Shown here: piece by piece, positions 1 through 64,000 of the stretch | Numbering within the stretch: the first letter of the stretch is position 1 | How the letters are laid out: every line of letters begins with the position of its first letter | NCBI RefSeq assembly: GCF_053078305.1 | Contig: NZ_CP166879.1 | Length of the DNA: 64,000 nucleotides | Direction: 5' to 3' (one strand) | Made by a program: the position numbers and the translations under genes | The notes under the pieces: model-generated | What the model saw: only the letters and a program-made list of their open reading frames with translations | Told to the model about the DNA's origin: nothing | Databases searched by the model: none

Positions 1-24
1 GACAGTGATTATGCTAAGCAACAT
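1..24 (-). CDS. wcaE: colanic acid glycosyltransferase WcaE, first 8 codons only (runs off window start)
   Basis: Reverse complement of 1-24 reads ATG TTG CTT AGC ATA ATC ACT GTC = MLLSIITV, the N-terminus recalled for K-12 WcaE. Its position directly downstream of wcaD fits the wca operon order. Confidence 0.55.
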
Positions 25-34
25 GTTCTTATTC

Positions 35-1252
35 TTACCTCGTAATATTTAACGCTTTTCGCAAAATAAACGGACAGACGATTAAAAATGCATATTCCGG
101 GCTAAATATCGAACCGGTAAAAAACAGCGATACCGGAGTAAAAAGATATAATTGCACGCGAAAATTGCGGTTATCACCAAAAGCGTTGATCATCATTTTT
201 ATCACTTTCCCCATGTACCACAGCGATAAAAACACCGCAAACCAGGAAAAATAAATAATCAGCAGATACAAACCATTGTCTATGGTTTTTCCGACATCCG
301 CACCGTTAAATATTCCGAATGATGCGACATATTCATAAAGTGAGCCAAATCTAACTACACCGTCAATATGGGTCAAAGAATAACCGACCATCACCAGCGG
401 ACCGACAATACGATAATACGATGACGATCCTTCCGTACCTAAATCGCCCAGACGGGTGGAAATATAAGGAAACGCGATTACCACACCAACCAGGAATACA
501 GCCAGAGAAATCAATGCTAATGGTAACTTTTTCTTAATCGCCTCTTTATTCAGATATTGAAATGCCCACTCCAGCAAATAAAACAGGATAAAGGTCATAA
601 CCCCTGAAAACGATCCGGATAATATTATCCCTGCGAGAATCATAGCATCGGTTTTAGGCGTTTTGATACCAAACTGTTTGATGCTGAGCCAAATTGAGAT
701 TAATGCCAGAGCGAAAAATGCCGGTTCGAAATAAAGTGCTGTCGTGCGCTTGCCGCCGAATTTGATGAAATTCAGCACATAGCTGTTGCTGTAAATCAGA
801 TATTTCGAAATCGACTCCATAATACTGCTGCCACCGGTGAGGATAATTTGCGCCATCTCCACCGCCGCCAGCGCCACCACCAGCCCGACCACCAGATAAA
901 AGAAACGTAAAATCTTGCGATGGTTGTGTGGCGAAATCGTTTTAAAGCGAATACTCCACACCATGCCAATAATGATCACAATATAGACAAACAGCATGGT
1001 TGAAGTGACGTATTTACCGGCATCCAACGACTGACCAAACAGGTAGTTAAACGCCGTGAGTCCCGCGCCAATCCCCAGGGCAATCATCAATTTTTTAACG
1101 CTGATGCGTTCTAAAAACAGCAGTAACAAGACAGGTAAAAAAGTGACGATGGTGATGGGGAAACTTTCGCCAAGCTGGGCGATTTTGACGTTAACCAGCA
1201 GGTAGATCAGCGGCAGCAGCAGGTAGCTACAGATTCTGATAGAAGTTGACAT
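35..1252 (-). CDS. wcaD: colanic acid polymerase WcaD (polytopic membrane protein)
   Basis: ORF 35-1324. From the internal Met (MSTSIRICSYLLLPLIYLLVNVK..., 405 aa) it matches the recalled K-12 WcaD, so the start was set to 1252. It overlaps the wcaC stop as in the wca operon. Confidence 0.93.
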   Translation of the reverse strand: MSTSIRICSYLLLPLIYLLVNVKIAQLGESFPITIVTFLPVLLLLFLERISVKKLMIALGIGAGLTAFNYLFGQSLDAGKYVTSTMLFVYIVIIIGMVWSIRFKTISPHNHRKILRFFYLVVGLVVALAAVEMAQIILTGGSSIMESISKYLIYSNSYVLNFIKFGGKRTTALYFEPAFFALALISIWLSIKQFGIKTPKTDAMILAGIILSGSFSGVMTFILFYLLEWAFQYLNKEAIKKKLPLALISLAVFLVGVVIAFPYISTRLGDLGTEGSSSYYRIVGPLVMVGYSLTHIDGVVRFGSLYEYVASFGIFNGADVGKTIDNGLYLLIIYFSWFAVFLSLWYMGKVIKMMINAFGDNRNFRVQLYLFTPVSLFFTGSIFSPEYAFLIVCPFILRKALNITR

Positions 1253-2444
1253 ACTCCTCCAGCATCTGTTGTCCACTGTAGGCGGCGCGGCTGCGTTGGC
1301 TGAACTCAGCCAGCGTGGTACCAAATATCGCCTGCGCGATTTCCGGTTTGCTTAACTGGACCAGTTGCAGCACCTCTTCTTCGCTGACGGTTTTACCGCC
1401 GGATTTTTGCAACACTTCACGCGCCGCGTCGCTATGGGTGGCAATCACCGGCACGCCAATTGATAACGCCTCACACAAAATCAGCGGGTAGTTATCGACG
1501 CGAGAACTGAATACCAGCGCATCCATCTGATTGAGCGCGCTCATCAGCTTACGTTTGTCGGTTTCAAAGCCGTGATTGACCACGTTGCCAGCGGTGAACG
1601 GCGAGAACTTACCGAAGGTATGCAGTTCGATTTTGTCGTCCAGCGCCATCATCTCGCGCACCAGGTGCTGGTTAGTTTTGCCGTCGTAACGCAGGTCATG
1701 CGCTACCACCGCGATTTTCGGCTTGCCCTGAGTTTCGCGCACCGGAGGCAAATCCGCCAGAATCGCCTCGGTTGCCATATCAATACCGTTATTGATAATC
1801 CGGCAACGCCCTGGACCGTACAGGCTATTGAAAGCGTCAGCCACATGCTGGCTGGGGGAAATAAACTGACAGCCCAGCGCCAGCATCTCACGGAATAACT
1901 GGCGTTTGCCCGCCACCAGCTGGTGCGCCCGATCAATCTTCACCGGCGGATAGTTATTTAAGGTCGGGCATTTCTGGCAGCCCGTTTTCCAGCCTTCACA
2001 ACCGTCGGTAAAGGCGCAGCGCCCGGTAACGCTCCAGTGGTCGTGCAGCGTCCAGACCAGAGTGACGTCCGGTTTATGGTTTTTCACCTTTTCGCAAAAG
2101 CGCACCACGCTCTTAAGATTTAGCCAGTAGCTGTGCAGCACATGAAAATGCAGGACCACCGGACCCGGTGTACGAGTAATGGTGCGATATAACTCATTGA
2201 AATTGCCAAACAGATCGCGATTAAACAGACGAAACAGGGCAATATTCGCCATTGCGGTCATCCGCGGCGTATGTTTGATGACCTGCGGATAGTTCTGATG
2301 GCTGACGCTCTCTTTGCCGCCTTTGCCGTAGCCGTAGACAAAATGTGACGCCAGCCCCTGTTGCAGCGCACGCTGGTGGAGATCTAACGCCACACCTGCC
2401 GCCCCGCCTTCCGCCAGTCGCACATTAAATTGCAGAATATTCAT
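1227..2444 (-). CDS. wcaC: colanic acid glycosyltransferase WcaC
   Basis: 405-aa ORF MNILQFNVRLAEGGAAGVALDLHQRALQQG... matches recalled K-12 WcaC. Operon context supports it. Confidence 0.95.
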   Translation of the reverse strand: MNILQFNVRLAEGGAAGVALDLHQRALQQGLASHFVYGYGKGGKESVSHQNYPQVIKHTPRMTAMANIALFRLFNRDLFGNFNELYRTITRTPGPVVLHFHVLHSYWLNLKSVVRFCEKVKNHKPDVTLVWTLHDHWSVTGRCAFTDGCEGWKTGCQKCPTLNNYPPVKIDRAHQLVAGKRQLFREMLALGCQFISPSQHVADAFNSLYGPGRCRIINNGIDMATEAILADLPPVRETQGKPKIAVVAHDLRYDGKTNQHLVREMMALDDKIELHTFGKFSPFTAGNVVNHGFETDKRKLMSALNQMDALVFSSRVDNYPLILCEALSIGVPVIATHSDAAREVLQKSGGKTVSEEEVLQLVQLSKPEIAQAIFGTTLAEFSQRSRAAYSGQQMLEEYVNFYQNL

Positions 2445-2929
2445 TTAATTACCTTCACTCGCGCTTTTTCTCCCACCACCAGCGCGTTGTCCGGGACAGA
2501 GTCGAGCACCACGCTGCCCGCGCCCACGGTGACGTTGTTACCAAGCGTGATATCACCAAGAATAATGACGTTGGCACCGAGTTCGACGCCGTTGCCAATG
2601 TGTGGACATGCCATGTTATCGGCACCACGATTGCCGATAGTGACGCCGTGGCGAATGGTGAAATCATCCCCCGCTACCACGTTTTTATTGATCACTACGG
2701 CGTAACCGTGATGGATAGTAAAGCGGCGGCCAATGGTCGCGGCAGCCTGGATTTCATAACCGAAAAAGCATTCGGTGATAATGCGATACAGCACCAGCAG
2801 CGGGGCCGCCCACAGATTGTTGAGAACGTTCTTTTTGCGCCACACCGAACAAAAATGAGCGACGCGATAGGCAAGAACCATGCAGCACGGGCGTAAACTC
2901 CAGCTGTTGGCGCGTAGATCTTCCAGCAT
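2441..2929 (-). CDS. wcaB: colanic acid O-acetyltransferase WcaB (hexapeptide-repeat family)
   Basis: 162-aa ORF with left-handed beta-helix repeats (IGNGVELGANVIILGDITLGNNVTVGAGSVV). The ATGA overlap with wcaC matches K-12 WcaB. Confidence 0.95.
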   Translation of the reverse strand: MLEDLRANSWSLRPCCMVLAYRVAHFCSVWRKKNVLNNLWAAPLLVLYRIITECFFGYEIQAAATIGRRFTIHHGYAVVINKNVVAGDDFTIRHGVTIGNRGADNMACPHIGNGVELGANVIILGDITLGNNVTVGAGSVVLDSVPDNALVVGEKARVKVIK

Positions 2930-2931
2930 AT

Positions 2932-3771
2932 TTAGCGCCCCCGAATACCATCAGCCAGACGTTTGCCGTTACGCACCGACAGCAGCGTCAGCAAAGTGCG
3001 CCAGGTCATACGTTTATTGCGGATCTGGTAGAGAGTAAACAGCTGATATTTTTTACTGGCACGGTCGAATTTGTCTTTGTGCTTGCGGTAAAAGTGGAAG
3101 TATCCGGAGAATTTTTTCGGTGACGAGGTGATCTGCATTTCGCCGTGATTGATATGCAGGATCTGCGTCGCCTCTTCCACTTTCCACGGTTCGCCATACT
3201 CCACCACCATCCGCAGGAAGATGTCGTAATCCTGTGCCGCTTTCAGTTCGGTATCGAACAAACATTCTTTGAAACGCCACGCCCAGGTAAAGACCTGATT
3301 GCCAATGATATTGCGTTTATAGAACAGGCGGCGTGAATACGGCGATTTGGGATACAGCGGCAAACTTGCTGGTTGGGAATAGACTTCGCCCTGGCAAACG
3401 TAGTCGTTAGCGTACAAAAAGGCGTGAGTGACCAGTTGCTGTTTATGGGCGAGGAAGACGCTCAGACGGTTGGGTGTCCATTCATCATCATCATCGATCC
3501 CGGTGATGTATTCCCCTTGCGCCAGCATAATCGCCTGGTTACGTACCGCGCACGCCCCGCTGTTAATGTCGTTGTGAATGTAGGTAATACGCGGATCGTT
3601 GAGGGCGGTGACGTACTGTTGCAGTTGTTCCCAGGAGGTGGAGCAATCATCCACGATGATCATCTCCCAGTTGCTGTAGTCCTGGCGCAGGACCGATTTT
3701 ATCGCCCGAATCGCCAGTTGTTGGCGGTTCCAGGTCGGCATATAGATTGAGATCAGCGGATTGTCTTTCAT
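2932..3771 (-). CDS. wcaA: colanic acid glycosyltransferase WcaA (GT2)
   Basis: 279-aa ORF with ISIYMPTWNR...IIVDDCS...GIDDDDEW GT2 motifs. Matches recalled K-12 WcaA. Confidence 0.95.
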   Translation of the reverse strand: MKDNPLISIYMPTWNRQQLAIRAIKSVLRQDYSNWEMIIVDDCSTSWEQLQQYVTALNDPRITYIHNDINSGACAVRNQAIMLAQGEYITGIDDDDEWTPNRLSVFLAHKQQLVTHAFLYANDYVCQGEVYSQPASLPLYPKSPYSRRLFYKRNIIGNQVFTWAWRFKECLFDTELKAAQDYDIFLRMVVEYGEPWKVEEATQILHINHGEMQITSSPKKFSGYFHFYRKHKDKFDRASKKYQLFTLYQIRNKRMTWRTLLTLLSVRNGKRLADGIRGR

Positions 3772-3805
3772 AGGTTGTACTCCCGGCTTATGAGCTGGTT
3801 TGCTT

Positions 3806-3839
3806 GCCGGATGCGGCGTGAACGCCTTATCCGGCCTAC
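3806..3839. repeat. REP (repetitive extragenic palindrome) element between wzc and wcaA
   Basis: GCCGGATGCGGCGTGAACGCCTTATCCGGCCTAC is the canonical E. coli REP sequence. It is intergenic. Confidence 0.8.
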
Positions 3840-3863
3840 GGGGCGGTGCGAATGCAGGCGTCG

Positions 3864-6026
3864 TTATTTCGCATCCGACTTATATTCGTATTCGTAATAG
3901 CCATAATCCTGATACGCGCTGGCGCGGCGGAAGATGGAGTTCAGAATCACCCCTTTCACCGGAATACCATTTTGCTCAAAGCGGCTCAGACTGGTTTCCA
4001 CTTCTTTCAATGTGTTGACCGCATAACGCGCCACCATTAACGTGGTTCCGACATGACGACCAACAATTGCGGCATCGGTCACTGCCAGAATCGGCGGCGT
4101 ATCAATCAACACCAGGTCGTAGTTTTTACTCGCCCAGTTCACCAGTTCGGCAAAGCGTTCGCTCATCAACAATTCAGAAGGATTTGGCGGTACCTGACCG
4201 CGCGGGATCAGGTCAAATTTGGCAATCGAAGTGGGTTTAGCAGCGGTAGTAATATCGCCCTGACCAATCAGAATTTCCGACAGGCCATTGACGTTATTGG
4301 TGCCCAACAGCTCGTGGGTGTAGCCTTTGCGCATATCGCAGTCGATCAACAATACGCGTTTATTAGTCTGGCTAATGACCGCCGCCAGGTTAGCGCAGAC
4401 AAAGGTTTTACCGATTGACGGGCTAACCCCGGTCATCATCAACACATTGTTCTGCGCCTGCATCATCGCGAAGTGCAGACTGGTACGCAGACTGCGGATG
4501 GCTTCAATCGCCAGATCGGTTGGATTCCCCACCGCCAGTAGCTGGCTCTGTTTATAGCGTTTAACTCCTTTGATGGTTTTGACGCTATCGCGCGCTTTCT
4601 GCCATTCCGACAACGGGATGCTGGCATAGACGCTGATACCGTGTTCTTCCAGCACTTGCGGGCTTTCAATGCCGCGATTAAACAACGAGCGCAGCAGTAC
4701 ACCCACGATAGAGAGCATCAGGCCGAGGATAATCGCCCCAAGGATAATCAGCCCTTTCTTCGGTTTCAGTACACCTGGCTGGGTGATTGCCGGGTCAACA
4801 ATGCGCACATCGCCGACGGTGCTGGCCTCGGTGATTTTCAGCTCCTGCTCTTTATTCAGCAGTTGCATATAGACCTGCTGACCAGACTCGACATCGCGGG
4901 TCAGACGCACAATTTCCTGCTGGGTTTTCGGCATCGCCGTTACGCGACCATTAAGTTTGGCTTTTTCGTCTTCCAGCGCCTGCCGTTTCTCCAGCAGCGT
5001 GCGGTACGCCGGGTGAACTTTGGTGTACAGCTTGGAGATTTCCGCCTCTTTAAAGGTCAGTTCGTTCAACTGCGCGTCGATGTTCACCATCGAATCGAGC
5101 ACCGCTTTCGCTTCCAGCGGCAGATCAACAGAATCTTTATCCTGACGGAAGGCATTCAGTTTGTTTTCGGCAACATCAAGGCGGCTACGTACTTCCGGTA
5201 ACTGTTGCGCGAGGAAAGCGAGACTTTTCGACGCTTCCGCCGATTTGCGCTCAATATTTTGTTCCTGATAGTTACGGGCGATGCTGTTAAGAATGTCGCG
5301 GATCTGTTCGCGATCTTCACCGGTATAAGTCAGGCTCAGTACGCCTGCGTCTTTGCCGTTCTCCGTTACCGTCAGGCTGTTTTGCAGTTGATTGATCATC
5401 CCCAGCGTGGAGTATTTGGTGACGGTAAACTCACTGCCCGGGCTGGCGTGAATGGCTTCAACCATCAGTGTGACGCCTTCTTTTTTCAGCATCTGGCCCG
5501 CTTGCCCACGGGCGCTAAAGCCGCCATCACTGCTCAGGGTGTAGTTTTTGTCATCCAGCACATTAAGCGTAAACACCTGATCCGCCATCTCTTTCGGACG
5601 GTTAAAGGTAGTCACTTTCACCGTCTCGTTCTGGCGTCCCATCAGGCGATCCCAGCCCGCACCGAAAATCGGGAACGTGTTTTTGCTCACCGCAATATCG
5701 AGGTCGAGATCGTCCACCGTTTTACCAAGCACCAGGCGCGAACGAATCAACTGGATCTCGGCGTCCGATGCTGGCGGTTTGTTGGCTAACGCCGATCCGA
5801 TATCCTGCACTAACGAATTGCCGCTGCTTTGCTCGATTTGTACCAGTGCGTCGGCACTATAAATCGGCGTGGCGAAGAAGGTGTAAACCACGGCACAAAG
5901 GGCGAATACAGCGGTGATGCCAATCACCCACCAGCGCGCTTCAATGACGGTGCCGACCAGGCGACCAATATCGATTTCATCACTGCCCGTTACCGGAGCG
6001 GCATGTTGTTTTACTTTTTCTGTCAT
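3864..6026 (-). CDS. wzc: tyrosine autokinase / polysaccharide co-polymerase Wzc
   Basis: ORF 3864-6062. From MTEKVKQHAAPVTGSDEIDIG (720 aa) it matches K-12 Wzc. It has Walker A GVSPSIGKT and a C-terminal Tyr cluster YQDYGYYEYEY. Confidence 0.95.
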   Translation of the reverse strand: MTEKVKQHAAPVTGSDEIDIGRLVGTVIEARWWVIGITAVFALCAVVYTFFATPIYSADALVQIEQSSGNSLVQDIGSALANKPPASDAEIQLIRSRLVLGKTVDDLDLDIAVSKNTFPIFGAGWDRLMGRQNETVKVTTFNRPKEMADQVFTLNVLDDKNYTLSSDGGFSARGQAGQMLKKEGVTLMVEAIHASPGSEFTVTKYSTLGMINQLQNSLTVTENGKDAGVLSLTYTGEDREQIRDILNSIARNYQEQNIERKSAEASKSLAFLAQQLPEVRSRLDVAENKLNAFRQDKDSVDLPLEAKAVLDSMVNIDAQLNELTFKEAEISKLYTKVHPAYRTLLEKRQALEDEKAKLNGRVTAMPKTQQEIVRLTRDVESGQQVYMQLLNKEQELKITEASTVGDVRIVDPAITQPGVLKPKKGLIILGAIILGLMLSIVGVLLRSLFNRGIESPQVLEEHGISVYASIPLSEWQKARDSVKTIKGVKRYKQSQLLAVGNPTDLAIEAIRSLRTSLHFAMMQAQNNVLMMTGVSPSIGKTFVCANLAAVISQTNKRVLLIDCDMRKGYTHELLGTNNVNGLSEILIGQGDITTAAKPTSIAKFDLIPRGQVPPNPSELLMSERFAELVNWASKNYDLVLIDTPPILAVTDAAIVGRHVGTTLMVARYAVNTLKEVETSLSRFEQNGIPVKGVILNSIFRRASAYQDYGYYEYEYKSDAK

Positions 6027-6028
6027 TC

Positions 6029-6472
6029 TTATACCTGCTCTGCGTTCAATGCCTGCGCCCACTGGCGGGCAGACCGTTCAAGTAATGTGTACACCGCTGC
6101 AAACGTTTCCCGGCTTTTGCGATACGGATCGGGGATTTCACATTCGTTATCCCAGTGACCAAACAGCATCACTTTGCCGCGCATCTCGGGTGCCATCTCG
6201 CATAAGCGTTCGATATGGCGCTTTTCCATGGTCAAAATCAGGTCATAGTTGCGACACAGGCGGCGGCTGATTTGTCGTGCACAGTGGCCTTCCAGAGACA
6301 GTTGATGTTCTGCGGCGACGCTGATAGCGGTAGGATCAGCGCCCTTACCGACCAGCGCGCCGAGTCCAGCGGACTCCACTTTCAGTTCCGGGTGATAACG
6401 TTGCAGTAAGCGTTCCGCCGTCGGGGAACGGCAAATATTGCCGACACAGACAACTAATATGTTGTTAAACAT
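6029..6472 (-). CDS. wzb: low-molecular-weight phosphotyrosine phosphatase Wzb
   Basis: 147 aa with an N-terminal CVGNICRS P-loop (CX5R). Matches K-12 Wzb. Confidence 0.95.
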   Translation of the reverse strand: MFNNILVVCVGNICRSPTAERLLQRYHPELKVESAGLGALVGKGADPTAISVAAEHQLSLEGHCARQISRRLCRNYDLILTMEKRHIERLCEMAPEMRGKVMLFGHWDNECEIPDPYRKSRETFAAVYTLLERSARQWAQALNAEQV

Positions 6473-6477
6473 GACGA

Positions 6478-7617
6478 TTACCAGTTATGAATGTCGCTGG
6501 CTGTATCCGTCATGTAACGGACACCGCTAATAGTTGGCAGCAACTGATTGATCAGACGGTTCCAGCGGGAAACCGGGGCGGTGGTGACATACACCACGTC
6601 ATAAGGTTGCAGGCGGAATTCTGTCGCCATCACCAGCGACGTGGCATCGGACATATCCAGCTGGTAGATATTGGCAATCTTGCCGTTACGCCCGCCCTCG
6701 CCTTTCAGCGGACGAATGACAAAGATGCCGCTGGCGTTGGAGGTGGTCATGTCGATGCCTTCAGCATTGCCCAGGGCTTCAGTCAGGGTCATGCCGCTAA
6801 AGTCCATTTTCAGGGTGCTCTGTTTCTTCACTTCACCCATCACAAATACTTTCAGATCATCATTACGTGGCACGTAGAGAATATCGCCGGGGTAAAGCAG
6901 GCGATTCTGGTTGAGGTCGCCGTTTTGCATCAGCGCCTGCAAAGAAATGCGCTCTTCACGACCATTGTGTGTTAGCACCACGTTGCGCCAGTCAGCGGTG
7001 TCGGTCAGGCCACCTGCGGCGTTGATGGCATCGAGAATGGTCAGTGGTACGTTGGTAATCGCCTGTTGACCGGATTTATTCACCTGGCCGGAGATATAGG
7101 CTTTTTGCGAGCGGAAGGCGGCGATATTAACGTCCACCTGCGGGTCAGCGATGTACGTCGCTAAGCGCCCGGTAATATCACTGCGGATTTCAGCGAGCGT
7201 TTTCCCCACGACGTGAACCTTGCCGATATACGGGTAGAACATGGTGCCGTCAGGCTGTACCCAGTTGCCGGTGTCGCTGGAACTGCGGTACTGACCAGCT
7301 GGCGTGGTGAGTTCCGGGTGATCCCAGACGGTGACATTAAGAACGTCGCCCGGCCCGACGCGATACTGGTAATTCGCGATCTCGCTTTCCAGCGTCATAT
7401 TGGGGCGCGCTACATTCGGGCGTGGGCGTAATTGGTCAATCAGGCGCGGGGTCAGCGGATACACATTCACCATTTTGTCGAGATCGAAATCAGCGTCCTG
7501 CTGTTTGATGACGTCTTTGCCCATCGTCGACATATTGCTGCCCGGAAGTACTGTGCAACCGCTTATCAAGGTTACTGACACCAATAATGGCATCAATTTC
7601 ATTTTGGATTTCATCAT
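6478..7617 (-). CDS. wza: outer-membrane polysaccharide export lipoprotein Wza
   Basis: 379 aa with a lipoprotein signal ending LISGC. Matches K-12 Wza and is the first gene of the capsule operon. Confidence 0.95.
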
Positions 7618-7794
7618 TGTTTATTTATCACTTTGGCAGAGTAATTATCCTGTGCACTATTAATAGCAATGTCGCCATGCACATTTACCTTGCAGTTAAT
7701 TGAATAAAAATTTAACTGGCATCAGTCCTAAAAAAATTGATTTCATCCGCAGGCTATTGACAGAATAATTCAGACTGGCTTTCAGGCATCCAGA

Positions 7795-7806
7795 CACGCT
7801 ACCGCC
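7795..7806 (-). promoter_or_regulatory. ops element (RfaH recruitment site) within the JUMPStart sequence of the wza leader
   Basis: The reverse strand reads GGCGGTAGCGTG (ops consensus GGCGGTAGnnTG), about 180 nt upstream of the wza start, in the transcribed orientation. Confidence 0.85.
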
Positions 7807-8274
7807 CCTGGCTTTTTAGCTACCAATACACTGATTTAGCTTAATTTTTAAAACCCTCTCAACATACAGTCGTTGATGAGAAAGGGTTATTGCGGAAATT
7901 AACTTCCGAATATAAGGTGACATTATGGTAATTGAATATTGGCTCTCCAATAATGCAGGAGGAAGTGTTACAGCTAACGGAATAGCAGGCAAGGTAACAA
8001 TTCGGCAATTGGCTATTTTTAAGAATTATATTAAGTGTCATTCAATATGGTTTTTAGGAGTTTCTTTAGGTTGACAATATTTAATATTGCGTCTCCACAT
8101 GCGATATTTCTTAAATAATGTTTTATTATTACCACTTTTAATTCAGGGATAATGTGAGGTTATTACCCTCAAATAATATGAGATAAATAGTGCTGCAACA
8201 TTGCATTTTTGCCCCGATTTATCCATGATCGAATTGTGACATTTGTCATACAACGAATAGGTTTTGTACTTACT

Positions 8275-8898
8275 ATGGAATGGATTGCCGATCCGTCTAT
8301 CTGGGCCGGGTTAATCACGCTGATTGTGATCGAACTGGTCCTCGGCATTGATAATCTGGTCTTTATTGCCATCCTCGCCGAAAAACTACCGCCGAAGCAG
8401 CGCGACCGCGCACGGGTTACCGGGCTGTTGCTGGCGATGTTAATGCGCCTGTTACTGCTGGCGTCAATCTCCTGGCTGGTCACCCTGACTCAACCGCTGT
8501 TCAGCTTCCGCTCGTTTACCTTTAGCGCCCGCGACTTAATCATGCTGTTTGGTGGTTTCTTCTTGTTGTTCAAAGCCACGATGGAGCTGAACGAACGGCT
8601 GGAAGGGAAAGACAGCAATAACCCCACGCAACGCAAAGGTGCGAAGTTCTGGGGGGTGGTGACACAAATTGTGGTACTGGACGCCATCTTCTCACTCGAC
8701 TCGGTGATTACAGCCGTCGGGATGGTCGACCATTTACTGGTCATGATGGCCGCCGTGGTTATCGCTATCAGCCTGATGTTGATGGCCAGCAAGCCGTTAA
8801 CGCAATTTGTTAACAGTCACCCGACCATCGTTATTCTCTGCTTAAGCTTCCTGTTGATGATTGGCTTTAGCCTGGTGGCAGAAGGTTTCGGCTTCGTG
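8275..8898 (+). pseudogene. yegH: yegH (TerC/CorC-family membrane protein) truncated after codon 208 by the prophage left end
   Basis: [30 protein letters not shown]...LVAEGFGFV matches the N-terminal 208 of about 527 aa of K-12 YegH. The reading frame hits TAA at 8899-8901, supplied by phage-end sequence. Confidence 0.9.
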
Positions 8899-9069
8899 TA
8901 ACCAGGTGAATCATTTGATACCAACGAGGGTTTTAGTGAAAGGAGGTGAAATCACCTGTAAGATACTGAAATAAAACAGGTGATACCAATGCGAGCGCGG
9001 AAAGTCTATTTGATACCGATTGTGCAATAATTAGTCGTTTATTCTAAAATCGGCAACACTTTTGATACT
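8897..9069 (+). repeat. prophage left end with putative transposase-binding repeats (L1-L3-like)
   Basis: The TGATAC(C/T) core (mostly TTTGATACC) occurs in direct orientation at 8914-8922, 8981-8987, 9009-9017 and 9061-9069. The first lies 17 nt from the TG at 8897. The arrangement parallels the Mu attL L1/L2/L3 sites. Confidence 0.6.
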
Positions 9070-9168
9070 ACGGATTGACGCTTAAAATGGTTTTAAAAAG
9101 GCTTAAAACGCTTTTCTCCAGATTGTCTTTAAAGGAGTGTACCACAGCACAAAATTTGCACCACTCCC

Positions 9169-9729
9169 TTACGCACTAGCCTTTTTCTGGGTTACATTTA
9201 AATGATTAACCTTAGCTTCACATTCTTCATAAATCTCTCTTGCTTCAGAATCTGACATATCCTTTAACCTTAAAGCAAGCTCTCGGCGAAAACCGCTAAG
9301 TGCATGTAATTCCTGAATATTATCATCCAATAAGATCGTTAGAAAATCAGCCCCCTTTCTGCCAAGCAATCGGGCTAATTCTAGTTGCTCATCGGTGCTG
9401 AGAGAGGACAGAATTGCCGTAATTGTTTGATTTGCATTATCTAAATTACCTGCATCGACAGTTGAACAACATGGAGTGCTTGGGGTATTTTCATCAGAAC
9501 CAAAAGCTAACCAATTTAAACTCACGTGCTCTTTATTTGATATAAGGCAAGCCATTTTAAAAGAGGGTTCTGTGCCTTTGTGTATGTAGTTATTTAAGGT
9601 TGATACAGGAACCCCCCAATCCTTTGCTGCTGCCCTTACACTCCGCGTCCCGATCAGGCTTAGTAAGCGGGCTTTAAAACTTTCTTTTCCTGGTGCATCA
9701 AAAGAAAAATTTCCATTCTCTTCAATCAT
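9169..9729 (-). CDS. prophage repressor (Mu c-like position, HTH protein)
   Basis: 186-aa ORF divergent from ner at the left end. The N-terminal segment RSVRAAAKDWGVPVSTLNNYIHKG looks like a helix-turn-helix. Position is equivalent to Mu Repc. Confidence 0.72.
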   Translation of the reverse strand: MIEENGNFSFDAPGKESFKARLLSLIGTRSVRAAAKDWGVPVSTLNNYIHKGTEPSFKMACLISNKEHVSLNWLAFGSDENTPSTPCCSTVDAGNLDNANQTITAILSSLSTDEQLELARLLGRKGADFLTILLDDNIQELHALSGFRRELALRLKDMSDSEAREIYEECEAKVNHLNVTQKKASA

Positions 9730-9851
9730 TTTTTCTTTTCCTCATAACATATTGAAATAAAAAGAGATAACCAAATAAAACCCACTTCAGCCCACGGAGA
9801 CAAAAGAAAAAGCTATTTTTGCTTTACATGGACTACATTTGGATCAATACT

Positions 9852-9887
9852 TGTATCAAACTTGATAACAAAATTTAGTTATCAAAT
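9852..9887. promoter_or_regulatory. candidate operator / early-promoter region between repressor and ner
   Basis: Contains the dyad TATCAA-AC-TTGATA (9854-9867) plus GTTATCAAA (9878-9886), inside the 185-bp AT-rich divergent intergenic region. The motif resembles the end repeats. Confidence 0.45.
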
Positions 9888-9914
9888 TTCGTAACTTTTT
9901 AGGATAGATGAATC

Positions 9915-10145
9915 ATGGCGAGAAATGAAGTTAAGCCTGATTGGCATCCTCAAAGAATCTTGGGGGAAGTCAGAGCCAGAGAAGGAAGTATGAGGGCGCT
10001 GGCCCGTAAAGCTGGCGTAGGTCAGAACAACCTGTACAACGCGGTATACCGTCATGTTCCCAAGTATGAGGGGATTATTGCGGAATGCCTAGGTGTGCCA
10101 CCCGAGGAGATTTGGCCCAGCCGCTACATTCGTAAGGTCGCGTAA
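9915..10145 (+). CDS. ner: Ner-like DNA-binding early regulator
   Basis: 76 aa. DWHPQRILGEVRAREGSMRALARKAGV...PEEIWPSRY parallels Mu Ner (DWHRADVIAGLKKR...PEVIWPSRY). It is the first rightward gene. Confidence 0.88.
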   Translation: MARNEVKPDWHPQRILGEVRAREGSMRALARKAGVGQNNLYNAVYRHVPKYEGIIAECLGVPPEEIWPSRYIRKVA

Positions 10146-10147
10146 TT

Positions 10148-12235
10148 ATGTTTGCTTCAGTTAAAGAGCTGGTTGGATTACCGGGAATGCCGGGAACGGA
10201 GCAAGGCGTCCGCTATTCAATCAGGAAGTATGCAACCAGCGAAACCAGCAGACGCCGCCAGGAAGGCAGTAAAGGTTTTGAATACAGCATCGACTGTTTA
10301 CCTGAAGTGACGCAGCAGGCATTGCGTGAGCGCTACGCCCTGCAACTGATGACGCAAAAAGTCGATGAATCACCGGCTCCGGTGGTGACAAAGGCCAGAC
10401 GCTCGCCTGCCGTGGTTGATGCGGTGGAGGCATATCGCGGATCACCACAACTGATGGTTGAACGCCTTAATGCCCTGACTGAAAACCAGCGCCAGGTGGC
10501 TGATGCACGAATCGCGATCGTCAGCGAAGTGATGAAAGTCGCGCAACACCCCGGTTTCAGCTGTGCGAAAGCTATCCGGTTTATCGTTGACAACCTGGCA
10601 CGTTCGCAACTGGACGAGCGCATTGTGGCAATGGTTGAGACGGCGAACGCCAAAAAGGGAAACAGCCGTGCGTTGAGTGAAATAACGCTGAAACGCTGGA
10701 TTGCGGCCTTTAACAAGGCGCAGAACGCCGCTGAACGCCTGCTTTTACTGGCACCGGGTAAGCGCCAGGAAATAAAAGCCGAAGATATTAACTGGCTGCC
10801 CGAATTTCTGGCGCAGTATCGCCAGTCAAACGGCCGACCAATGACCGAGGCTTACGAGGATTTTGTCGCTGAATGGCAGCACCGGCACGCTGATGAGCCT
10901 TATATGCTCGATATCATGCCGTCTTATGACACCATTCGCCGCGCAATGAAGAAACTGCCGGAAGTGGTGAAACAAAAAGGCCGGGTGACCGGCAGTGAAT
11001 ACCGCCAGCTTGAGGGATTCACGCGCCGCGACTGGTCCAGAATGCCGGTGAATTATGTCTGGATTGGTGACGGTCACGGCATGAAGCTGAAATGCGCACA
11101 CCCGGTTCACGGTCGGCCATTTGCACCGGAAGTGACCTTTGTTATCGACGGTGGCACGCGCTTTGTGGTGGGCTGGAGCCTTGACCTGGCTGAAAATGTT
11201 TTCGCCGTAGCCGGTGCCATACAGCACGGCATTCGCCATCACGGCAAACCGTTTCTGTATTACTCGGATAACGGCTCCGGGGAAACCGCCGACATCCTGG
11301 ATAAGGAGGTTGTGGGGATACTGCCGCGACTGGGGATTAATCACCCGACCGGGATTGCCGGTAATCCGCAGGGACGAGGCATTATCGAACGGCTTAACCG
11401 CACATTACCGATGCGCATAGCCCGTAAATACCGCACCTATTTCGGGAAAGGTGCAGATCGCGAGACGTTACGCAAAACCAACCGCGATTTACGCTCGGCA
11501 TTTACTGCCCTGCAACAGGGCAAACGGCTGAACGTCCGGCAGCAGTCAGCGATGCGTGATTTACCGTCCTGGTCTGAACTGATTGATGCCATTCGTGACG
11601 GTGTTGAGTGGTACAACAACCGGCCGCACGATGAATTACCGGTGAAGCCGAACGGCAAGCATTACAGCCCGGCGGAGTTCAGAAAAAAACGCCTGGCGGA
11701 AGAGGACACGGAAATTGAATGGCTGTCCGATGTTGAGCTGCGGGATATGTTCCGGCCGATGGTGGAACGCCCTGTAAGACGCTGTGAAATACGCTGGCTG
11801 AATAATATTTACTACGCGCCCGAGCTGCGTGACGAGCATGGTCGTAAGGTGCTTATCAGCTATGACATTCATGATGCCGAACGAATTACCGTACGTCGCC
11901 TGGATGGCAGCGTGATTTGCGAGGCGGTATGGGACGGTAATAAACGCGAAGCCTTCCCGGTTAGTGCGGAATACTACAAACAGCAGCAACGCCTTAAAGG
12001 CATGCGTAAACGCGCAGAGGAAAAAATCCGTGATGCCGAGGATGAGGTTGTCAACGTGCTGGAGCACAAGCCGCAGGAGCCCTGGCTGGAAAACATCTAT
12101 CGCCCGGTAGGTAATACGGTGGCCGTTCAGCAACCGGTCGCTGACGATGAACCTGATGAAGAATACGAGCGTAATTTCCAGCGGGGATTGCAGTTGCTGG
12201 AAGCGAAATTAAAAGAAAATGACCCGCTGGCCTGA
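10148..12235 (+). CDS. A: MuA-type DDE transposase
   Basis: 695 aa with a DD35E core visible (VWIGDGHGMK ... YYSDNGSGE ... GRGIIERLNRTL). Position after ner and size similar to MuA (663 aa). Confidence 0.92.
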   Translation: MFASVKELVGLPGMPGTEQGVRYSIRKYATSETSRRRQEGSKGFEYSIDCLPEVTQQALRERYALQLMTQKVDESPAPVVTKARRSPAVVDAVEAYRGSPQLMVERLNALTENQRQVADARIAIVSEVMKVAQHPGFSCAKAIRFIVDNLARSQLDERIVAMVETANAKKGNSRALSEITLKRWIAAFNKAQNAAERLLLLAPGKRQEIKAEDINWLPEFLAQYRQSNGRPMTEAYEDFVAEWQHRHADEPYMLDIMPSYDTIRRAMKKLPEVVKQKGRVTGSEYRQLEGFTRRDWSRMPVNYVWIGDGHGMKLKCAHPVHGRPFAPEVTFVIDGGTRFVVGWSLDLAENVFAVAGAIQHGIRHHGKPFLYYSDNGSGETADILDKEVVGILPRLGINHPTGIAGNPQGRGIIERLNRTLPMRIARKYRTYFGKGADRETLRKTNRDLRSAFTALQQGKRLNVRQQSAMRDLPSWSELIDAIRDGVEWYNNRPHDELPVKPNGKHYSPAEFRKKRLAEEDTEIEWLSDVELRDMFRPMVERPVRRCEIRWLNNIYYAPELRDEHGRKVLISYDIHDAERITVRRLDGSVICEAVWDGNKREAFPVSAEYYKQQQRLKGMRKRAEEKIRDAEDEVVNVLEHKPQEPWLENIYRPVGNTVAVQQPVADDEPDEEYERNFQRGLQLLEAKLKENDPLA

Positions 12236-12306
12236 AATAAAAAAATAACCCGAGCGGCGACTCAGGTTATTTGATTAAACAAGGTATCAAATGAGAGGTT
12301 AATAAT

Positions 12307-13239
12307 ATGACTGATATTAACGATGTAATCAAGACCATTGATGAACTTATTGATGGCGGCGTACTGACGCAGTATGCCATCGCCAGAGAGGCGGGAATTT
12401 CCGACGGCACATTATCGGCTTTCCGTAAGGGAAAATATAAAGGCGATAACGCTGCTGTGGCTGCTTCCCTGCGTTCCTGGTATGAGAACTGGAATAAACA
12501 AAGCGCACTGCCGGAACCGCCGCAGTTTGTGGAAACGCAGACAGTCCAGGAGCTGCGCGCACTGTTTCAGGCGGTTCGTCTGATGGGCTGTATTAACGTT
12601 ATTGTGGGCGTACCGGGTGTGGGTAAAACGGCCACTGCCCGTAATTACTGCCAGGAGCAACCAAACACCTGGATGATCACCCTGTCACCCGCGCACTCCA
12701 GCGTCACGGAGTGTCTGCTGGAGCTGGCCGATGCGCTGGGGATTGATTACACCCGCGCGAACAAAGGGGCATTATCCCGCGCCATCCGCCGTCGCCTGAT
12801 GGGAACGCGTGGACTGGTGATTGTGGATGAGGCGGATCATCTTGGTATTGACGGTCTGGAGCAACTCCGGGCAATTCAGGACGCCACGGGGATCGGGATG
12901 GTGCTTATTGGTAACCCGCGCGGATTGTTTAAAGGTGGACGCCGCGCCTTTGATGATTTATCGCGCCTGTTCAGCCGTCTTGCCCGTACAAAACAACTTC
13001 GCAAGGCCAAAAAGGCGGATGTGCTGGCCATTGCCAGGGCATGGGGTATCAGTGGTGAGGCCGAGCTGGCCGTCATGCAGGCTATCGCTGAAAAGCCCGG
13101 TGCGTTACGTGTTCTGACACATACGCTTAACCAGGCGTGGCTCACAGCCAGCGGTGAAGGCGCGGCGCTGACAGAAAAACATATTAATGCGGCCTTTAAA
13201 GAGGTTTATACCAACCCTGAATTACTCTCACAGGTGTGA
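12307..13239 (+). CDS. B: MuB-type AAA+ ATPase / target DNA activator
   Basis: 310 aa with an N-terminal HTH-like region, Walker A GVPGVGKTA and Walker B LVIVDEADHL. It follows the transposase as in Mu. Confidence 0.9.
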   Translation: MTDINDVIKTIDELIDGGVLTQYAIAREAGISDGTLSAFRKGKYKGDNAAVAASLRSWYENWNKQSALPEPPQFVETQTVQELRALFQAVRLMGCINVIVGVPGVGKTATARNYCQEQPNTWMITLSPAHSSVTECLLELADALGIDYTRANKGALSRAIRRRLMGTRGLVIVDEADHLGIDGLEQLRAIQDATGIGMVLIGNPRGLFKGGRRAFDDLSRLFSRLARTKQLRKAKKADVLAIARAWGISGEAELAVMQAIAEKPGALRVLTHTLNQAWLTASGEGAALTEKHINAAFKEVYTNPELLSQV

Positions 13240-13241
13240 TT

Positions 13242-13463
13242 ATGGCGGTATTTAATATTCCTGATATTTACGGACGCTTTTACCTGGTTAATTTCGATAA
13301 CGTGAAGGTGATTTCACTGGCCGAAAATAAAGAATGTGGCGATTTACTTTTTGAATTTAATGACCGCACACGAATGGTGATATCTGCCGGACTTGATCGC
13401 GAAGGTGCGACAGACGTTTACAGCGGAATATGCCGTTCTGTTGGTGCGAAACAAGTCAGCTAA
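13242..13463 (+). CDS. hypothetical early protein
   Basis: ORF-track 13236-13463. ATG at 13242 is preceded by CAGGTG. Tightly packed in the early operon with no recognisable family. Confidence 0.5.
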   Translation: MAVFNIPDIYGRFYLVNFDNVKVISLAENKECGDLLFEFNDRTRMVISAGLDREGATDVYSGICRSVGAKQVS

Positions 13464-13475
13464 ATGAGGTGTTAT

Positions 13476-13730
13476 ATGAATATGCAATCCTGCGGTAACA
13501 AAATGAATTTATTCGACTCCCTGAACAGCGCGCGCCGTCTGACCGAACTTGCCGGTGCGGTACTGGAACGCAGTAAGCGCTATCCGCAACGTTTTGCACT
13601 GAAAACCACGCCGCCGGTAGGCAACGTGCAGGGAACCGGTGAAATTGAAATCACCATACAGACCAACGGCCTGCGCCGCCGTGTGAAGGCCACCCGCATC
13701 AGCGGCTGCACGGTTTACTGGGAGGTGTGA
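13476..13730 (+). CDS. hypothetical early protein
   Basis: ORF-track 13464-13730. ATG at 13476 is preceded by GAGGTG. Same-strand early operon. Confidence 0.5.
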   Translation: MNMQSCGNKMNLFDSLNSARRLTELAGAVLERSKRYPQRFALKTTPPVGNVQGTGEIEITIQTNGLRRRVKATRISGCTVYWEV

Positions 13731-13731
13731 G

Positions 13732-14013
13732 GTGAAAAAAAATCTCATTGCATGGGCGTGGTCGAGTGGTCTTATTGAGTTTGGTTACGTCCTGCCGGAA
13801 GGTGCATTGCCGATAGTTGCCGGAAAGCCTGTCACGGTACGGCATGTGATTGAGGTTATGGCGCGTCATGGACGTGATGAACAGGAGCAGTTACTGGTTC
13901 CGGGGATACCGGAAGCGGTGACGGAGGAAGAAGCCTTTAATGCCATGATTCGGTTCTGCCGTGAGGTCAGACGCCGGGTCAGTTATCCAAACAGAACGAG
14001 GACCAGAGGATGA
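13732..14013 (+). CDS. hypothetical early protein
   Basis: 93-aa ORF with a GTG start 6 nt after GGAGG. It overlaps the next start (ATGA at 14010). Confidence 0.5.
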   Translation: MKKNLIAWAWSSGLIEFGYVLPEGALPIVAGKPVTVRHVIEVMARHGRDEQEQLLVPGIPEAVTEEEAFNAMIRFCREVRRRVSYPNRTRTRG

Positions 14014-14282
14014 GTAAAGTCGTACGCATTATTTTCGAATACAAGGAGCACGTTATCCATAAAAACGCTGATGGAACAGTGCGCATGGGGGTAAGTCTGG
14101 ACATACGTTCAACCGGGATAAAGCAGAAAGGTGATGGACCCGCCATGATTTTTGGAGTGGTTATGCTCGCGGAAAGCAGAGACTTTGCTGAACTTGTGGC
14201 AATGAAAGCCAGTGCGCTCATGAAAGATATGAGCATGCGTTCCGGGGTTATTAAAGGTAATGAATTTAATCAGCAGGGGTAA
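14010..14282 (+). CDS. hypothetical early protein, tandem paralogue 1 (MSKVVRIIFEYK...)
   Basis: 90-aa ORF. The N-terminus MSKVVRIIFEYKEH is near-identical in pattern to the next gene's MSKVRVIFEFKH. Confidence 0.55.
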   Translation: MSKVVRIIFEYKEHVIHKNADGTVRMGVSLDIRSTGIKQKGDGPAMIFGVVMLAESRDFAELVAMKASALMKDMSMRSGVIKGNEFNQQG

Positions 14283-14286
14283 TTCC

Positions 14287-14580
14287 ATGAGCAAAGTACG
14301 CGTTATTTTTGAATTTAAGCATGTTTCGCATGACGAAAAACCGGCAGGTAATGACTGTGTTGAAGTGCATGAAAAGATTGGTGTGGATGTAAAAACAGAA
14401 CGTGATACGAATAACAGGCCGACGTCACTCTGTGACGTTTATGCAAGTATTCTCCAGTATCACAGTCCTGAAATTATTCAGTTTCTCTCAGCGGAATTTC
14501 AGGCATCTGTACAGGCTTTTGGGGCGGATGCCATCATTAAACGCCACCGCGTGCATAAAGCATCAGGCACACTGCAATAA
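14287..14580 (+). CDS. hypothetical early protein, tandem paralogue 2 (MSKVRVIFEFK...)
   Basis: ORF-track 14260-14580. The internal ATG at 14287 gives MSKVRVIFEFKHVSHDEK, parallel to the preceding gene. Confidence 0.55.
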   Translation: MSKVRVIFEFKHVSHDEKPAGNDCVEVHEKIGVDVKTERDTNNRPTSLCDVYASILQYHSPEIIQFLSAEFQASVQAFGADAIIKRHRVHKASGTLQ

Positions 14581-14591
14581 GGAAAAACAAA

Positions 14592-15122
14592 ATGGCTAAA
14601 CGTGTTACAAAATTAAAGGCCGCAGCCGAGGCTGCACCGCAGACCCGCGAAGAAGTCAGCCGCGATATCCGTACCCTGGGCGATATTCAGCGAGAGGCGC
14701 TACGGCTGGAAACGGCGATGAATGATGAAGTGGCAGAAATCACCGCCCGTTATACGCCGCAGATTGAAAACCTTAAAAAAGAAATCAAAGTGCTTTTTAA
14801 GGGGATTCAGGACTGGTGCAAAACCAACCGCGATGAGCTGACGAACGGCGGCAAAACCAAAACAGTCAATCTGACCACCGGCACGGTGTCATGGCGGCTG
14901 GGAACGCCATCATGCAGCGTCAGCCGTGATGTGGAAGGTGTGATTGAAATGCTGCGCCGTATGGGGCTTGAGCGATTCATCCGCACGAAAGAGGAAGTGA
15001 ACAAGGAAGCGGTCCTGGCGGAGCCGGATGCGGTGAAAGGGATTGCCGGTATTAAGGTAAATAAAGGCGCTGAAAGTTTTTATGTCGAGCCTTTTGAACA
15101 GGACGCCGGACTGAATAAATAA
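14592..15122 (+). CDS. gam: Gam-like host-nuclease inhibitor (Ku-like dsDNA-end binding)
   Basis: 176 aa. IRTLGDIQREALRLETAMNDEVAEIT...NRDELTNGGKTKTVNLTTGTVSWR...LERFIRTKEEVNKEAVLAEPDAVKGIAGI closely parallels recalled Mu Gam (174 aa). Confidence 0.9.
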   Translation: MAKRVTKLKAAAEAAPQTREEVSRDIRTLGDIQREALRLETAMNDEVAEITARYTPQIENLKKEIKVLFKGIQDWCKTNRDELTNGGKTKTVNLTTGTVSWRLGTPSCSVSRDVEGVIEMLRRMGLERFIRTKEEVNKEAVLAEPDAVKGIAGIKVNKGAESFYVEPFEQDAGLNK

Positions 15123-15219
15123 CACCACATTAAATCTTTAAATATCACATCGTTTTAATTATGGCGCTCGCGTCAGGGGACTGCCTGCGCCTGTAAACTG
15201 AAAATAAGGAACAGGAAAT

Positions 15220-15762
15220 ATGGCATATTTTTATTTCAAATTAGACCGTGTGCAGACAAATAAATATTTCACCAAATATCAACAGACTGTTTTACCGCTA
15301 CGCAACAGTATTCTTCGGGCATTACTGAAAAATACAGGCGCTGCCGGATTGCGCTTAAAGCCGTTCGCCATGGACAGAATCAGTGAGTTTTATTTTTCCG
15401 GTGCTCTGCCTGCGGGCTGGCGTAAGCGCGATGATGTGGCTTTTATCGGGGACGGACCGTGCTTTATTGCCAGACCTGATGAGTTATGCCCTGAAGGACC
15501 GGCGATTGCCGCAATGGTTGAAGCCGCTGAACGCGATTTAAGAAAGCGTCCTGATTTCCTTGTCTGGCTCTGTGAAAAGCTGGGGGTAATGAGAATCCCC
15601 TCCATGTTTAACATGGACTCCTGGTGGACCCCGTCACTCTCCCGTGATGCCCTGTGCGTGGTGTTTAAAGTAGGCGCTTATGGCAGGGAAATAAACGGGT
15701 GTATTCCTGAAGAATGCCAGGAAATTAAACATTCTGAATATGTGGCGCTGACGGAGGAATAA
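15220..15762 (+). CDS. hypothetical early protein (possible distant paralogue of 16299-16814)
   Basis: 180-aa ORF with a good SD (AGGAACAGGA). No recognisable family. Confidence 0.55.
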   Translation: MAYFYFKLDRVQTNKYFTKYQQTVLPLRNSILRALLKNTGAAGLRLKPFAMDRISEFYFSGALPAGWRKRDDVAFIGDGPCFIARPDELCPEGPAIAAMVEAAERDLRKRPDFLVWLCEKLGVMRIPSMFNMDSWWTPSLSRDALCVVFKVGAYGREINGCIPEECQEIKHSEYVALTEE

Positions 15763-15765
15763 TTC

Positions 15766-16299
15766 ATGATTGATGCAAAAGTGCTTGAAGGGGTTAAAAA
15801 CTGGCTGAGTATTTACGGGCGTCTGACCTGCGGAGTTCTGGCTGAAAAAATGAATATGCCGCCATCCTCGATGGTTTATTTTCTGCGTGATGCGGTTGAT
15901 GCCGGGGTGCTGACGGAATGTAACGGTTTTTATGATATTCCGCGTCCCCGCCCGGTGCAGCCGGTTCGTCGCAAATGCAGCCAGGAGTCTGCGGCTGATG
16001 ATGTTCAGTGGTGCAGCTTCAGAAAATCCCTGCCGTGGATTGAGGGGCATGATATTCCGTCGATGGCGTGGGAATTTGCTCAGGGCATACTGACCTGTGA
16101 AACCGTTTATGTGGTGGCTGAAGTTGATGAGCAGGCCATGAAAGAAGGTGTACCCCAGTTTGTGATGGCGTATATCGACATACGCCTGGGTGTCATTATC
16201 TGCGGTTTAAGCGGCTGGAATATCACCGGACATGTTCTGCGTTACCTGATTGTTGACCGGACAGCGGCACCGGCCGCGATTTCTGCGGAGGTGGCGTAA
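15766..16299 (+). CDS. hypothetical early protein
   Basis: 177-aa ORF with SD GGAGGA. TAATG coupling to the next gene. Confidence 0.55.
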   Translation: MIDAKVLEGVKNWLSIYGRLTCGVLAEKMNMPPSSMVYFLRDAVDAGVLTECNGFYDIPRPRPVQPVRRKCSQESAADDVQWCSFRKSLPWIEGHDIPSMAWEFAQGILTCETVYVVAEVDEQAMKEGVPQFVMAYIDIRLGVIICGLSGWNITGHVLRYLIVDRTAAPAAISAEVA

Positions 16300-16814
16300 T
16301 GTTCTTTAAAACATCGAACCCTGCCGCGCTGGCCGCGTGGCAAAAATATCAGCAGGACTGCCAGACGGTAAAAGATGAGGCGAAACGCCTTGAGGCCGTG
16401 CTGAATGTTGCGTGCCGGTCGGTATTTGAATTCAGTATCAGTGGTTTTTGTTTTAAGGGACTGCGTTTTACGGAGGACAAATATCCTTTTCATCGTGATT
16501 TATGGCGAAAACCAACTGCGTCGAATGGCTGGAGCTGCACACCGCGCACATCACGTATTCCCAAAGCCCTGCGCGTTGCCTCTGACGAACTTAACAGTCT
16601 GTGGCGTGAATATTCGCCCGTCACGTATGCCAGAACCGATGCACTGTTGTTCTGGCTGGGCATTGATTTCTCGGCAATCCTGTTTGGCCCTGTGGAGTGG
16701 TTCTGCGTTGACGATGTGATTTACCTTCAGTGCGGCGTAAAACCCGCAAAACAGAAAATGACCGAAATTCTGTCTGATGAGTTTTATGCTGCTGAAAAGC
16801 GAGTCAGGGGGTGA
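16299..16814 (+). CDS. hypothetical early protein (possible distant paralogue of 15220-15762)
   Basis: 171-aa ORF, translationally coupled. Shares collinear short motifs with the 15220 product (KYQQ, WRK, (V/F)WL..(L/I)G(V/I), SE(Y/F)(V/Y)A). Confidence 0.55.
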   Translation: MFFKTSNPAALAAWQKYQQDCQTVKDEAKRLEAVLNVACRSVFEFSISGFCFKGLRFTEDKYPFHRDLWRKPTASNGWSCTPRTSRIPKALRVASDELNSLWREYSPVTYARTDALLFWLGIDFSAILFGPVEWFCVDDVIYLQCGVKPAKQKMTEILSDEFYAAEKRVRG

Positions 16815-16817
16815 TGC

Positions 16818-17369
16818 ATGATGATATTACAACCCATGGGGAGAAAAGGCAGTGCACCCGCTCATGTTCGCGCATGGACACCTGAAGAAGATGCGCTGCT
16901 GATTGCGCTTTATCCATCCACCCCGGTTAAGGATATTGCTGTCAGGGTAAAAAGAAGTTTCTGGGGTGTACATCACCGGATTGTTTTATTACGCGGCACT
17001 TACCCGGAGTTGCTCAAATGCAAACGTCCAAGATTTAAACATGATGAAGATAAATTTATCCGAAAAAATGCCAGAACGATGACCGGTAAGCAAATAGGAG
17101 AATATCTGGGGCGAGACCGGGATTCTGTCCACAATCGGGCGCGATATATTGGCGTAAGCATGAAAAAATACGGAGAATTGCTGCCCTTCACCCGTATATC
17201 TGATGATGATGTTCGTCTTATTCGTGAATTACGGGATGCTGAATCACCACGACGTCTTACCTTCCGGGAAATAGGCGAGAAATTTGAATTATCCGAGAGT
17301 ACGGTAAATTTTATTTATCACCATCGCCGGACTGCCGAAGATGTTGTATTACGGGAGTTAATGCCATGA
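16818..17369 (+). CDS. predicted DNA-binding protein with three Myb/SANT- or HTH-like repeats
   Basis: 183 aa. Repeats are RAWTPEEDALLIALY...IAVRV..S...V.HRI, then RFKHDEDKFIRKN...GKQIGEYLGRDRDSVHNRARYIG, then RISDDDVRLIRELR...FREIGEKFELSESTVNFIYHHRR. Confidence 0.55.
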   Translation: MMILQPMGRKGSAPAHVRAWTPEEDALLIALYPSTPVKDIAVRVKRSFWGVHHRIVLLRGTYPELLKCKRPRFKHDEDKFIRKNARTMTGKQIGEYLGRDRDSVHNRARYIGVSMKKYGELLPFTRISDDDVRLIRELRDAESPRRLTFREIGEKFELSESTVNFIYHHRRTAEDVVLRELMP

Positions 17370-17677
17370 TAACGACATTATTTGTTGAATCAGACGAGCC
17401 TCTGGTATGTGCCGCCGGAATGTCGGTTTGTGGCGGAACGCTGACCGGTGTTTATTTCGGGGATTTGCGCGGTTATCCCTGGCATTCACTGGATGACGCA
17501 TTTCCGCCTGATATGGAGGCAGTCGTGCTGATTGTTCAGTATGGTGACCAACAGGAACTGCGCATCGGCCATATGGGGTATGAAGGCTTTTTTATTGATG
17601 AAGAAACCGGAGCCTGCCTTGAAGATGAGGACGGACAGGTGACGCACTGGTGCCATATTTCAGCTTTACCGGAATGA
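17366..17677 (+). CDS. hypothetical early protein
   Basis: 103-aa ORF with ATGA start/stop overlap with the preceding gene. Confidence 0.5.
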   Translation: MITTLFVESDEPLVCAAGMSVCGGTLTGVYFGDLRGYPWHSLDDAFPPDMEAVVLIVQYGDQQELRIGHMGYEGFFIDEETGACLEDEDGQVTHWCHISALPE

Positions 17678-17691
17678 CGGGAGGTGAATGC

Positions 17692-18042
17692 GTGAGAAGT
17701 TATATTGATAATGAAAAACTGAAGACAATCAGCGACTGTCTTAGCTTGCTGGCAAAAATAAAAGAAACCATTGAAGAGATTAAATTTCAGCTTGAATACG
17801 CACCCTGTGGTGATGATACATGGCGTAACTCTGCCAGAAAAGCACTGGCTGTCTTTCAGAAACAACGCCGGACTGTTGAATACCGCCTTGCTGTATTACG
17901 CCAGGAGGAAAAGGAAAGAAATATAAGATGTCACGAGCGCGTTAATAACTTCCTTGTTCGTGAATTAAAAGAACGTGTGCCGGAGTCGGTATTTTTTGAG
18001 TGTGAGGCTGTTGCCCGTAGCAAAGCACTGGAAACTGATTAA
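17692..18042 (+). CDS. hypothetical early protein (coiled-coil-like)
   Basis: ORF-track 17650-18042. The GTG at 17692 follows GGAGGTG and avoids overlap with the upstream gene. Confidence 0.45.
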   Translation: MRSYIDNEKLKTISDCLSLLAKIKETIEEIKFQLEYAPCGDDTWRNSARKALAVFQKQRRTVEYRLAVLRQEEKERNIRCHERVNNFLVRELKERVPESVFFECEAVARSKALETD

Positions 18043-18054
18043 ACAGGCAGGTGA

Positions 18055-18390
18055 ATGATGAGTATTGAATTAAGATCGTCTTATGAATATCGTAAAATTC
18101 TCATCGCCGGAGGCATGAAACCGGAAGATGCAGAAAAAATTGTTTCTTTTATGGATAAAGAATGTGACAAACGGGATATGCCAGAAATTATTATGGATGA
18201 CATGATTCTGCATTCAGCCGTAGCGTTAAGCCCGTTATGGATTGTGCATTCTCTTGCTGAAATTGCCAAAGGCACCGATAAACAGGCAGCTGTTGCTGCC
18301 CTTCAGACGCTTAATGAAATGCGTATATCTCCACGCCCGACATTAATACATATGATTCTCTCCAGTATGGAGGATAAAGCAAATGAATAG
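18055..18390 (+). CDS. hypothetical early protein
   Basis: 111-aa ORF with SD AGGTGA. Confidence 0.5.
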   Translation: MMSIELRSSYEYRKILIAGGMKPEDAEKIVSFMDKECDKRDMPEIIMDDMILHSAVALSPLWIVHSLAEIAKGTDKQAAVAALQTLNEMRISPRPTLIHMILSSMEDKANE

Positions 18391-18580
18391 TCTACCCGCT
18401 GGATGGGCGCGGCCACTAATGGCCAGGAAGCATCATTTTTTTAAAACAGGCGAAAATATCAGTATATGTGGACGGTGGTTATATCTGGCTCATAATCGCG
18501 AGCCGGATACATTTGAAAGCCCTGATGACTGTGCCGAATGCCGCAGAAGAGTGAATAAGGAGAAAGATAATGGACAATAG
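18383..18580 (+). CDS. hypothetical small protein with Cys pairs (CGRW ... CAECRRR)
   Basis: 65-aa ORF with SD GGAGGA 8 nt upstream. Possible zinc ribbon. Confidence 0.45.
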   Translation: MNSLPAGWARPLMARKHHFFKTGENISICGRWLYLAHNREPDTFESPDDCAECRRRVNKEKDNGQ

Positions 18581-18866
18581 TTCTCTGTTGTTCTGGTGCT
18601 TATATATCACATCCTTTTTCGGCGCATTTGTTATTACCCGGTGGTTATGTCGAAAAATCATCTGCTTTTTTGATAAAAGACATCCGGTTGAACGGGCGGC
18701 TGATGCGCTCATTCAGCAGGCCATTGTGTTATATAGCGGTGAATTTTTCTGCCGGATAACAACCAGAGATGGCTGGCACATAATGATTATTCCGCCAACA
18801 CACCATGCCCGGTGGGATGAGGCAGAAAAGGCTTTCCATGTCCGTAAAAAGGTAAATACGGTATGA
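18570..18866 (+). CDS. hypothetical protein with N-terminal transmembrane helix
   Basis: 98-aa ORF with SD AAGGAG. Hydrophobic N-terminus LLFWCLYITSFFGAFVITRWL. Confidence 0.5.
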   Translation: MDNSSLLFWCLYITSFFGAFVITRWLCRKIICFFDKRHPVERAADALIQQAIVLYSGEFFCRITTRDGWHIMIIPPTHHARWDEAEKAFHVRKKVNTV

Positions 18867-19372
18867 GAGGAAAACTGATATCCGCCATTCATGTGGCAAA
18901 GCGCGAGCTTGCCCTGGATGATGAGACCTACACATTCGTACTACTGGCAGCCACCGGCAAAACCAGTTGCCGGGATATGTCACCCGGTGAGTTATCCCGC
19001 GTGCTGGATGTTTTCAAAAAACGCGGTTTTAAAGTGCGTCAGAAACCGGTTAACCGGGCCTTAAAACCGGGTACGGTGACCGCCAGAATTCGCGCCATCT
19101 GGAAAGTGATGCACCGGCAGGGCTTTATCTCTGATGGTGCGGAAACCGCTCTTAACCGCTGGGTGAAATCGCAGACGGCCGCGCAGAACGGCGGCGAAGG
19201 TGTGGCAAACTGGCAGTGGCTGGAGCAACACCCCGCCCTGGCCTCAGATGTGCTGGAGCGTCTCAAGCGATGGCACCGCCGCAAAATGCTGGCCGCGATG
19301 GGAATGCCCGAACGCACGCTGATGGGGTATGACGCCGTTTGCAGGCAGTATGAAAAATCACTTCCCCGTTAA
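18863..19372 (+). CDS. gemA: GemA-like protein (Mu gp16 family)
   Basis: 169 aa. LISAIHVAKRELALDDETYTFVLLAATGKTSCRDMSPGELSRVLDVFKKRGF parallels the recalled Mu GemA N-terminus. It is the last gene before the terminator and mor. Confidence 0.78.
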   Translation: MRGKLISAIHVAKRELALDDETYTFVLLAATGKTSCRDMSPGELSRVLDVFKKRGFKVRQKPVNRALKPGTVTARIRAIWKVMHRQGFISDGAETALNRWVKSQTAAQNGGEGVANWQWLEQHPALASDVLERLKRWHRRKMLAAMGMPERTLMGYDAVCRQYEKSLPR

Positions 19373-19376
19373 CCCC

Positions 19377-19407
19377 AAATCCCGCCACAACGCGGGATTT
19401 TTATTTT
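19377..19407 (+). terminator. rho-independent terminator after gemA
   Basis: Perfect 9-bp stem AAATCCCGC / GCGGGATTT (19377-19385 and 19392-19400), 6-nt loop, followed by TTTTATTTT. Confidence 0.75.
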
Positions 19408-19441
19408 AAACTTACCGGGAACGCGAGAACCGGAGGCTGAT

Positions 19442-19867
19442 ATGGCAGAAACTCAGATGAGCATGTTTGGTGGTGACAGTGAGCAACTGCACGCCCTTAT
19501 CGACCGCCTTGATGACATCCCTGATGATGTTCTCAAAAAGAACTGGCCGCGGACCCTGTCAGAACTGGTTGAAGTCACCGGCGCAGAACTTCAGCGTCAG
19601 GGGATTGAGCCGGTACTGGCCGGTAAACTGGCACGCAAGGTGGCTGCGGCTCAGGCAGCCTATATGGGCGGACGGGGTTATTACCTGCCGGTCGGGGAAT
19701 CTCTCTTTGCCGAGCTGCGAAACAATGAGATATTTTCGCGCTGGGACCGGGGCGAGAAGATTGAATCCCTTCGCCGCCATTACCGGATGTCAGAAACCCA
19801 GATTTATACCGTCATACGTGAACAGCGCCGTCTGCATCTGGCAAGAACGCAACCGCCACTTTTCTGA
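19442..19867 (+). CDS. mor: Mor/C-family transcriptional activator
   Basis: 141 aa. The C-terminal half YMGGRGYYLPVGESLFAELRNNEIFSRWDRGEKIESLRRHYRMSETQIYTVIREQRRL parallels Mu Mor (GGGQVYIPRGQALDSLIRDLRIWNDFNGRNVSELTTRYGVTFNTVYKAIRRMRRL). Confidence 0.82.
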   Translation: MAETQMSMFGGDSEQLHALIDRLDDIPDDVLKKNWPRTLSELVEVTGAELQRQGIEPVLAGKLARKVAAAQAAYMGGRGYYLPVGESLFAELRNNEIFSRWDRGEKIESLRRHYRMSETQIYTVIREQRRLHLARTQPPLF

Positions 19868-19938
19868 TATTCCGCAAAGCCTGCCGCCTCTCCTTCACCG
19901 TTACGCTGACTCAGAGAACATCATGAGACAGCGTAACA

Positions 19939-20439
19939 ATGCCAAAACTCCCCGCACCACTGCGTAAAAAGCTGATTGCCCTTGTTCTGGCCGGTGCCGG
20001 GACGTTCACGATTGCCACGCATTACACCGGTTACTGGGAAGGGAAAGAAAACTCCACGTATATCGATCCCACCGGTACACCCACCATCTGTTACGGCCAT
20101 ACCGGCCCGGATGTGAAACCGGGTATGACCCTGACAGATGAAGAATGCCTGGAACTACTGGAAAAGGACATGAAATGGGCCTTTGCGGCCATTGATCGGC
20201 GTGTTCAGGTGCCGCTTACCCGTGGTCAGACGGTGGCGCTGGCTTCGTGGATCTTCTGGGCCGGTGAAACGAACTTTCGCAACTCCACGCTTCTGCGCCT
20301 GATCAATGCCGGGCAGATGCCCGCGTCCTGTAAGCAGTATATCCGCTGGATTTATTCAAAGGGGGTGAAACTTCCCGGCCTTGAGGCCCGCCGTTCGGCG
20401 GATGAATGGTTATGTCGCTACGACTTGCCGAAAGTCTGA
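19939..20439 (+). CDS. lys: SAR endolysin (T4-lysozyme/GH24 family)
   Basis: 166 aa. Gly/Ala-rich N-terminal signal-anchor-release segment KKLIALVLAGAGTFTIATHY, then the catalytic E-x8-D-x5-T pattern (YWEGKENSTYIDPTGTPTICYGHT). Confidence 0.9.
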   Translation: MPKLPAPLRKKLIALVLAGAGTFTIATHYTGYWEGKENSTYIDPTGTPTICYGHTGPDVKPGMTLTDEECLELLEKDMKWAFAAIDRRVQVPLTRGQTVALASWIFWAGETNFRNSTLLRLINAGQMPASCKQYIRWIYSKGVKLPGLEARRSADEWLCRYDLPKV

Positions 20440-20516
20440 ACCGCTTCTGGCGACCGCTCATGATAGCGCTGCTGTGTGCGGTACTGCTGTTACGGGGTGT
20501 CCTGTGGCTGCGGTGA
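20406..20516 (+). CDS. candidate small membrane protein (36 aa) in the lysis cassette, not in the ORF track
   Basis: ATG at 20406 gives MVMSLRLAESLNRFWRPLMIALLCAVLLLRGVLWLR with one hydrophobic helix. Its TGA overlaps the GTG (GTGA) proposed as the i-spanin start. Evidence is its position in the lysis cassette and the single hydrophobic helix only. Confidence 0.33.
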   Translation: MVMSLRLAESLNRFWRPLMIALLCAVLLLRGVLWLR

Positions 20517-20902
20517 ATAACGCCTTACCGGCCCTGATTGCCGGGGCGTGCATGGCGGCGCTGGGGACTATCGCTGTACTGGTTGCCGCGATATGGGGAA
20601 TGCACCAGAAGACGCAGCGCCTTGAAGACAATAATCAGGTGCTTGTGCGTGAGCGGGATGAGGCGCGTCAGGTGCTGGCAAATCAGCAGCACACCCTGCA
20701 ACTCATTTCACAAATCAGTGAGGCGGCCACGAATGAAAAGCAACAGAACATTCAGCACAGCGAGGAGCAGCAGAGCGTTGTCCGCCGGTCGCTGGCAGCA
20801 GTGCCTGCGGCCTCTGTCCCTGTTCCTGATGATGTGGCTGACCGGGTGCGCCGGGCCGTCTGTGAAATACGTGCCTGTGAAGCCGGTGCCGATCCCCGCT
20901 GA
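20513..20902 (+). CDS. i-spanin (Rz-like inner-membrane spanin subunit)
   Basis: Frame of ORF 20381-20902. From GTG 20513 it reads VNNALPALIAGACMAALGTIAVLVAAIWGM (TM helix), then a Gln/Glu/Arg-rich coiled-coil region. It contains the embedded o-spanin start. The start codon is uncertain. Confidence 0.6.
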   Translation: MNNALPALIAGACMAALGTIAVLVAAIWGMHQKTQRLEDNNQVLVRERDEARQVLANQQHTLQLISQISEAATNEKQQNIQHSEEQQSVVRRSLAAVPAASVPVPDDVADRVRRAVCEIRACEAGADPR

Positions 20903-21104
20903 ATGGCTGGCTGACTGCCTGGTCCCTCCTGCGCCGGAGCCGTTCACGTTTGGGGCATCGGTCACTTACAACCTGCAACTGCTGGCGGTGATCAAGAACT
21001 GCAACGTGGATAAGGCCAGTATTCGTCGTCTGGAGGCGCGGCGACAACATGAATTTACTGATATGGCCGGAACGCCTGCTGTTCCGGCAGGAAAGACGAA
21101 GTAA
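20733..21104 (+). CDS. o-spanin (Rz1-like outer-membrane lipoprotein), overlapped architecture
   Basis: ATG at 20733 in the +1 frame inside the i-spanin gene. Signal peptide with lipobox LSLFLMMWLTGC, then a Pro-rich mature part (VKYVPVKPVPIPAEW...PPAPEP). It extends past the i-spanin stop. Confidence 0.7.
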   Translation: MKSNRTFSTARSSRALSAGRWQQCLRPLSLFLMMWLTGCAGPSVKYVPVKPVPIPAEWLADCLVPPAPEPFTFGASVTYNLQLLAVIKNCNVDKASIRRLEARRQHEFTDMAGTPAVPAGKTK

Positions 21105-21114
21105 GGAAAAAGGT

Positions 21115-21342
21115 ATGGATGATTCAGATCGTGCTCAGGCTGTGATGGAGCGGGGATCAGAACGCGCCCTTTGTAACCGGCTGACACGTAAGCGCCGGGC
21201 AGTGGATGCTCCGGGCAGACGTGTCTGCGCGGACTGTGGCGGAGAGATCCCCGCCGCACGTCTTGTTGCTGTGCCGGATGCCATCCGTTGTGTGAACTGC
21301 CAGAACATCATGGAGGCCCGTCATGTGGGTCAGCATCGTTAA
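21115..21342 (+). CDS. TraR/DksA-family C4 zinc-finger protein
   Basis: ORF-track 21049-21342. ATG at 21115 follows AAGGAAAAAGGT. Motif CADCGGEIPAARLVAVPDAIRCVNC is typical of phage TraR-like proteins. Confidence 0.7.
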   Translation: MDDSDRAQAVMERGSERALCNRLTRKRRAVDAPGRRVCADCGGEIPAARLVAVPDAIRCVNCQNIMEARHVGQHR

Positions 21343-21631
21343 AGATTATGTTGTGCCGATCCTTTCGGCGACGGCAACCGCTGGCGGGATATTCATGGCG
21401 CTGATGCGCAAAACGTTTGTCCCCCGCGAGGCCTTTGAAAAACTCTCCGACCGCGTTGAGAAGGTGGAAACCCGTCTGTCGTCACTGCCGACAGAAGCCG
21501 AGGTCAACCGTCTGAATGTGGAAATCGTGACCCTGCGGGGTGAACTGAAAACCACGAACGCCACGCTCCGCTCTGTCTCCTATCAGAACGAACTGCTGCT
21601 GGAGCAGGCTGTAAGGAAAAAAACGCAATGA
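21323..21631 (+). CDS. membrane/coiled-coil protein, Mu gp25-like position
   Basis: 102 aa with N-terminal hydrophobic VVPILSATATAGGIFMALM followed by a coiled-coil segment. Position before the terminase genes. Confidence 0.5.
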   Translation: MWVSIVKDYVVPILSATATAGGIFMALMRKTFVPREAFEKLSDRVEKVETRLSSLPTEAEVNRLNVEIVTLRGELKTTNATLRSVSYQNELLLEQAVRKKTQ

Positions 21632-21918
21632 GTGATTTCATTACTGAAGATCAGCGTCTGGTCATTCTGCGGTCGCTGGCAGATTACAACGGTGAACTGG
21701 GTGAATCCGTGCTCCAGGACTGTCTGGATGATTACGGCCACCGCGTGTCCCGCGACACCGTTCACACCCACATTGCCTGGCTTGCCGAGCAGGGACTGGT
21801 GCGCAAACGTGTTCTGATTAACGGTTATTTCATCGCAGAGCTGACCGGCCGGGGGCAGGATGTGGCGGAAGGCCGCGCCAGTGTTCCGGGTGTGAAGAAA
21901 CCACGCGCAAGGGGGTAA
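21628..21918 (+). CDS. winged-helix-like small protein, Mu gp26-like position
   Basis: 96-aa ORF with ATGA coupling. Synteny with Mu gp26 upstream of the terminase genes. Confidence 0.5.
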   Translation: MSDFITEDQRLVILRSLADYNGELGESVLQDCLDDYGHRVSRDTVHTHIAWLAEQGLVRKRVLINGYFIAELTGRGQDVAEGRASVPGVKKPRARG

Positions 21919-21920
21919 CG

Positions 21921-22502
21921 ATGGACAAGCCGACGCGTGGTCGTGTACGCAAGGTGGATTTGCTCCCCGACAGTATCCGTAAGCCGCTGCTGGAAATGCT
22001 GCGTGAAAAACGTCTGACGCAGGTCCAGATCCGCGAGGAAATCAACCGTCTGATCCGTGAGGCGGGCCTGCCGGAAGAGCAGCAGCTTTCACCGGCGGCC
22101 ATCAGCCGGGAAGCCTCCCGTAATGAGCTGATTGCCCGTAACCTGCGTGATTTACGCGAGCAGACAAAAGCCATGATGGCCGAACTGGGGGACAAGCCGA
22201 CCGGTGAAACCACTGCACTGATTCTGGAGATGTCCCGCGCCCTGATGTACCGCCGTCTGCGTGCCGCCACCGAATCCCTGAACAGCGACAGCGACGTGGA
22301 TATGCGTCTTATTAAGGACATCCTCCTGTCAGCACAGCGTGCGGAAAGTGCCGCCGAGCGCAGCATTAAGCGTGAAAAAGAAATCCGGGCTGCATTTGCT
22401 GAAGAGATGGCAAACGCCGTCACCGACGAGCTGCGCGGCGTGGACGGGATGAGTGAACAGCTTGAGTCCCGTATTAAGGGGATTCTGTTGGGTAAAGCCT
22501 GA
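21921..22502 (+). CDS. putative terminase small subunit (Mu gp27-like)
   Basis: 193 aa, immediately upstream of and coupled (TGATG) to the large terminase. N-terminal basic DNA-binding-like region. Confidence 0.6.
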   Translation: MDKPTRGRVRKVDLLPDSIRKPLLEMLREKRLTQVQIREEINRLIREAGLPEEQQLSPAAISREASRNELIARNLRDLREQTKAMMAELGDKPTGETTALILEMSRALMYRRLRAATESLNSDSDVDMRLIKDILLSAQRAESAAERSIKREKEIRAAFAEEMANAVTDELRGVDGMSEQLESRIKGILLGKA

Positions 22503-24166
22503 TGAATAACGCCGAAGAACGCTCACCCTTACTGACGAATACCGTCTCCACCCGCAAAATTGATCTGGCCGGTGAAAAAGCCCTGCTGGGCGTGGATGTG
22601 CCGGACAGCCTTGATTTGCCCGGTGATATGCCGGTGTTTCTGGATTATCAGGCCCGCTGGTTTGAGGATGAAAGCGAGGTCTGCATCGCGGAAAAATCCC
22701 GCCGCACCGGGCTTACCTGGGCGGAAGCCGGGCGTAACGTCATTACCGCTGCAAAACCGAAGCGGCGTGGTGGCCGCAATGTGTTTTATGTGGGGTCAAA
22801 GCAGGAGATGGCGCTGGAATATATTTCTGCCTGTGCATTGTTCTCCCGTGCCTTTAACCAGCTGGCCGATGCTGATGTGTATGAGCAGACCTTCTGGGAT
22901 CGGGATAAAAAAGAAGAAATTCTGACCTACATGATCCGCTTTCCGAACAGTGGATTCAAAATTCAGGCGCTGTCTTCCCGTCCGTCAAACCTGCGCGGCC
23001 TTCAGGGGGATGTGGTGATTGATGAAGCCGCGTTCCACGAGTCGCTGGATGAACTTCTCAAGGCGGCAATGGCGCTTACCATGTGGGGCGCGCGCGTGCG
23101 TATTATCTCCACGCATAACGGCGTCGATAATCTGTTTAATCAGTACATTCAGGAAGCCCGCGAGGGGCGCAAGGATTACAGCGTCCACCGCATTACCCTG
23201 GATGATGCCATTACGGACGGGTTGTACCGTCGTATCTGTTATGTCACCGGCCGCGAATGGTCACCGGAAAGCGAGCAGAAGTGGCGTGATGATCTCTACA
23301 AAAACGCCCCGACCCGTGAGGATGCCGACGAGGAATACGGCTGTATCCCGAAAAAATCCGGCGGTGCCTATATTCCTCACGCACTTATTGAAATGGCGAT
23401 GATCCGCGACATCCCGATTCTGACGTTTGAAGCCCCGGACGACTTCATCAGCCGTGCCGCATGGCTGCGTGAATCGGAAGTTTTAACCTGGTGTGAAGAA
23501 CATTTAAAACCGCTTTTAGAGGCGTTAAATCCCCGTTCCCGCTTCAGCTTCGGGGAAGACTTTGCCCGCACCGGTGACCTGTCCTGCTTTGTGCTGCTGG
23601 AAATCACTGAATCCCTGGCAAAACGCGAGGTGTTTCGCGTGGAGCTGCGCAACCTGCCGTATGCCCAGCAGGAGCAGGTGATGATGTACATCCTGACCCG
23701 CGTTCCGGCGCTGGTCGGTGCGGCGTTCGACGCCACCGGTAACGGCGGCTATCTGGCCGAAGCCGCGCTGCTGGCCTTTGGCCCGGACATCATCGACTGC
23801 GTGATGTTATCGCCGAAGTGGTACGGCGAGTGGATGCCAAAACTGAAGGCCGAGTTTGAAGATCAGAATATCCTCGTCGCCCGCCATCAGACCACGCTTG
23901 ATGATTTGCGCCATGTGAAGATGGTGAACGGTATCCCGCAAATCGACAAGGGGCGCACGAAGGACCAGAACGCAACGGCTGTGAACGCCCGCCGCCATGG
24001 CGATTTTGCCGTGGCGCTCTGTATGGCAAACCGGGCGTCATACATGGAGGGCTTCATCCTGGATGAATCAGCCTGTCAGGCGCTGCCGGAGCGGTCGCGG
24101 GCAATGGAGGGCGGTTATCGTGATGACGATGAGGCATATCATGAATTTGATCGGGGGTGCTGGTAG
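22502..24166 (+). CDS. terminase large subunit (Mu gp28/E-like)
   Basis: 554 aa. Position and size match Mu gp28. It precedes the portal gene. Confidence 0.85.
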   Translation: MNNAEERSPLLTNTVSTRKIDLAGEKALLGVDVPDSLDLPGDMPVFLDYQARWFEDESEVCIAEKSRRTGLTWAEAGRNVITAAKPKRRGGRNVFYVGSKQEMALEYISACALFSRAFNQLADADVYEQTFWDRDKKEEILTYMIRFPNSGFKIQALSSRPSNLRGLQGDVVIDEAAFHESLDELLKAAMALTMWGARVRIISTHNGVDNLFNQYIQEAREGRKDYSVHRITLDDAITDGLYRRICYVTGREWSPESEQKWRDDLYKNAPTREDADEEYGCIPKKSGGAYIPHALIEMAMIRDIPILTFEAPDDFISRAAWLRESEVLTWCEEHLKPLLEALNPRSRFSFGEDFARTGDLSCFVLLEITESLAKREVFRVELRNLPYAQQEQVMMYILTRVPALVGAAFDATGNGGYLAEAALLAFGPDIIDCVMLSPKWYGEWMPKLKAEFEDQNILVARHQTTLDDLRHVKMVNGIPQIDKGRTKDQNATAVNARRHGDFAVALCMANRASYMEGFILDESACQALPERSRAMEGGYRDDDEAYHEFDRGCW

Positions 24167-25755
24167 TGGGACGCATAATTGATCTTGACGGAAAACCTTT
24201 CTCCTTTGACCCGGAGATGCAGAGTGCCGTGCTGGATATTCCGCAGATTGCCAGCCGTTATATTGAGCATCCGGCCTCGGGTATCACCCCGAACCGGGCG
24301 GCACAGTGCCTTCGCGGGGCTGAACGTGGCGATCTGATTGCCCAGTCCGATCTGGCCGCTGACATTGAAGAAAAGGATACCCATCTTTTTGCAGAGCTGG
24401 GCAAGCGACGTCTTGCCATTCAGGGGGTGCCCTGGAGTATTGAGCCGCCCCCGAACGCCAGCGCGAATGAGAAAAAGGACGCGGAAATGCTCGACGAATA
24501 CCTGCATTCCGCCGACTGGTTTGATGCCATGCTGTTTGATGCCACCGATGCCATCCTGAAAGGCTATTCCTGCATGGAGATTGAGCACGGGATGCTCGGT
24601 AAAATGCACATCATCCGCGCCATCCGCTGGCGTGACAGCGGGCATTTCTGCCTTAACCCGGATGATTTGAGCGAACTGCGGCTGCGTGACGGCAGCCATG
24701 CCGGGGTGGCGTTTCAGCCCTTTGGCTGGATAGTGCATCAGTCACGTTCACGCACCGGTTACGGCGGCGCAACAGGGCTTGTCAGAACGCTTATCTGGCC
24801 GTTCATTTTCAAAAACTATTCCGTGCGCGATCTGGCTGAATTTCTGGAGGTGTACGGCCTGCCGATGAAGGTCGGTAAATACCCGTCCGGGGCAACACCG
24901 GAGCAGAAAAGCGCCCTGATGCGGGCGGTGATGGATATCGGGCGACGTACAGGCGGGATCATCCCGGCCGGGATGTCGCTGGAGTTTCAGGCAGCCGCGA
25001 ACGGTCAGGCCGATCCGTTTGAAACCATGATTTCGTGGGGGGAGCGTTCCATCTCCAAAGCAATACTCGGCGGCACGCTGACCACGGAAGCCGGAGACAA
25101 AGGCGCGCGCTCGCTGGGTGAAGTGCATAACGAGGTGCGCCGGGAAATCAGGGATTCTGATTTACGCCAGCTGGCCGCCACGCTGAACCGCGATCTGGTG
25201 TATCCGCTGTATGCCCTGAACACCGCCCACGCCATTGATATCCGTCGCCTGCCGCGTATCTGTTTCCAGACAAAAGAGCCGGGGGATATCACCAAAATCA
25301 CCAGTGCGGTGATGCAGCTCAGTACGGGGATGGATATTCCTGATCCCTGGATAAGGGAGCAGACCGGTATTCCGCAGCCCACGCCCGGTGAAGCCATCTT
25401 CCGTGTCCGTCAGAGTGGAAATGAACCTGCTCAGACAGACAAAGAGATGCCACCGGAAAAACAGGAGAAGACAGAGCAGACAGCGCTGGCTGCCAGACTG
25501 CCGGAAGCGAAAAGCAGCCCCCGTGATGAACTGGACGACATGGGGGATGCGGTGCCTGCCCGCCGGTTACAGGAGGCCATCGACCCGCTACTGGAGCCGG
25601 TCATTGATGCCATCAGAACGCGGGGGCTGGCGGAGGCACTGGCAGACCTGCCCGCCCTTTACCGTGAAATGGATGATTCCCGCCTGATGACGCTGCTCAG
25701 TGATGCCATGTTTGCTGCGGAAATGAAGGGGATGCTGGATGGCACAGGGGATTGA
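24157..25755 (+). CDS. portal protein (Mu gp29/H-like)
   Basis: 532 aa. Position and size match the Mu portal. GTG start overlaps the terminase stop. Confidence 0.85.
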   Translation: MLVVGRIIDLDGKPFSFDPEMQSAVLDIPQIASRYIEHPASGITPNRAAQCLRGAERGDLIAQSDLAADIEEKDTHLFAELGKRRLAIQGVPWSIEPPPNASANEKKDAEMLDEYLHSADWFDAMLFDATDAILKGYSCMEIEHGMLGKMHIIRAIRWRDSGHFCLNPDDLSELRLRDGSHAGVAFQPFGWIVHQSRSRTGYGGATGLVRTLIWPFIFKNYSVRDLAEFLEVYGLPMKVGKYPSGATPEQKSALMRAVMDIGRRTGGIIPAGMSLEFQAAANGQADPFETMISWGERSISKAILGGTLTTEAGDKGARSLGEVHNEVRREIRDSDLRQLAATLNRDLVYPLYALNTAHAIDIRRLPRICFQTKEPGDITKITSAVMQLSTGMDIPDPWIREQTGIPQPTPGEAIFRVRQSGNEPAQTDKEMPPEKQEKTEQTALAARLPEAKSSPRDELDDMGDAVPARRLQEAIDPLLEPVIDAIRTRGLAEALADLPALYREMDDSRLMTLLSDAMFAAEMKGMLDGTGD

Positions 25756-27064
25756 TTTAGGTTATGCCGCCACCCTTCCCTCAAAAGAGGCGGTGGCATA
25801 CTTCCGCGCCAAAGGGGCGCATATCAGCTGGAACTGGTTCGAAACAGACGCGGATGTTCATGCCCGTTCATTCACGGCGGCAAAAGCGGCACGCCTGGAC
25901 GTACTGACTACACTACAGGCGGAAGTGCAACGGGCTATTGATGAGGGGATTTCACAGAAAGCATTTATCCGCACACTGACCCCCCGCCTGCAAAAGCTGG
26001 GATGGTGGGGAAAGCAGATTGTGGTGGACAGCGCTGGTAACGCAGAAGAAGTGCAGCTGGGCAGTCCCCGCCGTCTGGCGCTGATTTACAACGTGAACAC
26101 CCGCGTGGCTTACAATGCCGGGCGTTACACGCAGATGATGAACAACACGGACACGCATCCGTTCTGGCAGTATGTGGCGGTGATGGACAGCCGCACCCGC
26201 CCGGCGCATTCCGCCCTTAACGGGCTGGTATTCCGCTATGACGATCCGTTCTGGAAAACACACTACCCGCCCAATGGCTGGAACTGCCGCTGCCGTGTCC
26301 GGCCATTGTCTCAGGCCCGTCTGGATGCGATGGGGCTGTCTGTTTCATCCGGTCAGGATCATCTCTCCACCCGCAATGTTGAGGCTGGCGTGGATAAGCA
26401 GACCGGGGAAGTCAGAGAAATGCCGGTGACCACATATTCAGATGGCACCAGAACCATGACACCGGATGTGGGCTGGTCATATAACCCCGGTTCGGCGGCG
26501 TTCGGCACAGACCAGGCGCTGATCCGTAAACTGATCGAGGTGAAAAGCCCGGCGTTACGGGAAATGGTGGTTCAGGAGATGAACAACAGCCCGGAGCGGC
26601 AGCTGGCGTTCCGCATCTGGGCAAAAAACATCATGAAAACCCGGCGAGGCGGTAACGATATCCGCACGCTGGGCTTTATGACCGAAAGTATTGCGCAGGC
26701 GGTGGAAAGCCGGACGGGAACGCCACCGGCCCGCCTGCTGGCGATGAGCGGTAAAAATGTGCTCCATGCGGACAGCGTGAAACATCAGAATGACGGTATC
26801 GCCCTGACGCCGGAGGATTTCGCGCAGTTTCCCGCCATGCTGGCTGCCCCCGATGCCGTGCTGTGGGATCATGTCCATCAGAACTTGCTTTACATCACTG
26901 AAACCCGTGACGGAACGGCAAAGATTGCCGTCAATGCGCCTTATAGTGTGAAACGTCAGCCGGATAAGCTGGATGTGGTGATTAATGCCTATAGAGTGAG
27001 CAGGAATACTCTGATTGATGCTGTTCAGGGAGGTAAGATGGAGATCCTCGAAGGGAAATTGTAA
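25739..27064 (+). CDS. head morphogenesis protein (Mu F/gp30-like)
   Basis: 441 aa. RTRPAHSALNGLVFRYDDPFWKTHYPPNGWNCRCRV is the conserved Mu-F/SPP1-gp7 family motif. Confidence 0.85.
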   Translation: MAQGIDLGYAATLPSKEAVAYFRAKGAHISWNWFETDADVHARSFTAAKAARLDVLTTLQAEVQRAIDEGISQKAFIRTLTPRLQKLGWWGKQIVVDSAGNAEEVQLGSPRRLALIYNVNTRVAYNAGRYTQMMNNTDTHPFWQYVAVMDSRTRPAHSALNGLVFRYDDPFWKTHYPPNGWNCRCRVRPLSQARLDAMGLSVSSGQDHLSTRNVEAGVDKQTGEVREMPVTTYSDGTRTMTPDVGWSYNPGSAAFGTDQALIRKLIEVKSPALREMVVQEMNNSPERQLAFRIWAKNIMKTRRGGNDIRTLGFMTESIAQAVESRTGTPPARLLAMSGKNVLHADSVKHQNDGIALTPEDFAQFPAMLAAPDAVLWDHVHQNLLYITETRDGTAKIAVNAPYSVKRQPDKLDVVINAYRVSRNTLIDAVQGGKMEILEGKL

Positions 27065-27151
27065 GTCGGTGGTGGGGGTCGAACCCACATAAACATCCTT
27101 CGGGTGAAGATATCCCTCAGGTGCCGCTTTACCAGTTAAGAGTACACCGAC
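27064..27151 (-). ncRNA. tRNA-like element (88 nt) with canonical acceptor stem and T-arm but non-canonical D/anticodon core
   Basis: The minus strand reads GTCGGTG-TA-[54 nt]-GTGGG-TTCGACC-CCCAC-CACCGAC-T. It has a 7/7-bp acceptor stem, a 5-bp T stem, a T-loop of TTCGANN type, and a D-loop-like TAACTGGTAA with GG. The best anticodon-like hairpin is ATCTT-CACCCGA-AGGAT, with A instead of U at position 33. No CCA is encoded. Confidence 0.5.
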
Positions 27152-27189
27152 CTGCTTTTATTTTAACCAGGTAGTTTCACGGAGGCAAT

Positions 27190-27663
27190 ATGTCATCCAT
27201 TGATGCCGCTGTCGTTGTTGACGTTACGCGTCTCCAGCGGGTCTTTGCCCGGCTTCAGTTTGTGGGTGGTGGAAAAGACCTGGCCCGCAGTGTGGCGGCG
27301 AGTCTTCTGTCATCGTCAGAAATGGCGTTTGAACAGGAAAAAGAGCCGGACGGCGAACGCTGGCATGACTGGTCAGATCCTTACCGCAAGTGGCGTACCC
27401 GTAAGGGATACATGCCCGGCAAAATCCTGACGCTGAACGGCGATCTGGCCCGACGCCTGACCACGGATTATGGAGATACCTGGGCGCTGATTGGATCAAA
27501 TGAGCCTTATGCGGCCATTCATCAGTGGGGTGGCCTGCCAGGTATGCCGCCTGGACCGGCGGCCATTGGTGCACGTCCGTATATGGGCTTTGATCAGGTG
27601 GCAGAGCAGGAGATCATGGACGAAATCAGAAAACGCTTTAAAAAGGCCACAGAAACGCCTTAA
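27190..27663 (+). CDS. virion morphogenesis protein (Mu G/gp31-like)
   Basis: 157 aa. Size and position match Mu G. The motif PYAAIHQWGG is typical of the family. Confidence 0.8.
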   Translation: MSSIDAAVVVDVTRLQRVFARLQFVGGGKDLARSVAASLLSSSEMAFEQEKEPDGERWHDWSDPYRKWRTRKGYMPGKILTLNGDLARRLTTDYGDTWALIGSNEPYAAIHQWGGLPGMPPGPAAIGARPYMGFDQVAEQEIMDEIRKRFKKATETP

Positions 27664-27773
27664 TTGTTTAAGGTATGCAAATGCATTACCTTACCCCCTT
27701 CAGGCGCGTGTCGTGATTTTCTAACCTGTATTTAACGGGCTTTAAAATCTGCGTGAAGCGCCTTTGCATTTTT

Positions 27774-27818
27774 CCCTGAAAATACTTCCTGAAATCCCGC
27801 AAAACCCGCCCTGAAAAT
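27774..27818 (+). promoter_or_regulatory. candidate late-promoter/activator region upstream of the protease-scaffold gene (direct repeats)
   Basis: CCCTGAAAAT occurs at 27774-27783 and again at 27809-27818. A third CCTGAAA lies at 27788-27794. All sit in the 175-bp gap where Mu has its C-dependent P(I) promoter. Confidence 0.3.
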
Positions 27819-27838
27819 TCCCGGCTTATGCTGCCGGT

Positions 27839-28972
27839 ATGAAGACAGAAAATCACCCAAAAGACGCAAATCGCCCCTCTGGTTTAGCCGTGCTTTCAGC
27901 TTCGCTGACTGCATCCGGCGACGGATGGTGTCAGTTACTGCCAGCAGGCAGGGTAAAGGCCCGTGACGGTCGCCCGGAAAAACCGGCTGAAGGCTGGCTG
28001 ATTAACGAATCCGCCTGCAACCGGATGAAAGCCGGGCTTTCCGCCCTGAATCAGCCGTTACTGATTGATTATGACCATCACTCCATGAATGCGCGGAAAA
28101 ACGGATTCAAGGCCATTGCCGCAGGTTGGGTTAAGCCGGAAAACATCGAATGGCGTGAGGGTCAGGGGATTTTCATTAAACCTGAATGGACGCCGCAGGC
28201 CCAAAAACATATTGATGACCGTGAATATGCCTATCTGTCTGCGTATATGCATTATTTCGCTGACACCGGGGAACCCTACCTGTTGCGCATGGCTTCCCTG
28301 ACGAATGATCCAGGTATTACGGGTATGAACCCTGTCGCAGCACTCAGTGCTGACGATCTCTATGTAGTTTCCCCTTCTCAGGAGCAACACCCCATGAATG
28401 AGCAATTACGCCAGTTGCTGACGGCGCTCGGTCTGACCGTGGCTGATGGTGACGAATTTACGCCGGAGCTGGGCACGGCAGCGCTGTCTGCCCTCACCGG
28501 GATCAAAACCCGTGCGGATGCACACGACAACCTGAAAACACAGGTCGCCTGTCTGTCGGCAGAGCTGGAAACTGCAAAAGGCACACCGGCTGGCGGCAGT
28601 ATTGATCTGACGAAATACGTGCCCGTTGAAACGTATAACGCCCTGCGTACCGAATACGTTGCGCTGTCGGCGCAGCACGGCAGCACCACGCTGGAGCAGT
28701 TGCTGGACAAGGCCGAGTCCGAAGGACGCATCTTCAAAAGTGAACGCGGCTATCTGGAACAACTGGGCGGGCAGATTGGCGTGGCGGCACTTTCTGCACA
28801 GCTTGACGCCCGACAGCCGGTTGCGGCCCTGACCGGTCTTCAGACCGACACCGTGACCGTGCCGGATAAAAAGACTGCCACCGCTGTGCTGTCGGCTGAA
28901 GATATCGCGGCCGCCAAACTGCTGGGTAAAACCGAAGCCGAGTTCCTGAAAATGAAAGAGGAAATGCAATAA
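27839..28972 (+). CDS. head protease / scaffold protein (Mu I/gp32-like)
   Basis: 377 aa. The N-terminal region (WCQLLPAGRVKARDGRP...LLIDYDHHS) matches the Mu-I protease family, with an Ala-rich coiled-coil C-terminal scaffold part. Confidence 0.85.
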   Translation: MKTENHPKDANRPSGLAVLSASLTASGDGWCQLLPAGRVKARDGRPEKPAEGWLINESACNRMKAGLSALNQPLLIDYDHHSMNARKNGFKAIAAGWVKPENIEWREGQGIFIKPEWTPQAQKHIDDREYAYLSAYMHYFADTGEPYLLRMASLTNDPGITGMNPVAALSADDLYVVSPSQEQHPMNEQLRQLLTALGLTVADGDEFTPELGTAALSALTGIKTRADAHDNLKTQVACLSAELETAKGTPAGGSIDLTKYVPVETYNALRTEYVALSAQHGSTTLEQLLDKAESEGRIFKSERGYLEQLGGQIGVAALSAQLDARQPVAALTGLQTDTVTVPDKKTATAVLSAEDIAAAKLLGKTEAEFLKMKEEMQ

Positions 28973-29919
28973 TGCCTACCCCGATTACACCGGCGATGAT
29001 CACCGCCCTGATGACGGGCTACCGTTCTGATTTTCAGGCCGGGATGTCCATGGCCCCGTCGCAGTACAAAAAAATTGCGATGACCGTGCCCTCCACATCG
29101 AAATCCAACACCTACGGCTGGCTGGGGCATGCGCCTCATTTTCGTGAGTGGATTGGTTCTCGTGTGATCCAGAAAATGAAAGCGCACGGTTATTCCATTG
29201 TAAACAAGACCTGGGAAGATACCGTCCCTGTTAATCGTGATGATTTTGAGGACGATAATCTCGGTATTTACTCGCCTTTATTTCAGGAGCTTGGTCGTGC
29301 CGCTGCTGTTCAGCCGGATGAGCTTGTATTTGCTGCTCTGCGTGATGGTCTGAAAAGTGCGTGTTACGACGGTCAGAACTTCTTTGATACCGAACACCCC
29401 GTCTACCCAAATGTGGATGGTACCGGTGATGTGGCGCTGGTCAGCAACATGTTTGTGGCAAAAACCGGCTCTGTCGGTGCACAGGCGGATTACAGCGGAC
29501 CGGCCTGGTATCTGCTCGACTGCTCCCGTGCAATAAAACCCATCATCTATCAGAGCCGCCGCAAGGTTGAACTGGTTGCACAGACCAAAATTGATGAAGG
29601 TCGCGCATTCACTGATAACGAGTTTGTGTTCGGTGCATCCGTTCGTCACAACGTGGGCTACGGCTTCTGGCAGATGGCCTACATGATGCAGTCACCGCTG
29701 ACGCTGGATGCACTGTGGCACGGCTGGTCAGCCATGCGCGAATTTACCGCTGACGGTGGCCGCAAATTAGGCATAAAACCCACCCATATTGTTGTCCCCA
29801 CCTCGCTGGAAAAACAGGCGGTGCAGCTGCTGGAGCGTGAACTGTTCGCAGACGGAAACGCAACCGTCTCTAACGAGATGAAGGGCAAGCTGGAGCTGGT
29901 TGTCGCGGATTATCTGTAA
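28972..29919 (+). CDS. major capsid protein (Mu T/gp34-like)
   Basis: 315 aa with TAATG coupling to the protease-scaffold gene. Size and position match Mu T. Confidence 0.85.
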   Translation: MPTPITPAMITALMTGYRSDFQAGMSMAPSQYKKIAMTVPSTSKSNTYGWLGHAPHFREWIGSRVIQKMKAHGYSIVNKTWEDTVPVNRDDFEDDNLGIYSPLFQELGRAAAVQPDELVFAALRDGLKSACYDGQNFFDTEHPVYPNVDGTGDVALVSNMFVAKTGSVGAQADYSGPAWYLLDCSRAIKPIIYQSRRKVELVAQTKIDEGRAFTDNEFVFGASVRHNVGYGFWQMAYMMQSPLTLDALWHGWSAMREFTADGGRKLGIKPTHIVVPTSLEKQAVQLLERELFADGNATVSNEMKGKLELVVADYL

Positions 29920-29962
29920 ATGGTGAGCCGGGCTTACGGCCCGGCCCCTGCGGAGGGCAAAT

Positions 29963-30316
29963 ATGAATGAACATCACACTGTGGCAGCAACAGATGATTC
30001 AGGTCTTCAGGTCAGTGGTGACAATTCTGTCACGGTGCTGGCAGAAGTGCGTTGCAGTCGTTCGGCGTTTCGTCGTGCGGGGTTCCTGTTCACGCGTGGA
30101 CGTCAGCAGGTTGAGGTCACCCCGGAGCAGCTTGCCCGACTGGAGGCGGAGCCATGCCTCACTGTGCGAATACTACAGACGTCTGCTGATGATGCGGGGA
30201 GCGTGGCGGGTGTGGTTCATGCAGTGGCCGGTACAGATTTAGCCGAAGCCGGACAGGATGCTCCCCGGAAAAAGACCGGTAACAAAGCGAAACAGGCGAA
30301 AAAGGCCCGCGCATGA
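29963..30316 (+). CDS. hypothetical head-associated protein (Mu gp35-like position)
   Basis: 117-aa ORF with SD GGAGGG. Lys-rich C-terminal tail. Called by synteny. Confidence 0.5.
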   Translation: MNEHHTVAATDDSGLQVSGDNSVTVLAEVRCSRSAFRRAGFLFTRGRQQVEVTPEQLARLEAEPCLTVRILQTSADDAGSVAGVVHAVAGTDLAEAGQDAPRKKTGNKAKQAKKARA

Positions 30317-30732
30317 ATTACGCCACTGAAACCGATATGCGGGCGCGTTACCGCGAGGATTTGCTCAGGCCGTTACTGGCTGTGCCCCGTTCGGATGAGC
30401 CGGACATGCGCAAGCTGAACCGGGCGCTGACAGATGCGTCAGCCCTTATCGACAGCTATCTGTCCGCCCGTTACACGCTGCCGCTGGAGGTTATCCCGGC
30501 TGTTCTTGTTCAGCACTGTTGCGCGATTGCCTTTTATTACCTGTGCGATCAGCGAGCCTCCGATCAGGCGCGTGACCGTTACCGTGAGGCGCTGGCCTGG
30601 CTGAAAGATGTCATGAACGGCAATGTGCCGGTAGGTGTGGATACGAACGGAGCGGCCCCTGAATCCGGGGATTTACCACAGGTTCAGTCTGATGCAGCGG
30701 TATTCGGGCGCAACCAGAAGGGCTTCATATGA
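30313..30732 (+). CDS. head-tail connector-type protein (Mu gp36-like)
   Basis: 139-aa ORF with ATGA coupling. Called by synteny with Mu J/gp36. Confidence 0.55.
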   Translation: MNYATETDMRARYREDLLRPLLAVPRSDEPDMRKLNRALTDASALIDSYLSARYTLPLEVIPAVLVQHCCAIAFYYLCDQRASDQARDRYREALAWLKDVMNGNVPVGVDTNGAAPESGDLPQVQSDAAVFGRNQKGFI

Positions 30733-31289
30733 TTACGGAAACCGAACAGGCATACATCGCCCGTATCCGTGAGTATTTCGGGAATGAACTTGTGTCTGTT
30801 GACACGCATCCCGGCGACTGGAGCGACAGCGTACTGCGCACCATGCTGATTAACGCCCCGGCGATCTACGTTGCCTGGCTGGGTGCCGGTGAAGGCCGTA
30901 CCCGTGGTCGCCTGGTCAGTCACTGGGTGTTCTACGTCATCGGCGACATGCTCAACGGGCGTGAGGCCAGCCGTCCCGGACTGTATCAGATTGTGGCCCG
31001 GCTGATTGCCGTGCTTAACGGCTTCAGAACAGAAAAAACCTCACCGCTTTACTTTGAAAAGGCGGTCAACGGTTACACTGAAACCCAGGCGGACAGTGGT
31101 GCGGTGATGTATGCGCTTTATTTCTCCTGCGAGGAAATGATCGCGCCACTGACGGATATCAGCTCGCTGGACGACTTCCTGCGTCATTACGAAACCTTTG
31201 TGGAGCCGCCCGGTACGCTGCCGTTTGAGGCACATATTGATTTGCCGGGGAACACGACAACGGCGGTCGAACCGCCGGAGGAACTGTAA
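30729..31289 (+). CDS. head-tail joining-type protein (Mu gp37-like)
   Basis: 186-aa ORF with ATGA coupling. Called by synteny. Confidence 0.55.
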   Translation: MITETEQAYIARIREYFGNELVSVDTHPGDWSDSVLRTMLINAPAIYVAWLGAGEGRTRGRLVSHWVFYVIGDMLNGREASRPGLYQIVARLIAVLNGFRTEKTSPLYFEKAVNGYTETQADSGAVMYALYFSCEEMIAPLTDISSLDDFLRHYETFVEPPGTLPFEAHIDLPGNTTTAVEPPEEL

Positions 31290-31535
31290 ATGAAAACCAT
31301 CTTTATCAAACCCGCGCCGGGACGCCTGATTCGTGATCCCGACACAATGCGCCCGCTGGCACAGGAGGGGGAGGAAAAGCCCTTCACGCCGTTCTGGTGT
31401 CGGCGTCTTGATGACGGCGATGTCATTCAGGCTGAAAAAGCCGCTGAAGAGGCTCCGGCTGTATCTGCGGATGCAACGACTGCGACAGAAAAACCGGTCG
31501 CCCAACCGGCATCCGATAAGGAGAAACCGCAATGA
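31290..31535 (+). CDS. small hypothetical protein (Mu gp38-like position)
   Basis: 81-aa ORF between connector genes and the sheath gene, translationally coupled at both ends. Confidence 0.5.
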   Translation: MKTIFIKPAPGRLIRDPDTMRPLAQEGEEKPFTPFWCRRLDDGDVIQAEKAAEEAPAVSADATTATEKPVAQPASDKEKPQ

Positions 31536-33034
31536 TTAATTTTGACGGGATCGGTAATGACCGCCGTATACCGCTGATTGAGGTTGAGTTTAATAACTCC
31601 ATGGCTGTCACCGGCACCCCGGCACAGCGTCAGTGTGTACTGCTGTTTGGTCAGGCGAGAATGAAAGAGAATGCCGTGGACGGTACCGGTGTTCTGGATG
31701 TTCCGGTCAGGATCACCCGTGCGTCTCAGGCAACAGAACTCTGGGGGCGCGGCTCCATGATTGCCCTGATGGTGGCGGAATTTATCGCCATCAATCCTGA
31801 TGCTGAACTGTATGCCATTGCTCAGGGGAACGGCACCGGACAGGCAACGGCTGCGGCCATGAATCTGACCGGAACGGTCACCCGTGACGGGATTGTTTAT
31901 GCCTGCGTGGGGGGGCGACGTTATACACTCCCGGCACCAAAAGGTAAGAAAGGCAAAGAACTGACCGACGAGCTGGCCGCGCTGATCAATGCCGATCCTG
32001 ACGCGCCCTTCACGGCCTCCTCTGGTGCAGGAAGTGGTGATAATGGCGCAGGTCTGAAAGGGTCTCTGGGGATCACCGCCCGGTTTACCGGTGAATGCTC
32101 CGTGCATGATGTGCGCCTGAACTATCACGACGGGGAAGCAACCCCGGAAGGAATACAGGTCGCTATAGCCTATCCGAAACAAAAAGCGGCTAACCCGGAT
32201 ATCACCCGAAGCGTGGCGGGTATGGGCGATCGCCAGTACAACTATGTCGTCATGCCCTATAAGGATGATGCAAACCTGAAAATCATCAGTGATGAGCTTC
32301 TGAAACGCTGGGGACCGGCCAAAATGTCTGACGGCGTGCTGTGGCTGGCACATACCGGCACGTTTGGTGAGGTGCAGGCATTCGGGGCAAAACGCAATGA
32401 TTTTCTGGCGACCTGCACATCCATTCCCAAAGCCCCTGAACCGGATTACCTCTGGGCCGCGGCGGTCTGCGCCACCTGTGCACCCTCTCTGGGAGCAGAT
32501 CCTGCGCGTCCGCTTCAGACGCTGGCGCTTCCGTCACGCATGGCCCCGGCTCCGGCCGATCGTCTGACGCGTGAAGAGCGTAACAGTCTGCTGTGGGGAG
32601 GGATTGCCACGGTCAGTGTGGCTGCCGGTGATGTGGTTCAGATCGAACGTCAGGTGACCATGTATCGCCAGAACGTGTACGGCGAAAGTGATCCCAGCTA
32701 TCTGGATGTGGAAACCATCTACACCCTCTCCTGGCTGCGTTATTCCCTGCGTACTTTTATCACACAACGTTTTCCGCGCCATAAACTGGCTGATGACGGG
32801 ACGCCCGTTCGTGCCGGTCAGAATATCGTGACACCGGAGATCATGAAGCTTCAGTTAATTTCGCTGGGTGAAGAGTGGGTGGAACTCGGGCTGGTCGAAA
32901 ATCTGGACACCTTTAAAAAGAATCTGCTTGTGGAGCGTAATGCGTCAGATCGAAACCGTCTTGACGTGTTATGCACGCCGGATCTGGTTAACCAGTTCCG
33001 CTTCCTGGCAGCACAGATCCGTTTCATTTTGTGA
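31532..33034 (+). CDS. contractile tail sheath protein (Mu L/gp39-like)
   Basis: 500 aa. Size and position match Mu L (495 aa). It precedes the tube gene. Confidence 0.85.
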   Translation: MINFDGIGNDRRIPLIEVEFNNSMAVTGTPAQRQCVLLFGQARMKENAVDGTGVLDVPVRITRASQATELWGRGSMIALMVAEFIAINPDAELYAIAQGNGTGQATAAAMNLTGTVTRDGIVYACVGGRRYTLPAPKGKKGKELTDELAALINADPDAPFTASSGAGSGDNGAGLKGSLGITARFTGECSVHDVRLNYHDGEATPEGIQVAIAYPKQKAANPDITRSVAGMGDRQYNYVVMPYKDDANLKIISDELLKRWGPAKMSDGVLWLAHTGTFGEVQAFGAKRNDFLATCTSIPKAPEPDYLWAAAVCATCAPSLGADPARPLQTLALPSRMAPAPADRLTREERNSLLWGGIATVSVAAGDVVQIERQVTMYRQNVYGESDPSYLDVETIYTLSWLRYSLRTFITQRFPRHKLADDGTPVRAGQNIVTPEIMKLQLISLGEEWVELGLVENLDTFKKNLLVERNASDRNRLDVLCTPDLVNQFRFLAAQIRFIL

Positions 33035-33042
33035 GGTAAGGC

Positions 33043-33408
33043 ATGAGCGGAAAACAGTATCAGGGCACGGCCACTATCCGTGTGAACGGTCAGGAATACG
33101 AGACGCTTGAGGGGGCTACATTTTCTCCGTCAGGTTTTGAACGTGAAGTGGTGAAAGGCGCGAAAGTCTATGGTTACCGCCAGAAACCACGTGAAGCGAC
33201 GCTGGACTGCAAATTTCCGGCAGGCGGAGAAGGCTCACCAGCCGCTGATGAAATCAACAACTGGACTGCGGTCACTATCGAGTTTGTGGCGGATACCGGC
33301 GAAGTCCACATGATGACGAAGGCCTGGAGCAGTGAACCGGCCTCGCTTGACGGTGGCGGGGAGATCTCCGTGAAGTTCGCCAGCGCCACCAGTACCCGTG
33401 TTCAGTGA
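33043..33408 (+). CDS. tail tube protein (Mu M/gp40-like)
   Basis: 121 aa, immediately after the sheath gene. Confidence 0.8.
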   Translation: MSGKQYQGTATIRVNGQEYETLEGATFSPSGFEREVVKGAKVYGYRQKPREATLDCKFPAGGEGSPAADEINNWTAVTIEFVADTGEVHMMTKAWSSEPASLDGGGEISVKFASATSTRVQ

Positions 33409-33422
33409 TCAGGAAAAATAAA

Positions 33423-33899
33423 ATGACCACACGTAAGAAAAAAACGGCAGTTTCCGAGGCAGCCGTGATGGAGGCAATCCGGGAAGCACTTGAGGGGGCT
33501 GATCCACGCACTGCCGGGCTGACAGAGCAACTGGCAAAGGGATATGTGGATCTGCTTGATGGTCTGCCGTTTGGTGAGACCCGTGAATATCGTGTCACGT
33601 TCCGGGAACTGACAGCGAAAGACAGTATTGACGCAGAAGCAGAAGCCGAGCGCGTGGTGGAGACAAACAATGGCCCGATGCTGATAGCGTCTCCGTCGTT
33701 ACGCGGTGTTGCACTGCTGCGCCGTCAGATTGCCGAAGTGGGAGACATTGAAGGTCCGTTGTCACCCCGTCAGATTGGACAGTTAAGCGAGCGCGATCTC
33801 TCCCGCCTGATGGCAGCGGTCAGCCTGCTGGATACCGCGCTTGCCGGAAAGCTGGCAGCTGACCGGGGGCGATCAGGCGCAGTGTCGGGATCAGATTGA
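33423..33899 (+). CDS. tail assembly chaperone (Mu gp41-like)
   Basis: ORF-track 33405-33899. ATG at 33423 follows AGGA. Located between the tube and tape-measure genes. Confidence 0.6.
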   Translation: MTTRKKKTAVSEAAVMEAIREALEGADPRTAGLTEQLAKGYVDLLDGLPFGETREYRVTFRELTAKDSIDAEAEAERVVETNNGPMLIASPSLRGVALLRRQIAEVGDIEGPLSPRQIGQLSERDLSRLMAAVSLLDTALAGKLAADRGRSGAVSGSD

Positions 33900-34023
33900 A
33901 GAAGCGGCAATTATCCTGGGGATGGTGACAAAAAGCGGCCCGGAATGGGCGCTTAACCTCCCCCTGTCGCAACTTTACCGGCACTGCCGACAGACAGAAA
34001 AAATCATCAGAACGAAGCAGTAA
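33841..34023 (+). other. alternative-frame extension of the tail chaperone (candidate programmed frameshift product)
   Basis: An open frame offset by +1 (equivalently -2) overlaps the last ~60 nt of the chaperone gene. It runs to 2 nt before the tape-measure start. This matches the conserved two-ORF chaperone arrangement upstream of tape-measure genes. Confidence 0.4.
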
Positions 34024-34025
34024 GT

Positions 34026-36095
34026 ATGGCCCGAAATCTCAGAGCATCTCTGATAGTTGATTTGCTCGGCAATATCTCAGCCAAATCCCGCCAGTGGTCT
34101 CAGGAGCTGGGGGCATTCTCACACTCCGGCCAGGCGGGGCTGGGTGGTCTGGGAAATGCTGCCCGCCGTGCCGGGCAGGAAACAGATGTACTCGGAAGCA
34201 GGATGCAGCGCACGCTGGCCGGGGTGCGGGGCAGTATCCGCCATGTTACTTCTGATTTTGACCGTCTTCAGGGCAGTATTACCGGCACCATCGGGCGGAT
34301 CAGCAATCTTTACGGAATGCTGGCCGGTGGTGCTGCTGTATATGGCTTTAACCGGGGATTTATTCGCCCGGCAGCGGAGATGGAAACCTATATGATTCGC
34401 CTGAACTCCCTTTACAAAGGGGATCGGGCGAAAACGGATGATGTCCGCAGGTGGGCAATACAGAATGCGAAGGAAACCACCTGGGGGCTGGCTGGCGTCA
34501 TGCAGGAATATACGTCCAGTCTGGGCTTTGGTATGAGTGACAGGGAGGCCCGAAATTTTGTCACCATGCTTCAGGATCAGGGTGCCGTGGGCGGCTGGTC
34601 ACTGTCCGATGCACAGGGGGCATCCCTGCAACTGAAACAGATGTATGCAAGAGGCAGTATTCAGGCGGCGGATGCAAATATTCTTGCCACCTACGGCATT
34701 AATGCCTACCGCGTGCTGGCTGATCGTCTGGGTGTGGACCAGAAAGTGGTCAGAAAACTTGGTGAAAAAGGGCTGCTTGGGCCGGACAGTATTCGCCTGT
34801 TATTTCAGACGCTGGCGGAACAGGCCAGGGGAGCACAAAAGGACGCAATGAATTCCTGGAGTGGCCTGACGGCCATGATGGGTGACGTCTGGGATCAGTT
34901 TGCCCGGGATGTGATGGACAGTGGGCCATTTGAAAAACTGAAGGGTAATCTCAGGGGATTTCTTTCATGGGTTGACAGTGCCAAATCTGATGGCAGTTAC
35001 CATTCCCTGGCGGAAAGCACAGCATCAGCCATGAACCAGGGCTTTGAGTATGCCCGTGATGCAGTGACAGGGTTTTATCAGGCGATCAGAAAGGTACGCG
35101 ACACGCTTCAGGCTCTGCGGGATGCGGGCTATGGTGATGCGCTGGATCGCATTGGTCAGGGGGCACAGACCGCCGCGAAATACCTGCTGTACATGTATCT
35201 CGCCACCCGTGCACTGAAGGTAGTCCGCGCAATCGGGCTGGGAGCACTGCGACCAGGAGCGGCATTGTTGGGGTACGGATTATCCGCGGCGGCCGTGCTG
35301 ACCTCTCCTTTCCGCAAACCACAAACTACCGTACCGGGAACGCCGCCAGGACGCGGCCAGCGCTTTATAAACTTTCTTACCGGGGTAAATCCGGCAGCCG
35401 TTCAGCCAGTGCTTGTAACAAACTGGCCCGCAGGAGGGCTGTCCGGCACCGGCGCGACCGATACATCCTCAGGCGGACGTCAGGGGCGGGGTCGCAGGAA
35501 ACGCGGACCGGGGCGCGGAAGACCGGTCACGCCTCCCCTGCCACCGTCCCCTGTGCCACCGTCGCCCTCTTCTGGTGGGTCAGGGTTCTGGGGGCGCATG
35601 ATGGGGCGCGCCGGTGGGTTGCTTTCGTCTGCCGGTAACCGCATGGGACTGGGGCGTTTCTCCGGCTTTTTCCGCAGTGCCGGTGGACTGGCTGGACGGC
35701 TGGGTGGCGGTGCCCTGTGGGCTGGCGCGATGGCAGCCCCGGTTCTGCTGGATGGCAGCGCCAGTATCACAGACAAGGGAGAAGCGGTCGGCTCTCTTGC
35801 AGGCAGTATTGCCGGTGGTGCGCTGGGGGCGGCAGCCGGACCTGTGGGGATTGCCATTGGTTCCACGGTGGGCAGCTATCTCGGTAACTATCTGGGGGGG
35901 TGGCTGACTGAAGCCTGGCAGAAATTACGGGGCAGTGATGATGAAAGCAGTGGACAGGCGGTACAAAAAGCCTCTGCCCGTGTGGAGCTGGTTGCCCCGG
36001 AAGGGTGGCAGGCTCGCAGTATTGATATTGATGACACGTCCGGTCACGGACTGGATGTGAATGTCTGGAACGGAGGGAATTATGGCCTCTGGTGA
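34026..36095 (+). CDS. tail tape measure protein (Mu gp42-like)
   Basis: 689 aa with a helical N-terminal two-thirds and a Gly/Pro/Arg-rich low-complexity C-terminal region. Position is after the chaperone. Confidence 0.85.
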   Translation: MARNLRASLIVDLLGNISAKSRQWSQELGAFSHSGQAGLGGLGNAARRAGQETDVLGSRMQRTLAGVRGSIRHVTSDFDRLQGSITGTIGRISNLYGMLAGGAAVYGFNRGFIRPAAEMETYMIRLNSLYKGDRAKTDDVRRWAIQNAKETTWGLAGVMQEYTSSLGFGMSDREARNFVTMLQDQGAVGGWSLSDAQGASLQLKQMYARGSIQAADANILATYGINAYRVLADRLGVDQKVVRKLGEKGLLGPDSIRLLFQTLAEQARGAQKDAMNSWSGLTAMMGDVWDQFARDVMDSGPFEKLKGNLRGFLSWVDSAKSDGSYHSLAESTASAMNQGFEYARDAVTGFYQAIRKVRDTLQALRDAGYGDALDRIGQGAQTAAKYLLYMYLATRALKVVRAIGLGALRPGAALLGYGLSAAAVLTSPFRKPQTTVPGTPPGRGQRFINFLTGVNPAAVQPVLVTNWPAGGLSGTGATDTSSGGRQGRGRRKRGPGRGRPVTPPLPPSPVPPSPSSGGSGFWGRMMGRAGGLLSSAGNRMGLGRFSGFFRSAGGLAGRLGGGALWAGAMAAPVLLDGSASITDKGEAVGSLAGSIAGGALGAAAGPVGIAIGSTVGSYLGNYLGGWLTEAWQKLRGSDDESSGQAVQKASARVELVAPEGWQARSIDIDDTSGHGLDVNVWNGGNYGLW

Positions 36096-37431
36096 CGGTC
36101 GTGGTGCGTTCCGTGGTGTGCCGTTCCTCGTCTGGCGTGAGCAGCGCGAACGTGGCGGGCGAAACATTGTCCGTCGGGAATATCCGTTACGGGAAACCGG
36201 TGGGGCAGACGATCTGGGACCTAAACTGGCTGAATTTACGTTCAGTGTACTTGTGATGGGGGATGATGTTCAGACGCAGCGAAATCGTCTGCGTGATGCC
36301 CTTCGTGCTCCCGGTGCCGGGGAGCTGCTTCACCCGGATTACGGCACGTTAAATGTGCTGATAAACAGCTTTGAAAGTCGTTATAACGCCGCTGAACAGG
36401 GCGTGGTTGAGTTCACCATTAATGTCACGCCGGTAAGTGATGATACTGCACCTGCTGTCACACAGGACACGGCCGCCATTCTGGAGCAGAAGAGTACCAC
36501 CGCGCTCGGGCAGGTTTTTGAAACCCTGGAAGCGGGCTGGACGGTGATTTCTGACGGAATGCACGATGTCCAGGCAATGACCGAAACCATCAGCGATAAG
36601 GTGTCCGCCCTGGAAAATGCCGTTTCCGGCATGGGGATTGTACAGGATATCAGTGCCTTTACTGCCACGTTCACGGCGCTGAAAGGGAATGCCACGGCAT
36701 TACTGACAGCACCTTCCCGCATGGCCTCATCTTTTGCGGGGCTTTTCAGTGCCCTGATCACCCTGCCATCGCTGCCGTCACTGTCTTCAGGAGGCCTGAA
36801 TACCCGGCCCGGTGGCAGTATCGGCCGGACGACATCCGCCGTCTCTCAGGGAATGCCGCAACTGTACAGGACATTATCTTCCCTGCGTTACGTGCTGGAT
36901 GAGCAGGATAATCCGCAGACTCTCATCGGTCTGACACCGGCAGCACAAAAGAATATTCGTCTGATACGGGCGGTAATGCAGAGTGCTGCCGTGGTGGCCC
37001 AGGCACAGACCGTGGGAAAACTGCTGGATCAGGTTCTCAGTCAGGAAACCCTGCCGGACAGTGACGCAGCCCACCGTACCTGGCCTGTCTGGCTGGAAAG
37101 TTCAGTTGATCTTCAGCGCATTAACCGTGACTTAAGCGAAGCGCTCGAACGGCAGGTGATGACACTGTCCGGGCAGGGGTATACCGCCACGGCGCTGACG
37201 CTTCGTGATGCCAGACTGGCACTGACAGAGGATCTGAATACACGGGGAGTTCAGCTATCCGGTGCAACAGTAGTGACTGTACGTACCACCGAGCCTGCAC
37301 TGGTGACCCTGTACCGTGCCACCGGGAACAGTACCGGCTGGCAACGTTTTGTGCGCCGTAACGGTATTGTTGATCCGCTGTTCATTCCCGGAGGCCATTC
37401 AGTGGAGGTGATTAGTGAGCAGCAGGGTTGA
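36082..37431 (+). CDS. DNA circularisation protein (Mu N/gp43-like)
   Basis: ORF-track 36061-37431. ATG at 36082 follows GGAGGG. N-terminus FRGVPFLVWREQRERGGRNIVRREYP is typical of the Mu N family. Confidence 0.8.
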   Translation: MASGDGRGAFRGVPFLVWREQRERGGRNIVRREYPLRETGGADDLGPKLAEFTFSVLVMGDDVQTQRNRLRDALRAPGAGELLHPDYGTLNVLINSFESRYNAAEQGVVEFTINVTPVSDDTAPAVTQDTAAILEQKSTTALGQVFETLEAGWTVISDGMHDVQAMTETISDKVSALENAVSGMGIVQDISAFTATFTALKGNATALLTAPSRMASSFAGLFSALITLPSLPSLSSGGLNTRPGGSIGRTTSAVSQGMPQLYRTLSSLRYVLDEQDNPQTLIGLTPAAQKNIRLIRAVMQSAAVVAQAQTVGKLLDQVLSQETLPDSDAAHRTWPVWLESSVDLQRINRDLSEALERQVMTLSGQGYTATALTLRDARLALTEDLNTRGVQLSGATVVTVRTTEPALVTLYRATGNSTGWQRFVRRNGIVDPLFIPGGHSVEVISEQQG

Positions 37432-38539
37432 ACTGTATCTGGGCGGTGAGATTTTTTCCGGCTGGCTGACGGTGAGTGTTCGTCGCTCTCTTGAACATCT
37501 GGCGGGCTCCTTTGAACTGGGGGTAATGATGCCAGGTGTACGCCTTCCGTCATCCGTCCGTGCCGGTCAGTCTCTGGAATTGCGCATTGACGGTCAGCCT
37601 GTGATCACTGGCTGGCTGGATCAGGTCCGGCAGCGCATCAGCGCCACGCGTTTTCAGATCACGCTCAGCGGACGGGATAAAACCGGTGACCTGGTGGACT
37701 GTTCAGCCATTCATCCGGGCAGCCAGTGGAGGAACCGCACGCTGGAGCACATTGCTTCAGATTTGTGTGCTCCGTTCGGGGTCACGGTGCGCTGGCAGGT
37801 AAATGATGCAACGGCAGCCCGGCCCTTTTCCACCTTCACACTGGAAAACTCAGAAACCGTGGCAGATGCGCTGACACGGGCCGCGAGACACAGAGGCGTC
37901 CTGGTAACCAGTAATGCCGCCGGTGAACTGGTTTTCACTCAGGCCGGCAGTCAGCGTGGCGACACGCTGACGCTGGGCGAAAATCTGCTGGATTTGGATC
38001 ACAACGTGGATCACCGTCTGCGCCACAGTGAATACCGTGTACGGGGGCACGGGCGTGGTGGTGGTCATGCCGGGGATGCACTGACAGCCGGAACGCTGGC
38101 CGCACCCGTTGGTACGGTGACAGACAGTGCCATCCACCGTTACAGACCGAAAATTGTGCTGGCGGATCATGCTGTTGATGCAGACGGTGCACGCCAGAGG
38201 GCTGTCCGGGAAATGCGCCGGGCGGTTGCCCGCTCTGTGCGCCTGACAGCCACCGTGCGGCACTGGTTTCGGGAGAACGGCCAGTTGTGGGATATCAACC
38301 TGCTGACGGCTGTCACGGCTCCCCGCACCGGAGTGGAAGAGCGTGATCTTCTTGTCTGTCAGGTGGAGTTTTCGCTGGATGCAAATCACGGCGAAACCAC
38401 CCGTCTGATTCTGGCACCCCGTGACGGCTTTATTGTTCCGGCAGAGCCGGGAAACAGCGGAAGCGGAAATGCGGGTGACGTGGACGCCTTCGTGCGGGCA
38501 CAGATGAAAAAACAGGGGATTAAATTCAATGATGAATGA
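37415..38539 (+). CDS. baseplate hub / tail protein (Mu P/gp44-like)
   Basis: 374 aa with a GTG start after GGAGGTG. Called by synteny and size. Confidence 0.8.
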   Translation: MSSRVELYLGGEIFSGWLTVSVRRSLEHLAGSFELGVMMPGVRLPSSVRAGQSLELRIDGQPVITGWLDQVRQRISATRFQITLSGRDKTGDLVDCSAIHPGSQWRNRTLEHIASDLCAPFGVTVRWQVNDATAARPFSTFTLENSETVADALTRAARHRGVLVTSNAAGELVFTQAGSQRGDTLTLGENLLDLDHNVDHRLRHSEYRVRGHGRGGGHAGDALTAGTLAAPVGTVTDSAIHRYRPKIVLADHAVDADGARQRAVREMRRAVARSVRLTATVRHWFRENGQLWDINLLTAVTAPRTGVEERDLLVCQVEFSLDANHGETTRLILAPRDGFIVPAEPGNSGSGNAGDVDAFVRAQMKKQGIKFNDE

Positions 38540-39143
38540 CGAAGTCATCAGCCGCCTTCTGGCCCCCGTGATGCGGGGTGTTCGTCTGCTGTTCGGGCGT
38601 GGTGTACTGACCGGCACAACGGACACGCTGAAAATCCAGAATGTGCAAATCACCTGTATGGATGGTGAAACCTTTGATGACGTTGAGCGCCCCCAGCAGT
38701 ACGGGCAAATCAGCGTCCCCCTGCCTGGTGCGGAAGTTTTTCTGGCCTGTGCTGGCGGACAACGGGATCAGGCCGTGGTGCTTGTGGTGGAAGACCGCCG
38801 CAGTCGCCCGACCGGACTTACCGCCGGAGATACCGGCGTGTATCACCATGAGGGGCACCGTATACGTCTGACAAAGAACGGCCGGATCATTGTGACCTGT
38901 AAGACGCTGGAGATTTACGCCGATGAAGGTGTTCAGGTGGATACACCGGAGGCTCACTTTACCGGTAATGTCACAGTGGATAAGAACCTGCATGTCAAAG
39001 GCAATGTGTCCATTGACGGCACCGGAAGATCACAGGGGACGTTCACGATGTCCGAAGCGGTTATTGCCGGGATCGCCTATTCAGGTCATGTGCATCACGA
39101 TAACGGTGAAGGCAGCAAAACGGGAGGACCAGAGAATGGCTGA
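38529..39143 (+). CDS. baseplate spike / assembly protein V-type (Mu gp45-like)
   Basis: 204 aa with an OB-fold-plus-beta-helix-like C-terminus (FTGNVTVDKNLHVKGNVSIDGT...HVHHDNGEG), typical of gpV/spike proteins. Confidence 0.8.
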   Translation: MMNDEVISRLLAPVMRGVRLLFGRGVLTGTTDTLKIQNVQITCMDGETFDDVERPQQYGQISVPLPGAEVFLACAGGQRDQAVVLVVEDRRSRPTGLTAGDTGVYHHEGHRIRLTKNGRIIVTCKTLEIYADEGVQVDTPEAHFTGNVTVDKNLHVKGNVSIDGTGRSQGTFTMSEAVIAGIAYSGHVHHDNGEGSKTGGPENG

Positions 39144-39573
39144 TATTGCTGTCGTCTGGGATCAGGGTTGTGGTTCCCTGCAACTGAACGGCGCAGATCT
39201 TCTGACGGATAACAGCCTGCTGACTGCGGTCATTATTTCACTGTTTACGGACAGGCGGGCGCTGGATTCCGATGAAATCCCTGACGGCACCCGTGACCGT
39301 CGGGGATGGTGGGGAGACAGTTTCCGGGAGCGCCCCGTTGGCTCCCGTCTCTGGCTGTTAAGCCGTGAAAAGACGCTGTCCTCCGTGGTCAGCCGTGCAC
39401 AGGCCTATGCTGATGAAGCGCTGGCGTGGCTGCATAAAAGCGGTGCTGCCACATCCGTGGTATGTCATGCCATGCGTGTGGGGCATGATCGCCTTTCGCT
39501 TTCCGTGAAAATCACCCTGCCGGACGGAAGCAGACATCCGATGATTTTTTATGCTGATATGAAGGGGGAATGA
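39136..39573 (+). CDS. baseplate protein (Mu gp46-like)
   Basis: ORF-track 38923-39573. The in-frame ATG at 39136 gives 145 aa (Mu gp46 is about 147 aa) and removes the long overlap with the spike gene. Confidence 0.7.
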   Translation: MADIAVVWDQGCGSLQLNGADLLTDNSLLTAVIISLFTDRRALDSDEIPDGTRDRRGWWGDSFRERPVGSRLWLLSREKTLSSVVSRAQAYADEALAWLHKSGAATSVVCHAMRVGHDRLSLSVKITLPDGSRHPMIFYADMKGE

Positions 39574-40655
39574 TGCCTTATCAGCCCTTACCACTGGCGC
39601 AACTGATCACACAGACACAACAGGATATCAGCCAGCGCCTGCCCGGTTCGCAGCCGGGCGTGAATGAAACCACCCTGAATGCCATTGCGTATGCACTGGC
39701 GGGTCTGTCAGCACAGGAGCATGAACATCTGGCCTGGATCTCCCGGCAGATAATTCCGACAGAAGCTGATGAAGCCGAACTCCTGAAACACTGCGCATTC
39801 TGGGGTGTCATCCGTAAACCGGCTTCCCGCGCTGACGGACCGGTACAACTGATGCTGACCACGGATGCAGGGATCACGGAAGGCGTACTCCTTCAGCGAA
39901 GCGATGGTGTTGTGTACCGCATCACCGGCTCTGCGACCGGAAAAGCCGGAACACTGAATGTTAATGTGGAGGCGGAAAGTGCGGGGCGCGCCGGAAATAC
40001 CCCGACCGGAACCCGCCTGTCCTTTATCACGCCACAGGCGGGCATCAACCAGACAGCCACGGTTACCGGCACGGGACTCACCGGTGGTGCGGATGTGGAA
40101 ACGGTGCCGGAGTTGCTGTCCAGGCTGGTATTCCGGGTACAGAACCCGCCATCAGGGGGAACACAGTATGATTTTGAACGTTGGGCACGGGAAGTACCGG
40201 GCGTGACGCGGGCATGGTGTAAGCCTGAATGGCCAGAGGCGGGTAGTGTTGGTGTGACTTTTGTTCAGGATAATAACCCTGACATTTTCCCCGGAGAAGG
40301 TGATGTGAAGCGGGTGGCGGATTATATCCGCAGTCATGATGATCCGGCGACGGGCCAGCCCGTTGGTCAGCCACTTGGGCCGACAATCAGCGTGTTTAAG
40401 CTGACCAATAAGCCGGTGGCGTTTGAGATCAGGATTGTACCCAAAACGCCGGAAAATCAGGCTGCCGTAAAACAGGCATTAACGGACCTGCTTTATAACG
40501 AATCGCGGCCGGGTGGACTTGTATTGCCTTCATCATTCTGGCGGGCTGTTGCAGGGGTGAAAGGACTGGAGGATTTTGAAGTTCGCAGTCCGCTGAAGTC
40601 CGTAATGGCCGGAGATACAGAGTTGCTGACCGTGGGGGAAATCACATGGCTGTAA
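39570..40655 (+). CDS. baseplate wedge protein, J-like (Mu gp47-like)
   Basis: 361 aa with ATGA coupling. Called by synteny with Mu gp47 / P2 gpJ. Confidence 0.82.
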   Translation: MMPYQPLPLAQLITQTQQDISQRLPGSQPGVNETTLNAIAYALAGLSAQEHEHLAWISRQIIPTEADEAELLKHCAFWGVIRKPASRADGPVQLMLTTDAGITEGVLLQRSDGVVYRITGSATGKAGTLNVNVEAESAGRAGNTPTGTRLSFITPQAGINQTATVTGTGLTGGADVETVPELLSRLVFRVQNPPSGGTQYDFERWAREVPGVTRAWCKPEWPEAGSVGVTFVQDNNPDIFPGEGDVKRVADYIRSHDDPATGQPVGQPLGPTISVFKLTNKPVAFEIRIVPKTPENQAAVKQALTDLLYNESRPGGLVLPSSFWRAVAGVKGLEDFEVRSPLKSVMAGDTELLTVGEITWL

Positions 40656-41206
40656 CCCTGACCCCGCATCAGCGCGCCCTGTTGCAGTTGCTGCCTGACG
40701 GGCTGGCATGGGATAAGCGGCCGTCATCCGTTCTTGCAGCTTTGTGCCTGGGTCTCAGTCATTCCACGGAGCGTGTTTCCTGGACCGGTAACCAGATGCT
40801 GGCAGAACGTTTTCCTGATTCATCCCGTCTGCTACTGGAAGACTGGGAGCGTTATCTGGGGTTACCGGAATGTGATATGACCGGCGCAACCATTCAGGAG
40901 CGTCAGCGTTATGCCGGGAATAAATACCGGATGAAACCCTCTCTTAACCGTGAATTTTATATCCGGTTTGCGGCAGAGTTTGGTTATGAAATAGATATCC
41001 AGCCATCACCGGAATCACAATGGATCAGTATTGTGACAGTGAAGACGGCGGTGGGATACCGTCACATGAATGTGCTGGATGATATTCTCACGCCGCTGCG
41101 TATTTATGAAGGCGGTGCGCTGGAATGTATTCTGAACCGTTATAAGCCTGCATGGCAGACGTTTATTTACGTGTATGCAAACAGCCATGAAGAGGAGACT
41201 ATTTAA
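40646..41206 (+). CDS. baseplate/tail protein (Mu gp48-like, P2 gpI-like)
   Basis: 186 aa, precedes the tail fibre gene. Called by synteny. Confidence 0.72.
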   Translation: MAVTLTPHQRALLQLLPDGLAWDKRPSSVLAALCLGLSHSTERVSWTGNQMLAERFPDSSRLLLEDWERYLGLPECDMTGATIQERQRYAGNKYRMKPSLNREFYIRFAAEFGYEIDIQPSPESQWISIVTVKTAVGYRHMNVLDDILTPLRIYEGGALECILNRYKPAWQTFIYVYANSHEEETI

Positions 41207-42117
41207 TGTTTCATGTTGATAATAATTCCGGCGTGGCGAATATGCCTGCGCTGGCACCGGCGCAGAGTAATACCACCACCTGGTTTACCGAAGGTGACGG
41301 ACAAAAAGGTATCAGCTGGATTGGTCAGGACTGGCTGAATATTCTCCAGGCCGAACTGCTGAATATTCTGGCTGAAGCCAGTATTCAGCCGGATAAGGCG
41401 CAGTTAAACCAGCTTACGCTGTCCATTAAAGCCATTATCGCTGCGAATGCCTTTTCCCGGAAAAACAACCTGAAAGAAATTGCTGATGCCGGTGCGGAAG
41501 CCCAGCGTCTTGCCCGTGGTTATCTTGGTCTTGGGGCGCTTGCCACAAAAAACAGTCTTGGTCCCGGTGACGTTAATGCTCTGGCGAAGGATCAGAACCT
41601 TGCCGACCTGGAGAATGCGGGAACCGCCCGTAATAATCTGGATGTTTACAGCAAAAGCGAAGGTGATAACCGTTACCTGCGCAGGGAGCAGAACGGCGCA
41701 GACATTCCGGATAAAGGCGCTTTTATCGATAACGTCGGTTTACGGGAAACGGTAAATAAGGCTGCTGATGCCCTGCCATCGGGTGGAACCGCCGTGGCAG
41801 CAAACAGACTCGCCACCCCAAGAAATATTAATGGCGTTCCTTTTGACGGAACGCAGGATATCAACATCACGTCAGGAATGACGCAGTCAACCGCAGATGG
41901 CCGGTATGTACAGAATGTTCAGCTTGGAGCACAGAGCTATCATTCACCCGGAGGCAATGAAATATCATGGAATTACAGCGCACCTTCCGGTTGTATGCTT
42001 TCCGGTATTAACGTGCAGGAAACCGGCTCCCGGTCTGCGGACAATATCGGTGGGGTCTATTATCGCCCGGTTCAGATTTATATTAATAATGCCTGGAGAA
42101 CGGTAAGTTCAGTGTAA
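41206..42117 (+). CDS. tail fibre protein (S-like): constant N-terminal part fused to the currently expressed variable C-terminus (Sv)
   Basis: 303 aa. The gene crosses the left gix-like site at 41723-41748. Its C-terminal 127 aa lie inside the invertible segment and resemble the alternative cassette on the opposite strand. Confidence 0.82.
   Translation: MFHVDNNSGVANMPALAPAQSNTTTWFTEGDGQKGISWIGQDWLNILQAELLNILAEASIQPDKAQLNQLTLSIKAIIAANAFSRKNNLKEIADAGAEAQRLARGYLGLGALATKNSLGPGDVNALAKDQNLADLENAGTARNNLDVYSKSEGDNRYLRREQNGADIPDKGAFIDNVGLRETVNKAADALPSGGTAVAANRLATPRNINGVPFDGTQDINITSGMTQSTADGRYVQNVQLGAQSYHSPGGNEISWNYSAPSGCMLSGINVQETGSRSADNIGGVYYRPVQIYINNAWRTVSSV
41723..41748 (+). promoter_or_regulatory. 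left crossover site (gix-like) for the Gin-type invertase
   Basis: TTATCGATAACG-TC-GGTTTACGGGAA compares with Mu gix TTATCCAAAACC-TC-GGTTTACAGGAA. The core TC is at 41735-41736. Confidence 0.7.
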
Positions 42118-42127
42118 ACCACAGAAA

Positions 42128-42146
42128 AGGGTGCTGAATGCACCCT
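42128..42146. terminator. hairpin between the convergent tail-fibre gene and the tail-fibre assembly gene
   Basis: AGGGTGC-TGAAT-GCACCCT (7-bp stem). The minus-strand side is followed by TTTCTGTGG. Weak U-tract. Confidence 0.35.
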
Positions 42147-42151
42147 CTGAA

Positions 42152-42673
42152 TTATTCCGGTTTTTCCGGCCAGGGAATCGCCTGGTAATGCCCCTCACTG
42201 GCAATATCATTAAAGTGCATTTCTTTAAGCTGTCGGATATACGCCATCCAGCGCGTCAGCTGTAATTTATTTTCATCGCTAATCATGTCCAGTTTTAATT
42301 CTGTTTTCCAGTCATCCACGGTTTCGTTGGCTTCCTGGAGCAGCGATGAGCGACGCTTTTCAGCAACCGTCTTCCAGTTTACCGGCACCTTTGATATCAG
42401 GCCATCAGAAAACTGCCAGTTACCGTCAATATTCACACCTTCCGGCAGTTCGTCCACTTCAACAACAGTAAAACCTGCCGGATATAAAGCAGAGACATCT
42501 TCAGCAACAGAGCAGATAATACCCGTTACAGGCGAAATACAGAGTTTGTATTTCTTTGTGAAAAGCGGGATAGATTCATAAAAATCCCTTCCGTCCTCAC
42601 TCTGGAAATACTGAACATCCTCACCATAGGGTTTGTGTTCCGGGTAATATCGTTTTACGTTAATAAGCTCCAT
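42152..42673 (-). CDS. tail fibre assembly protein (U'-like chaperone) of the silent orientation
   Basis: ORF-track 42152-42784. ATG at 42673 follows AAGGTGA and gives 173 aa (Mu U is 175 aa). MELINVKRYYPEHKPYGEDVQYF... has a typical Tfa/U-family N-terminus. Confidence 0.8.
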   Translation of the reverse strand: MELINVKRYYPEHKPYGEDVQYFQSEDGRDFYESIPLFTKKYKLCISPVTGIICSVAEDVSALYPAGFTVVEVDELPEGVNIDGNWQFSDGLISKVPVNWKTVAEKRRSSLLQEANETVDDWKTELKLDMISDENKLQLTRWMAYIRQLKEMHFNDIASEGHYQAIPWPEKPE

Positions 42674-42752
42674 TATTTCACCTTGTTTTTGTTGAAAAGA
42701 CAAAATCATCATATATTTATTCAGATAATCTGTTTTTTGAACTACTGCACTT

Positions 42753-43109
42753 TTATGCGCTGGAAGCTGTTTTCCACGAACCATCTATCAGAAACTGAAC
42801 AGGTCGATAATATGCGGTTACCGTTGCATTACCATCACCAGCGACATCAAGCCCTGTAAGTACGCATCCGTCAGGAACTTCAAAAATATTATATTGCATT
42901 CCAATCGTTGACCTTGAACCTCTTCGAATGCTTTGAACATAACGTGAGTCAGCCACAGACTGCGTCATCCCCGATGTAATATTTATATCCTGCGTTCCGT
43001 CAAATGGGACACCATTAATATTTCTTGGAGTGGCGAGTTTATTCGCTGCAACAGCCGTTCCGTTCGATGGCAGGGCATTCGCGGCCCTGTTTACAGTATC
43101 CCGTAAACC
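42753..43109 (-). CDS. silent alternative tail-fibre C-terminal cassette (Sv'), no own start codon
   Basis: Read on the minus strand from the right gix core, the frame continues the S constant region: GLRDTVNRAANALPSNGTAVAANKLATPRNINGVPFDGTQDINITSGMTQSVADSRYVQ...YYRPVQFLIDGSWKTASSA. This parallels the expressed Sv. Confidence 0.75.
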   Translation of the reverse strand, partial: GLRDTVNRAANALPSNGTAVAANKLATPRNINGVPFDGTQDINITSGMTQSVADSRYVQSIRRGSRSTIGMQYNIFEVPDGCVLTGLDVAGDGNATVTAYYRPVQFLIDGSWKTASSA

Positions 43110-43123
43110 GAGGTTTCAGGGAT
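43098..43123 (+). promoter_or_regulatory. right crossover site (gix-like)
   Basis: ATCCCGTAAACC-GA-GGTTTCAGGGAT. Its reverse complement ATCCCTGAAACC-TC-GGTTTACGGGAT matches the left site and Mu gix. It is 55 bp upstream of the invertase gene. Confidence 0.75.
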
Positions 43124-43177
43124 GCCGTATATCTGCTTTAAAAGGCCTTTCCACCTCTTTTTAAGGAAGGTAAATAC

Positions 43178-43738
43178 ATGCTGATTGGCTATATACGCGT
43201 ATCAACAAATGACCAGAACACCGGTTTACAAAGAAATGCGCTGGAATGTGCAGGATGTGAGCAGATTTTTGAAGACAAAATGAGTGGTAAAACGACACAG
43301 CGGCCGGGACTGAAGCGGGCACTGAAGAAACTAAAACCCGGTGACACACTGATGGTCTGGAAACTGGACAGGCTGGGGCGCAGTATGCGCCACCTTGTTG
43401 CGCTGACAGATGAATTACAGCAACAGGGGATAAATTTTCGTAGTCTTACTGACAACATTGATACGTCAACCCCCATGGGGCGCTTCTTTTTTCACATAAT
43501 GGGTGCGCTGGCAGAAATGGAGCGTGAATTAATTGTCGAACGGACACGGGCTGGTCTTGCAGCTGCCCGTGAAAGGGGACGAACCGGCGGCAGACCCCGT
43601 CGTCTCACGCAGGAACAATACGAGCAGGTCGGGCGTTTACTGGCCGGGGGTGTCAGTCGAAGACAGGTGGCACTTATTTTTGATATCGGCCTTTCAACCC
43701 TTTATCGTTATTATCCTGCGAGCGTTTCGGAAAAATAA
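43178..43738 (+). CDS. gin: Gin/Hin/Cin/Pin-family serine DNA invertase
   Basis: 186 aa. MLIGYIRVSTNDQNTGLQRNAL... contains the catalytic Ser in RVST, a resolvase core, and a C-terminal HTH (RRQVALIFDIGLSTLYRY). Confidence 0.93.
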   Translation: MLIGYIRVSTNDQNTGLQRNALECAGCEQIFEDKMSGKTTQRPGLKRALKKLKPGDTLMVWKLDRLGRSMRHLVALTDELQQQGINFRSLTDNIDTSTPMGRFFFHIMGALAEMERELIVERTRAGLAAARERGRTGGRPRRLTQEQYEQVGRLLAGGVSRRQVALIFDIGLSTLYRYYPASVSEK

Positions 43739-43828
43739 GACGCTCCCTTTGTTGGGCCTTTACTGAATTAACGCAAAATGGCGTTTATCGGTCTGTGGAT
43801 ATGATAATTCTGTTTATTCAGGAACAGG

Positions 43829-45886
43829 ATGAATATTATGACGTCCAAATGGGTTCAACTATCATCAATGCCCGGAAACTTTACCGTTAAAGTTTCCGGT
43901 GGTACAGCGGCATTTCTTGAGGCTCCCTTTCCTCCTGCTGAAACGAAAGGAGGAATGACATTTGCTGACTGTCTCATCAGTTTTAATACACAGGATTGCC
44001 TGTGGGTAAGGCCAGTATCCGGTGATCCGAACGTGGAAATTACCGGAGCGGGTATTGGTGCTGTCATTCCGTTAAGTGCTGATGTTGCCGGTACTACTGA
44101 ACCGTCAGACTGGGATAATGCAGAAACACATACCCGTCCGGCAGGAAATGAAACGGCTTCCAGCTCCCCTTCCTGGTATTACGTGATTGTTATAGCCGGC
44201 CAGTCCAATGCTTCATCTTATGGTGAAGGGTTGCCCCTTCCGGATTCTTATGATCGTCCTGATCCACGTATTATGCAGCTGGCACGCAGGAATACACAAA
44301 CCCCCGGAGGTATTCCCTGCAAATACAATGAAATCATTCCAGCAGATCACTGCCTTCATGATGTTCAGAATATGAGTCTGCTGAACCATCCAAAAGCAGA
44401 CCTGAAAAAAGGGCAGTATGGTTGTGTGGGGCAGGGACTTCATATTGCGAAAAAAGTATTACCGGTGATTCCTGCTGATGCCGGGATTTTACTGGTTCCC
44501 TGTGCCCGTGGCGGCTCTGCTTTTACAACCGGCGCAGTTGGCTCATTCGATCCGGCAAGTGGTGCAGCCGAGGCGTCACTACGCTGGGGAGTGGATACCC
44601 CACTGTATCAGGATCTTGTCAGTCGAACTAAAGCGGCACTTGAGGCGAATCCAAAGAATGTGCTGTTATCTGTCGTATGGATTCAGGGGGAAGGAGACCT
44701 TAAAGCGACCCCGGCCCAGCATGGTGCCCAGTTTACTGCGATGGTGAAAAAATTCCGTGCGGATCTTGGGGCTTTCTCCGGTCAGTGTATTGGTGGTTCA
44801 TCAGACAGTGTGCCGTGGTTATGTGGTGACACAACCTATGACTGGAAAGAGAAGAACCCGGCGGCATATGAAACCATTTATAGCGGATATAAAAACCGGG
44901 CTTCCGAGAACATTCACTTTGTTCCACTGATGCACGATGAGTTCGGTAATAAAACCGCGACCAACCTGCCGGAGCACGACCCGGATATCGCTTCTGCCGG
45001 GTATTATGGTGCGGAATCACGGGGAGATGGCAACTGGACAACAGCATCCAGGGCAACCCATTTTAGCTCCTGGGCGCGCCGTTTTCTGGTCTCAGATCGT
45101 TTTGCATCAGCAATTCTTAAATATGCAGGTCTGACCTCTGCATTTATTGCCGGTGTGGCCCCTGATGGTGAAACCCTGCCTCAGCCCGCGCCGGGTGGGA
45201 AACCGGAAGCGCCGACAGGTAGTCAGCCAGGAGGCAGTGAGTCCCCCCATCCGACATCCCCGTCACTCCGTACGCTGCTTTCACTTAAAGCATCAGCAGG
45301 AGAAGCCCCGGCTCAGGGCTGGAAAATTACAGATGGTACAATCCAGCTGACGGACGAAGGTAAAGCGTTGACCGTATCCAAACAAAGCGGAAAAACCTGG
45401 ACGCTTACCCATGGAACTGATGCAGCCGGTGAACTTCTGAAGCATGGTGGTCAGTTGACCTGTAAATTCCGTCTGTCAGGTGAAGTAAAAGAAGGCCAGT
45501 TTGCTCTGGGTATTTACCTCCACACCGATACGGTCCCGGAAGGTGTAACCATGAGTGGTACAGGCACACCGTTCCTGATGGCGTATTATCTCCAGACAAC
45601 AGGCGGCCAGTTAAATCTGATGCACCATAAAACAGGGGGGAATACGAAACTGGGATCATTTGGAGCCTACAATAACCAGTGGCATACACTTGTCCTGAAG
45701 TTTACGGCGGGAAGTGCCCAGGTAACGCCTGTGCTGGATGGCACTCCGGGCCAGGCATTCCAGATGGTGAAAGATGCACTTTCCCCTGCCAAAGATACGC
45801 TGACACTGACAGATGTCACCAAAGGGGCAACTTATGGCGTGTCTTTTGAGAGCGTTGTCCTTGAGGTTAATACCCCTGCGGCATAA
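43829..45886 (+). CDS. three-domain cargo protein: unknown N-terminal domain + SASA-type (sialate O-acetylesterase-like) esterase + LamG/ConA-like C-terminal domain
   Basis: 685 aa. VIVIAGQSNASSYGEG and VVWIQGEGD are the GQSN and WxQGExD blocks of the SASA / 9-O-acetylesterase family. A Pro/Gly-rich linker (PQPAPGGKPEAPTGSQPGGSESPHPTSPS) precedes a beta-rich C-terminal ~200 aa (NQWHTLVLKF). SD AGGAACAGG. Confidence 0.75.
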   Translation: MNIMTSKWVQLSSMPGNFTVKVSGGTAAFLEAPFPPAETKGGMTFADCLISFNTQDCLWVRPVSGDPNVEITGAGIGAVIPLSADVAGTTEPSDWDNAETHTRPAGNETASSSPSWYYVIVIAGQSNASSYGEGLPLPDSYDRPDPRIMQLARRNTQTPGGIPCKYNEIIPADHCLHDVQNMSLLNHPKADLKKGQYGCVGQGLHIAKKVLPVIPADAGILLVPCARGGSAFTTGAVGSFDPASGAAEASLRWGVDTPLYQDLVSRTKAALEANPKNVLLSVVWIQGEGDLKATPAQHGAQFTAMVKKFRADLGAFSGQCIGGSSDSVPWLCGDTTYDWKEKNPAAYETIYSGYKNRASENIHFVPLMHDEFGNKTATNLPEHDPDIASAGYYGAESRGDGNWTTASRATHFSSWARRFLVSDRFASAILKYAGLTSAFIAGVAPDGETLPQPAPGGKPEAPTGSQPGGSESPHPTSPSLRTLLSLKASAGEAPAQGWKITDGTIQLTDEGKALTVSKQSGKTWTLTHGTDAAGELLKHGGQLTCKFRLSGEVKEGQFALGIYLHTDTVPEGVTMSGTGTPFLMAYYLQTTGGQLNLMHHKTGGNTKLGSFGAYNNQWHTLVLKFTAGSAQVTPVLDGTPGQAFQMVKDALSPAKDTLTLTDVTKGATYGVSFESVVLEVNTPAA

Positions 45887-45943
45887 TCGTGACGGCCGGG
45901 AATTTATCCGGCTGTAACATCAGTTAATAAGAGTGAGGCTTAT

Positions 45944-46123
45944 ATGACATATATAAACGTCTGCCTGCTGTATTTCTGCACGGTGGTTTGTTGTCTGTTG
46001 CTTGTCAGCGGTGGTTATAAAATTATTCGCAATTATTTTCGAAATAAAATTGATGCAGCTGCCGAGGAAAAGATAAAAAGCGGTGCTGTAATGCCGCAGC
46101 CGAAAGACTCCGGTCAGATTTAA
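45944..46123 (+). CDS. candidate small membrane protein (59 aa; below ORF-track cut-off)
   Basis: ATG at 45944 follows GAGTGAGG. MTYINVCLLYFCTVVCCLLLVSGGYKIIRNYF... has one N-terminal TM helix and a charged tail. Confidence 0.45.
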   Translation: MTYINVCLLYFCTVVCCLLLVSGGYKIIRNYFRNKIDAAAEEKIKSGAVMPQPKDSGQI

Positions 46124-46158
46124 TTTTTTGTGAACCAGAAAAGGAAAGGAGAATATTC

Positions 46159-46404
46159 ATGCCAGAGATTAAAGGCACGGTTACTGAAGAGCTTGTCAAA
46201 CAGGCACTTTATTCTGAAGAAGTGAACCGCGTGCTGAAGGCGCAGGTTCGCAAGGATTTTGAGGCACAAATCGACGCATATGTTGATGAAGTGCTGGCCC
46301 GAATGGTTGGTCGTTCTCCGGCTGAAAACAGCACGGAAAATGAGCCTCAACCCGTAGAGCAACCAGAGCCGGTTCAACCCGGAACTGACGGTACTATGAT
46401 GTAA
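46159..46404 (+). CDS. hypothetical 81-aa protein, helical N-terminus and acidic Pro-rich tail
   Basis: ORF with SD AAGGAAAGGAG. The tail reads ENSTENEPQPVEQPEPVQPGTDG. No recognisable family. Confidence 0.5.
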   Translation: MPEIKGTVTEELVKQALYSEEVNRVLKAQVRKDFEAQIDAYVDEVLARMVGRSPAENSTENEPQPVEQPEPVQPGTDGTMM

Positions 46405-46413
46405 CAATACCGA

Positions 46414-64000: not shown

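Follow-up and report, generated by a model that had tools for sequence, protein, structure and literature searches.

The semi-essential early region of an Sp18-type Mu-like prophage of E. coli: a Mu-type backbone with swapped cassettes

Between MuB and gemA, at positions 13242–18866 of the 64,000-nucleotide stretch of DNA that we analyzed (the window), lies a run of 15 plus-strand ORFs, gam and 14 others. Are these real genes, to what kind of element do they belong, and do they include new anti-defence functions? A sequence-only reading had taken the run for the variable 'semi-essential' (SE) early region of a Mu-like phage, which its position between B and gemA, its gam and kil-like genes, and its mosaicism among prophages all bear out. 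We conclude that this E. coli prophage is Mu-like and of the Sp18 type and that the block is its ordinary SE early operon, made mostly of uncharacterized small genes and showing no sign so far of a new kind of system. For the account as a whole, a Mu backbone with swapped cassettes in such an operon, we estimate a probability of about 85%.

A tightly packed, probable early operon of an Sp18-type prophage

The left flank of the window (1–8897) is the E. coli wza-wzc-wca locus, and the prophage appears to be inserted beside the colanic-acid cluster of the chromosome. The genes c, ner, A, and B precede the block, and gemA, mor, and lysozyme follow it; Pfam matches in the element are to Mu B, Gam, GemA, Mor, and a Ner-type HTH. 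Requiring that at least 80% of the query be covered, we found the block in 212 of 5426 complete E. coli genomes (~4%) at 90–98% identity; the best match was 98.3% identical, and none of the 5426 held an identical copy. Carriers are mostly STEC, O157:H7 among them, and Stx-phage records label the block an 'inserted Mu-like phage'. Sp18 is the described Mu-like prophage of O157 Sakai (PMC2669165), and we take the prophages that carry this early block, at the identities given above, to be probably of the Sp18 type.

The description of the block as a tightly coupled run of ORFs that includes gam holds. Its coding density is 97%, and the intergenic gaps range from -11 to +15 nt with the single exception of a 97-nt gap 3' of gam. 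Most of the 15 ORFs are preceded by Shine-Dalgarno-like motifs, and PGAP calls the same genes in near-identical prophages of E. coli. Pairwise comparison with variant prophages gave dN/dS of 0.03–0.5 for every ORF, indicative of purifying selection; thus, all 15 are real genes. Were the ORFs without Mu counterparts instead non-functional filler or mis-called frames in a decaying prophage, one could point to the lack of detectable relatives beyond E. coli for many of them, to frameshifted variants of one gene (P5, below) in public assemblies, and to an IS66 element between P4 and P5 in one prophage. However, dN/dS values far under 1 throughout already largely refute this idea, the Shine-Dalgarno-like motifs and start/stop overlaps are typical of translational coupling, the frames are intact in the great majority of the ~212 genomes, most ORFs have diverged homologs in other phages, and Sp18 is predicted to be intact (PMC2669165). 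We therefore regard decay as extremely improbable.

The real genes of the block would share one transcript, which would start at an early promoter 5' of ner, take in A and B, and end near gemA. This proposal draws on the overlapping or abutting genes, on a count of promoter-like and terminator-like sites no higher than chance expectation in the scanned region (9000–20500), and on a terminator-like hairpin directly 3' of gemA (19377–19400, plus strand; a nine-pair stem followed by TTATTTT). The early transcript may end or be attenuated at this hairpin. Because it separates gemA from mor, which overlap in Mu, the end of this operon may differ from that of Mu.

Recognizable and lineage-restricted products

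The same reading had held that gam was the only nameable gene and that the other 14 ORFs matched nothing, and neither statement survives database searches. All 14 non-gam products match PHROG families (E 1e-32 to 1e-105), and six of them have counterparts in described transposable phages such as Mu, SfMu, and D3112/DMS3: a kil-like protein, homologs of Mu gp11 and gp12, and Mu gp9-like, SfMu ORF11-like, and DMS3-12 family proteins. Searches of PDB sequences, PADLOC, and NCBIfam with the block products returned no matches, and Pfam returned only Gam, Gp11_C, and weak HTH matches. We suggest two classes of gene: a Mu-type backbone, comprising the kil-like gene, gam, gp11, gp12, the gp9-related gene, and gemA, and a set of small lineage-restricted cassettes that would be gained, lost, or replaced by ones or twos among related prophages.

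The first gene 3' of B (13242–13463) encodes a 73-aa protein (phrog_3375, E 8e-47) with four diverged relatives, 45–57% identical, in a library of 1.84 billion representatives; its dN/dS is 0.09–0.22, and Pfam, NCBIfam, and PDB gave no match. Next is a Kil-like protein (13476–13730; 84 aa from the PGAP start, in an ORF open from 13464). Two PHROG families labelled Kil match it, phrog_2679 at E 8e-46 ('Kil protein for bacterial septation inhibition') and phrog_2743 at E 1e-3; BLASTP finds weak similarity to Mu Kil (E 2e-4; 33% identical across 39 aa), and a variant 81% identical to this protein is annotated by PGAP as 'Kil protein family'. Judged by these matches, it is a probable inhibitor of cell division. 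The 93-aa product of 13732–14013 belongs to the DMS3-12 / JBD69 gp14 family (phrog_1518, E 2e-42) and shares 43–50% identity with Pseudomonas, Burkholderia, and Stenotrophomonas phage proteins. The family alignment has 15 invariant columns, including a conserved VPG-PEA motif, and the gene adjoins or lies close to gam in DMS3, JBD69, and two others (L004 and L017). We rejected the label 'host nuclease inhibitor' for this product as annotation spill-over from the D3112 record, since a 1-nt indel in D3112 relative to DMS3 fuses gam to the gene of this family. Gam itself (14592–15122; Pfam Phage_Mu_Gam, E 6e-42) is a Ku-like DNA-end-binding protein, 57% identical to Mu Gam, that would shield DNA ends against RecBCD.

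Between gam and the gp11 homolog an accessory gene is inserted (15220–15762), whose 180-aa product (phrog_2260, E 7e-73) is 39% identical to SfMu gp11 over its full length (E 4e-43) and 36–38% identical to proteins of Yersinia Mu-like phages; at Pfam thresholds, we could not reproduce the 'DUF5420' label that RefSeq gives SfMu gp11. The gp11 homolog (15766–16299; 177 aa) is 68% identical to Mu gp11 and matches Pfam Gp11_C (E 3e-40), and its homologs are present at some Gam-anchored loci in other genera. The gp12 homolog (16299–16814; 171 aa; phrog_2314, E 6e-84) is 55% identical to Mu gp12, and PGAP gives a variant 94% identical to it the name 'Mu-Gp12 family protein'. The 183-aa product of 16818–17369, a basic DNA-binding protein (pI 10, net charge +11) with SANT/Myb-like and HTH regions, matches phrog_323, 'transcriptional regulator' (E 1e-58), has sub-threshold HTH matches in Pfam, and is named 'DNA-binding protein' or 'SANT/Myb-like' by PGAP. 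The C-terminal half shows a relationship to Mu gp9 (32% identity over 101 aa, E 1e-8), and this one gene would supply a DNA-binding regulator.

The remaining genes are less familiar. That at 17366–17677 encodes a strongly acidic 103-aa protein (pI 4.05, net charge -17; phrog_6925, E 2e-52) with a sub-threshold match to DUF551 (E 0.2); no similarity to lambda Ea22 was found. Gene 17650 (17692–18042) encodes a helical-looking 116-aa protein (phrog_6158, E 8e-56) of a moderately broad family, with more than 25 representatives at 32–63% identity and a common LAVLRQxEKE motif, whose Aeromonas and Escherichia phage members are labelled hypothetical. For the 110-aa product of gene 18055 (18058–18390; phrog_1988, E 6e-45; dN/dS 0.05–0.13), the representative library held one diverged relative, 48% identical. 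The 65-aa product of 18383–18580, from a broad uncharacterized family without a Pfam model, probably binds zinc. Last, the 98-aa product of 18570–18866 (phrog_17269, E 2e-32) has a hydrophobic N-terminal segment (maximum 19-residue Kyte-Doolittle hydropathy 1.82, window from residue 5) and is probably membrane-anchored.

A shared 5' segment in P4 and P5

Two adjacent lineage-restricted genes had been proposed to be a diverged tandem duplication: P4 (14010–14282; 90 aa; phrog_4107, E 1e-61), which starts MSKVVRIIFEYKE, and P5 (14287–14580; 97 aa; phrog_2230, E 1e-40), which starts MSKVRVIFEF. P4 has a single diverged relative among the 1.84 billion representatives (P0031, 55% identity, with an identical N-terminus), and for P5 the 150 best matches listed from the representative library include none under 90% identity. 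A P5 allele that is 61% identical, with the N-terminus kept, occurs in E. coli CI5 and NCCP 13983. dN/dS is 0.28 for P4, measured against an 81%-identical protein allele (86% at the nucleotide level), and 0.27–0.40 for P5.

The proposed duplication stands for the first ~17 codons and not for the rest. In the N-terminal segment 12 of 17 residues are identical (BLASTP E 9e-4), a score reached by 3 of 5000 shuffles. Once this segment is removed, the remaining ~75 residues align no better than shuffled sequences (local p=0.49, semi-global p=0.095), so that, at the sequence level, there is essentially no significant similarity beyond about the first dozen residues. PHROGs, whose families are built by remote-homology clustering, places the two in separate families, with no cross-match at E<=10.

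P4 and P5 could still be full-length paralogs that diverged everywhere save an N-terminal strand, retaining one fold and a related function. They are adjacent and of like length, and of the 231 E. coli genomes with any match, 225 have both. Moreover, neither family shows variation in its N-terminus, a hint of a functional constraint that could outlast divergence, and with a more diverse P5 profile hhalign produced a collinear 73-column alignment at 71% probability. However, hhalign gave 71–72% probability and a score of ~31 whether 27 or 73 columns were aligned, so the extension adds no evidence. Added to the shuffle-like remainder and the separate PHROGs, there is no intermediate sequence among the 150 best matches listed from the 1.84 billion representatives. 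An AlphaFold2 model had a mean pLDDT of 43, too low for a comparison of folds. We consider full-length paralogy somewhat doubtful.

We instead favor a homologous 5' module of ~50 nt (17 codons) joined to unrelated-looking bodies. The CI5 and M1 prophages lack P4, and in both the stretch 5' of a P5-type gene corresponds to the one 5' of P4 in the window (identical at 55 of 75 nt). Because that gene carries P4's upstream sequence, the junction lies inside the segment shared by P4 and P5. The shared 5' segment is thus a deletion or cassette-exchange junction in some prophages, and the ~50-nt module may also serve as a recombination joint between cassettes.

Cassette exchange, possible counter-defence roles, and relation to known phages

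Related prophages differ elsewhere in the block as well. Where our window has 17366 and gene 17650, the copies in O157:H7 C1-057 and in 23CRST049 have a 61-aa hydrophobic (probably membrane) protein. Genes 17650, 18055, and 18383 are missing from two prophages, and one prophage carries an extra 139-aa gene. The 18570 allele of prophage L032 is 50% identical; prophage L034 lacks 15220, and no 18570 homolog is detectable in it, other genes preceding gemA. Across 23 Gam-anchored loci in other species, nothing is shared beyond gam, gemA in most cases, and in some gp11 or the 13732 family. The SE genes of Mu have been described as 'largely uncharacterised' (PMC3820752), and in Pseudomonas Mu-like phages most regions of genomic plasticity lie in the left arms (PMC4378225).

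Judged by position and variability, the genes for which no activity is suggested above are most probably early-lytic, non-essential accessories that modify the host or counter its defences. An anti-defence role is plausible from context: the region would be expressed early, beside gam and kil, and is swapped gene by gene between close relatives; its small proteins are under purifying selection, with homologs scattered over unrelated phages; and similar accessory loci of Pseudomonas Mu-like phages include anti-CRISPR-related genes (PMC4378225). The candidates are P4, P5, 15220, 17366, 17650, 18055, and 18383, and the acidity of the 17366 product is of a kind often seen in DNA-mimic inhibitors. 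However, acidic composition by itself is weak evidence, genes for host takeover, superinfection exclusion, and regulation are equally variable and small, and no block product has homology to a protein of demonstrated anti-defence activity or a match to defence-related or structurally characterized proteins (PADLOC, PDB sequences). That some of these cassettes are dedicated inhibitors of anti-phage defence or restriction is, in our judgment, rather unlikely.

Besides the Sp18-type prophages, the block resembles three known systems to differing degrees. The Pseudomonas D3112-/DMS3-like phages (Casadabanvirus) have the backbone A, B, gam, gemA, and mor with variable short accessory ORFs, some of them anti-CRISPR-related (PMC4378225). 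None of the latter was found in the block, and, gam and gemA apart, the DMS3-12 family gene, near gam in both, is the only accessory gene shared.

The SE region of Mu (kil through gemA, Mup05–Mup16) occupies the same place, between B and gemA on the early strand, and likewise consists of small, mostly uncharacterized, tightly packed genes (PMC3820752). The block has homologs of Mu kil (weak), gam, gp11, gp12, part of gp9, and gemA (43% identity), whereas BLASTP finds no Mu counterpart for 9 of its 15 genes, and Mu gp6, gp7, gp8, gp13, gp14, and the reverse-strand gp15 are missing from it. It also has an additional gene between B and kil, and its gp9-like gene lies 3' of gp12 and is twice as long, whereas Mu gp9 precedes gam.

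SfMu is otherwise Mu-like, with gp6–gp9 preceding gam, and lacks P4, P5, 13242, 13732, and the genes from 17366 to 18570. Its early region nevertheless shares with the block an extra gene directly 3' of gam, ORF11, the homolog of 15220, and in both the Mu gp11 homolog (SfMu gp12) comes next.

An early segment between B and gemA

The window comes from an E. coli chromosome. Its positions 1-8897 match the wza-wzc-wca colanic-acid locus at 99% identity, and a Mu-like prophage begins just beyond. In E. coli strain 119 a prophage of the same type adjoins folK, as opposed to the colanic-acid cluster here, and such differing insertion sites are expected of Mu-type, near-random transposition. The left arm carries, in order, a c-type repressor gene on the minus strand (9169-9729), a ner-type helix-turn-helix (HTH) gene (9915-10145), A (10148-12235), B (12307-13239), a block of 15 genes on the plus strand (13242-18866), gemA (18863-19372), mor (19442-19867) and a lysozyme gene (19939-20439). 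The A product is 30% identical to Mu A, and its 94-98%-identical copies are annotated by PGAP as 'Mu transposase C-terminal domain'; B has the Pfam B C-terminal domain with AAA, and the gemA and mor products match Pfam GemA and Mor, respectively.

The block lies between A/B and gemA/mor on the strand of the early operon, which is the location of a semi-essential (SE) region, and it holds both gam and kil, as an SE region does, with kil identified by the weaker match. By sequence, its Gam is a bona fide homologue of Mu Gam (Pfam E = 6e-42; 57% identity to Mu Gam). The Kil-like product (13476-13730) matches the Kil PHROG at E = 8e-46; its direct match to Mu Kil is weak, though significant (E = 2e-4). 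We identify the block as the SE part of a Mu-type early operon, with backbone and cassette genes intermixed.

The sequence-only reading had described these genes as tightly coupled, and this physical observation is borne out. Intergenic spacing ranges from -11 to +15 nt with the sole exception of a 97-nt gap behind gam, 97% of bases are coding, and most genes are preceded by a Shine-Dalgarno-like motif. The same ORFs are called by PGAP in near-identical prophages, 13 of them as 'hypothetical', one as 'DNA-binding' and one as Gam. Pairwise comparison with six variant prophages gave a dN/dS of 0.03-0.5 for each gene, indicating that no ORF in the block is spurious.

A consensus scan placed a promoter-like site at 9823-9851, upstream of ner, although a scan hit alone is no proof of function; the same scan found no excess of internal promoters or terminators within the block. 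Just past gemA is a strong terminator-like hairpin (19377-19400), with a nine-pair stem (AAATCCCGC...GCGGGATTT) followed by TTATTTT. It occupies the 69-nt gap between gemA and mor, two genes that overlap in Mu. Within the block itself, the one non-coding gap of any size lies 3' of gam (15123-15219); it is 97 nt long in the window, similar in size in Mu and 145 nt in the prophage of strain AST46. An Rfam scan over 9-21 kb returned no RNA families. From what is known of Mu, the block would be transcribed early from Pe, Gam would shield DNA ends against RecBCD, the Kil-like protein would halt division, and the remaining genes would be non-essential modifiers of host or phage development.

Backbone genes, cassettes and their names

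Apart from gam, the block had been called unrecognisable. That holds for function; literature searches turned up no functional work on these particular genes. It does not hold for family membership: every block product matches a PHROG family (E = 1e-32 to 1e-105), and six besides Gam, the Kil-like protein among them, have phage counterparts. Genes are named below by their start positions, with 17650 denoting 17692-18042 and 18055 denoting 18058-18390. The gene at 15766-16299 encodes a homologue of Mu gp11 (68% identity; Pfam Gp11_C), and that at 16299-16814 a homologue of Mu gp12 (55% identity). The product of 16818 (16818-17369) is a basic SANT/Myb-plus-HTH protein whose C-terminal half resembles Mu gp9 (32% identity over 101 aa). 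The 15220 product (15220-15762) is homologous over its full length to SfMu ORF11 (39% identity) and occupies the slot directly behind gam, as in SfMu; by comparison with Mu, ORF11 has been reported as unique to SfMu (PMC4406740), and relatives of 15220 also occur in Yersinia Mu-like phages. Finally, 13732 (13732-14013) belongs to the DMS3-12/JBD69 gp14 family; proteins from phages of Pseudomonas, Burkholderia and Stenotrophomonas are 43-50% identical to its product. Comparison with Mu found no counterpart for 13242, 17366, 17650, 18055, 18383, 18570 or the two adjacent MSKV proteins P4 (14010-14282) and P5 (14287-14580).

Other databases contributed little. For the 14 products other than Gam, a PDB sequence search with all of them concatenated gave no match below E = 0.4, NCBIfam gave none, and PADLOC gave a single chance-level match (E = 0.03) straddling two concatenated proteins. 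Pfam matched just Gp11_C in the gp11 homologue and, weakly, HTH domains in 16818; relaxing the threshold to E <= 10 otherwise added sub-threshold hints alone, to DUF551 for 17366 and to a winged-helix-like domain for 13732. We rejected DUF551 (PF04448, the family of the lambda Ea22 C-terminal domain) for 17366 (17366-17677), whose score of 13.0 bits (E = 0.2) falls short of the 22-bit gathering threshold and which has no BLASTP similarity to lambda Ea22. DUF5420 (PF17457), the RefSeq label of SfMu gp11, was likewise rejected for 15220, as neither the window protein nor SfMu gp11 matches it; the relatives P0021 and P0022 reach no more than 13-14 bits where the gathering threshold is 26. The block genes add new members to families that exist already and are for the most part uncharacterised.

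The name 'host nuclease inhibitor' is borne by phrog_1518 and by the NCBI records for the 93-aa product of 13732. In sequence this protein resembles neither Mu Gam nor the window Gam, and we rejected the assignment. The D3112 record gives gam (4476-5276 of our D3112 locus) a product of 266 aa, the final 90 of which belong to the 13732 family. The corresponding DMS3 segment (1975-2776) is 99.3% identical and has one A that D3112 lacks; with that A, gam stops and the next gene begins two bases on. This single-A difference indicates that the D3112 'fusion' is a one-base frameshift in one record, and a 'Rosetta-stone' fusion of Gam with the 13732 family is ruled out by the indel relative to DMS3. 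The family's name seems, from these sequences, to derive from the frameshift artefact rather than from any experiment. Members of the family nevertheless recur near gam: directly downstream of it in DMS3, one gene off in JBD69, two genes upstream in the window, directly upstream in an Enterobacteriaceae prophage, and ~200 nt downstream in an Ectopseudomonas prophage, there as an ORF with an N-terminal extension. This proximity hints, if weakly, at a functional link with Gam. A word-indexed protein search with 13732 alone returned only relatives of at least 88% identity.

Comparison of the interval from B to gemA across six related E. coli prophages confirmed the expectation that it is highly variable, as in Mu-like phages; the differences come one or two genes at a time. 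Strain M1 lacks 13732 and P4, as does CI5; 17650, 18055 and 18383 are missing from M1 and AST46, and 15220 from AST46. In O157:H7 C1-057 (5625-5810 of its locus) and in 23CRST049 (9461-9646), 17366 and 17650 are replaced by a gene for a 61-aa, very hydrophobic product, probably a membrane protein. The 23CRST049 prophage also has an additional 139-aa gene, a different kil allele and a 50%-identical allele of 18570; no homologue of 18570 was detectable in AST46, where other genes precede gemA. In a public variant, P0012, residues 1-85 of the 17366 protein are joined to an 18055-like C-terminal segment (window 17366-18390), which implies a deletion that removed 17650. Loss and replacement of genes in related prophages agree, indirectly, with dispensability for plaque formation.

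The shared 5' module of two adjacent genes

P4 (90 aa) and P5 (97 aa) had been proposed to be a diverged tandem duplication. The part of this claim that stands is a shared N-terminal module of 17 residues. Their starts are identical at 12 of 17 positions (BLASTP E = 9e-4), with similar codons, and the full-length local alignment score, 4.95 SD above the shuffle mean, was equalled by only 3 of 5,000 shuffles. With the first 17 residues of P4 and 15 of P5 removed, the score drops to what shuffled sequences average (p = 0.49 for local and 0.095 for semi-global alignment); the pairwise alignment is thus significant at the N-terminus and at shuffle level elsewhere, and similarity does not extend over most of either protein. 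P4 and P5 also fall in separate PHROG families with no cross-match even at E <= 10. Profile-profile alignment (hhalign) gave a probability of 71-72%, with a score of ~31 over 27 or 73 columns alike; as the extra columns add no score, the signal arises in the first ~27. We put the chance that P4 and P5 are paralogues over their full length at about one in three.

Both families are narrow. The 150 best matches listed from 1.84 billion cluster representatives include a single diverged relative of P4 (55% identical) and none of P5. E. coli genomes supply further alleles, 81% identical for P4 and 61% for P5. A word-indexed query with P4 and P5 returned just five close clusters, and a query of three concatenated proteins returned none, probably a limit of the word index. 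AlphaFold2 modeling of P4 and P5 as a single chain reached a mean pLDDT of 43, from shallow alignments. The N-terminal motif is invariant in all relatives and alleles found, which argues that it is under strong constraint.

Prophages of the CI5 and M1 type carry only one MSKV gene, and it is P5-like. Over the 74 nt upstream of it, the homology is with the 3' end of 13732, the gene that precedes P4 in the window (55 of 75 positions identical), and not with the P4-P5 junction, placing the breakpoint within the shared 5' segment. The arrangement is compatible with two histories: recombination between the two repeated 5' ends may have removed P4, or P4 may have originated through the joining of a new body to a duplicated 5' end. 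Under either history, to judge from these alignments, the repeated 5' module is real and serves as a joint.

Across E. coli genomes with any match, 225 of 231 retain P4 and P5 together. In 23CRST049 (3968-6303 of its locus), the IS66-family element ISEc22 lies between the P4 and P5 equivalents, and the P4 C-terminus is altered. Three rare public clusters, P0003-P0005, represent P5 variants, each with its frameshift at a different position; all enter one alternative frame (window 14402-14599) that is open for 65 codons and ends overlapping the start of gam. They are probably pseudogene or assembly variants, visible only since this frame happens to be open.

Candidate functions and known Mu-like regions

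A counter-defence role for some block genes is reasonable from context, and nothing that we computed supports it. In a modular reading of P4 and P5, the invariant N-terminal strand, MSKV(V)R(I/V)IFE(Y/F)K, may be a common docking or oligomerisation module on differing target-binding bodies; if so, the two would form a small modular family, acting in host takeover or counter-defence, whose diversity comes from cassette exchange at the shared 5' segment. That P4 and P5 are modular early effectors, or that at least one cassette gene encodes a new anti-defence protein, we regard as unlikely, at roughly one chance in eight.

Candidates for such a protein could include the strongly acidic 17366 product (pI 4.05, net charge -17), the SfMu-ORF11-like 15220 and the probably zinc-binding 18383 family (18383-18580; 65 aa). 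The last is broad, with ~100 of the 150 representative matches listed, and has no Pfam model. Its invariant residues W8, H18, C29, C50 and C53 suggest a zinc site. AlphaFold2 predicts the structure confidently (pLDDT 90.8), and no significant structural relative was found. In some relatives the family forms the C-terminal domain of longer proteins; Pfam searches of the longer relatives of 18383 and 17650 found no informative fused domain. The 18570 product has a hydrophobic N-terminal segment.

The block is found, with at least 80% of the query covered at 90-98% identity, in 212 of 5,426 complete E. coli genomes (~4%). Strains that produce Shiga toxin, O157:H7 included, account for many of these, and the early genes of the block would thus be expressed in an important pathogen upon prophage induction. 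Two Stx-phage records hold the block, labelled as an inserted Mu-like phage. Sp18, a Mu-like prophage of O157 Sakai, has been described and predicted to be intact (PMC2669165); the window prophage is probably of the same type.

The value of the analysis lies in a map that separates Mu backbone genes from swappable cassettes, with three families, 18383, 17650 and DMS3-12, broad enough for experiments. The block becomes interesting only if functional screens show anti-defence or toxic activity. Regions of this kind are ordinary and already known, the prophage type is common, and the block does not represent a new kind of system. Of the block and its flank, 23 Gam-anchored loci from other genera share only gam, usually gemA and, now and then, gp11 or a member of the 13732 family. 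The same pattern is known for Mu and for the Mu-like phages of Pseudomonas, whose left arms hold most of their 'regions of genomic plasticity' (PMC3820752, PMC4378225).

What the first reader, a model, noticed from the sequence alone, without database searches (positions are those of the whole stretch)
27064..27151. Antisense tRNA-like element with perfect acceptor and T arms but an aberrant core, wedged between head genes
In the 125-bp gap between the F-like and G-like genes, the minus strand folds as:
- a 7/7-bp acceptor stem (GTCGGTG / CACCGAC)
- U8-A9
- a D-loop-like TAACTGGTAA
- a 5-bp T stem with loop TTCGACC
- a discriminator base abutting the F-gene stop codon

The 54 nt between position 9 and the T arm is of class-II tRNA length but does not give a canonical D stem or anticodon arm. 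The best hairpin is ATCTT-CACCCGA-AGGAT, with anticodon CCC and A rather than U at position 33, and 12-13 extra nt lie upstream of it.

Mu itself has no tRNA. The element is antisense to the late operon. On the plus strand, the acceptor helix followed by CTGCTTTTATTTT could also act as a long-range terminator or attenuator. It could be a decaying tRNA, a tRNA-like regulatory or priming RNA, or a recombination target.
Basis: seen in the sequence. Interest (0 to 1): 0.55.

Follow-up and report, generated by a model that had tools for sequence, protein, structure and literature searches.

The report
Anticodon-less tRNA mimic gene in Mu-like phages
Between two head genes of this Mu-like prophage lies a small, separately transcribed RNA gene that keeps the shape of a tRNA but has no anticodon; the same gene sits at this spot in many related phages, and its job is unknown.

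Summary
Window 27064-27151 (minus strand) matches the Rfam tRNA model at 30.0 bits (threshold 29). RefSeq annotates the identical sequence as 'tRNA-OTHER'.

It is not a decaying tRNA, a host tRNA fragment or a plus-strand terminator. I found 44 distinct relatives. Nearly all lie on the antisense strand between the F and G genes of Mu-like phages whose F proteins are only 45-62% identical. In the pooled alignment 95% of stem positions pair and 14 of 18 pairs show compensatory changes. The D loop (UAACUGGUAA) and T loop (UUCGACC) are nearly invariant.

The anticodon arm is replaced in every lineage by a hairpin of variable length, often capped by a UNCG tetraloop. ARAGORN calls only one relative a tRNA.

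The terminal helix runs past the acceptor stem (9 bp here, about 6-15 bp elsewhere), and position 73 is nearly always paired. No CCA is encoded. A -10 hexamer sits 3-6 nt upstream of the helix.

Mu itself and some close relatives lack the roughly 117-bp cassette precisely.

My best reading is an accessory, trans-acting, non-decoding tRNA-shaped RNA that probably binds a tRNA-recognising protein. Its identity is well supported. Its function is inferred.

The parts
27183..27188 (-). Predicted -35 hexamer, TTGCCT. It overlaps the spacer between the G Shine-Dalgarno sequence (GGAGG, 27181-27185) and the G start codon (27190).
   Evidence: Promoter scan: TTGCCT, 17-nt spacer, TAAAAT, 9 of 12 matches. 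TTGCC[T/C] is kept in close relatives. An element-free relative also has GGAGGCAAT here, so part of this conservation is ancestral.
27160..27165 (-). Predicted -10 hexamer, TAAAAT.
   Evidence: In one search, 27 of 28 family members have a -10-like hexamer close upstream of the helix (TAAAAT, TATACT, TATAAT or TATATT). In the correctly parsed rows it ends mostly 3-6 nt before the helix (9 nt in L130).
27063..27153 (-). The whole predicted RNA (about 91 nt), from the predicted transcription start (A at 27153) to the 3' end of the terminal helix. The 3' end has not been mapped.
   Evidence: Own covariance model R1 matches 27060-27155 at 97.4 bits. The Rfam tRNA match covers 27064-27151. PGAP calls it tRNA-OTHER.
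27145..27153 (-). 5' strand of the 9-bp terminal helix (AGGUCGGUG, positions -2 to 7).
   Evidence: Pairs -2:74 and -1:73 covary. In the 44-sequence alignment -2:74 is AU 17, CG 13, UA 3, GC 2, GU/UG 4, and -1:73 is GC 22, AU 15, GU 3 and others, with none unpaired at -1:73. The helix is 97.9% paired.
27125..27142 (-). D arm: stem CUCU/AGCG (one U x C mismatch) and loop UAACUGGUAA, with G18 G19. U8 A9 lie at 27143-27144.
   Evidence: The loop is nearly invariant. D-stem pairs covary in distant members (CGAA/UUCG).
27093..27124 (-). Central arm that replaces the anticodon arm. It is a long interrupted hairpin with a bulged A, a tandem G.A and a 9-nt loop, AUAUCUUCA. It has no anticodon loop.
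   Evidence: Fold. In the family, arm length varies from about 19 to 50 nt, stems are kept and loops vary (UUCG, UCCG, UCAG, UCAA, U6, 9-10-nt loops). ARAGORN is negative for this window and for all but one relative tested.
27072..27092 (-). Short variable loop (UUAU, 27089-27092) and T arm (GUGGG-UUCGACC-CCCAC, 27072-27088).
   Evidence: The T stem is 99.1% paired, with 3 covarying pairs. The loop core GGUUCGA is nearly invariant.
27063..27071 (-). 3' strand of the terminal helix (CACCGACUU). Its last two bases are the complement of the last two bases of the F stop codon TAA (27062-27064). No CCA is encoded.

Best explanation
The element is a real small-RNA gene with its own transcription unit. 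A sigma-70-type promoter (TTGCCT, 17-nt spacer, TAAAAT) fires antisense to the late operon and starts at or within a few nucleotides of the 5' end of the RNA's terminal helix.

The RNA keeps the tRNA body. It has a coaxial acceptor/T stack, U8, and a D loop with GG that can dock on a canonical T loop to form the tRNA elbow. It has lost everything needed for decoding or normal charging. The anticodon arm is a variable structural hairpin. Position 73 is base-paired inside a terminal helix longer than a normal acceptor stem. No CCA is encoded.

It is an accessory, moron-like cassette of about 117 bp, inserted precisely between the F stop codon and the G ribosome-binding site in a large subgroup of Mu-like phages.

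Inferred mechanism: it acts in trans as a tRNA-shaped ligand or decoy. It would bind a protein that recognises the tRNA body (elbow plus acceptor/T minihelix) rather than the anticodon. Candidates are a tRNA-targeting toxin or defence nuclease, or a tRNA-processing or -modifying enzyme. It would do this when the late genes are silent, that is in the lysogen or early in infection.

Shown here: the sequence, the conserved and covarying structure, the strand, the absence of an anticodon loop, the fixed position, and the presence/absence polymorphism. Inferred only: promoter activity, RNA ends, trans action and the identity of the partner.

My confidence is about 0.85 that it is a functional non-decoding tRNA-like RNA gene, and about 0.35 that it works specifically as a protein decoy or ligand.
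For: Structure under selection:
- In 44 distinct family members, 95.3% of stem cells pair. 14 of 18 pairs have changes on both sides. The covariation score is 0.571 against 0.201 in shuffles (0 of 500 reach it). Slid registers pair only 38-47% (smaller sets).
- Strand: 30 G.U cells against 5 A.C cells.
- tRNA body: full-length Rfam tRNA matches at 30-34 bits. The D and T loops are nearly invariant.

Not decoding:
- ARAGORN is negative in the window and in 15 varied relatives.
- The central arm varies in length and sequence, with conserved stems and free loops, often UNCG tetraloops.

Closed terminus and promoter:
- No unpaired -1:73 cell in 43 of 44 sequences; one has a gap. The helix starts close behind a -10 hexamer, usually 3-6 nt.

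Accessory cassette:
- Mu F and G overlap with no gap. The relative L109 has TAA followed directly by GGAGGCAATATG. Other Mu-like junctions are also empty.
- The element is present in 230 of 5426 E. coli genomes and in 18 of 70 further Mu-like F-G junctions.

Old and retained:
- It sits at the same site in phages with F 45-62% and G 30-58% identical.

Trans rather than cis action:
- A rearranged mini-Mu (L117, L131, L127) has lost F and G. It keeps the element with its promoter and a helix that still pairs through G.U changes, beside candidate defence genes PDC-S06 and PDC-S31.
- Some phages carry 2-3 tandem copies, each with its own -10.
Against: - There is no expression data. The promoter is a consensus match only, and its -35 overlaps a sequence that is also conserved for G translation.
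- No terminator lies downstream, so the 3' end is unknown.
- No partner protein was identified, and nothing tRNA-related is annotated elsewhere in the prophage.
- The fixed position next to F and G could instead reflect a cis role.
- The covariation counts were made on a model-fitted alignment of related sequences, which inflates them somewhat.
- RNase P could still trim the helix to 7 bp and CCA could be added, so charging is not excluded.
- The thermodynamic fold is not unusually stable (z = -1.4). That is normal for tRNAs.
Confidence: 0.5

Rival explanations
1. Cis-antisense or transcription-interference regulator. The minus-strand promoter or its RNA, which is perfectly complementary to the F-G intercistronic mRNA, modulates F/G expression. 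It could do so by RNase III cleavage of the duplex, by polymerase collision, or by occluding the G ribosome-binding site.
For: The position and antisense orientation are fixed between F and G in almost all members. The promoter overlaps the G ribosome-binding site and start. The cassette uncouples F and G, which overlap in Mu.
Against: Antisense pairing needs no tRNA tertiary nucleotides, yet G18 G19, the T-loop core and U8 are nearly invariant while stems covary. The mini-Mu L117/L131/L127 keeps the element without F or G. Tandem copies occur. Relatives do well without it.
Confidence: 0.12
2. A scaffolded riboregulator of the P1/P7 C4 or P4 CI type. The tRNA-like body would serve for processing and stability, and the variable central arm would be a specificity determinant that base-pairs with a phage or host target.
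For: The variable arm sits between conserved scaffolds. From my own knowledge, C4 and CI are phage immunity RNAs matured by RNase P. One 10-nt loop match to the end of gene I (28897-28906) exists.
Against: Rfam gives no C4 match. Complementarity in the window is at chance level: one 11-mer and two 10-mers, against about 0.9 and 3.5 expected by my estimate. Many lineages cap a fully paired arm with a UNCG-type tetraloop, which leaves no seed, and loop sequence drifts while stems are kept.
Confidence: 0.1
3. A processed, CCA-tailed and aminoacylated tRNA-like molecule with a non-ribosomal use. RNase P would trim the helix to 7 or 8 bp. The G-1:C73 pair seen in most members would make it a HisRS substrate, as in tRNA-His.
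For: G-1:C73 occurs in 22 of 43 members. The acceptor/T minihelix and elbow are intact. One tandem copy in L298 is still called tRNA-Lys(UUU) by ARAGORN, which suggests descent from real tRNA genes.
Against: The -1:73 pair is A:U, U:A or G.U in many lineages, including this window (G.U). The helix extends up to about 15 bp and begins at the predicted transcription start. No CCA is encoded, and position 73 varies.
Confidence: 0.1
4. A relic or recombination feature. It would be a tRNA-derived sequence kept as a homologous-recombination linker or integration target between head and neck modules, with no RNA function.
For: There are duplications with F C-terminal fragments (L190, L161). A degenerate copy lies in a pheV island between integrase genes and is split by IS66.
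Against: Compensatory changes and the G.U strand bias indicate selection on an RNA fold. A -10 box is kept in all lineages. In the listed rows no E. coli record shows an element integrated into it apart from the IS66 case.
Confidence: 0.08
5. A plus-strand long-range terminator or attenuator between F and G.
For: On the plus strand the helix is followed by CUGCUUUUAUUUU. The plus strand still pairs at 88.6% of cells.
Against: No terminator is called at the site. The T-run is the complement of the -10 box and is absent where the box is TATACT or TATAAT. A.C against G.U counts favour the minus strand. G has no promoter of its own in the scan.
Confidence: 0.03

Closest known systems
Canonical phage-encoded tRNAs (for example those of T4 and T5-like phages)
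   Same: Both have the cloverleaf body with the same D-loop and T-loop motifs. T5-like tRNA-Gln and tRNA-Glu genes in IMG/VR carry AAACTGGTAAAG and GGTTCGA(C/T)CCC. This points to probable common ancestry. One tandem copy in L298 is still scored as tRNA-Lys.
   Different: This element has no 7-nt anticodon loop, an over-long and closed terminal helix, a paired position 73 and no CCA. Its Rfam score sits only at the threshold (30 against 29 bits), and ARAGORN is negative.
P1/P7 C4 and P4 CI immunity RNAs (Rfam C4, RF01695). What I know of them comes from my own knowledge.
   Same: They are small, stable, phage-encoded, tRNA-like RNAs matured by RNase P that do not decode. They have a structured scaffold with variable specificity regions.
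   Different: They act by loop-target base pairing in the immunity region. Here there is no covariance-model match, no target beyond chance, and tetraloop-capped arms. The gene also lies in the head-gene cluster.
tRNA-like domain of tmRNA
   Same: It is a tRNA mimic without an anticodon, with an acceptor/T stack and a T loop.
   Different: tmRNA has G3.U70, a free ACCA end, no D stem and an mRNA-like domain with a tag reading frame. None of these is present here: pair 3:70 is C-G, and ARAGORN finds no tmRNA.
Bacterial Y RNAs (YrlA) with a tRNA-like module. This comparison rests on my own knowledge.
   Same: They are non-decoding RNAs that mimic the tRNA elbow with D and T arms and work as protein ligands.
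   Different: In YrlA the 5' and 3' ends form the Ro/Rsr-binding stem at the anticodon-stem position. Here the ends form the acceptor-like helix. No rsr gene is annotated in the prophage, and Rfam gives no match.
Accessory loci next to gene G in Pseudomonas Mu-like phages (anti-CRISPR operons). From my own knowledge; an analogy of position only.
   Same: They are small, independently promoted accessory cassettes wedged into the head-gene cluster beside G, variably present among relatives.
   Different: Those encode proteins in the sense orientation. This one is an antisense RNA gene of unknown function.

Membership tests
tRNA (Rfam RF00005) | A covariance-model score at or above the gathering threshold, with a full-length match | tested here: met
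   30.0 bits against a threshold of 29, model positions 1-71. Relatives score 31-34 bits or fall below the threshold. This is marginal.
tRNA (Rfam RF00005) | Acceptor stem, D arm with G18 G19, T arm with a UUCRA loop, and U8 | tested here: met
tRNA (Rfam RF00005) | A 5-bp anticodon stem with a 7-nt loop (U33, anticodon, R37) | tested here: not met
   There is a 26-nt insertion in place of the inner arm. ARAGORN is negative in the window and in 15 relatives. The arm is a variable hairpin, often capped by a tetraloop.
tRNA (Rfam RF00005) | A single-stranded discriminator base followed by CCA, encoded or added | tested here: not met
   No CCA is encoded. No -1:73 cell is unpaired in 43 of 44 members (one gap), and the helix extends to 9 bp here. 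Post-transcriptional trimming and CCA addition cannot be tested with these tools.
tRNA (Rfam RF00005) | Aminoacylation and use in decoding | not testable with these tools
   This needs acid-gel or periodate assays.
C4/CI phage antisense RNAs (RF01695) | A covariance-model match | tested here: not met
   Permissive Rfam scans (E up to 10 and up to 0.1) list only tRNA at the element.
C4/CI phage antisense RNAs (RF01695) | Loops complementary to target sites in the same genome | tested here: not met
   The longest matches elsewhere in the 64-kb window are one 11-mer and two 10-mers, which is about the chance expectation. Only the window was tested.
tmRNA | A tRNA-like domain with G3.U70 plus a tag-peptide reading frame | tested here: not met
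   ARAGORN finds no tmRNA. Pair 3:70 is C-G.
Y RNA / YrlA | An Rfam match and a neighbouring rsr (Ro) gene | tested here: not met
   There is no Rfam match and no rsr gene in the annotated prophage.
Moron (independent accessory transcription unit inside a prophage late operon) | Its own promoter | tested here: inconclusive
   The consensus match is conserved in position across lineages. Activity was not measured.
Moron (independent accessory transcription unit inside a prophage late operon) | Its own terminator | tested here: not met
   No minus-strand terminator-like site lies in 26700-27500.
Moron (independent accessory transcription unit inside a prophage late operon) | Precise presence or absence between otherwise syntenic genes | tested here: met
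   Empty sites occur in Mu, in L109 and in other junctions.
Intrinsic terminator (plus strand) | A compact GC-rich hairpin followed directly by a U-tract, conserved among relatives | tested here: not met

The most novel reading that the evidence does not exclude
Transposable (Mu-like) phages may carry a dedicated class of anticodon-less tRNA decoys. These would be RNA genes that present an uncleavable, unchargeable tRNA body to neutralise or trigger tRNA-directed immunity or toxins. Targets could include enzymes that recognise the tRNA body, or anticodon or acceptor nucleases. This would be an RNA-based counter-defence or defence module sitting in the same accessory hotspot beside gene G where Pseudomonas Mu-like phages keep anti-CRISPRs. 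Hints are the tandem multi-copy arrays, a residual tRNA-Lys(UUU)-like copy, and co-location with PADLOC candidate defence genes in a mini-Mu.
Probability: 0.2. Interest if true: 0.85.

Novelty: new variant of a known kind. Interest (0 to 1): 0.62.

Why it matters
Phage tRNAs are currently explained by codon supply or by replacing host tRNAs that defence nucleases have cut. Here a tRNA body has been kept under clear structural selection for a long time after it lost its anticodon and its free acceptor end. Its value must therefore lie in being recognised as a tRNA shape, not in decoding.

Genome pipelines either label it 'tRNA-OTHER' or miss it. The papers I could search do not describe it.

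The family offers a compact and testable case of RNA mimicry in a classic model phage group. It has natural allelic series, empty-site controls and multi-copy variants. Finding the protein it binds could reveal a new phage-host interaction at the level of tRNA recognition.

Tried and rejected
- ARAGORN on the window, on 15 varied relatives and on 60 F-G junctions. The only call was L298 copy 3, as tRNA-Lys.
- Rfam at permissive thresholds for C4, tmRNA, Y RNA or other families. Only tRNA appeared, plus chance hits (sR55 at 15 bits, rnk leader at 34 against 55 bits).
It is not supported by relatives.
- A trans-target search for the central arm in the window. Matches were at chance level.
- The plus-strand terminator. 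Rejected.
- Host tRNA fragment. Rejected, because only prophage contexts match in E. coli.
- The antisense 177-aa ORF (26555-27088) that starts inside the T arm. It is broken to 35 aa in the 92%-identical relative and absent elsewhere, so it is spurious.
- The pheV-island copy (L008) as an att site. It is a degenerate copy split by IS66 with an 8-bp target duplication. Even with the IS removed, its acceptor strands do not pair.
- My first alignment (A2) used wrong minus-strand coordinates and was discarded.
- Eight literature searches (tRNA-like with Mu-like, prophage, transposable phage, anti-defense; Sp18 sRNA; tRNA-OTHER; and others) found nothing on this element.
- A strict pattern scan of GTDB genomes returned only Citrobacter braakii.
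Full report
**1. The observation**

The window holds a Mu-like prophage inserted next to a truncated cellulose-synthase gene of E. coli. It is identical to STEC2018-607, NZ_CP075697.1. The F-like head-morphogenesis ORF ends at 27064 and the G-like virion-morphogenesis ORF starts at 27190, which leaves 125 bp.

On the minus strand, 27151->27064 reads GTCGGTG TA CTCT TAACTGGTAA AGCG [36 nt] GTGGG TTCGACC CCCAC CACCGAC T. The 7/7 acceptor stem, U8-A9, the D loop and the 5-bp T stem with a canonical loop are all present.

- Rfam's tRNA model matches full length at 30.0 bits (threshold 29, E = 1.9e-4). It places a 26-nt insertion where the inner anticodon arm should be.
- ARAGORN finds nothing.
- PGAP annotates exactly these 88 nt as 'tRNA-OTHER'.
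- The fold energy is not unusual (z = -1.4), which is typical of tRNAs.

**2. It is a conserved family, not a relic**

Searches of complete E. coli genomes, IMG/VR, metagenomes and GTDB found many relatives. I used BLAST, sequence patterns and my own covariance model R1. In E. coli, 230 of 5426 complete genomes carry the element. In the 40 rows listed it almost always lies between the same two prophage genes and is usually labelled tRNA-OTHER.

The pooled alignment holds 44 distinct sequences. Results:

- 95.3% of stem cells pair.
- 14 of 18 pairs show changes on both sides.
- The covariation score is 0.571, against 0.201 +/- 0.013 in shuffles (0 of 500 reach it).
- Registers slid by 1-3 columns pair at only 38-47%.

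The caveats are that the alignment is fitted to the model and the sequences are related. The same picture appears in a MAFFT alignment of 12 sequences.

The D loop (UAACUGGUAA), U8-A9 and the T-loop core GGUUCGA are nearly invariant. Wobble pairs are G.U on the minus strand 30 times, against 5 A.C cells. The selected fold is therefore that of the minus-strand RNA.

Distant members sit at the same junction in phages whose F is only 45-62% identical to the window's, and whose G is 30-58% identical. A decaying pseudogene would not keep compensatory pairing over that distance. It is not a host tRNA fragment either, because no host tRNA gene matches.

**3. What differs from a tRNA**

(a) The anticodon arm is replaced in every lineage by a hairpin of variable length, about 19-50 nt. 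The stems are kept while the loops drift:

- ACCC-UCAG/UCCG/UUCG/UCAA-GGGU
- CCC-UUCG-GGG, against CCCC-ACAACA-GGGG and CCCC-AGU-GGGG
- CGG-UUCG-CCG, against CGG-CUCU-CCG
- U6 loops and loops of 9-10 nt

These are seen. ARAGORN rejects 15 varied relatives.

(b) The terminal helix continues beyond the 7-bp acceptor stem:

- No -1:73 cell is unpaired in 43 of 44 members; one has a gap (GC 22, AU 15, GU 3, others 3).
- Pair -2:74 forms in 39 of 44 and covaries (AU 17, CG 13 and others).
- The helix is 9 bp here and about 6-15 bp in other lineages.
- No CCA is encoded.

(c) Every lineage has a -10-like hexamer close upstream of the helix, usually ending 3-6 nt before it starts (TAAAAT, TATACT, TATAAT or TATATT). 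Some also carry a TG extension. In the window the scan finds TTGCCT, 17-nt spacer, TAAAAT at 27188-27160. The predicted start is therefore about 27153, the first base of the helix.

The RNA thus appears to be a primary transcript that begins inside its own closing helix. It is not a leader-bearing pre-tRNA.

The plus-strand 'CTGCTTTTATTTT' is simply the complement of this -10 region. Distant members with TATACT have no T-run, and no terminator is called at the site.

**4. It is an accessory cassette**

In Mu, F and G overlap at ATGA with no gap. D108, SfMu and the Mu group in IMG/VR also lack the element.

The relative L109 (G 65% identical) has the F stop codon followed directly by GGAGGCAATATG. 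This defines a cassette of about 117 bp: 88 nt of RNA gene plus 29 nt of promoter. Other junctions are likewise empty.

Of 70 further Mu-like F-G junctions, 18 carry the element, always antisense and ending 35-45 nt before G. Some phages have two copies (L190, L161) or three tandem copies (L298), each with its own -10. One L298 copy is still scored by ARAGORN as tRNA-Lys(UUU), although its loop can close to a triloop. This suggests descent from real tRNA genes at this site.

T5-like phage tRNA-Gln and tRNA-Glu genes share the D-loop and T-loop motifs.

**5. Trans or cis**

A rearranged mini-Mu (L117, L131, L127) has a Mu-type transposase and ATPase, Mor and a gpT capsid homologue, but no F or G. 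It retains the element with its promoter and a helix of about 15 bp whose differences between contigs are G.U-compatible. The element lies next to two PADLOC candidate defence genes, PDC-S06 and PDC-S31/DUF2971. Retention without F and G argues against a purely cis role in F/G expression.

A degenerate copy with the same TAAAAT promoter also lies in a pheV island, split by IS66. This shows that the cassette can move.

- The antisense ORF that starts in the T arm (26555-27088) is not conserved.
- No trans target for the central arm exceeds chance.
- Nothing tRNA-related is annotated elsewhere in the prophage.

**6. Mechanism**

Shown: a conserved, structurally constrained tRNA-shaped RNA gene on the minus strand that lacks an anticodon loop, has a closed terminus, and is present or absent as a precise cassette.

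Inferred: it is transcribed from its own sigma-70 promoter, independently of the C-activated late operon. The antisense orientation avoids driving G, I and T in the lysogen. It then acts in trans through the parts that are conserved, namely the elbow and the acceptor/T stack, as a ligand or decoy for a protein that recognises the tRNA body.

I put about 0.85 on 'functional non-decoding tRNA mimic gene' and about 0.35 on the decoy mechanism specifically.

The rivals are:

- a cis-antisense effect on F-G mRNA;
- a C4/CI-type scaffolded riboregulator;
- RNase P trimming with CCA addition and charging (G-1:C73 is the tRNA-His hallmark, but the pair is A:U, U:A or G.U in many members);
- a recombination linker;
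- the plus-strand terminator.

**7. Comparison and novelty**

The element meets the structural body features of tRNA and just reaches the Rfam threshold. It fails the anticodon-arm and free-acceptor-end criteria, so it should not be filed as a tRNA.

It is not a C4/CI RNA, tmRNA or Y RNA by covariance model, by ARAGORN or by their defining features.

In behaviour it is closest to known non-decoding tRNA mimics and, in genomic logic, to morons. From my own knowledge, Pseudomonas Mu-like phages keep anti-CRISPR operons beside the same gene G.

Eight full-text searches found no description of it. I rate it a new variant of a known kind, with interest 0.62.

Noticed in passing
L298:324-636 (IMGVR_UViG_2568526488_000001), upstream of its G homologue: Three tandem tRNA-like genes lie on the antisense strand, each with its own -10 box. 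The distal one is called tRNA-Lys(UUU) by ARAGORN, with an odd loop CCUUUGG that has no U33 and can close to a triloop. tRNA-Lys(UUU) is the target of several anticodon nucleases (my own knowledge).
   Followed up: partly
L117:2300-14300, also L131 and L127: A rearranged mini-Mu or satellite-like element. It has an rve transposase, an AAA_22 ATPase, Mor and a gpT capsid homologue (45% identical), but no F or G. It carries PADLOC candidates PDC-S06 (786 aa) and PDC-S31 (DUF2971). The tRNA-like gene lies directly upstream of the DUF2971 gene on the same strand.
   Followed up: partly
L008:2998-3086 and 5500-5560 (E. coli Ch1, pheV island): A degenerate copy of the cassette lies outside any Mu-like phage, between a complete tyrosine recombinase gene and a truncated one. 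It keeps the same TAAAAT promoter but its acceptor strands no longer pair. IS66 (ISEc8) is inserted in its D arm with the target duplication AGTTAAGA.
   Followed up: yes
window 27664-27838: A 175-bp non-coding gap lies between G and the protease gene I. In Mu the strong gyrase site is annotated at the corresponding place, 20 bp after G. I did not examine it here.
   Followed up: no
window about 9300-44000 (prophage) and flanks: The Mu-like prophage lies next to a PilZ-domain gene that is missing its N-terminus, directly upstream of bcsB. It has therefore probably disrupted the cellulose synthase gene bcsA. One tail-region gene (gp436 family) carries an internal stop in the RefSeq annotation.
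   Followed up: no
L088, L090, L093, L096, L099, L100; and L007, L034, L037: There are natural T-loop variants of the commonest E. coli type: A58 to C (UUCGCCC) in six contigs and G57 to A (UUCAACC) in others. PGAP does not annotate the G57A variant as tRNA-OTHER. The A58C change would break the T54-A58 pair and may mark decaying copies.
   Followed up: no
window 28897-28906 (+): A 10-nt perfect complement (TGAAGATATC) to the 9-nt tip loop of the central arm lies near the end of gene I, about 70 nt before the T start codon. This is within chance expectation. I did not test it for co-variation in relatives.
   Followed up: partly

What the first reader, a model, noticed from the sequence alone, without database searches (positions are those of the whole stretch)
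41723..43738. Minimal, asymmetric Gin-type host-range switch: two alternative fibre tips but only one chaperone
Inverted gix-like sites (41723-41748 and 43098-43123, core TC/GA) flank only about 1.37 kb, against about 3 kb for the Mu G segment. In the present orientation the fibre gene (41206-42117) ends inside the segment and is followed directly by the 3' end of a minus-strand gene. No U-type assembly gene is expressed in cis. After inversion, the constant part would join in frame to Sv' (43109 to 42753), followed by the U'-like chaperone (42673 to 42152).

Both variable arms start with about 150 bp that are roughly three-quarters identical by eye, encoding …NINGVPFDGTQDINITSGMTQS…. This extends homology well beyond the 26-bp crossover sites.

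Either the current fibre tip folds without a dedicated chaperone, or it uses the U' gene from an internal promoter, or the element has lost one U gene and one orientation yields defective particles.
Basis: partly seen in the sequence, partly recalled or inferred. Interest (0 to 1): 0.5.

Follow-up and report, generated by a model that had tools for sequence, protein, structure and literature searches.

The report
Fibre-tip inversion switch with one chaperone
A Mu-like prophage of E. coli (the Sp18 type of O157 strains) flips a 1.4-kb DNA segment to swap the tip of its tail fibre, and unlike phage Mu it carries only one fibre-assembly chaperone for the two tips, a conserved design rather than a broken one.

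Summary
Two inverted gix-like 26-mers (41723-41748 and 43098-43123, cores TC/GA) sit inside 182-nt arms that are 79% complementary. They flank 1.37 kb next to a Gin orthologue.

Inverting the segment in silico gives an in-frame 295-aa fibre followed by the only Tfa gene. Both orientations occur in complete E. coli genomes: 181 as in the window and 25 inverted.

The element is the Sp18-type Mu-like prophage. Its invertible region was mentioned in 2009, but I found no description of the single chaperone.

All 40 related short-fibre loci have exactly one Tfa. It is co-oriented with one tip class and convergent with the other.

The Tfa's nearest relatives in other phages lie directly after fibres carrying the distal tip type, which is the tip now expressed. 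That tip is old and under strong constraint. Relatives that have lost gin still keep an intact convergent Tfa.

My preferred reading is one shared chaperone expressed independently of orientation, but no promoter was found. I class it as a new variant of a known kind, of moderate interest.

The parts
41206..42117 (+). Tail-fibre gene in the present orientation (303 aa). It joins a constant part, Sc (about 41206-41734), to the 'distal' D1 tip (41735-42117).
   Evidence: ORF. Residues 1-198 match Mu S residues 1-191 (overall 1.3e-48). Residues 228-302 match the Mu S C-terminal tip, residues 434-503. The tip alone best matches the C-terminus of the phiTE short tail fibre (9CUY, 1.9e-16).
41723..41748 (+). 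Left gix-like crossover site with core TC at 41735-41736. It lies inside the fibre ORF, within the codons for FIDNVGLRE.
41731..41912 (.). Left arm of the extended inverted repeat. It encodes the shared N-terminal ~55 aa of both tips.
   Evidence: (182 nt, 79% complementary).
42126..42148 (.). GC-rich hairpin between the two convergent stop codons (fibre stop 42117, Tfa stop 42152). It looks like a bidirectional terminator.
   Evidence: The terminator scan reports it on the minus strand. A hairpin of -14 to -16 kcal/mol sits at this position in every class of locus, with two unrelated sequences.
42152..42673 (-). The only tail-fibre assembly (Tfa) gene, 173 aa. In this orientation it converges on the expressed fibre gene.
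   Evidence: Pfam Caudo_TAP 1.9e-18. Match to Mu U, chain 5yvq_B, 2.3e-15. It is the only Tfa hit in the window. Its N-terminal domain is 67-72% identical to Tfas that directly follow D-type tips in other phages.
42674..42752 (-). AT-rich 79-nt spacer between the stop of the silent tip and the Tfa start. It is a candidate site for an orientation-independent promoter or translation signal.
   Evidence: Spacers are 79-80, 120-121 or 51 nt in this clade, against 1-8 nt by annotation in canonical fibre-Tfa pairs. The last 65 nt of the type-2 spacer are 86-100% identical where Tfa dS is 0.3-0.4. Only weak -10-like hexamers were found.
42753..43109 (-). Silent alternative tip cassette ('proximal' P1 tip). 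It has no start of its own and is co-oriented with the Tfa.
   Evidence: It matches the Mu S tip at 2.7e-6. Its nearest phage relative is the fibre of Hafnia phage yong1 (57% identity).
42934..43115 (.). Right arm of the extended inverted repeat.
43098..43123 (-). Right gix-like crossover site. The core reads GA on the + strand at 43110-43111.
43178..43738 (+). Gin-type serine DNA invertase (186 aa), outside the segment.
   Evidence: Pfam Resolvase 1.4e-51 and HTH_7 1.7e-14. Match to Mu Gin, 3UJ3, 2.3e-91 over residues 1-182.

Best explanation
This is a working Gin-type inversion switch in the tail-fibre gene of an Sp18-type Mu-like prophage.

Gin recombines the two gix sites. One site lies inside the fibre ORF. 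The constant N-terminal 176 aa is therefore joined either to the D1 tip (present orientation, 303 aa) or to the P1 tip (inverted, 295 aa).

Unlike Mu, P1 or SfMu, the segment holds one Tfa chaperone for both tips, and this is the conserved design of the clade. By family, that Tfa is the natural partner of the D-type tip now expressed.

I infer that it is transcribed independently of the segment's orientation. The start point would be the conserved spacer upstream of it, or a promoter further upstream on the minus strand. The Tfa would then act in trans on whichever tip is made. After inversion it is also co-transcribed with the fibre. A hairpin between the convergent genes would stop the two transcripts from colliding.

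Shown: the anatomy, inversion in nature, the conservation of the single-Tfa layout, and the family relationships.

Inferred: that the Tfa is expressed in the convergent orientation, that both tips need it, and that the two tips give different host ranges.
For: - Real switch: gix pair and in-frame fusion; Gin orthologue; 181 E. coli genomes in the window's orientation and 25 in the predicted inverted one, with strains 8479 and Z869 holding both. Locus L004 encodes exactly the predicted fusion product.
- Conserved design: all 40 short-fibre Mu-like loci scanned (39 related loci and the window's own) have exactly one Tfa. Three Tfa variants (61-64% identical to the window's) and five tip types are involved.
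- Tip classes: distal tips are only types D1 or D2, and proximal tips only P1, P2 or P3.
- Tfa matches the distal tip: outside this clade, Tfas 53-59% identical (67-72% in the fibre-binding N-domain) lie directly after fibres. In most of those loci the tip is D-type, and in nearly all the rest it is a related type.
- Tfa does not match the proximal tips: the nearest relatives of P1 (Hafnia yong1) and of the Mu-S-like tip P2 are followed by Tfas only about 30% identical to this one.
- The unaccompanied tip is functional: D1 tips have dS from 0.2 to above 2 with dN/dS 0.05-0.15 in all pairs but one, a pair of near-identical tips with only nine substitutions (0.36).
- Natural 'locked' derivatives (L010-L014, L021, L026) have lost gixR and gin. 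They keep the convergent Tfa intact, with dN/dS 0.13-0.23 at dS up to 0.38.
- Signs of autonomous expression: a long spacer that is conserved in the type-2 loci, instead of tight coupling, and a conserved hairpin between the convergent stops.
- The phage is active: Sp18 is spontaneously induced, efficiently packaged and gives Mu-like particles (PMC2669165). Integration sites differ between strains (PMC7430833).
Against: No promoter was demonstrated. The consensus scan finds no sigma-70-like site on the minus strand between the Tfa start and gin. A relaxed scan gives only weak candidates.

The late-promoter-like motif shared by three late operons of this prophage is absent upstream of the Tfa.

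The pairing of Tfa families with tip families is not one-to-one. SfMu and fiAA91-ss pair D-type tips with Mu-U-type Tfas.

Purifying selection on the Tfa of locked elements could have been imported by recombination with switchable relatives.

The 181:25 bias is inflated by clonal O157 genomes.

There are no expression or assembly data for this phage's fibre.
Confidence: 0.5

Rival explanations
1. The chaperone serves only the co-oriented (proximal) tip. The D1 tip now expressed folds and trimerises without any Tfa, so inversion toggles both the tip and whether a Tfa is made and carried on the fibre.
For: Operon logic: the Tfa is downstream of the fibre only after inversion. No promoter was found for the convergent orientation. 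The tips are small, about 70 aa of specific sequence.
Against: In other phages, D-type tips are followed directly by a Tfa: SfMu, fiAA91-ss, Rac-SA53 and 34 IMG/VR loci. This Tfa's fibre-binding N-domain belongs to the subfamily paired with D-type tips, not to those paired with P1- or P2-like tips. Gin-less locked relatives can never co-transcribe the Tfa, yet keep it intact under constraint. Tfa variants combine freely with different proximal tips.
Confidence: 0.2
2. This is a decayed switch. A second U gene was lost, and the present orientation gives fibreless or non-infectious particles.
For: The canonical relatives Mu and SfMu have two Tfa genes. Only 34 nt separate the fibre stop from the Tfa stop.
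Against: The layout is shared by every short-fibre locus examined across diverged lineages. There is no remnant of a second gene. D1 tips are strongly constrained, with dN/dS 0.05-0.15 in all pairs but one. The supposedly defective orientation is the majority, 181 against 25. It is also the one fixed in the locked relatives. A dedicated hairpin is maintained between the convergent genes.
Confidence: 0.1
3. The Tfa for the present orientation is supplied in trans by other resident prophages. EHEC genomes carry phages whose fibres have D-type tips and whose Tfas are 53-59% identical.
For: Related Tfas lie next to D-type tips in many E. coli phage contigs. O157 strains carry many prophages, and cross-complementation between them has been reported (PMC2669165).
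Against: A phage cannot rely on this in a new host. It also does not explain why the segment keeps its own Tfa in locked elements.
Confidence: 0.07

Closest known systems
Phage Mu G segment (Gin; S, U, U', S'), and SfMu
   Same: The invertase is a Gin orthologue (2.3e-91). It has gix-type sites with a crossover inside the fibre gene. The constant part of the fibre is homologous to Mu S residues 1-191, and both tips are homologous to the Mu S C-terminal domain. The Tfa is homologous to Mu U. The position is the same: after gp48 and before the mom-side end of the prophage.
   Different: The segment is 1.37 kb, against about 3 kb in Mu (from memory). The fibre lacks about 240 aa of the Mu S middle region. 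There is one Tfa instead of two (SfMu has two). The Tfa converges on one tip, and a 79-nt spacer replaces tight coupling. The arms are 182 nt, against the 34-bp repeats reported for Mu and SfMu (PMC4406740).
Sp18, the Mu-like prophage of E. coli O157:H7 Sakai
   Same: It is the same kind of element. The region is 98-99% identical to Mu-like prophages in O157 genomes. [quoted passage not shown]
   Different: That paper does not describe the gene content of the segment or the single chaperone. My searches found no paper that does.
Carotovoricin Er tail-fibre inversion (Nguyen et al. 2001; invertase called Ein in PMC13195805)
   Same: It is a Din-family invertase that swaps only the C-terminal part of a fibre, in a short segment.
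   Different: From memory, the segment is about 790 bp and holds only the two tip ends. I could not read the paper, so the position of any chaperone there is unchecked. It belongs to a tailocin, not a phage.
Multi-cassette inversion systems (Min of plasmid p15B; locus L049 found here)
   Same: There are more alternative tips than chaperones. L049 has three gix-like sites, three tips and one Tfa.
   Different: The window has just two sites and two tips. The p15B comparison is from memory only.

Membership tests
Gin/Din-type invertible tail-fibre segment (Mu G type) | An adjacent serine invertase of the Gin/Cin/Pin/Hin group | tested here: met
   Resolvase and HTH_7 domains. Match of 2.3e-91 to Mu Gin, 3UJ3, over residues 1-182.
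Gin/Din-type invertible tail-fibre segment (Mu G type) | Two inverted 26-bp gix-type sites with matching 2-bp cores | tested here: met
   Sites at 41723-41748 and 43098-43123 with cores TC and GA. The 17-mer is unique to these two places, and no shuffle gave a match.
Gin/Din-type invertible tail-fibre segment (Mu G type) | The crossover lies inside the fibre ORF, so one constant part is joined in frame to alternative C-termini | tested here: met
   Products of 303 aa and 295 aa. The predicted fusion is encoded in L004, among others.
Gin/Din-type invertible tail-fibre segment (Mu G type) | Both orientations occur among otherwise near-identical copies | tested here: met
   181 against 25 complete E. 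coli genomes. Strains 8479 and Z869 carry both.
Gin/Din-type invertible tail-fibre segment (Mu G type) | Each alternative tip is followed by its own assembly gene (S-U and S'-U') | tested here: not met
   One Tfa in the window and in all 40 related loci. The SfMu control has two.
Gin/Din-type invertible tail-fibre segment (Mu G type) | A Fis-dependent recombinational enhancer in cis | not tested
   I had no reference sequence for the enhancer and no Fis-site model.
Gin/Din-type invertible tail-fibre segment (Mu G type) | Inversion catalysed by the encoded invertase, and a different host range in each orientation | not testable with these tools
   This needs read-level data or experiments.
Caudo_TAP tail-fibre assembly proteins (Mu U / lambda Tfa) | A sequence match to the family and to the solved Mu U chaperone | tested here: met
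   PF02413 at 1.9e-18, 67.3 bits against a cut-off of 22.1. Match to 5yvq_B at 2.3e-15.
Caudo_TAP tail-fibre assembly proteins (Mu U / lambda Tfa) | The gene lies immediately downstream of, and is co-transcribed with, its cognate fibre gene | tested here: not met
   It converges on the expressed fibre, with 34 nt between the stops. It lies 79 nt downstream of the silent tip. The gap is 1-8 nt in SfMu, fiAA91-ss, Rac-SA53 and yong1.

The most novel reading that the evidence does not exclude
The switch toggles two things at once. In the inverted orientation, tip and Tfa are co-expressed and the fibre carries a Tfa cap. In the present orientation, no Tfa is made and the D1 tip is naked.

Mu and Ur-lambda Tfas stay on the mature fibre and are said to contribute to host recognition (PMC9608196). 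A paper titled as showing that Tfa proteins also bind host surfaces is cited in PMC11915804. Inversion would then change host range through both the tip and the presence of a second surface-binding protein.

A related, equally unexcluded reading is that one Tfa N-domain matures two tips whose specific parts share only about 30% identity.
Probability: 0.15. Interest if true: 0.6.

Novelty: new variant of a known kind. Interest (0 to 1): 0.42.

Why it matters
Tail-fibre chaperones are usually treated as fixed partners of the fibre gene just upstream. That assumption guides both genome annotation and the engineering of phages and tailocins with swapped receptor-binding tips.

Here is a widespread, active prophage of EHEC in which two tips share one chaperone, and the chaperone converges on the tip it matches by family. 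It is a natural test case for three questions:
- how specific the Tfa N-domain really is;
- whether a Tfa can work in trans from its own transcript;
- whether small Mu-S-type tips need a chaperone at all.

It also shows that invertible fibre segments can be much more compact than the textbook Mu and P1 examples.

Tried and rejected
- Consensus sigma-70 scan of 41000-44000: no site upstream of the Tfa on the minus strand.
- Relaxed scan: only weak -35 elements paired with TATGAT (42713-42708) or TATAAT (42893-42888).
- Late-promoter-like motif CTGAWWTHHCGCAAAR: found upstream of lys, the protease gene (Mu I position) and the esterase, but not upstream of the Tfa.
- Rfam at E<=0.1 on 40500-47500: no match.
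- Scan of species-representative genomes with the fibre: no short-fibre relatives, only distant Mu-like loci. The clade seems largely confined to E. coli, Shigella and Citrobacter rodentium.
- Papers not held: North & Davidson 2021 (PMC7811200) and Nguyen 2001 (PMC100113).
- I considered whether the gin-less loci are the ancestral state. I rejected this because they keep a remnant of the 3' end of a P-type tip (..TAYYRLI..) upstream of the spacer.
- An annotated 'tRNA-OTHER' in the RefSeq relative was not confirmed by ARAGORN.
- I did not attempt structure prediction. The tool folds single chains, and the question concerns a 3:3 complex.
Full report
**1. The observation**

The region contains an inverted repeat with arms at 41731-41912 and 42934-43115. 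The arms are 182 nt long and 79% complementary.

At the outer ends of the arms lie two 26-mers. One is TTATCGATAACGTCGGTTTACGGGAA (41723-41748). The other, read as reverse complement, is ATCCCTGAAACCTCGGTTTACGGGAT (43098-43123). Their central dinucleotides are TC and GA.

The 17-mer AACSTCGGTTTACGGGA occurs only at these two places in the 64 kb, in opposite orientation. None of 100 shuffles gave a match.

- a 303-aa fibre gene at 41206-42117;
- a minus-strand Caudo_TAP gene at 42673-42152 (1.9e-18);
- a start-less minus-strand tip cassette at 43109-42753;
- a resolvase-family gene at 43178-43738.

Recombining in silico at the two cores gives an in-frame 295-aa fibre. A 79-nt spacer and then the Tfa gene follow it.

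**2. What the parts are**

The invertase is an orthologue of Mu Gin (2.3e-91 to 3UJ3 over residues 1-182).

The fibre is a shortened Mu S. Its residues 1-198 align with Mu S 1-191. Its residues 228-302 align with the C-terminal tip of Mu S, residues 434-503. About 240 residues of the Mu S middle are missing.

The Tfa is homologous to Mu U as crystallised with that tip (5yvq_B, 2.3e-15).

The two alternative tips are 57% identical over 122 aa. The first ~55 residues are nearly identical, which is why the repeat arms are long. The last ~65 residues are divergent but clearly homologous.

Upstream are Mu gp47- and gp48-type baseplate genes. The whole element is a 38-kb Mu-like prophage.

**3. Identity and literature**

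The region is 98-99% identical to Mu-like prophages in many E. coli O157:H7 and other STEC genomes. It is therefore the Sp18 type of prophage of strain Sakai.

Asadulghani et al. 2009 (PMC2669165) make several relevant statements:
- it is spontaneously induced;
- its DNA is efficiently packaged;
- Mu-like contractile particles are seen.

Another study notes that integration sites differ between strains (PMC7430833).

I found no paper describing the gene content of the segment or its single chaperone.

**4. Inversion happens in nature**

In 5,426 complete E. coli genomes, 181 hold the window's arrangement over at least 80% of a 3-kb query. Twenty-five hold my in-silico inverted version, the best at 98.8% identity in one collinear piece.

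Strains 8479 and Z869 carry copies in both orientations. Locus L004 encodes exactly the predicted fusion junction...FIDNVGLRDTVNRAANALPSNG....

It does not measure rates within one culture.

**5. One chaperone is the design, not an accident**

I fetched 77 related loci from IMG/VR and mapped Sc, tips, Tfa, Gin and the downstream esterase. A Tfa HMM finds exactly one Tfa ORF in the whole window and in each of the 40 short-fibre loci. It finds two in the SfMu control.

The clade is diverse. It has three Tfa variants (61-64% identical to the window's), five tip types and three spacer types. The layout is nevertheless always the same: one tip co-oriented with and upstream of the Tfa ('proximal'), and one convergent with it ('distal').

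The tip types do not mix between positions:

| Position | Type | Characteristic sequence |
|---|---|---|
| Distal | D1 (the window's expressed tip) | ...SADNIGGVYYRPVQIYINNAWRTVSSV |
| Distal | D2 | ...TADNVGGVYYRPLQYLLNGAWVTAASI |
| Proximal | P1 (the window's silent tip) | ...ATVTAYYRPVQFLIDGSWKTASSA |
| Proximal | P2 | Mu-S-like |
| Proximal | P3 | ...NDFIAFRPLQKLVGGTWITVSQL |

**6. Whose chaperone is it?**

I fetched 80 loci encoding relatives of the Tfa. Outside the Mu-like clade, the closest ones (53-59% identical) lie directly after a fibre gene. In 34 of the loci in that scan the tip carries the D-type motif (...SADNIGGVYYK..QIYINGAWRSVSG). Nearly all the rest have a related ...YRPLQMYINNAWRTING type.

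Rac-SA53 is an annotated example. Its fibre tip is 65% identical to D1, and 2 nt later comes a Tfa 53% identical to the window's.

The N-terminal domain is the fibre-binding domain of Mu Tfa according to North et al. 2019, as summarised in PMC9608196. For the window's Tfa, identity in that domain is:
- 67-72% to these D-tip partners;
- 75-77% to the other Mu-like variants;
- 32-35% to Mu-U-type Tfas.

The proximal tips tell the opposite story. The nearest phage relative of P1 is the fibre of Hafnia phage yong1 (57% identity). It is followed at 8 nt by a Tfa only 32% identical to the window's. P2 resembles the Mu S tip, whose partner is Mu U.

So by ancestry the sole chaperone matches the tip it converges on, not the tip it follows.

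The mapping is not strict. SfMu and fiAA91-ss pair D-type tips with Mu-U-type Tfas.

**7. Is the unaccompanied orientation functional?**

Several lines say yes.
- D1 tips are anciently diverged yet strongly constrained. dS runs from 0.2 to above 2, with dN/dS 0.05-0.15 in all pairs but one. The exception (0.36) is a pair of near-identical tips with only nine substitutions.
- P2 tips are almost identical between loci, so they look recently spread.
- The window's orientation is the commoner one, 181 against 25. Clonal O157 genomes inflate this figure.
- Seven loci (L010-L014, L021, L026) are natural 'locked' derivatives. They keep Sc plus a D tip, the hairpin, the convergent Tfa and its spacer, and about 75 nt of a P-type tip's 3' end. 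They lack gixR and gin, and the esterase gene follows directly.
- In those locked loci the Tfa can never be co-transcribed with the fibre. It is nevertheless intact, and within that class it shows dN/dS 0.13-0.23 at dS 0.11-0.38. Recombination with switchable relatives could have imported some of that signal.

**8. How might the Tfa be expressed when convergent?**

Canonical fibre-Tfa pairs are tightly coupled, with 1-8 nt between the genes. In this clade the gap is 79-80, 120-121 or 51 nt.

The last 65 nt of the type-2 spacer are 86-100% identical between loci whose Tfa genes have dS of 0.3-0.4. That points to a constrained non-coding element.

A strong hairpin (-14 to -16 kcal/mol) always sits between the two convergent stop codons. 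It has two unrelated sequences in D1 and D2 loci. This is what one would expect if both genes are transcribed towards each other.

I could not find a promoter, however. The consensus scan is empty on the relevant strand. A relaxed scan gives only weak candidates.

A motif shared by three late operons of this prophage, CTGAWWTHHCGCAAAR, lies at 19866, 27791 and 43765 on the + strand. It is absent upstream of the Tfa.

Expression of the Tfa in the present orientation is therefore an inference.

**9. Verdict**

My explanations, with confidence:

| Explanation | Confidence |
|---|---|
| A shared chaperone that belongs by family to the expressed tip and is made independently of orientation | about 0.5 |
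| A chaperone-independent D1 tip | about 0.2 |
| A decayed switch with one defective orientation | about 0.1 |
| Complementation by other prophages | under 0.1 |

The element is a known prophage and the mechanism is the classic Gin switch. The one-chaperone, convergent layout appears undescribed. I class it as a new variant of a known kind, of moderate interest.

A similar 'more tips than chaperones' layout turned up in an unrelated long-fibre Mu-like locus, L049. It has three gix-like sites, three tips and one Tfa. The phenomenon may therefore be broader than this clade.

Noticed in passing
window 19866, 27791, 43765 (+ strand): A 16-nt motif, CTGAWWTHHCGCAAAR, occurs exactly three times in the 64 kb, always on the + strand and 50-75 nt upstream of a start codon. 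The three genes are the lysozyme gene, the head protease gene (Mu I position) and the esterase gene. It is probably the binding site of the prophage's Mor/C-type late activator. No copy was found for a P-operon equivalent.
   Followed up: partly
window 43829-45886 (+): A 685-aa protein with a sialate O-acetylesterase (SASA) domain and DUF6645 sits just after gin, where Mu has com and mom. It is preceded by the late-promoter-like motif. It is a cargo gene with several diverged alleles among related prophages (52-100% identity).
   Followed up: partly
L049 4001-7871 (IMGVR_UViG_2878893965_000006): A long-fibre Mu-like locus with three gix-like sites (4819-4852, 6780-6856, 7190-7223), three alternative tips and a single Tfa. 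Here a D-type tip is the one next to the Tfa. Having fewer chaperones than tips is therefore not confined to the Sp18 clade.
   Followed up: partly
L010-L014, L021, L026 (e.g. L010 2301-3554); also E. coli S1-CAM-01-A, JE86-ST05 and JE86-ST02: These relatives have lost gixR, gin and most of the proximal tip. They are fixed with the fibre and the Tfa converging, and the esterase gene follows directly. Both D1 and D2 tips occur on this locked backbone.
   Followed up: yes
L002, L003, L010, L028 etc.: 75-95 nt upstream of the Tfa start (type-2 spacer): A conserved palindrome, CTGAAATATGCGTTATTTCAG, lies in the spacer. On the strand antisense to the Tfa it reads CTGAAATAACGCATAT, which matches the late-promoter-like motif in 13 of 16 positions. 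Its meaning is unknown. It could be a divergent promoter, a relic or a regulator site.
   Followed up: no
L024 and L034, both tip cassettes: In these two loci the first ~50 codons of the distal and proximal cassettes are identical (..AANKLATPVNINGVPFDGTQ..), whereas in the window they differ. This suggests gene conversion between the inverted arms.
   Followed up: no
window about 27072-27151 (-), equivalent to L165 20623-20702: RefSeq annotates a 'tRNA-OTHER' here in the near-identical O157 prophage. ARAGORN finds no tRNA in the window at this place.
   Followed up: yes
window 42753-42968 (-) and 43030-43164 (+): RefSeq relatives annotate a 67-aa 'tail fiber protein' and a short 'hypothetical protein' here. 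These are an ATG-initiated fragment of the silent tip cassette and an ORF antisense to it that spans gixR. They are most likely annotation artefacts of the start-less cassette.
   Followed up: partly

Follow-up and report, generated by a model that had tools for sequence, protein, structure and literature searches.

The window, a stretch of 64,000 nucleotides, contains a gene that probably (we put the chance at about 78%) encodes a functional sialate 9-O-acetylesterase of the NanS-p family, predicted to be built from three modules connected by two disordered linkers. The first module would be an all-beta N-terminal domain of ~80 aa that is specific to Mu-like prophages, the second a NanS-type SGNH/SASA domain with Ser126 as nucleophile, His411 as base and Gln125 together with a backbone Gly as oxyanion hole, and the third a ConA-like lectin jelly roll (DUF6645) which most likely keeps the enzyme on its substrate by binding glycans. 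Together with two small downstream genes, the esterase gene forms a trio which is fixed between gin and com/mom in one lineage of E. coli/Shigella Mu-like phages (Table 1).

Table 1. Positions within the window of the esterase gene, its predicted parts, the neighbouring genes and the prophage that carries them
Feature	Position	Strand	Basis
Complete Mu-like (Sp18-type) prophage, 39.1 kb	8897..48039	+	Megablast junctions, end motifs, Pfam genes
Serine invertase of the Gin type, directly upstream of the esterase	43178..43738	+	Pfam Resolvase and HTH_7
NanS-p-family sialate O-acetylesterase gene	43829..45886	+	685 aa in RefSeq annotation; ORF, Pfam, PHROG 143, PDB matches
N-terminal domain (aa ~5-80)	43841..44068	+	Predicted small all-beta, cupin-like barrel; Pfam family absent
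Linker 1, disordered, Ser/Thr/Ala/Pro-rich (aa 81-115)	44069..44173	+	pLDDT < 50; composition
NanS-type SASA / SGNH type II catalytic domain (aa 116-432)	44174..45124	+	3PT5 match, Foldseek, invariant blocks
Predicted nucleophile, Ser126 codon	44204..44206	+	Aligns with NanS Ser19 (PMC9063846); invariant
Predicted catalytic base, His411 codon	45059..45061	+	Aligns with NanS His301 (PMC9063846); invariant
Linker 2, disordered, Pro/Gly-rich (aa 433-480)	45125..45268	+	Composition; pLDDT 28-43
C-terminal lectin-like jelly-roll domain (DUF6645; aa 481-685)	45269..45883	+	Pfam, 6YP6, Foldseek
DUF1378 small hydrophobic protein, trio gene 2	45944..46123	+	Pfam E 9.2e-24; synteny
DUF826 small acidic protein, trio gene 3	46159..46404	+	Pfam E 3.1e-15; synteny
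com-mom operon, following directly on the cassette	47020..47911	+	Pfam Zn_ribbon_Com and Mom

By its sequence the protein is a member of the NanS-p family, and the matches that place it there, from Pfam, PHROG and PDB, all lie far past chance. PHROG 143 covers aa 65-684 (E 1.9e-273). An earlier note on this DNA had proposed a kinship with the NanS-p proteins of Stx prophages, which is borne out by 50-61% identity over aa ~71/109-682. Its assignment to the SASA-type O-acetylesterases holds as well: Pfam SASA (PF03629) gives 51.3 bits (E 1.6e-13) at a gathering cut-off of 24.8 bits, and the whole catalytic domain is homologous to NanS of E. coli (PDB 3PT5, matching aa 108-432, E 3.8e-110), on which its AF2 model is placed with a Foldseek TM of 0.86 and 54% identity. 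RefSeq names for the gene are 'sialate O-acetylesterase' or 'DUF6645 domain-containing protein'. According to the start-codon alignment, homologues share as their start what is here the second ATG (43838), which results in a protein of 682 aa, the length of the homologues' cluster representative P0004. Neither a signal peptide nor a TM segment was found in the esterase. Upstream of the gene, a consensus scan for promoters did not rise above the shuffled expectation, and the alignment of homologues contained conserved blocks and no recognisable promoter. A conserved RBS-sequestering hairpin was considered and discarded, with z-scores from -1.9 to +0.1 and a prediction that was inconsistent across types.

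Both sequence blocks which had first suggested an esterase are present, the GQSN block (VIVIAGQSNASSYGEG, with GQSN at aa 124-127) and the WxQGExD block (VVWIQGEGD, with WIQGEGD at aa 284-290), while block IV at aa 408-411 reads RATH instead of the usual RSSH/RASH. Gln125, directly before Ser126, is the predicted oxyanion-hole residue and aligns with NanS Gln18. Together with Ser126, His411 and the block residues it is unchanged across 32 homologues, and a loss of catalytic residues, for which the earlier note had suggested to look, is not seen. A Ser-His-Asp triad, as had been expected, does not fit the family: NanS, for which the literature gives 9-O-acetylsialic acid as the substrate, works with a Ser-His dyad and an oxyanion hole of Gln and Gly, and has no catalytic Asp (PMC9063846). 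The loop of the catalytic Ser (aa 126-141) has a low pLDDT in the AF2 model, probably because the alignment is shallow. Chromosomal NanS of E. coli (YjhS), which is homologous throughout this domain and has the same Ser/His dyad and oxyanion Gln, differs in being a single-domain protein of ~326 aa that possesses no N-terminal module, linker or lectin domain and is not phage-borne. Esterase activity on Neu5,9Ac2 and mucin has been published for the lambdoid NanS-p of Stx phages (PMC8065619), published activity being limited to NanS and lambdoid NanS-p alleles. We infer the substrate specificity of the window protein, as well as the benefit to the lysogen, from these characterised NanS and NanS-p homologues.

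The linker that follows the catalytic domain is Pro/Gly-rich as first described, with 10 Pro and 8 Gly in 48 residues and a pLDDT below 50. The C-terminal domain behind it had been taken for a LamG/ConA-like domain. The beta-sandwich stands and the likeness to ConA holds at the level of the fold only, whereas LamG has to be given up since the family is DUF6645: PF20350 matches aa 537-647 (E 8e-26, 90.9 bits, above the gathering cut-off), and the LamG/Laminin_G Pfam model has no match to the esterase even at E<=1. The solved C-terminal domain of phi24B NanS-p (PDB 6YP6) matches aa 481-682 (E 9.8e-42) and fits the AF2 model with a Foldseek TM of 0.87, at only 38% identity. After 6YP6, the Foldseek neighbours are the lectin domain of V. 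cholerae sialidase (2W68, E 3e-9) and further the L-type lectins ERGIC-53 and VIP36, calreticulin and BoNT HCN. The domain is predicted to be a carbohydrate-binding module and most likely binds glycans. It also varies and is shuffled more than any other part of the esterase. In this allele it shares 55-62% identity with one group of lambdoid C-domains and only 32-44% with the other Mu-type proteins. Because its identity to the solved domain is no more than 38%, the substrate could differ from Neu5,9Ac2.

The protein deviates most clearly from known NanS-p at its N-terminus. The separate N-terminal region seen in the earlier note exists, although not as one domain of ~125 aa: it is a folded domain of ~80 aa (pLDDT 83-90), predicted to be all-beta, plus a disordered linker of ~35 aa that ends with a ...SSSPSW motif. 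DUF1737 (PF08410), for which a search had been proposed, has no match at E<=1 with either the whole protein or aa 1-115. The new domain occupies the exact position that DUF1737, the reported capsid anchor of phi24B, holds in lambdoid NanS-p and is unrelated to it, with 10-18% identity in the alignment of N-termini and a different predicted fold, DUF1737 consisting of one helix and three strands. A word-indexed search with the N-domain returned fragments of the same protein and no other relatives, and an exhaustive HMMER search returned four esterase fragments and P0127, with no true distant relative among them; P0127 is a low-complexity Ala/Gly/Thr repeat protein which we judged to be a compositional artefact. 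The species-representative genomes gave no match. On the level of the fold, generic cupin-like matches were obtained and no specific relative, the best matches in BFVD (E at least 5e-3) being small uncharacterised phage proteins. The esterase of the P2-like phage vB_EcoM-705R2, a partial genome record, had been a candidate for a third N-terminal type and carries DUF1737. On these comparisons, the N-domain is a previously undescribed front-end domain and a new element of the Mu-type NanS-p.

The setting in a Mu-like prophage was recognised correctly by the earlier note. The Pfam matches comprise MuA, MuB, a Ner-type HTH, Portal_Mu, gpT (at 28972-29919), a Gin-type resolvase, Com and Mom, the prophage has the repeated end motifs ATTTGATACC, and a near-identical annotated prophage is present in STEC799. 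Its backbone (c/ner/A/B, Portal_Mu, gpT, contractile tail, com-mom) matches that of Mu, D108 and SfMu, with which it also shares an invertible fibre segment with Gin; this segment is flanked by 182-nt inverted repeats, and the orientation of Tfa varies between loci. According to megablast the prophage borders on yegH at its left junction with the host and on ftnB at its right one, and a target-site duplication is absent from the ends of the window prophage. Elsewhere the insertion has occurred in an autotransporter gene (STEC799), in a T6SS gene (L003), in RHS, csiR and wzzB (other strains) and, in CI5, in a truncated molybdopterin cofactor-binding-domain gene adjoining xdhB. Across strains, insertion is at unrelated host sites, as in a transposable phage. 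Near the cassette, a minus-strand ORF (46443-46840) is frameshifted.

To our knowledge, no genes lie between gin and com on the phage Mu gene map. The gin-mom interval of SfMu is short as well, giving a PCR product of 1.5 kb (PMC4406740), whereas the window prophage has an insert of ~3.2 kb between gin and com which holds the esterase trio. The esterase directly follows the tail-fibre/invertase block, as had been noted. The trio itself links this locus to Stx/lambdoid phages, where NanS-p (933W L0105/z1466; phi24B vb_24B_21/gp84) has in common with the window protein the NanS-type core and its block motifs, the DUF6645 domain and the disordered linkers, and where DUF1378 and DUF826 genes are likewise found downstream; in the lambdoid phage PA2 the trio is syntenic too, upstream of the holin gene (PMC10462455). 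The two settings differ in the carrier, a lambdoid phage versus a transposable Mu-like myovirus, and in the place of the gene, between stx/Q and the lysis genes (S R Rz) versus between gin and com/mom. Among loci from elsewhere that bear the N-domain, 42 of 42 are Mu-like and have the trio in this same position, including one with baseplate proteins of only 24-38% identity. The N-domain is present in 204 + 28 of 5,426 complete E. coli genomes (~4%), many of the carriers being O157:H7 or other STEC. The view that the gene is unusual cargo was therefore overstated. In the searchable literature collection, nothing relevant linking Mu-like phages with NanS was found.

Since a signal peptide is absent, the esterase would reach the gut lumen only through phage lysis or on the virion. 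There it would take 9-O-acetyl groups off free Neu5,9Ac2 and mucin sialoglycans, and the deacetylated sialic acids might then be used by sialidases and by the Nan pathway of E. coli.

Where the enzyme acts, and for whom, would be different if the N-domain held esterase and lectin on the Mu-like particle, either at the capsid hexons or at the tail. This is compatible with the identity of the esterase, and the phage would be the main beneficiary, by adhering to mucus or by removing decoy or blocking acetyl groups, with the metabolic gain of the lysogen being secondary. We regard such a display as possible though doubtful. That the N-domain replaces DUF1737 as a virion anchor is our favoured guess for its function, and a tentative one. 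A virion adaptor, which the earlier note had also raised, has become more credible because a preprint makes the DUF1737 of phi24B NanS-p a capsid-decoration anchor, the domain forming a hexameric decoration and the protein being abundant in the virion (10.64898/2026.04.10.717836). A different fold at exactly this position and the long flexible linker behind it, as expected of a displayed module, point in the same direction. So does the distribution of the N-domain, which is found solely on these esterases and solely in Mu-like prophages (the window and the 42 loci elsewhere). Purifying selection acts on every domain of the esterase (dN/dS 0.04-0.35) and is strong in the N-domain (0.04-0.16). 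The catalytic and lectin parts have been exchanged with lambdoid alleles and the N-domain never has; linker 1 is the region of the recombination breakpoint, as seen from a jump of dS over the boundary and from the identity profile against L002.

The link between N-domain and phage backbone has, however, a neutral explanation, because upstream of the SASA domain there is no homology that would let recombination bring in a lambdoid N-terminus. Co-variation of N-domain and capsid is not evident, because two prophages whose N-domains are 40% different have major capsid proteins that are 91% identical, although the Mu-like backbone is itself mosaic, which makes this comparison uninformative. Moreover, no N-domain paralogue was found among the other proteins of the same prophage, including its virion proteins, the fold matches are only generic cupin-like ones, and DUF1737-type esterases occur across phages of differing capsid types, which leaves the specificity of the anchor itself a presumption. 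It is speculative, too, that temperate phages of E. coli share a plug-and-play display in which a swappable cassette of esterase and lectin, acting to edit the sialoglycans of mucin, is mounted on an N-terminal anchor specific to the phage type. Such an arrangement might use DUF1737 on Stx/lambdoid capsids and, just as conjecturally, the ~80-aa beta domain on Mu-like particles.

It is improbable that the enzyme acts instead on the bacterial surface, deacetylating O-acetylated polysaccharides such as O-antigen, K1 polysialic acid or colanic acid and thereby exposing or destroying a phage receptor in the manner of esterase tailspikes. The idea has been raised for NanS-p in a review (PMC8065619), and like tailspikes and virion-associated SGNH deacetylases the window protein is an SGNH-type esterase, possibly on the virion, whose gene comes after the tail-fibre genes; its C-domain is hypervariable as in receptor-binding proteins, and a weak match to a PHROG 'tail protein' (phrog_25867, E 1.1e-6) exists, restricted to the esterase core in the SASA region. 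On the other hand, the model contains neither a tailspike-like beta-helix nor a trimerisation domain, the catalytic domain has 54% identity in the structural alignment to NanS, which is described as acting on 9-O-acetylsialic acid, the closest domain of lectin fold beyond its own family binds sialic acid, and lambdoid phages keep the module beside their lysis genes and not their tail genes.

A functionless passenger, i.e. a decaying, pseudogene-like lambdoid remnant trapped in a Mu-like genome, as might be suggested by the frameshifted ORF adjacent to it and by an N-terminus that matches no known family, is as good as refuted by what conservation and selection show, with the 685-codon ORF intact, all catalytic residues invariant, dN/dS well under 1 in all domains and the position of the gene kept among Mu-like phages that share as little as 24-38% identity in their structural proteins.

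The reading of the gene as a NanS-p esterase bears on a family which is thought to aid EHEC/STEC in feeding on the O-acetylated sialic acids of mucin and which has so far been studied in lambdoid prophages only. The same module of enzyme and lectin also occurs in Mu-like phages, a second class unrelated to the lambdoid one, which bring it into ~4% of complete E. coli genomes, and counts of nanS-p alleles per strain that look for DUF1737-type genes alone would miss the Mu-type copies. The swap of the N-terminal module coincides with the report of DUF1737 as a capsid anchor. Should the N-domain be unconnected with the virion, the Mu-type genes would simply add a new but ordinary class of alleles to a known family. 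If display is true, Mu-like virions too would bear an enzyme active on mucus, with the N-domain founding a new family of modules for attachment to capsid or tail.

The 685-aa open reading frame delimited in an earlier note is exact (Table) and carries both quoted motifs, GQSN and WIQGEGD, and its assignment as an SASA-type esterase was borne out by a Pfam SASA match exceeding the gathering cut-off (E 1.6e-13). [quoted passage not shown] NanS employs a Ser19/His301 dyad with a Gln18/Gly oxyanion hole and lacks a catalytic Asp (PMC9063846). The residues aligned with this set, Gln125, Ser126 and His411, are unchanged across 32 homologues, so that the Ser and His of the formerly proposed Ser-His-Asp triad stand, while the Asp is to be dropped. 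Neither a signal peptide nor a transmembrane segment was found.

Kinship with the NanS-p proteins of Stx prophages, as previously suggested, was confirmed by tblastn, which matched 353 phage records, almost all of them Stx-converting or other lambdoid phages (50-61% identity). The lambdoid alignments begin only at aa ~71-109, and the N-terminus was covered in 2 of the 353 records, both being a 'Mu-like phage inserted in an Stx phage'. Judged by sequence, the protein is a member of the NanS-p family, and its identity and probable chemistry are well supported by homology. Enzymes of the NanS-p group remove O-acetyl groups from Neu5,9Ac2 and from mucin glycans, and they enable lysogens to grow on Neu5,9Ac2 (PMC8065619).

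AlphaFold2 models, generated from a 32-sequence family alignment and a 10-sequence N-terminal alignment, contain three folded modules with two disordered linkers between them. The full-length model superimposes on 3PT5 with a TM of 0.86 (54% identity) and on 6YP6 with a TM of 0.87 (38% identity). The solved NanS-p C-domain has been proposed as a carbohydrate-binding module (PMC10462455). Among solved structures from other families, the C-domain comes nearest to the sialic-acid-binding lectin domain of the V. cholerae sialidase (2W68; Foldseek E 3e-9, TM 0.64), a hint that it may recognise sialoglycans; other neighbours are ERGIC-53/VIP36, calreticulin and botulinum HCN domains. The 'LamG/ConA-like' label given to this domain is therefore correct at the level of the fold, but no Laminin_G HMM matches the protein and the family is DUF6645.

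Table. Features of the prophage, the esterase and related loci (window positions unless a locus or aa is named)
Feature	Position	Remarks
Left flank	8209-8896	truncated yegH (TerC family), beside wza-wzb-wzc
Mu-like prophage, complete	8897-48039	
FluMu_N/HI1506-related small protein	29963-30316	directly behind major capsid gene
Inverted repeats	41731-41912 / 42934-43115	182 nt, 79% complementary
Tail-fibre-assembly gene (Tfa)	42152-42784 (-)	only gene in invertible tail-fibre segment
Esterase	43829-45886 (+)	685 aa
First ATG	43829	RefSeq-style start, MNIMTSKW...
Second ATG	43838	MTSKW..., 9 bases downstream
N-domain, all-beta	aa ~5-80	pLDDT 83-90, dedicated AlphaFold2 model
Linker 1, Ser/Thr/Ala/Pro-rich	aa 81-115	AlphaFold2 disorder
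Esterase (SASA) domain	aa 116-432	AlphaFold2
Linker 2, Pro/Gly-rich	aa 433-480	Pro 10/48, Gly 8/48
C-domain, beta-sandwich	aa 481-685 (45269-45883)	AlphaFold2
Two overlapping ORFs	46443-46840 (-)	64 aa (Cys-x2-Cys motifs) and 115 aa; between DUF826 and com
Right flank	48040-48177	truncated ftnB, beside araFGH
Dcm-type cytosine-5 DNA methyltransferase	L002 11429-12481; L003 11792-12844	350 aa, behind com
DUF1737-type NanS-p gene	L043 11800-13050	ON470623.1, vB_EcoM-705R2

The Mu-like nature of the carrier was upheld by Pfam matches to a CI-type repressor, a Ner-type HTH, MuA, MuB, Portal_Mu, gpT, a contractile tail, a Gin-type invertase, Com and Mom, and the gene order agrees with the RefSeq annotation of a near-identical prophage in strain STEC799, where the ORF pair ahead of com is treated as a single hypothetical gene with a frameshift. 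The interval from gin to com holds the esterase, with DUF1378 and DUF826 genes next downstream. Lambdoid phage PA2 has the order stx-esterase-DUF1378-DUF826-holin, an arrangement already described for lambdoid phages (PMC10462455); the shared unit is therefore a three-gene module, and a DNA identity of only ~67% to the lambdoid counterparts indicates that its transfer was not recent. In SfMu, by contrast, the gin-mom interval yields a PCR product of 1.5 kb, in which the ~3.2-kb cassette would not fit.

Such cargo had been regarded as unusual in a Mu-like phage, a view contradicted by its position after fibre/gin in all 42 N-domain-bearing loci from elsewhere (41 without L044, which was analysed on its own, and in addition L045). 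The order gp47-gp48-fibre-Tfa-(gin)-esterase-DUF1378-DUF826-com-mom is kept in 42/42 to the extent of each contig, with mom replaced by a Dcm-type methylase in some; the enzyme at this place in the Mu-like loci L002 and L003 is an alternative anti-restriction module. Even in one very divergent Mu-like prophage (baseplate proteins 24-38% identical) the esterase follows gin, with an N-domain 29% identical. Among 5,426 complete E. coli genomes, 204 carry the type A and 28 the type B N-domain coding sequence, many being O157:H7 or other STEC, and the exact esterase allele occurs in 37 genomes. In RefSeq these genes already go by 'sialate O-acetylesterase' or 'DUF6645 domain-containing protein', and a literature search found no paper discussing a Mu-borne NanS-p. 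The Mu-borne esterase is a new architectural variant of the known NanS-p family, widespread but apparently undescribed.

Several observations were made alongside. Tfa is in minus orientation here and in plus orientation in six related loci (L009, L018, L019, L028, L033, L036); inversion of the segment evidently occurs in nature. The host DNA at the two flanks is presumably not contiguous, and on the K-12 map the two sides would have opposite relative orientation. A 5-bp target duplication is absent (CTTCG vs CTGGG) and neither junction is shared by other complete E. coli genomes, a picture suggestive of either an inversion mediated by Mu or a recombination event involving two copies of the prophage. 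In L043, a P2-like (Peduoviridae) partial genome, the NanS-p gene lies directly behind holin/endolysin genes and is truncated where the record ends; the module may be present in P2-like phages too, or else the record was assembled as a chimera.

The N-terminus of lambdoid NanS-p is DUF1737, which in phi24B reportedly assembles into a hexamer that plugs into the hexon at the centre of every capsid face, the protein being described as an abundant, proteolytically processed virion component (2026 preprint, 10.64898/2026.04.10.717836). Pfam DUF1737 is absent from the Mu-borne esterase and a different N-domain, belonging to no Pfam family, occupies its position. When 1.84 billion representative proteins were scanned exhaustively with HMMER, this domain was found only on fragments of NanS-type esterases, and no paralogue was found within the prophage. 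In an alignment of four N-domain types, the second ATG is the conserved start, preceded by a conserved ...TTCAGAAACAGG... element.

Compared with its L002 homologue, the protein is 93.5% identical in the N-domain, 68% in the esterase and 43% in the C-domain, and dS rises from ~0.04-0.1 in the N-domain to >1.8 in SASA, which places a recombination breakpoint where the two domains meet. The C-domain shares 55-62% identity with those of one group of DUF1737-type proteins but only 32-44% with any other Mu-type protein; together with the L002 profile, this implies that catalytic and lectin parts were swapped between phage types. The N-module, unlike these parts, always stays with its backbone. Against the CI5 prophage, identities are 60% (N-domain), 65% (SASA) and 40% (C-domain), the cassette ranking among the most divergent regions of the prophage, while head genes otherwise reach 91-98%. 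The FluMu_N/HI1506-related protein is unusually variable for its place among these head genes (68.5% identity to its CI5 counterpart, ~32-aa length difference) and could be a surface-exposed head component.

We consider the N-domain a candidate virion anchor of Mu-like phages, with a probability of about 0.3. It takes the place of DUF1737, is restricted to Mu-like phages, is joined by a flexible linker and is under purifying selection, which, with a dN/dS of 0.04-0.16 vs 0.09-0.15 for SASA, is no weaker than that on the catalytic core. However, its linkage to the backbone is also expected from neutral recombination, as there is no homology upstream of SASA, and no co-variation with the capsid protein is evident. 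That the enzyme deacetylates a bacterial surface polysaccharide is less likely, since the catalytic domain is near NanS, tailspike architecture is absent and lambdoid phages carry the module outside their tail region. A pseudogene is ruled out by conservation and selection. The original observation is confirmed and its interpretation supported in part only; the N-terminal module may serve as a virion anchor of the Mu type, a concrete proposal that can be tested.
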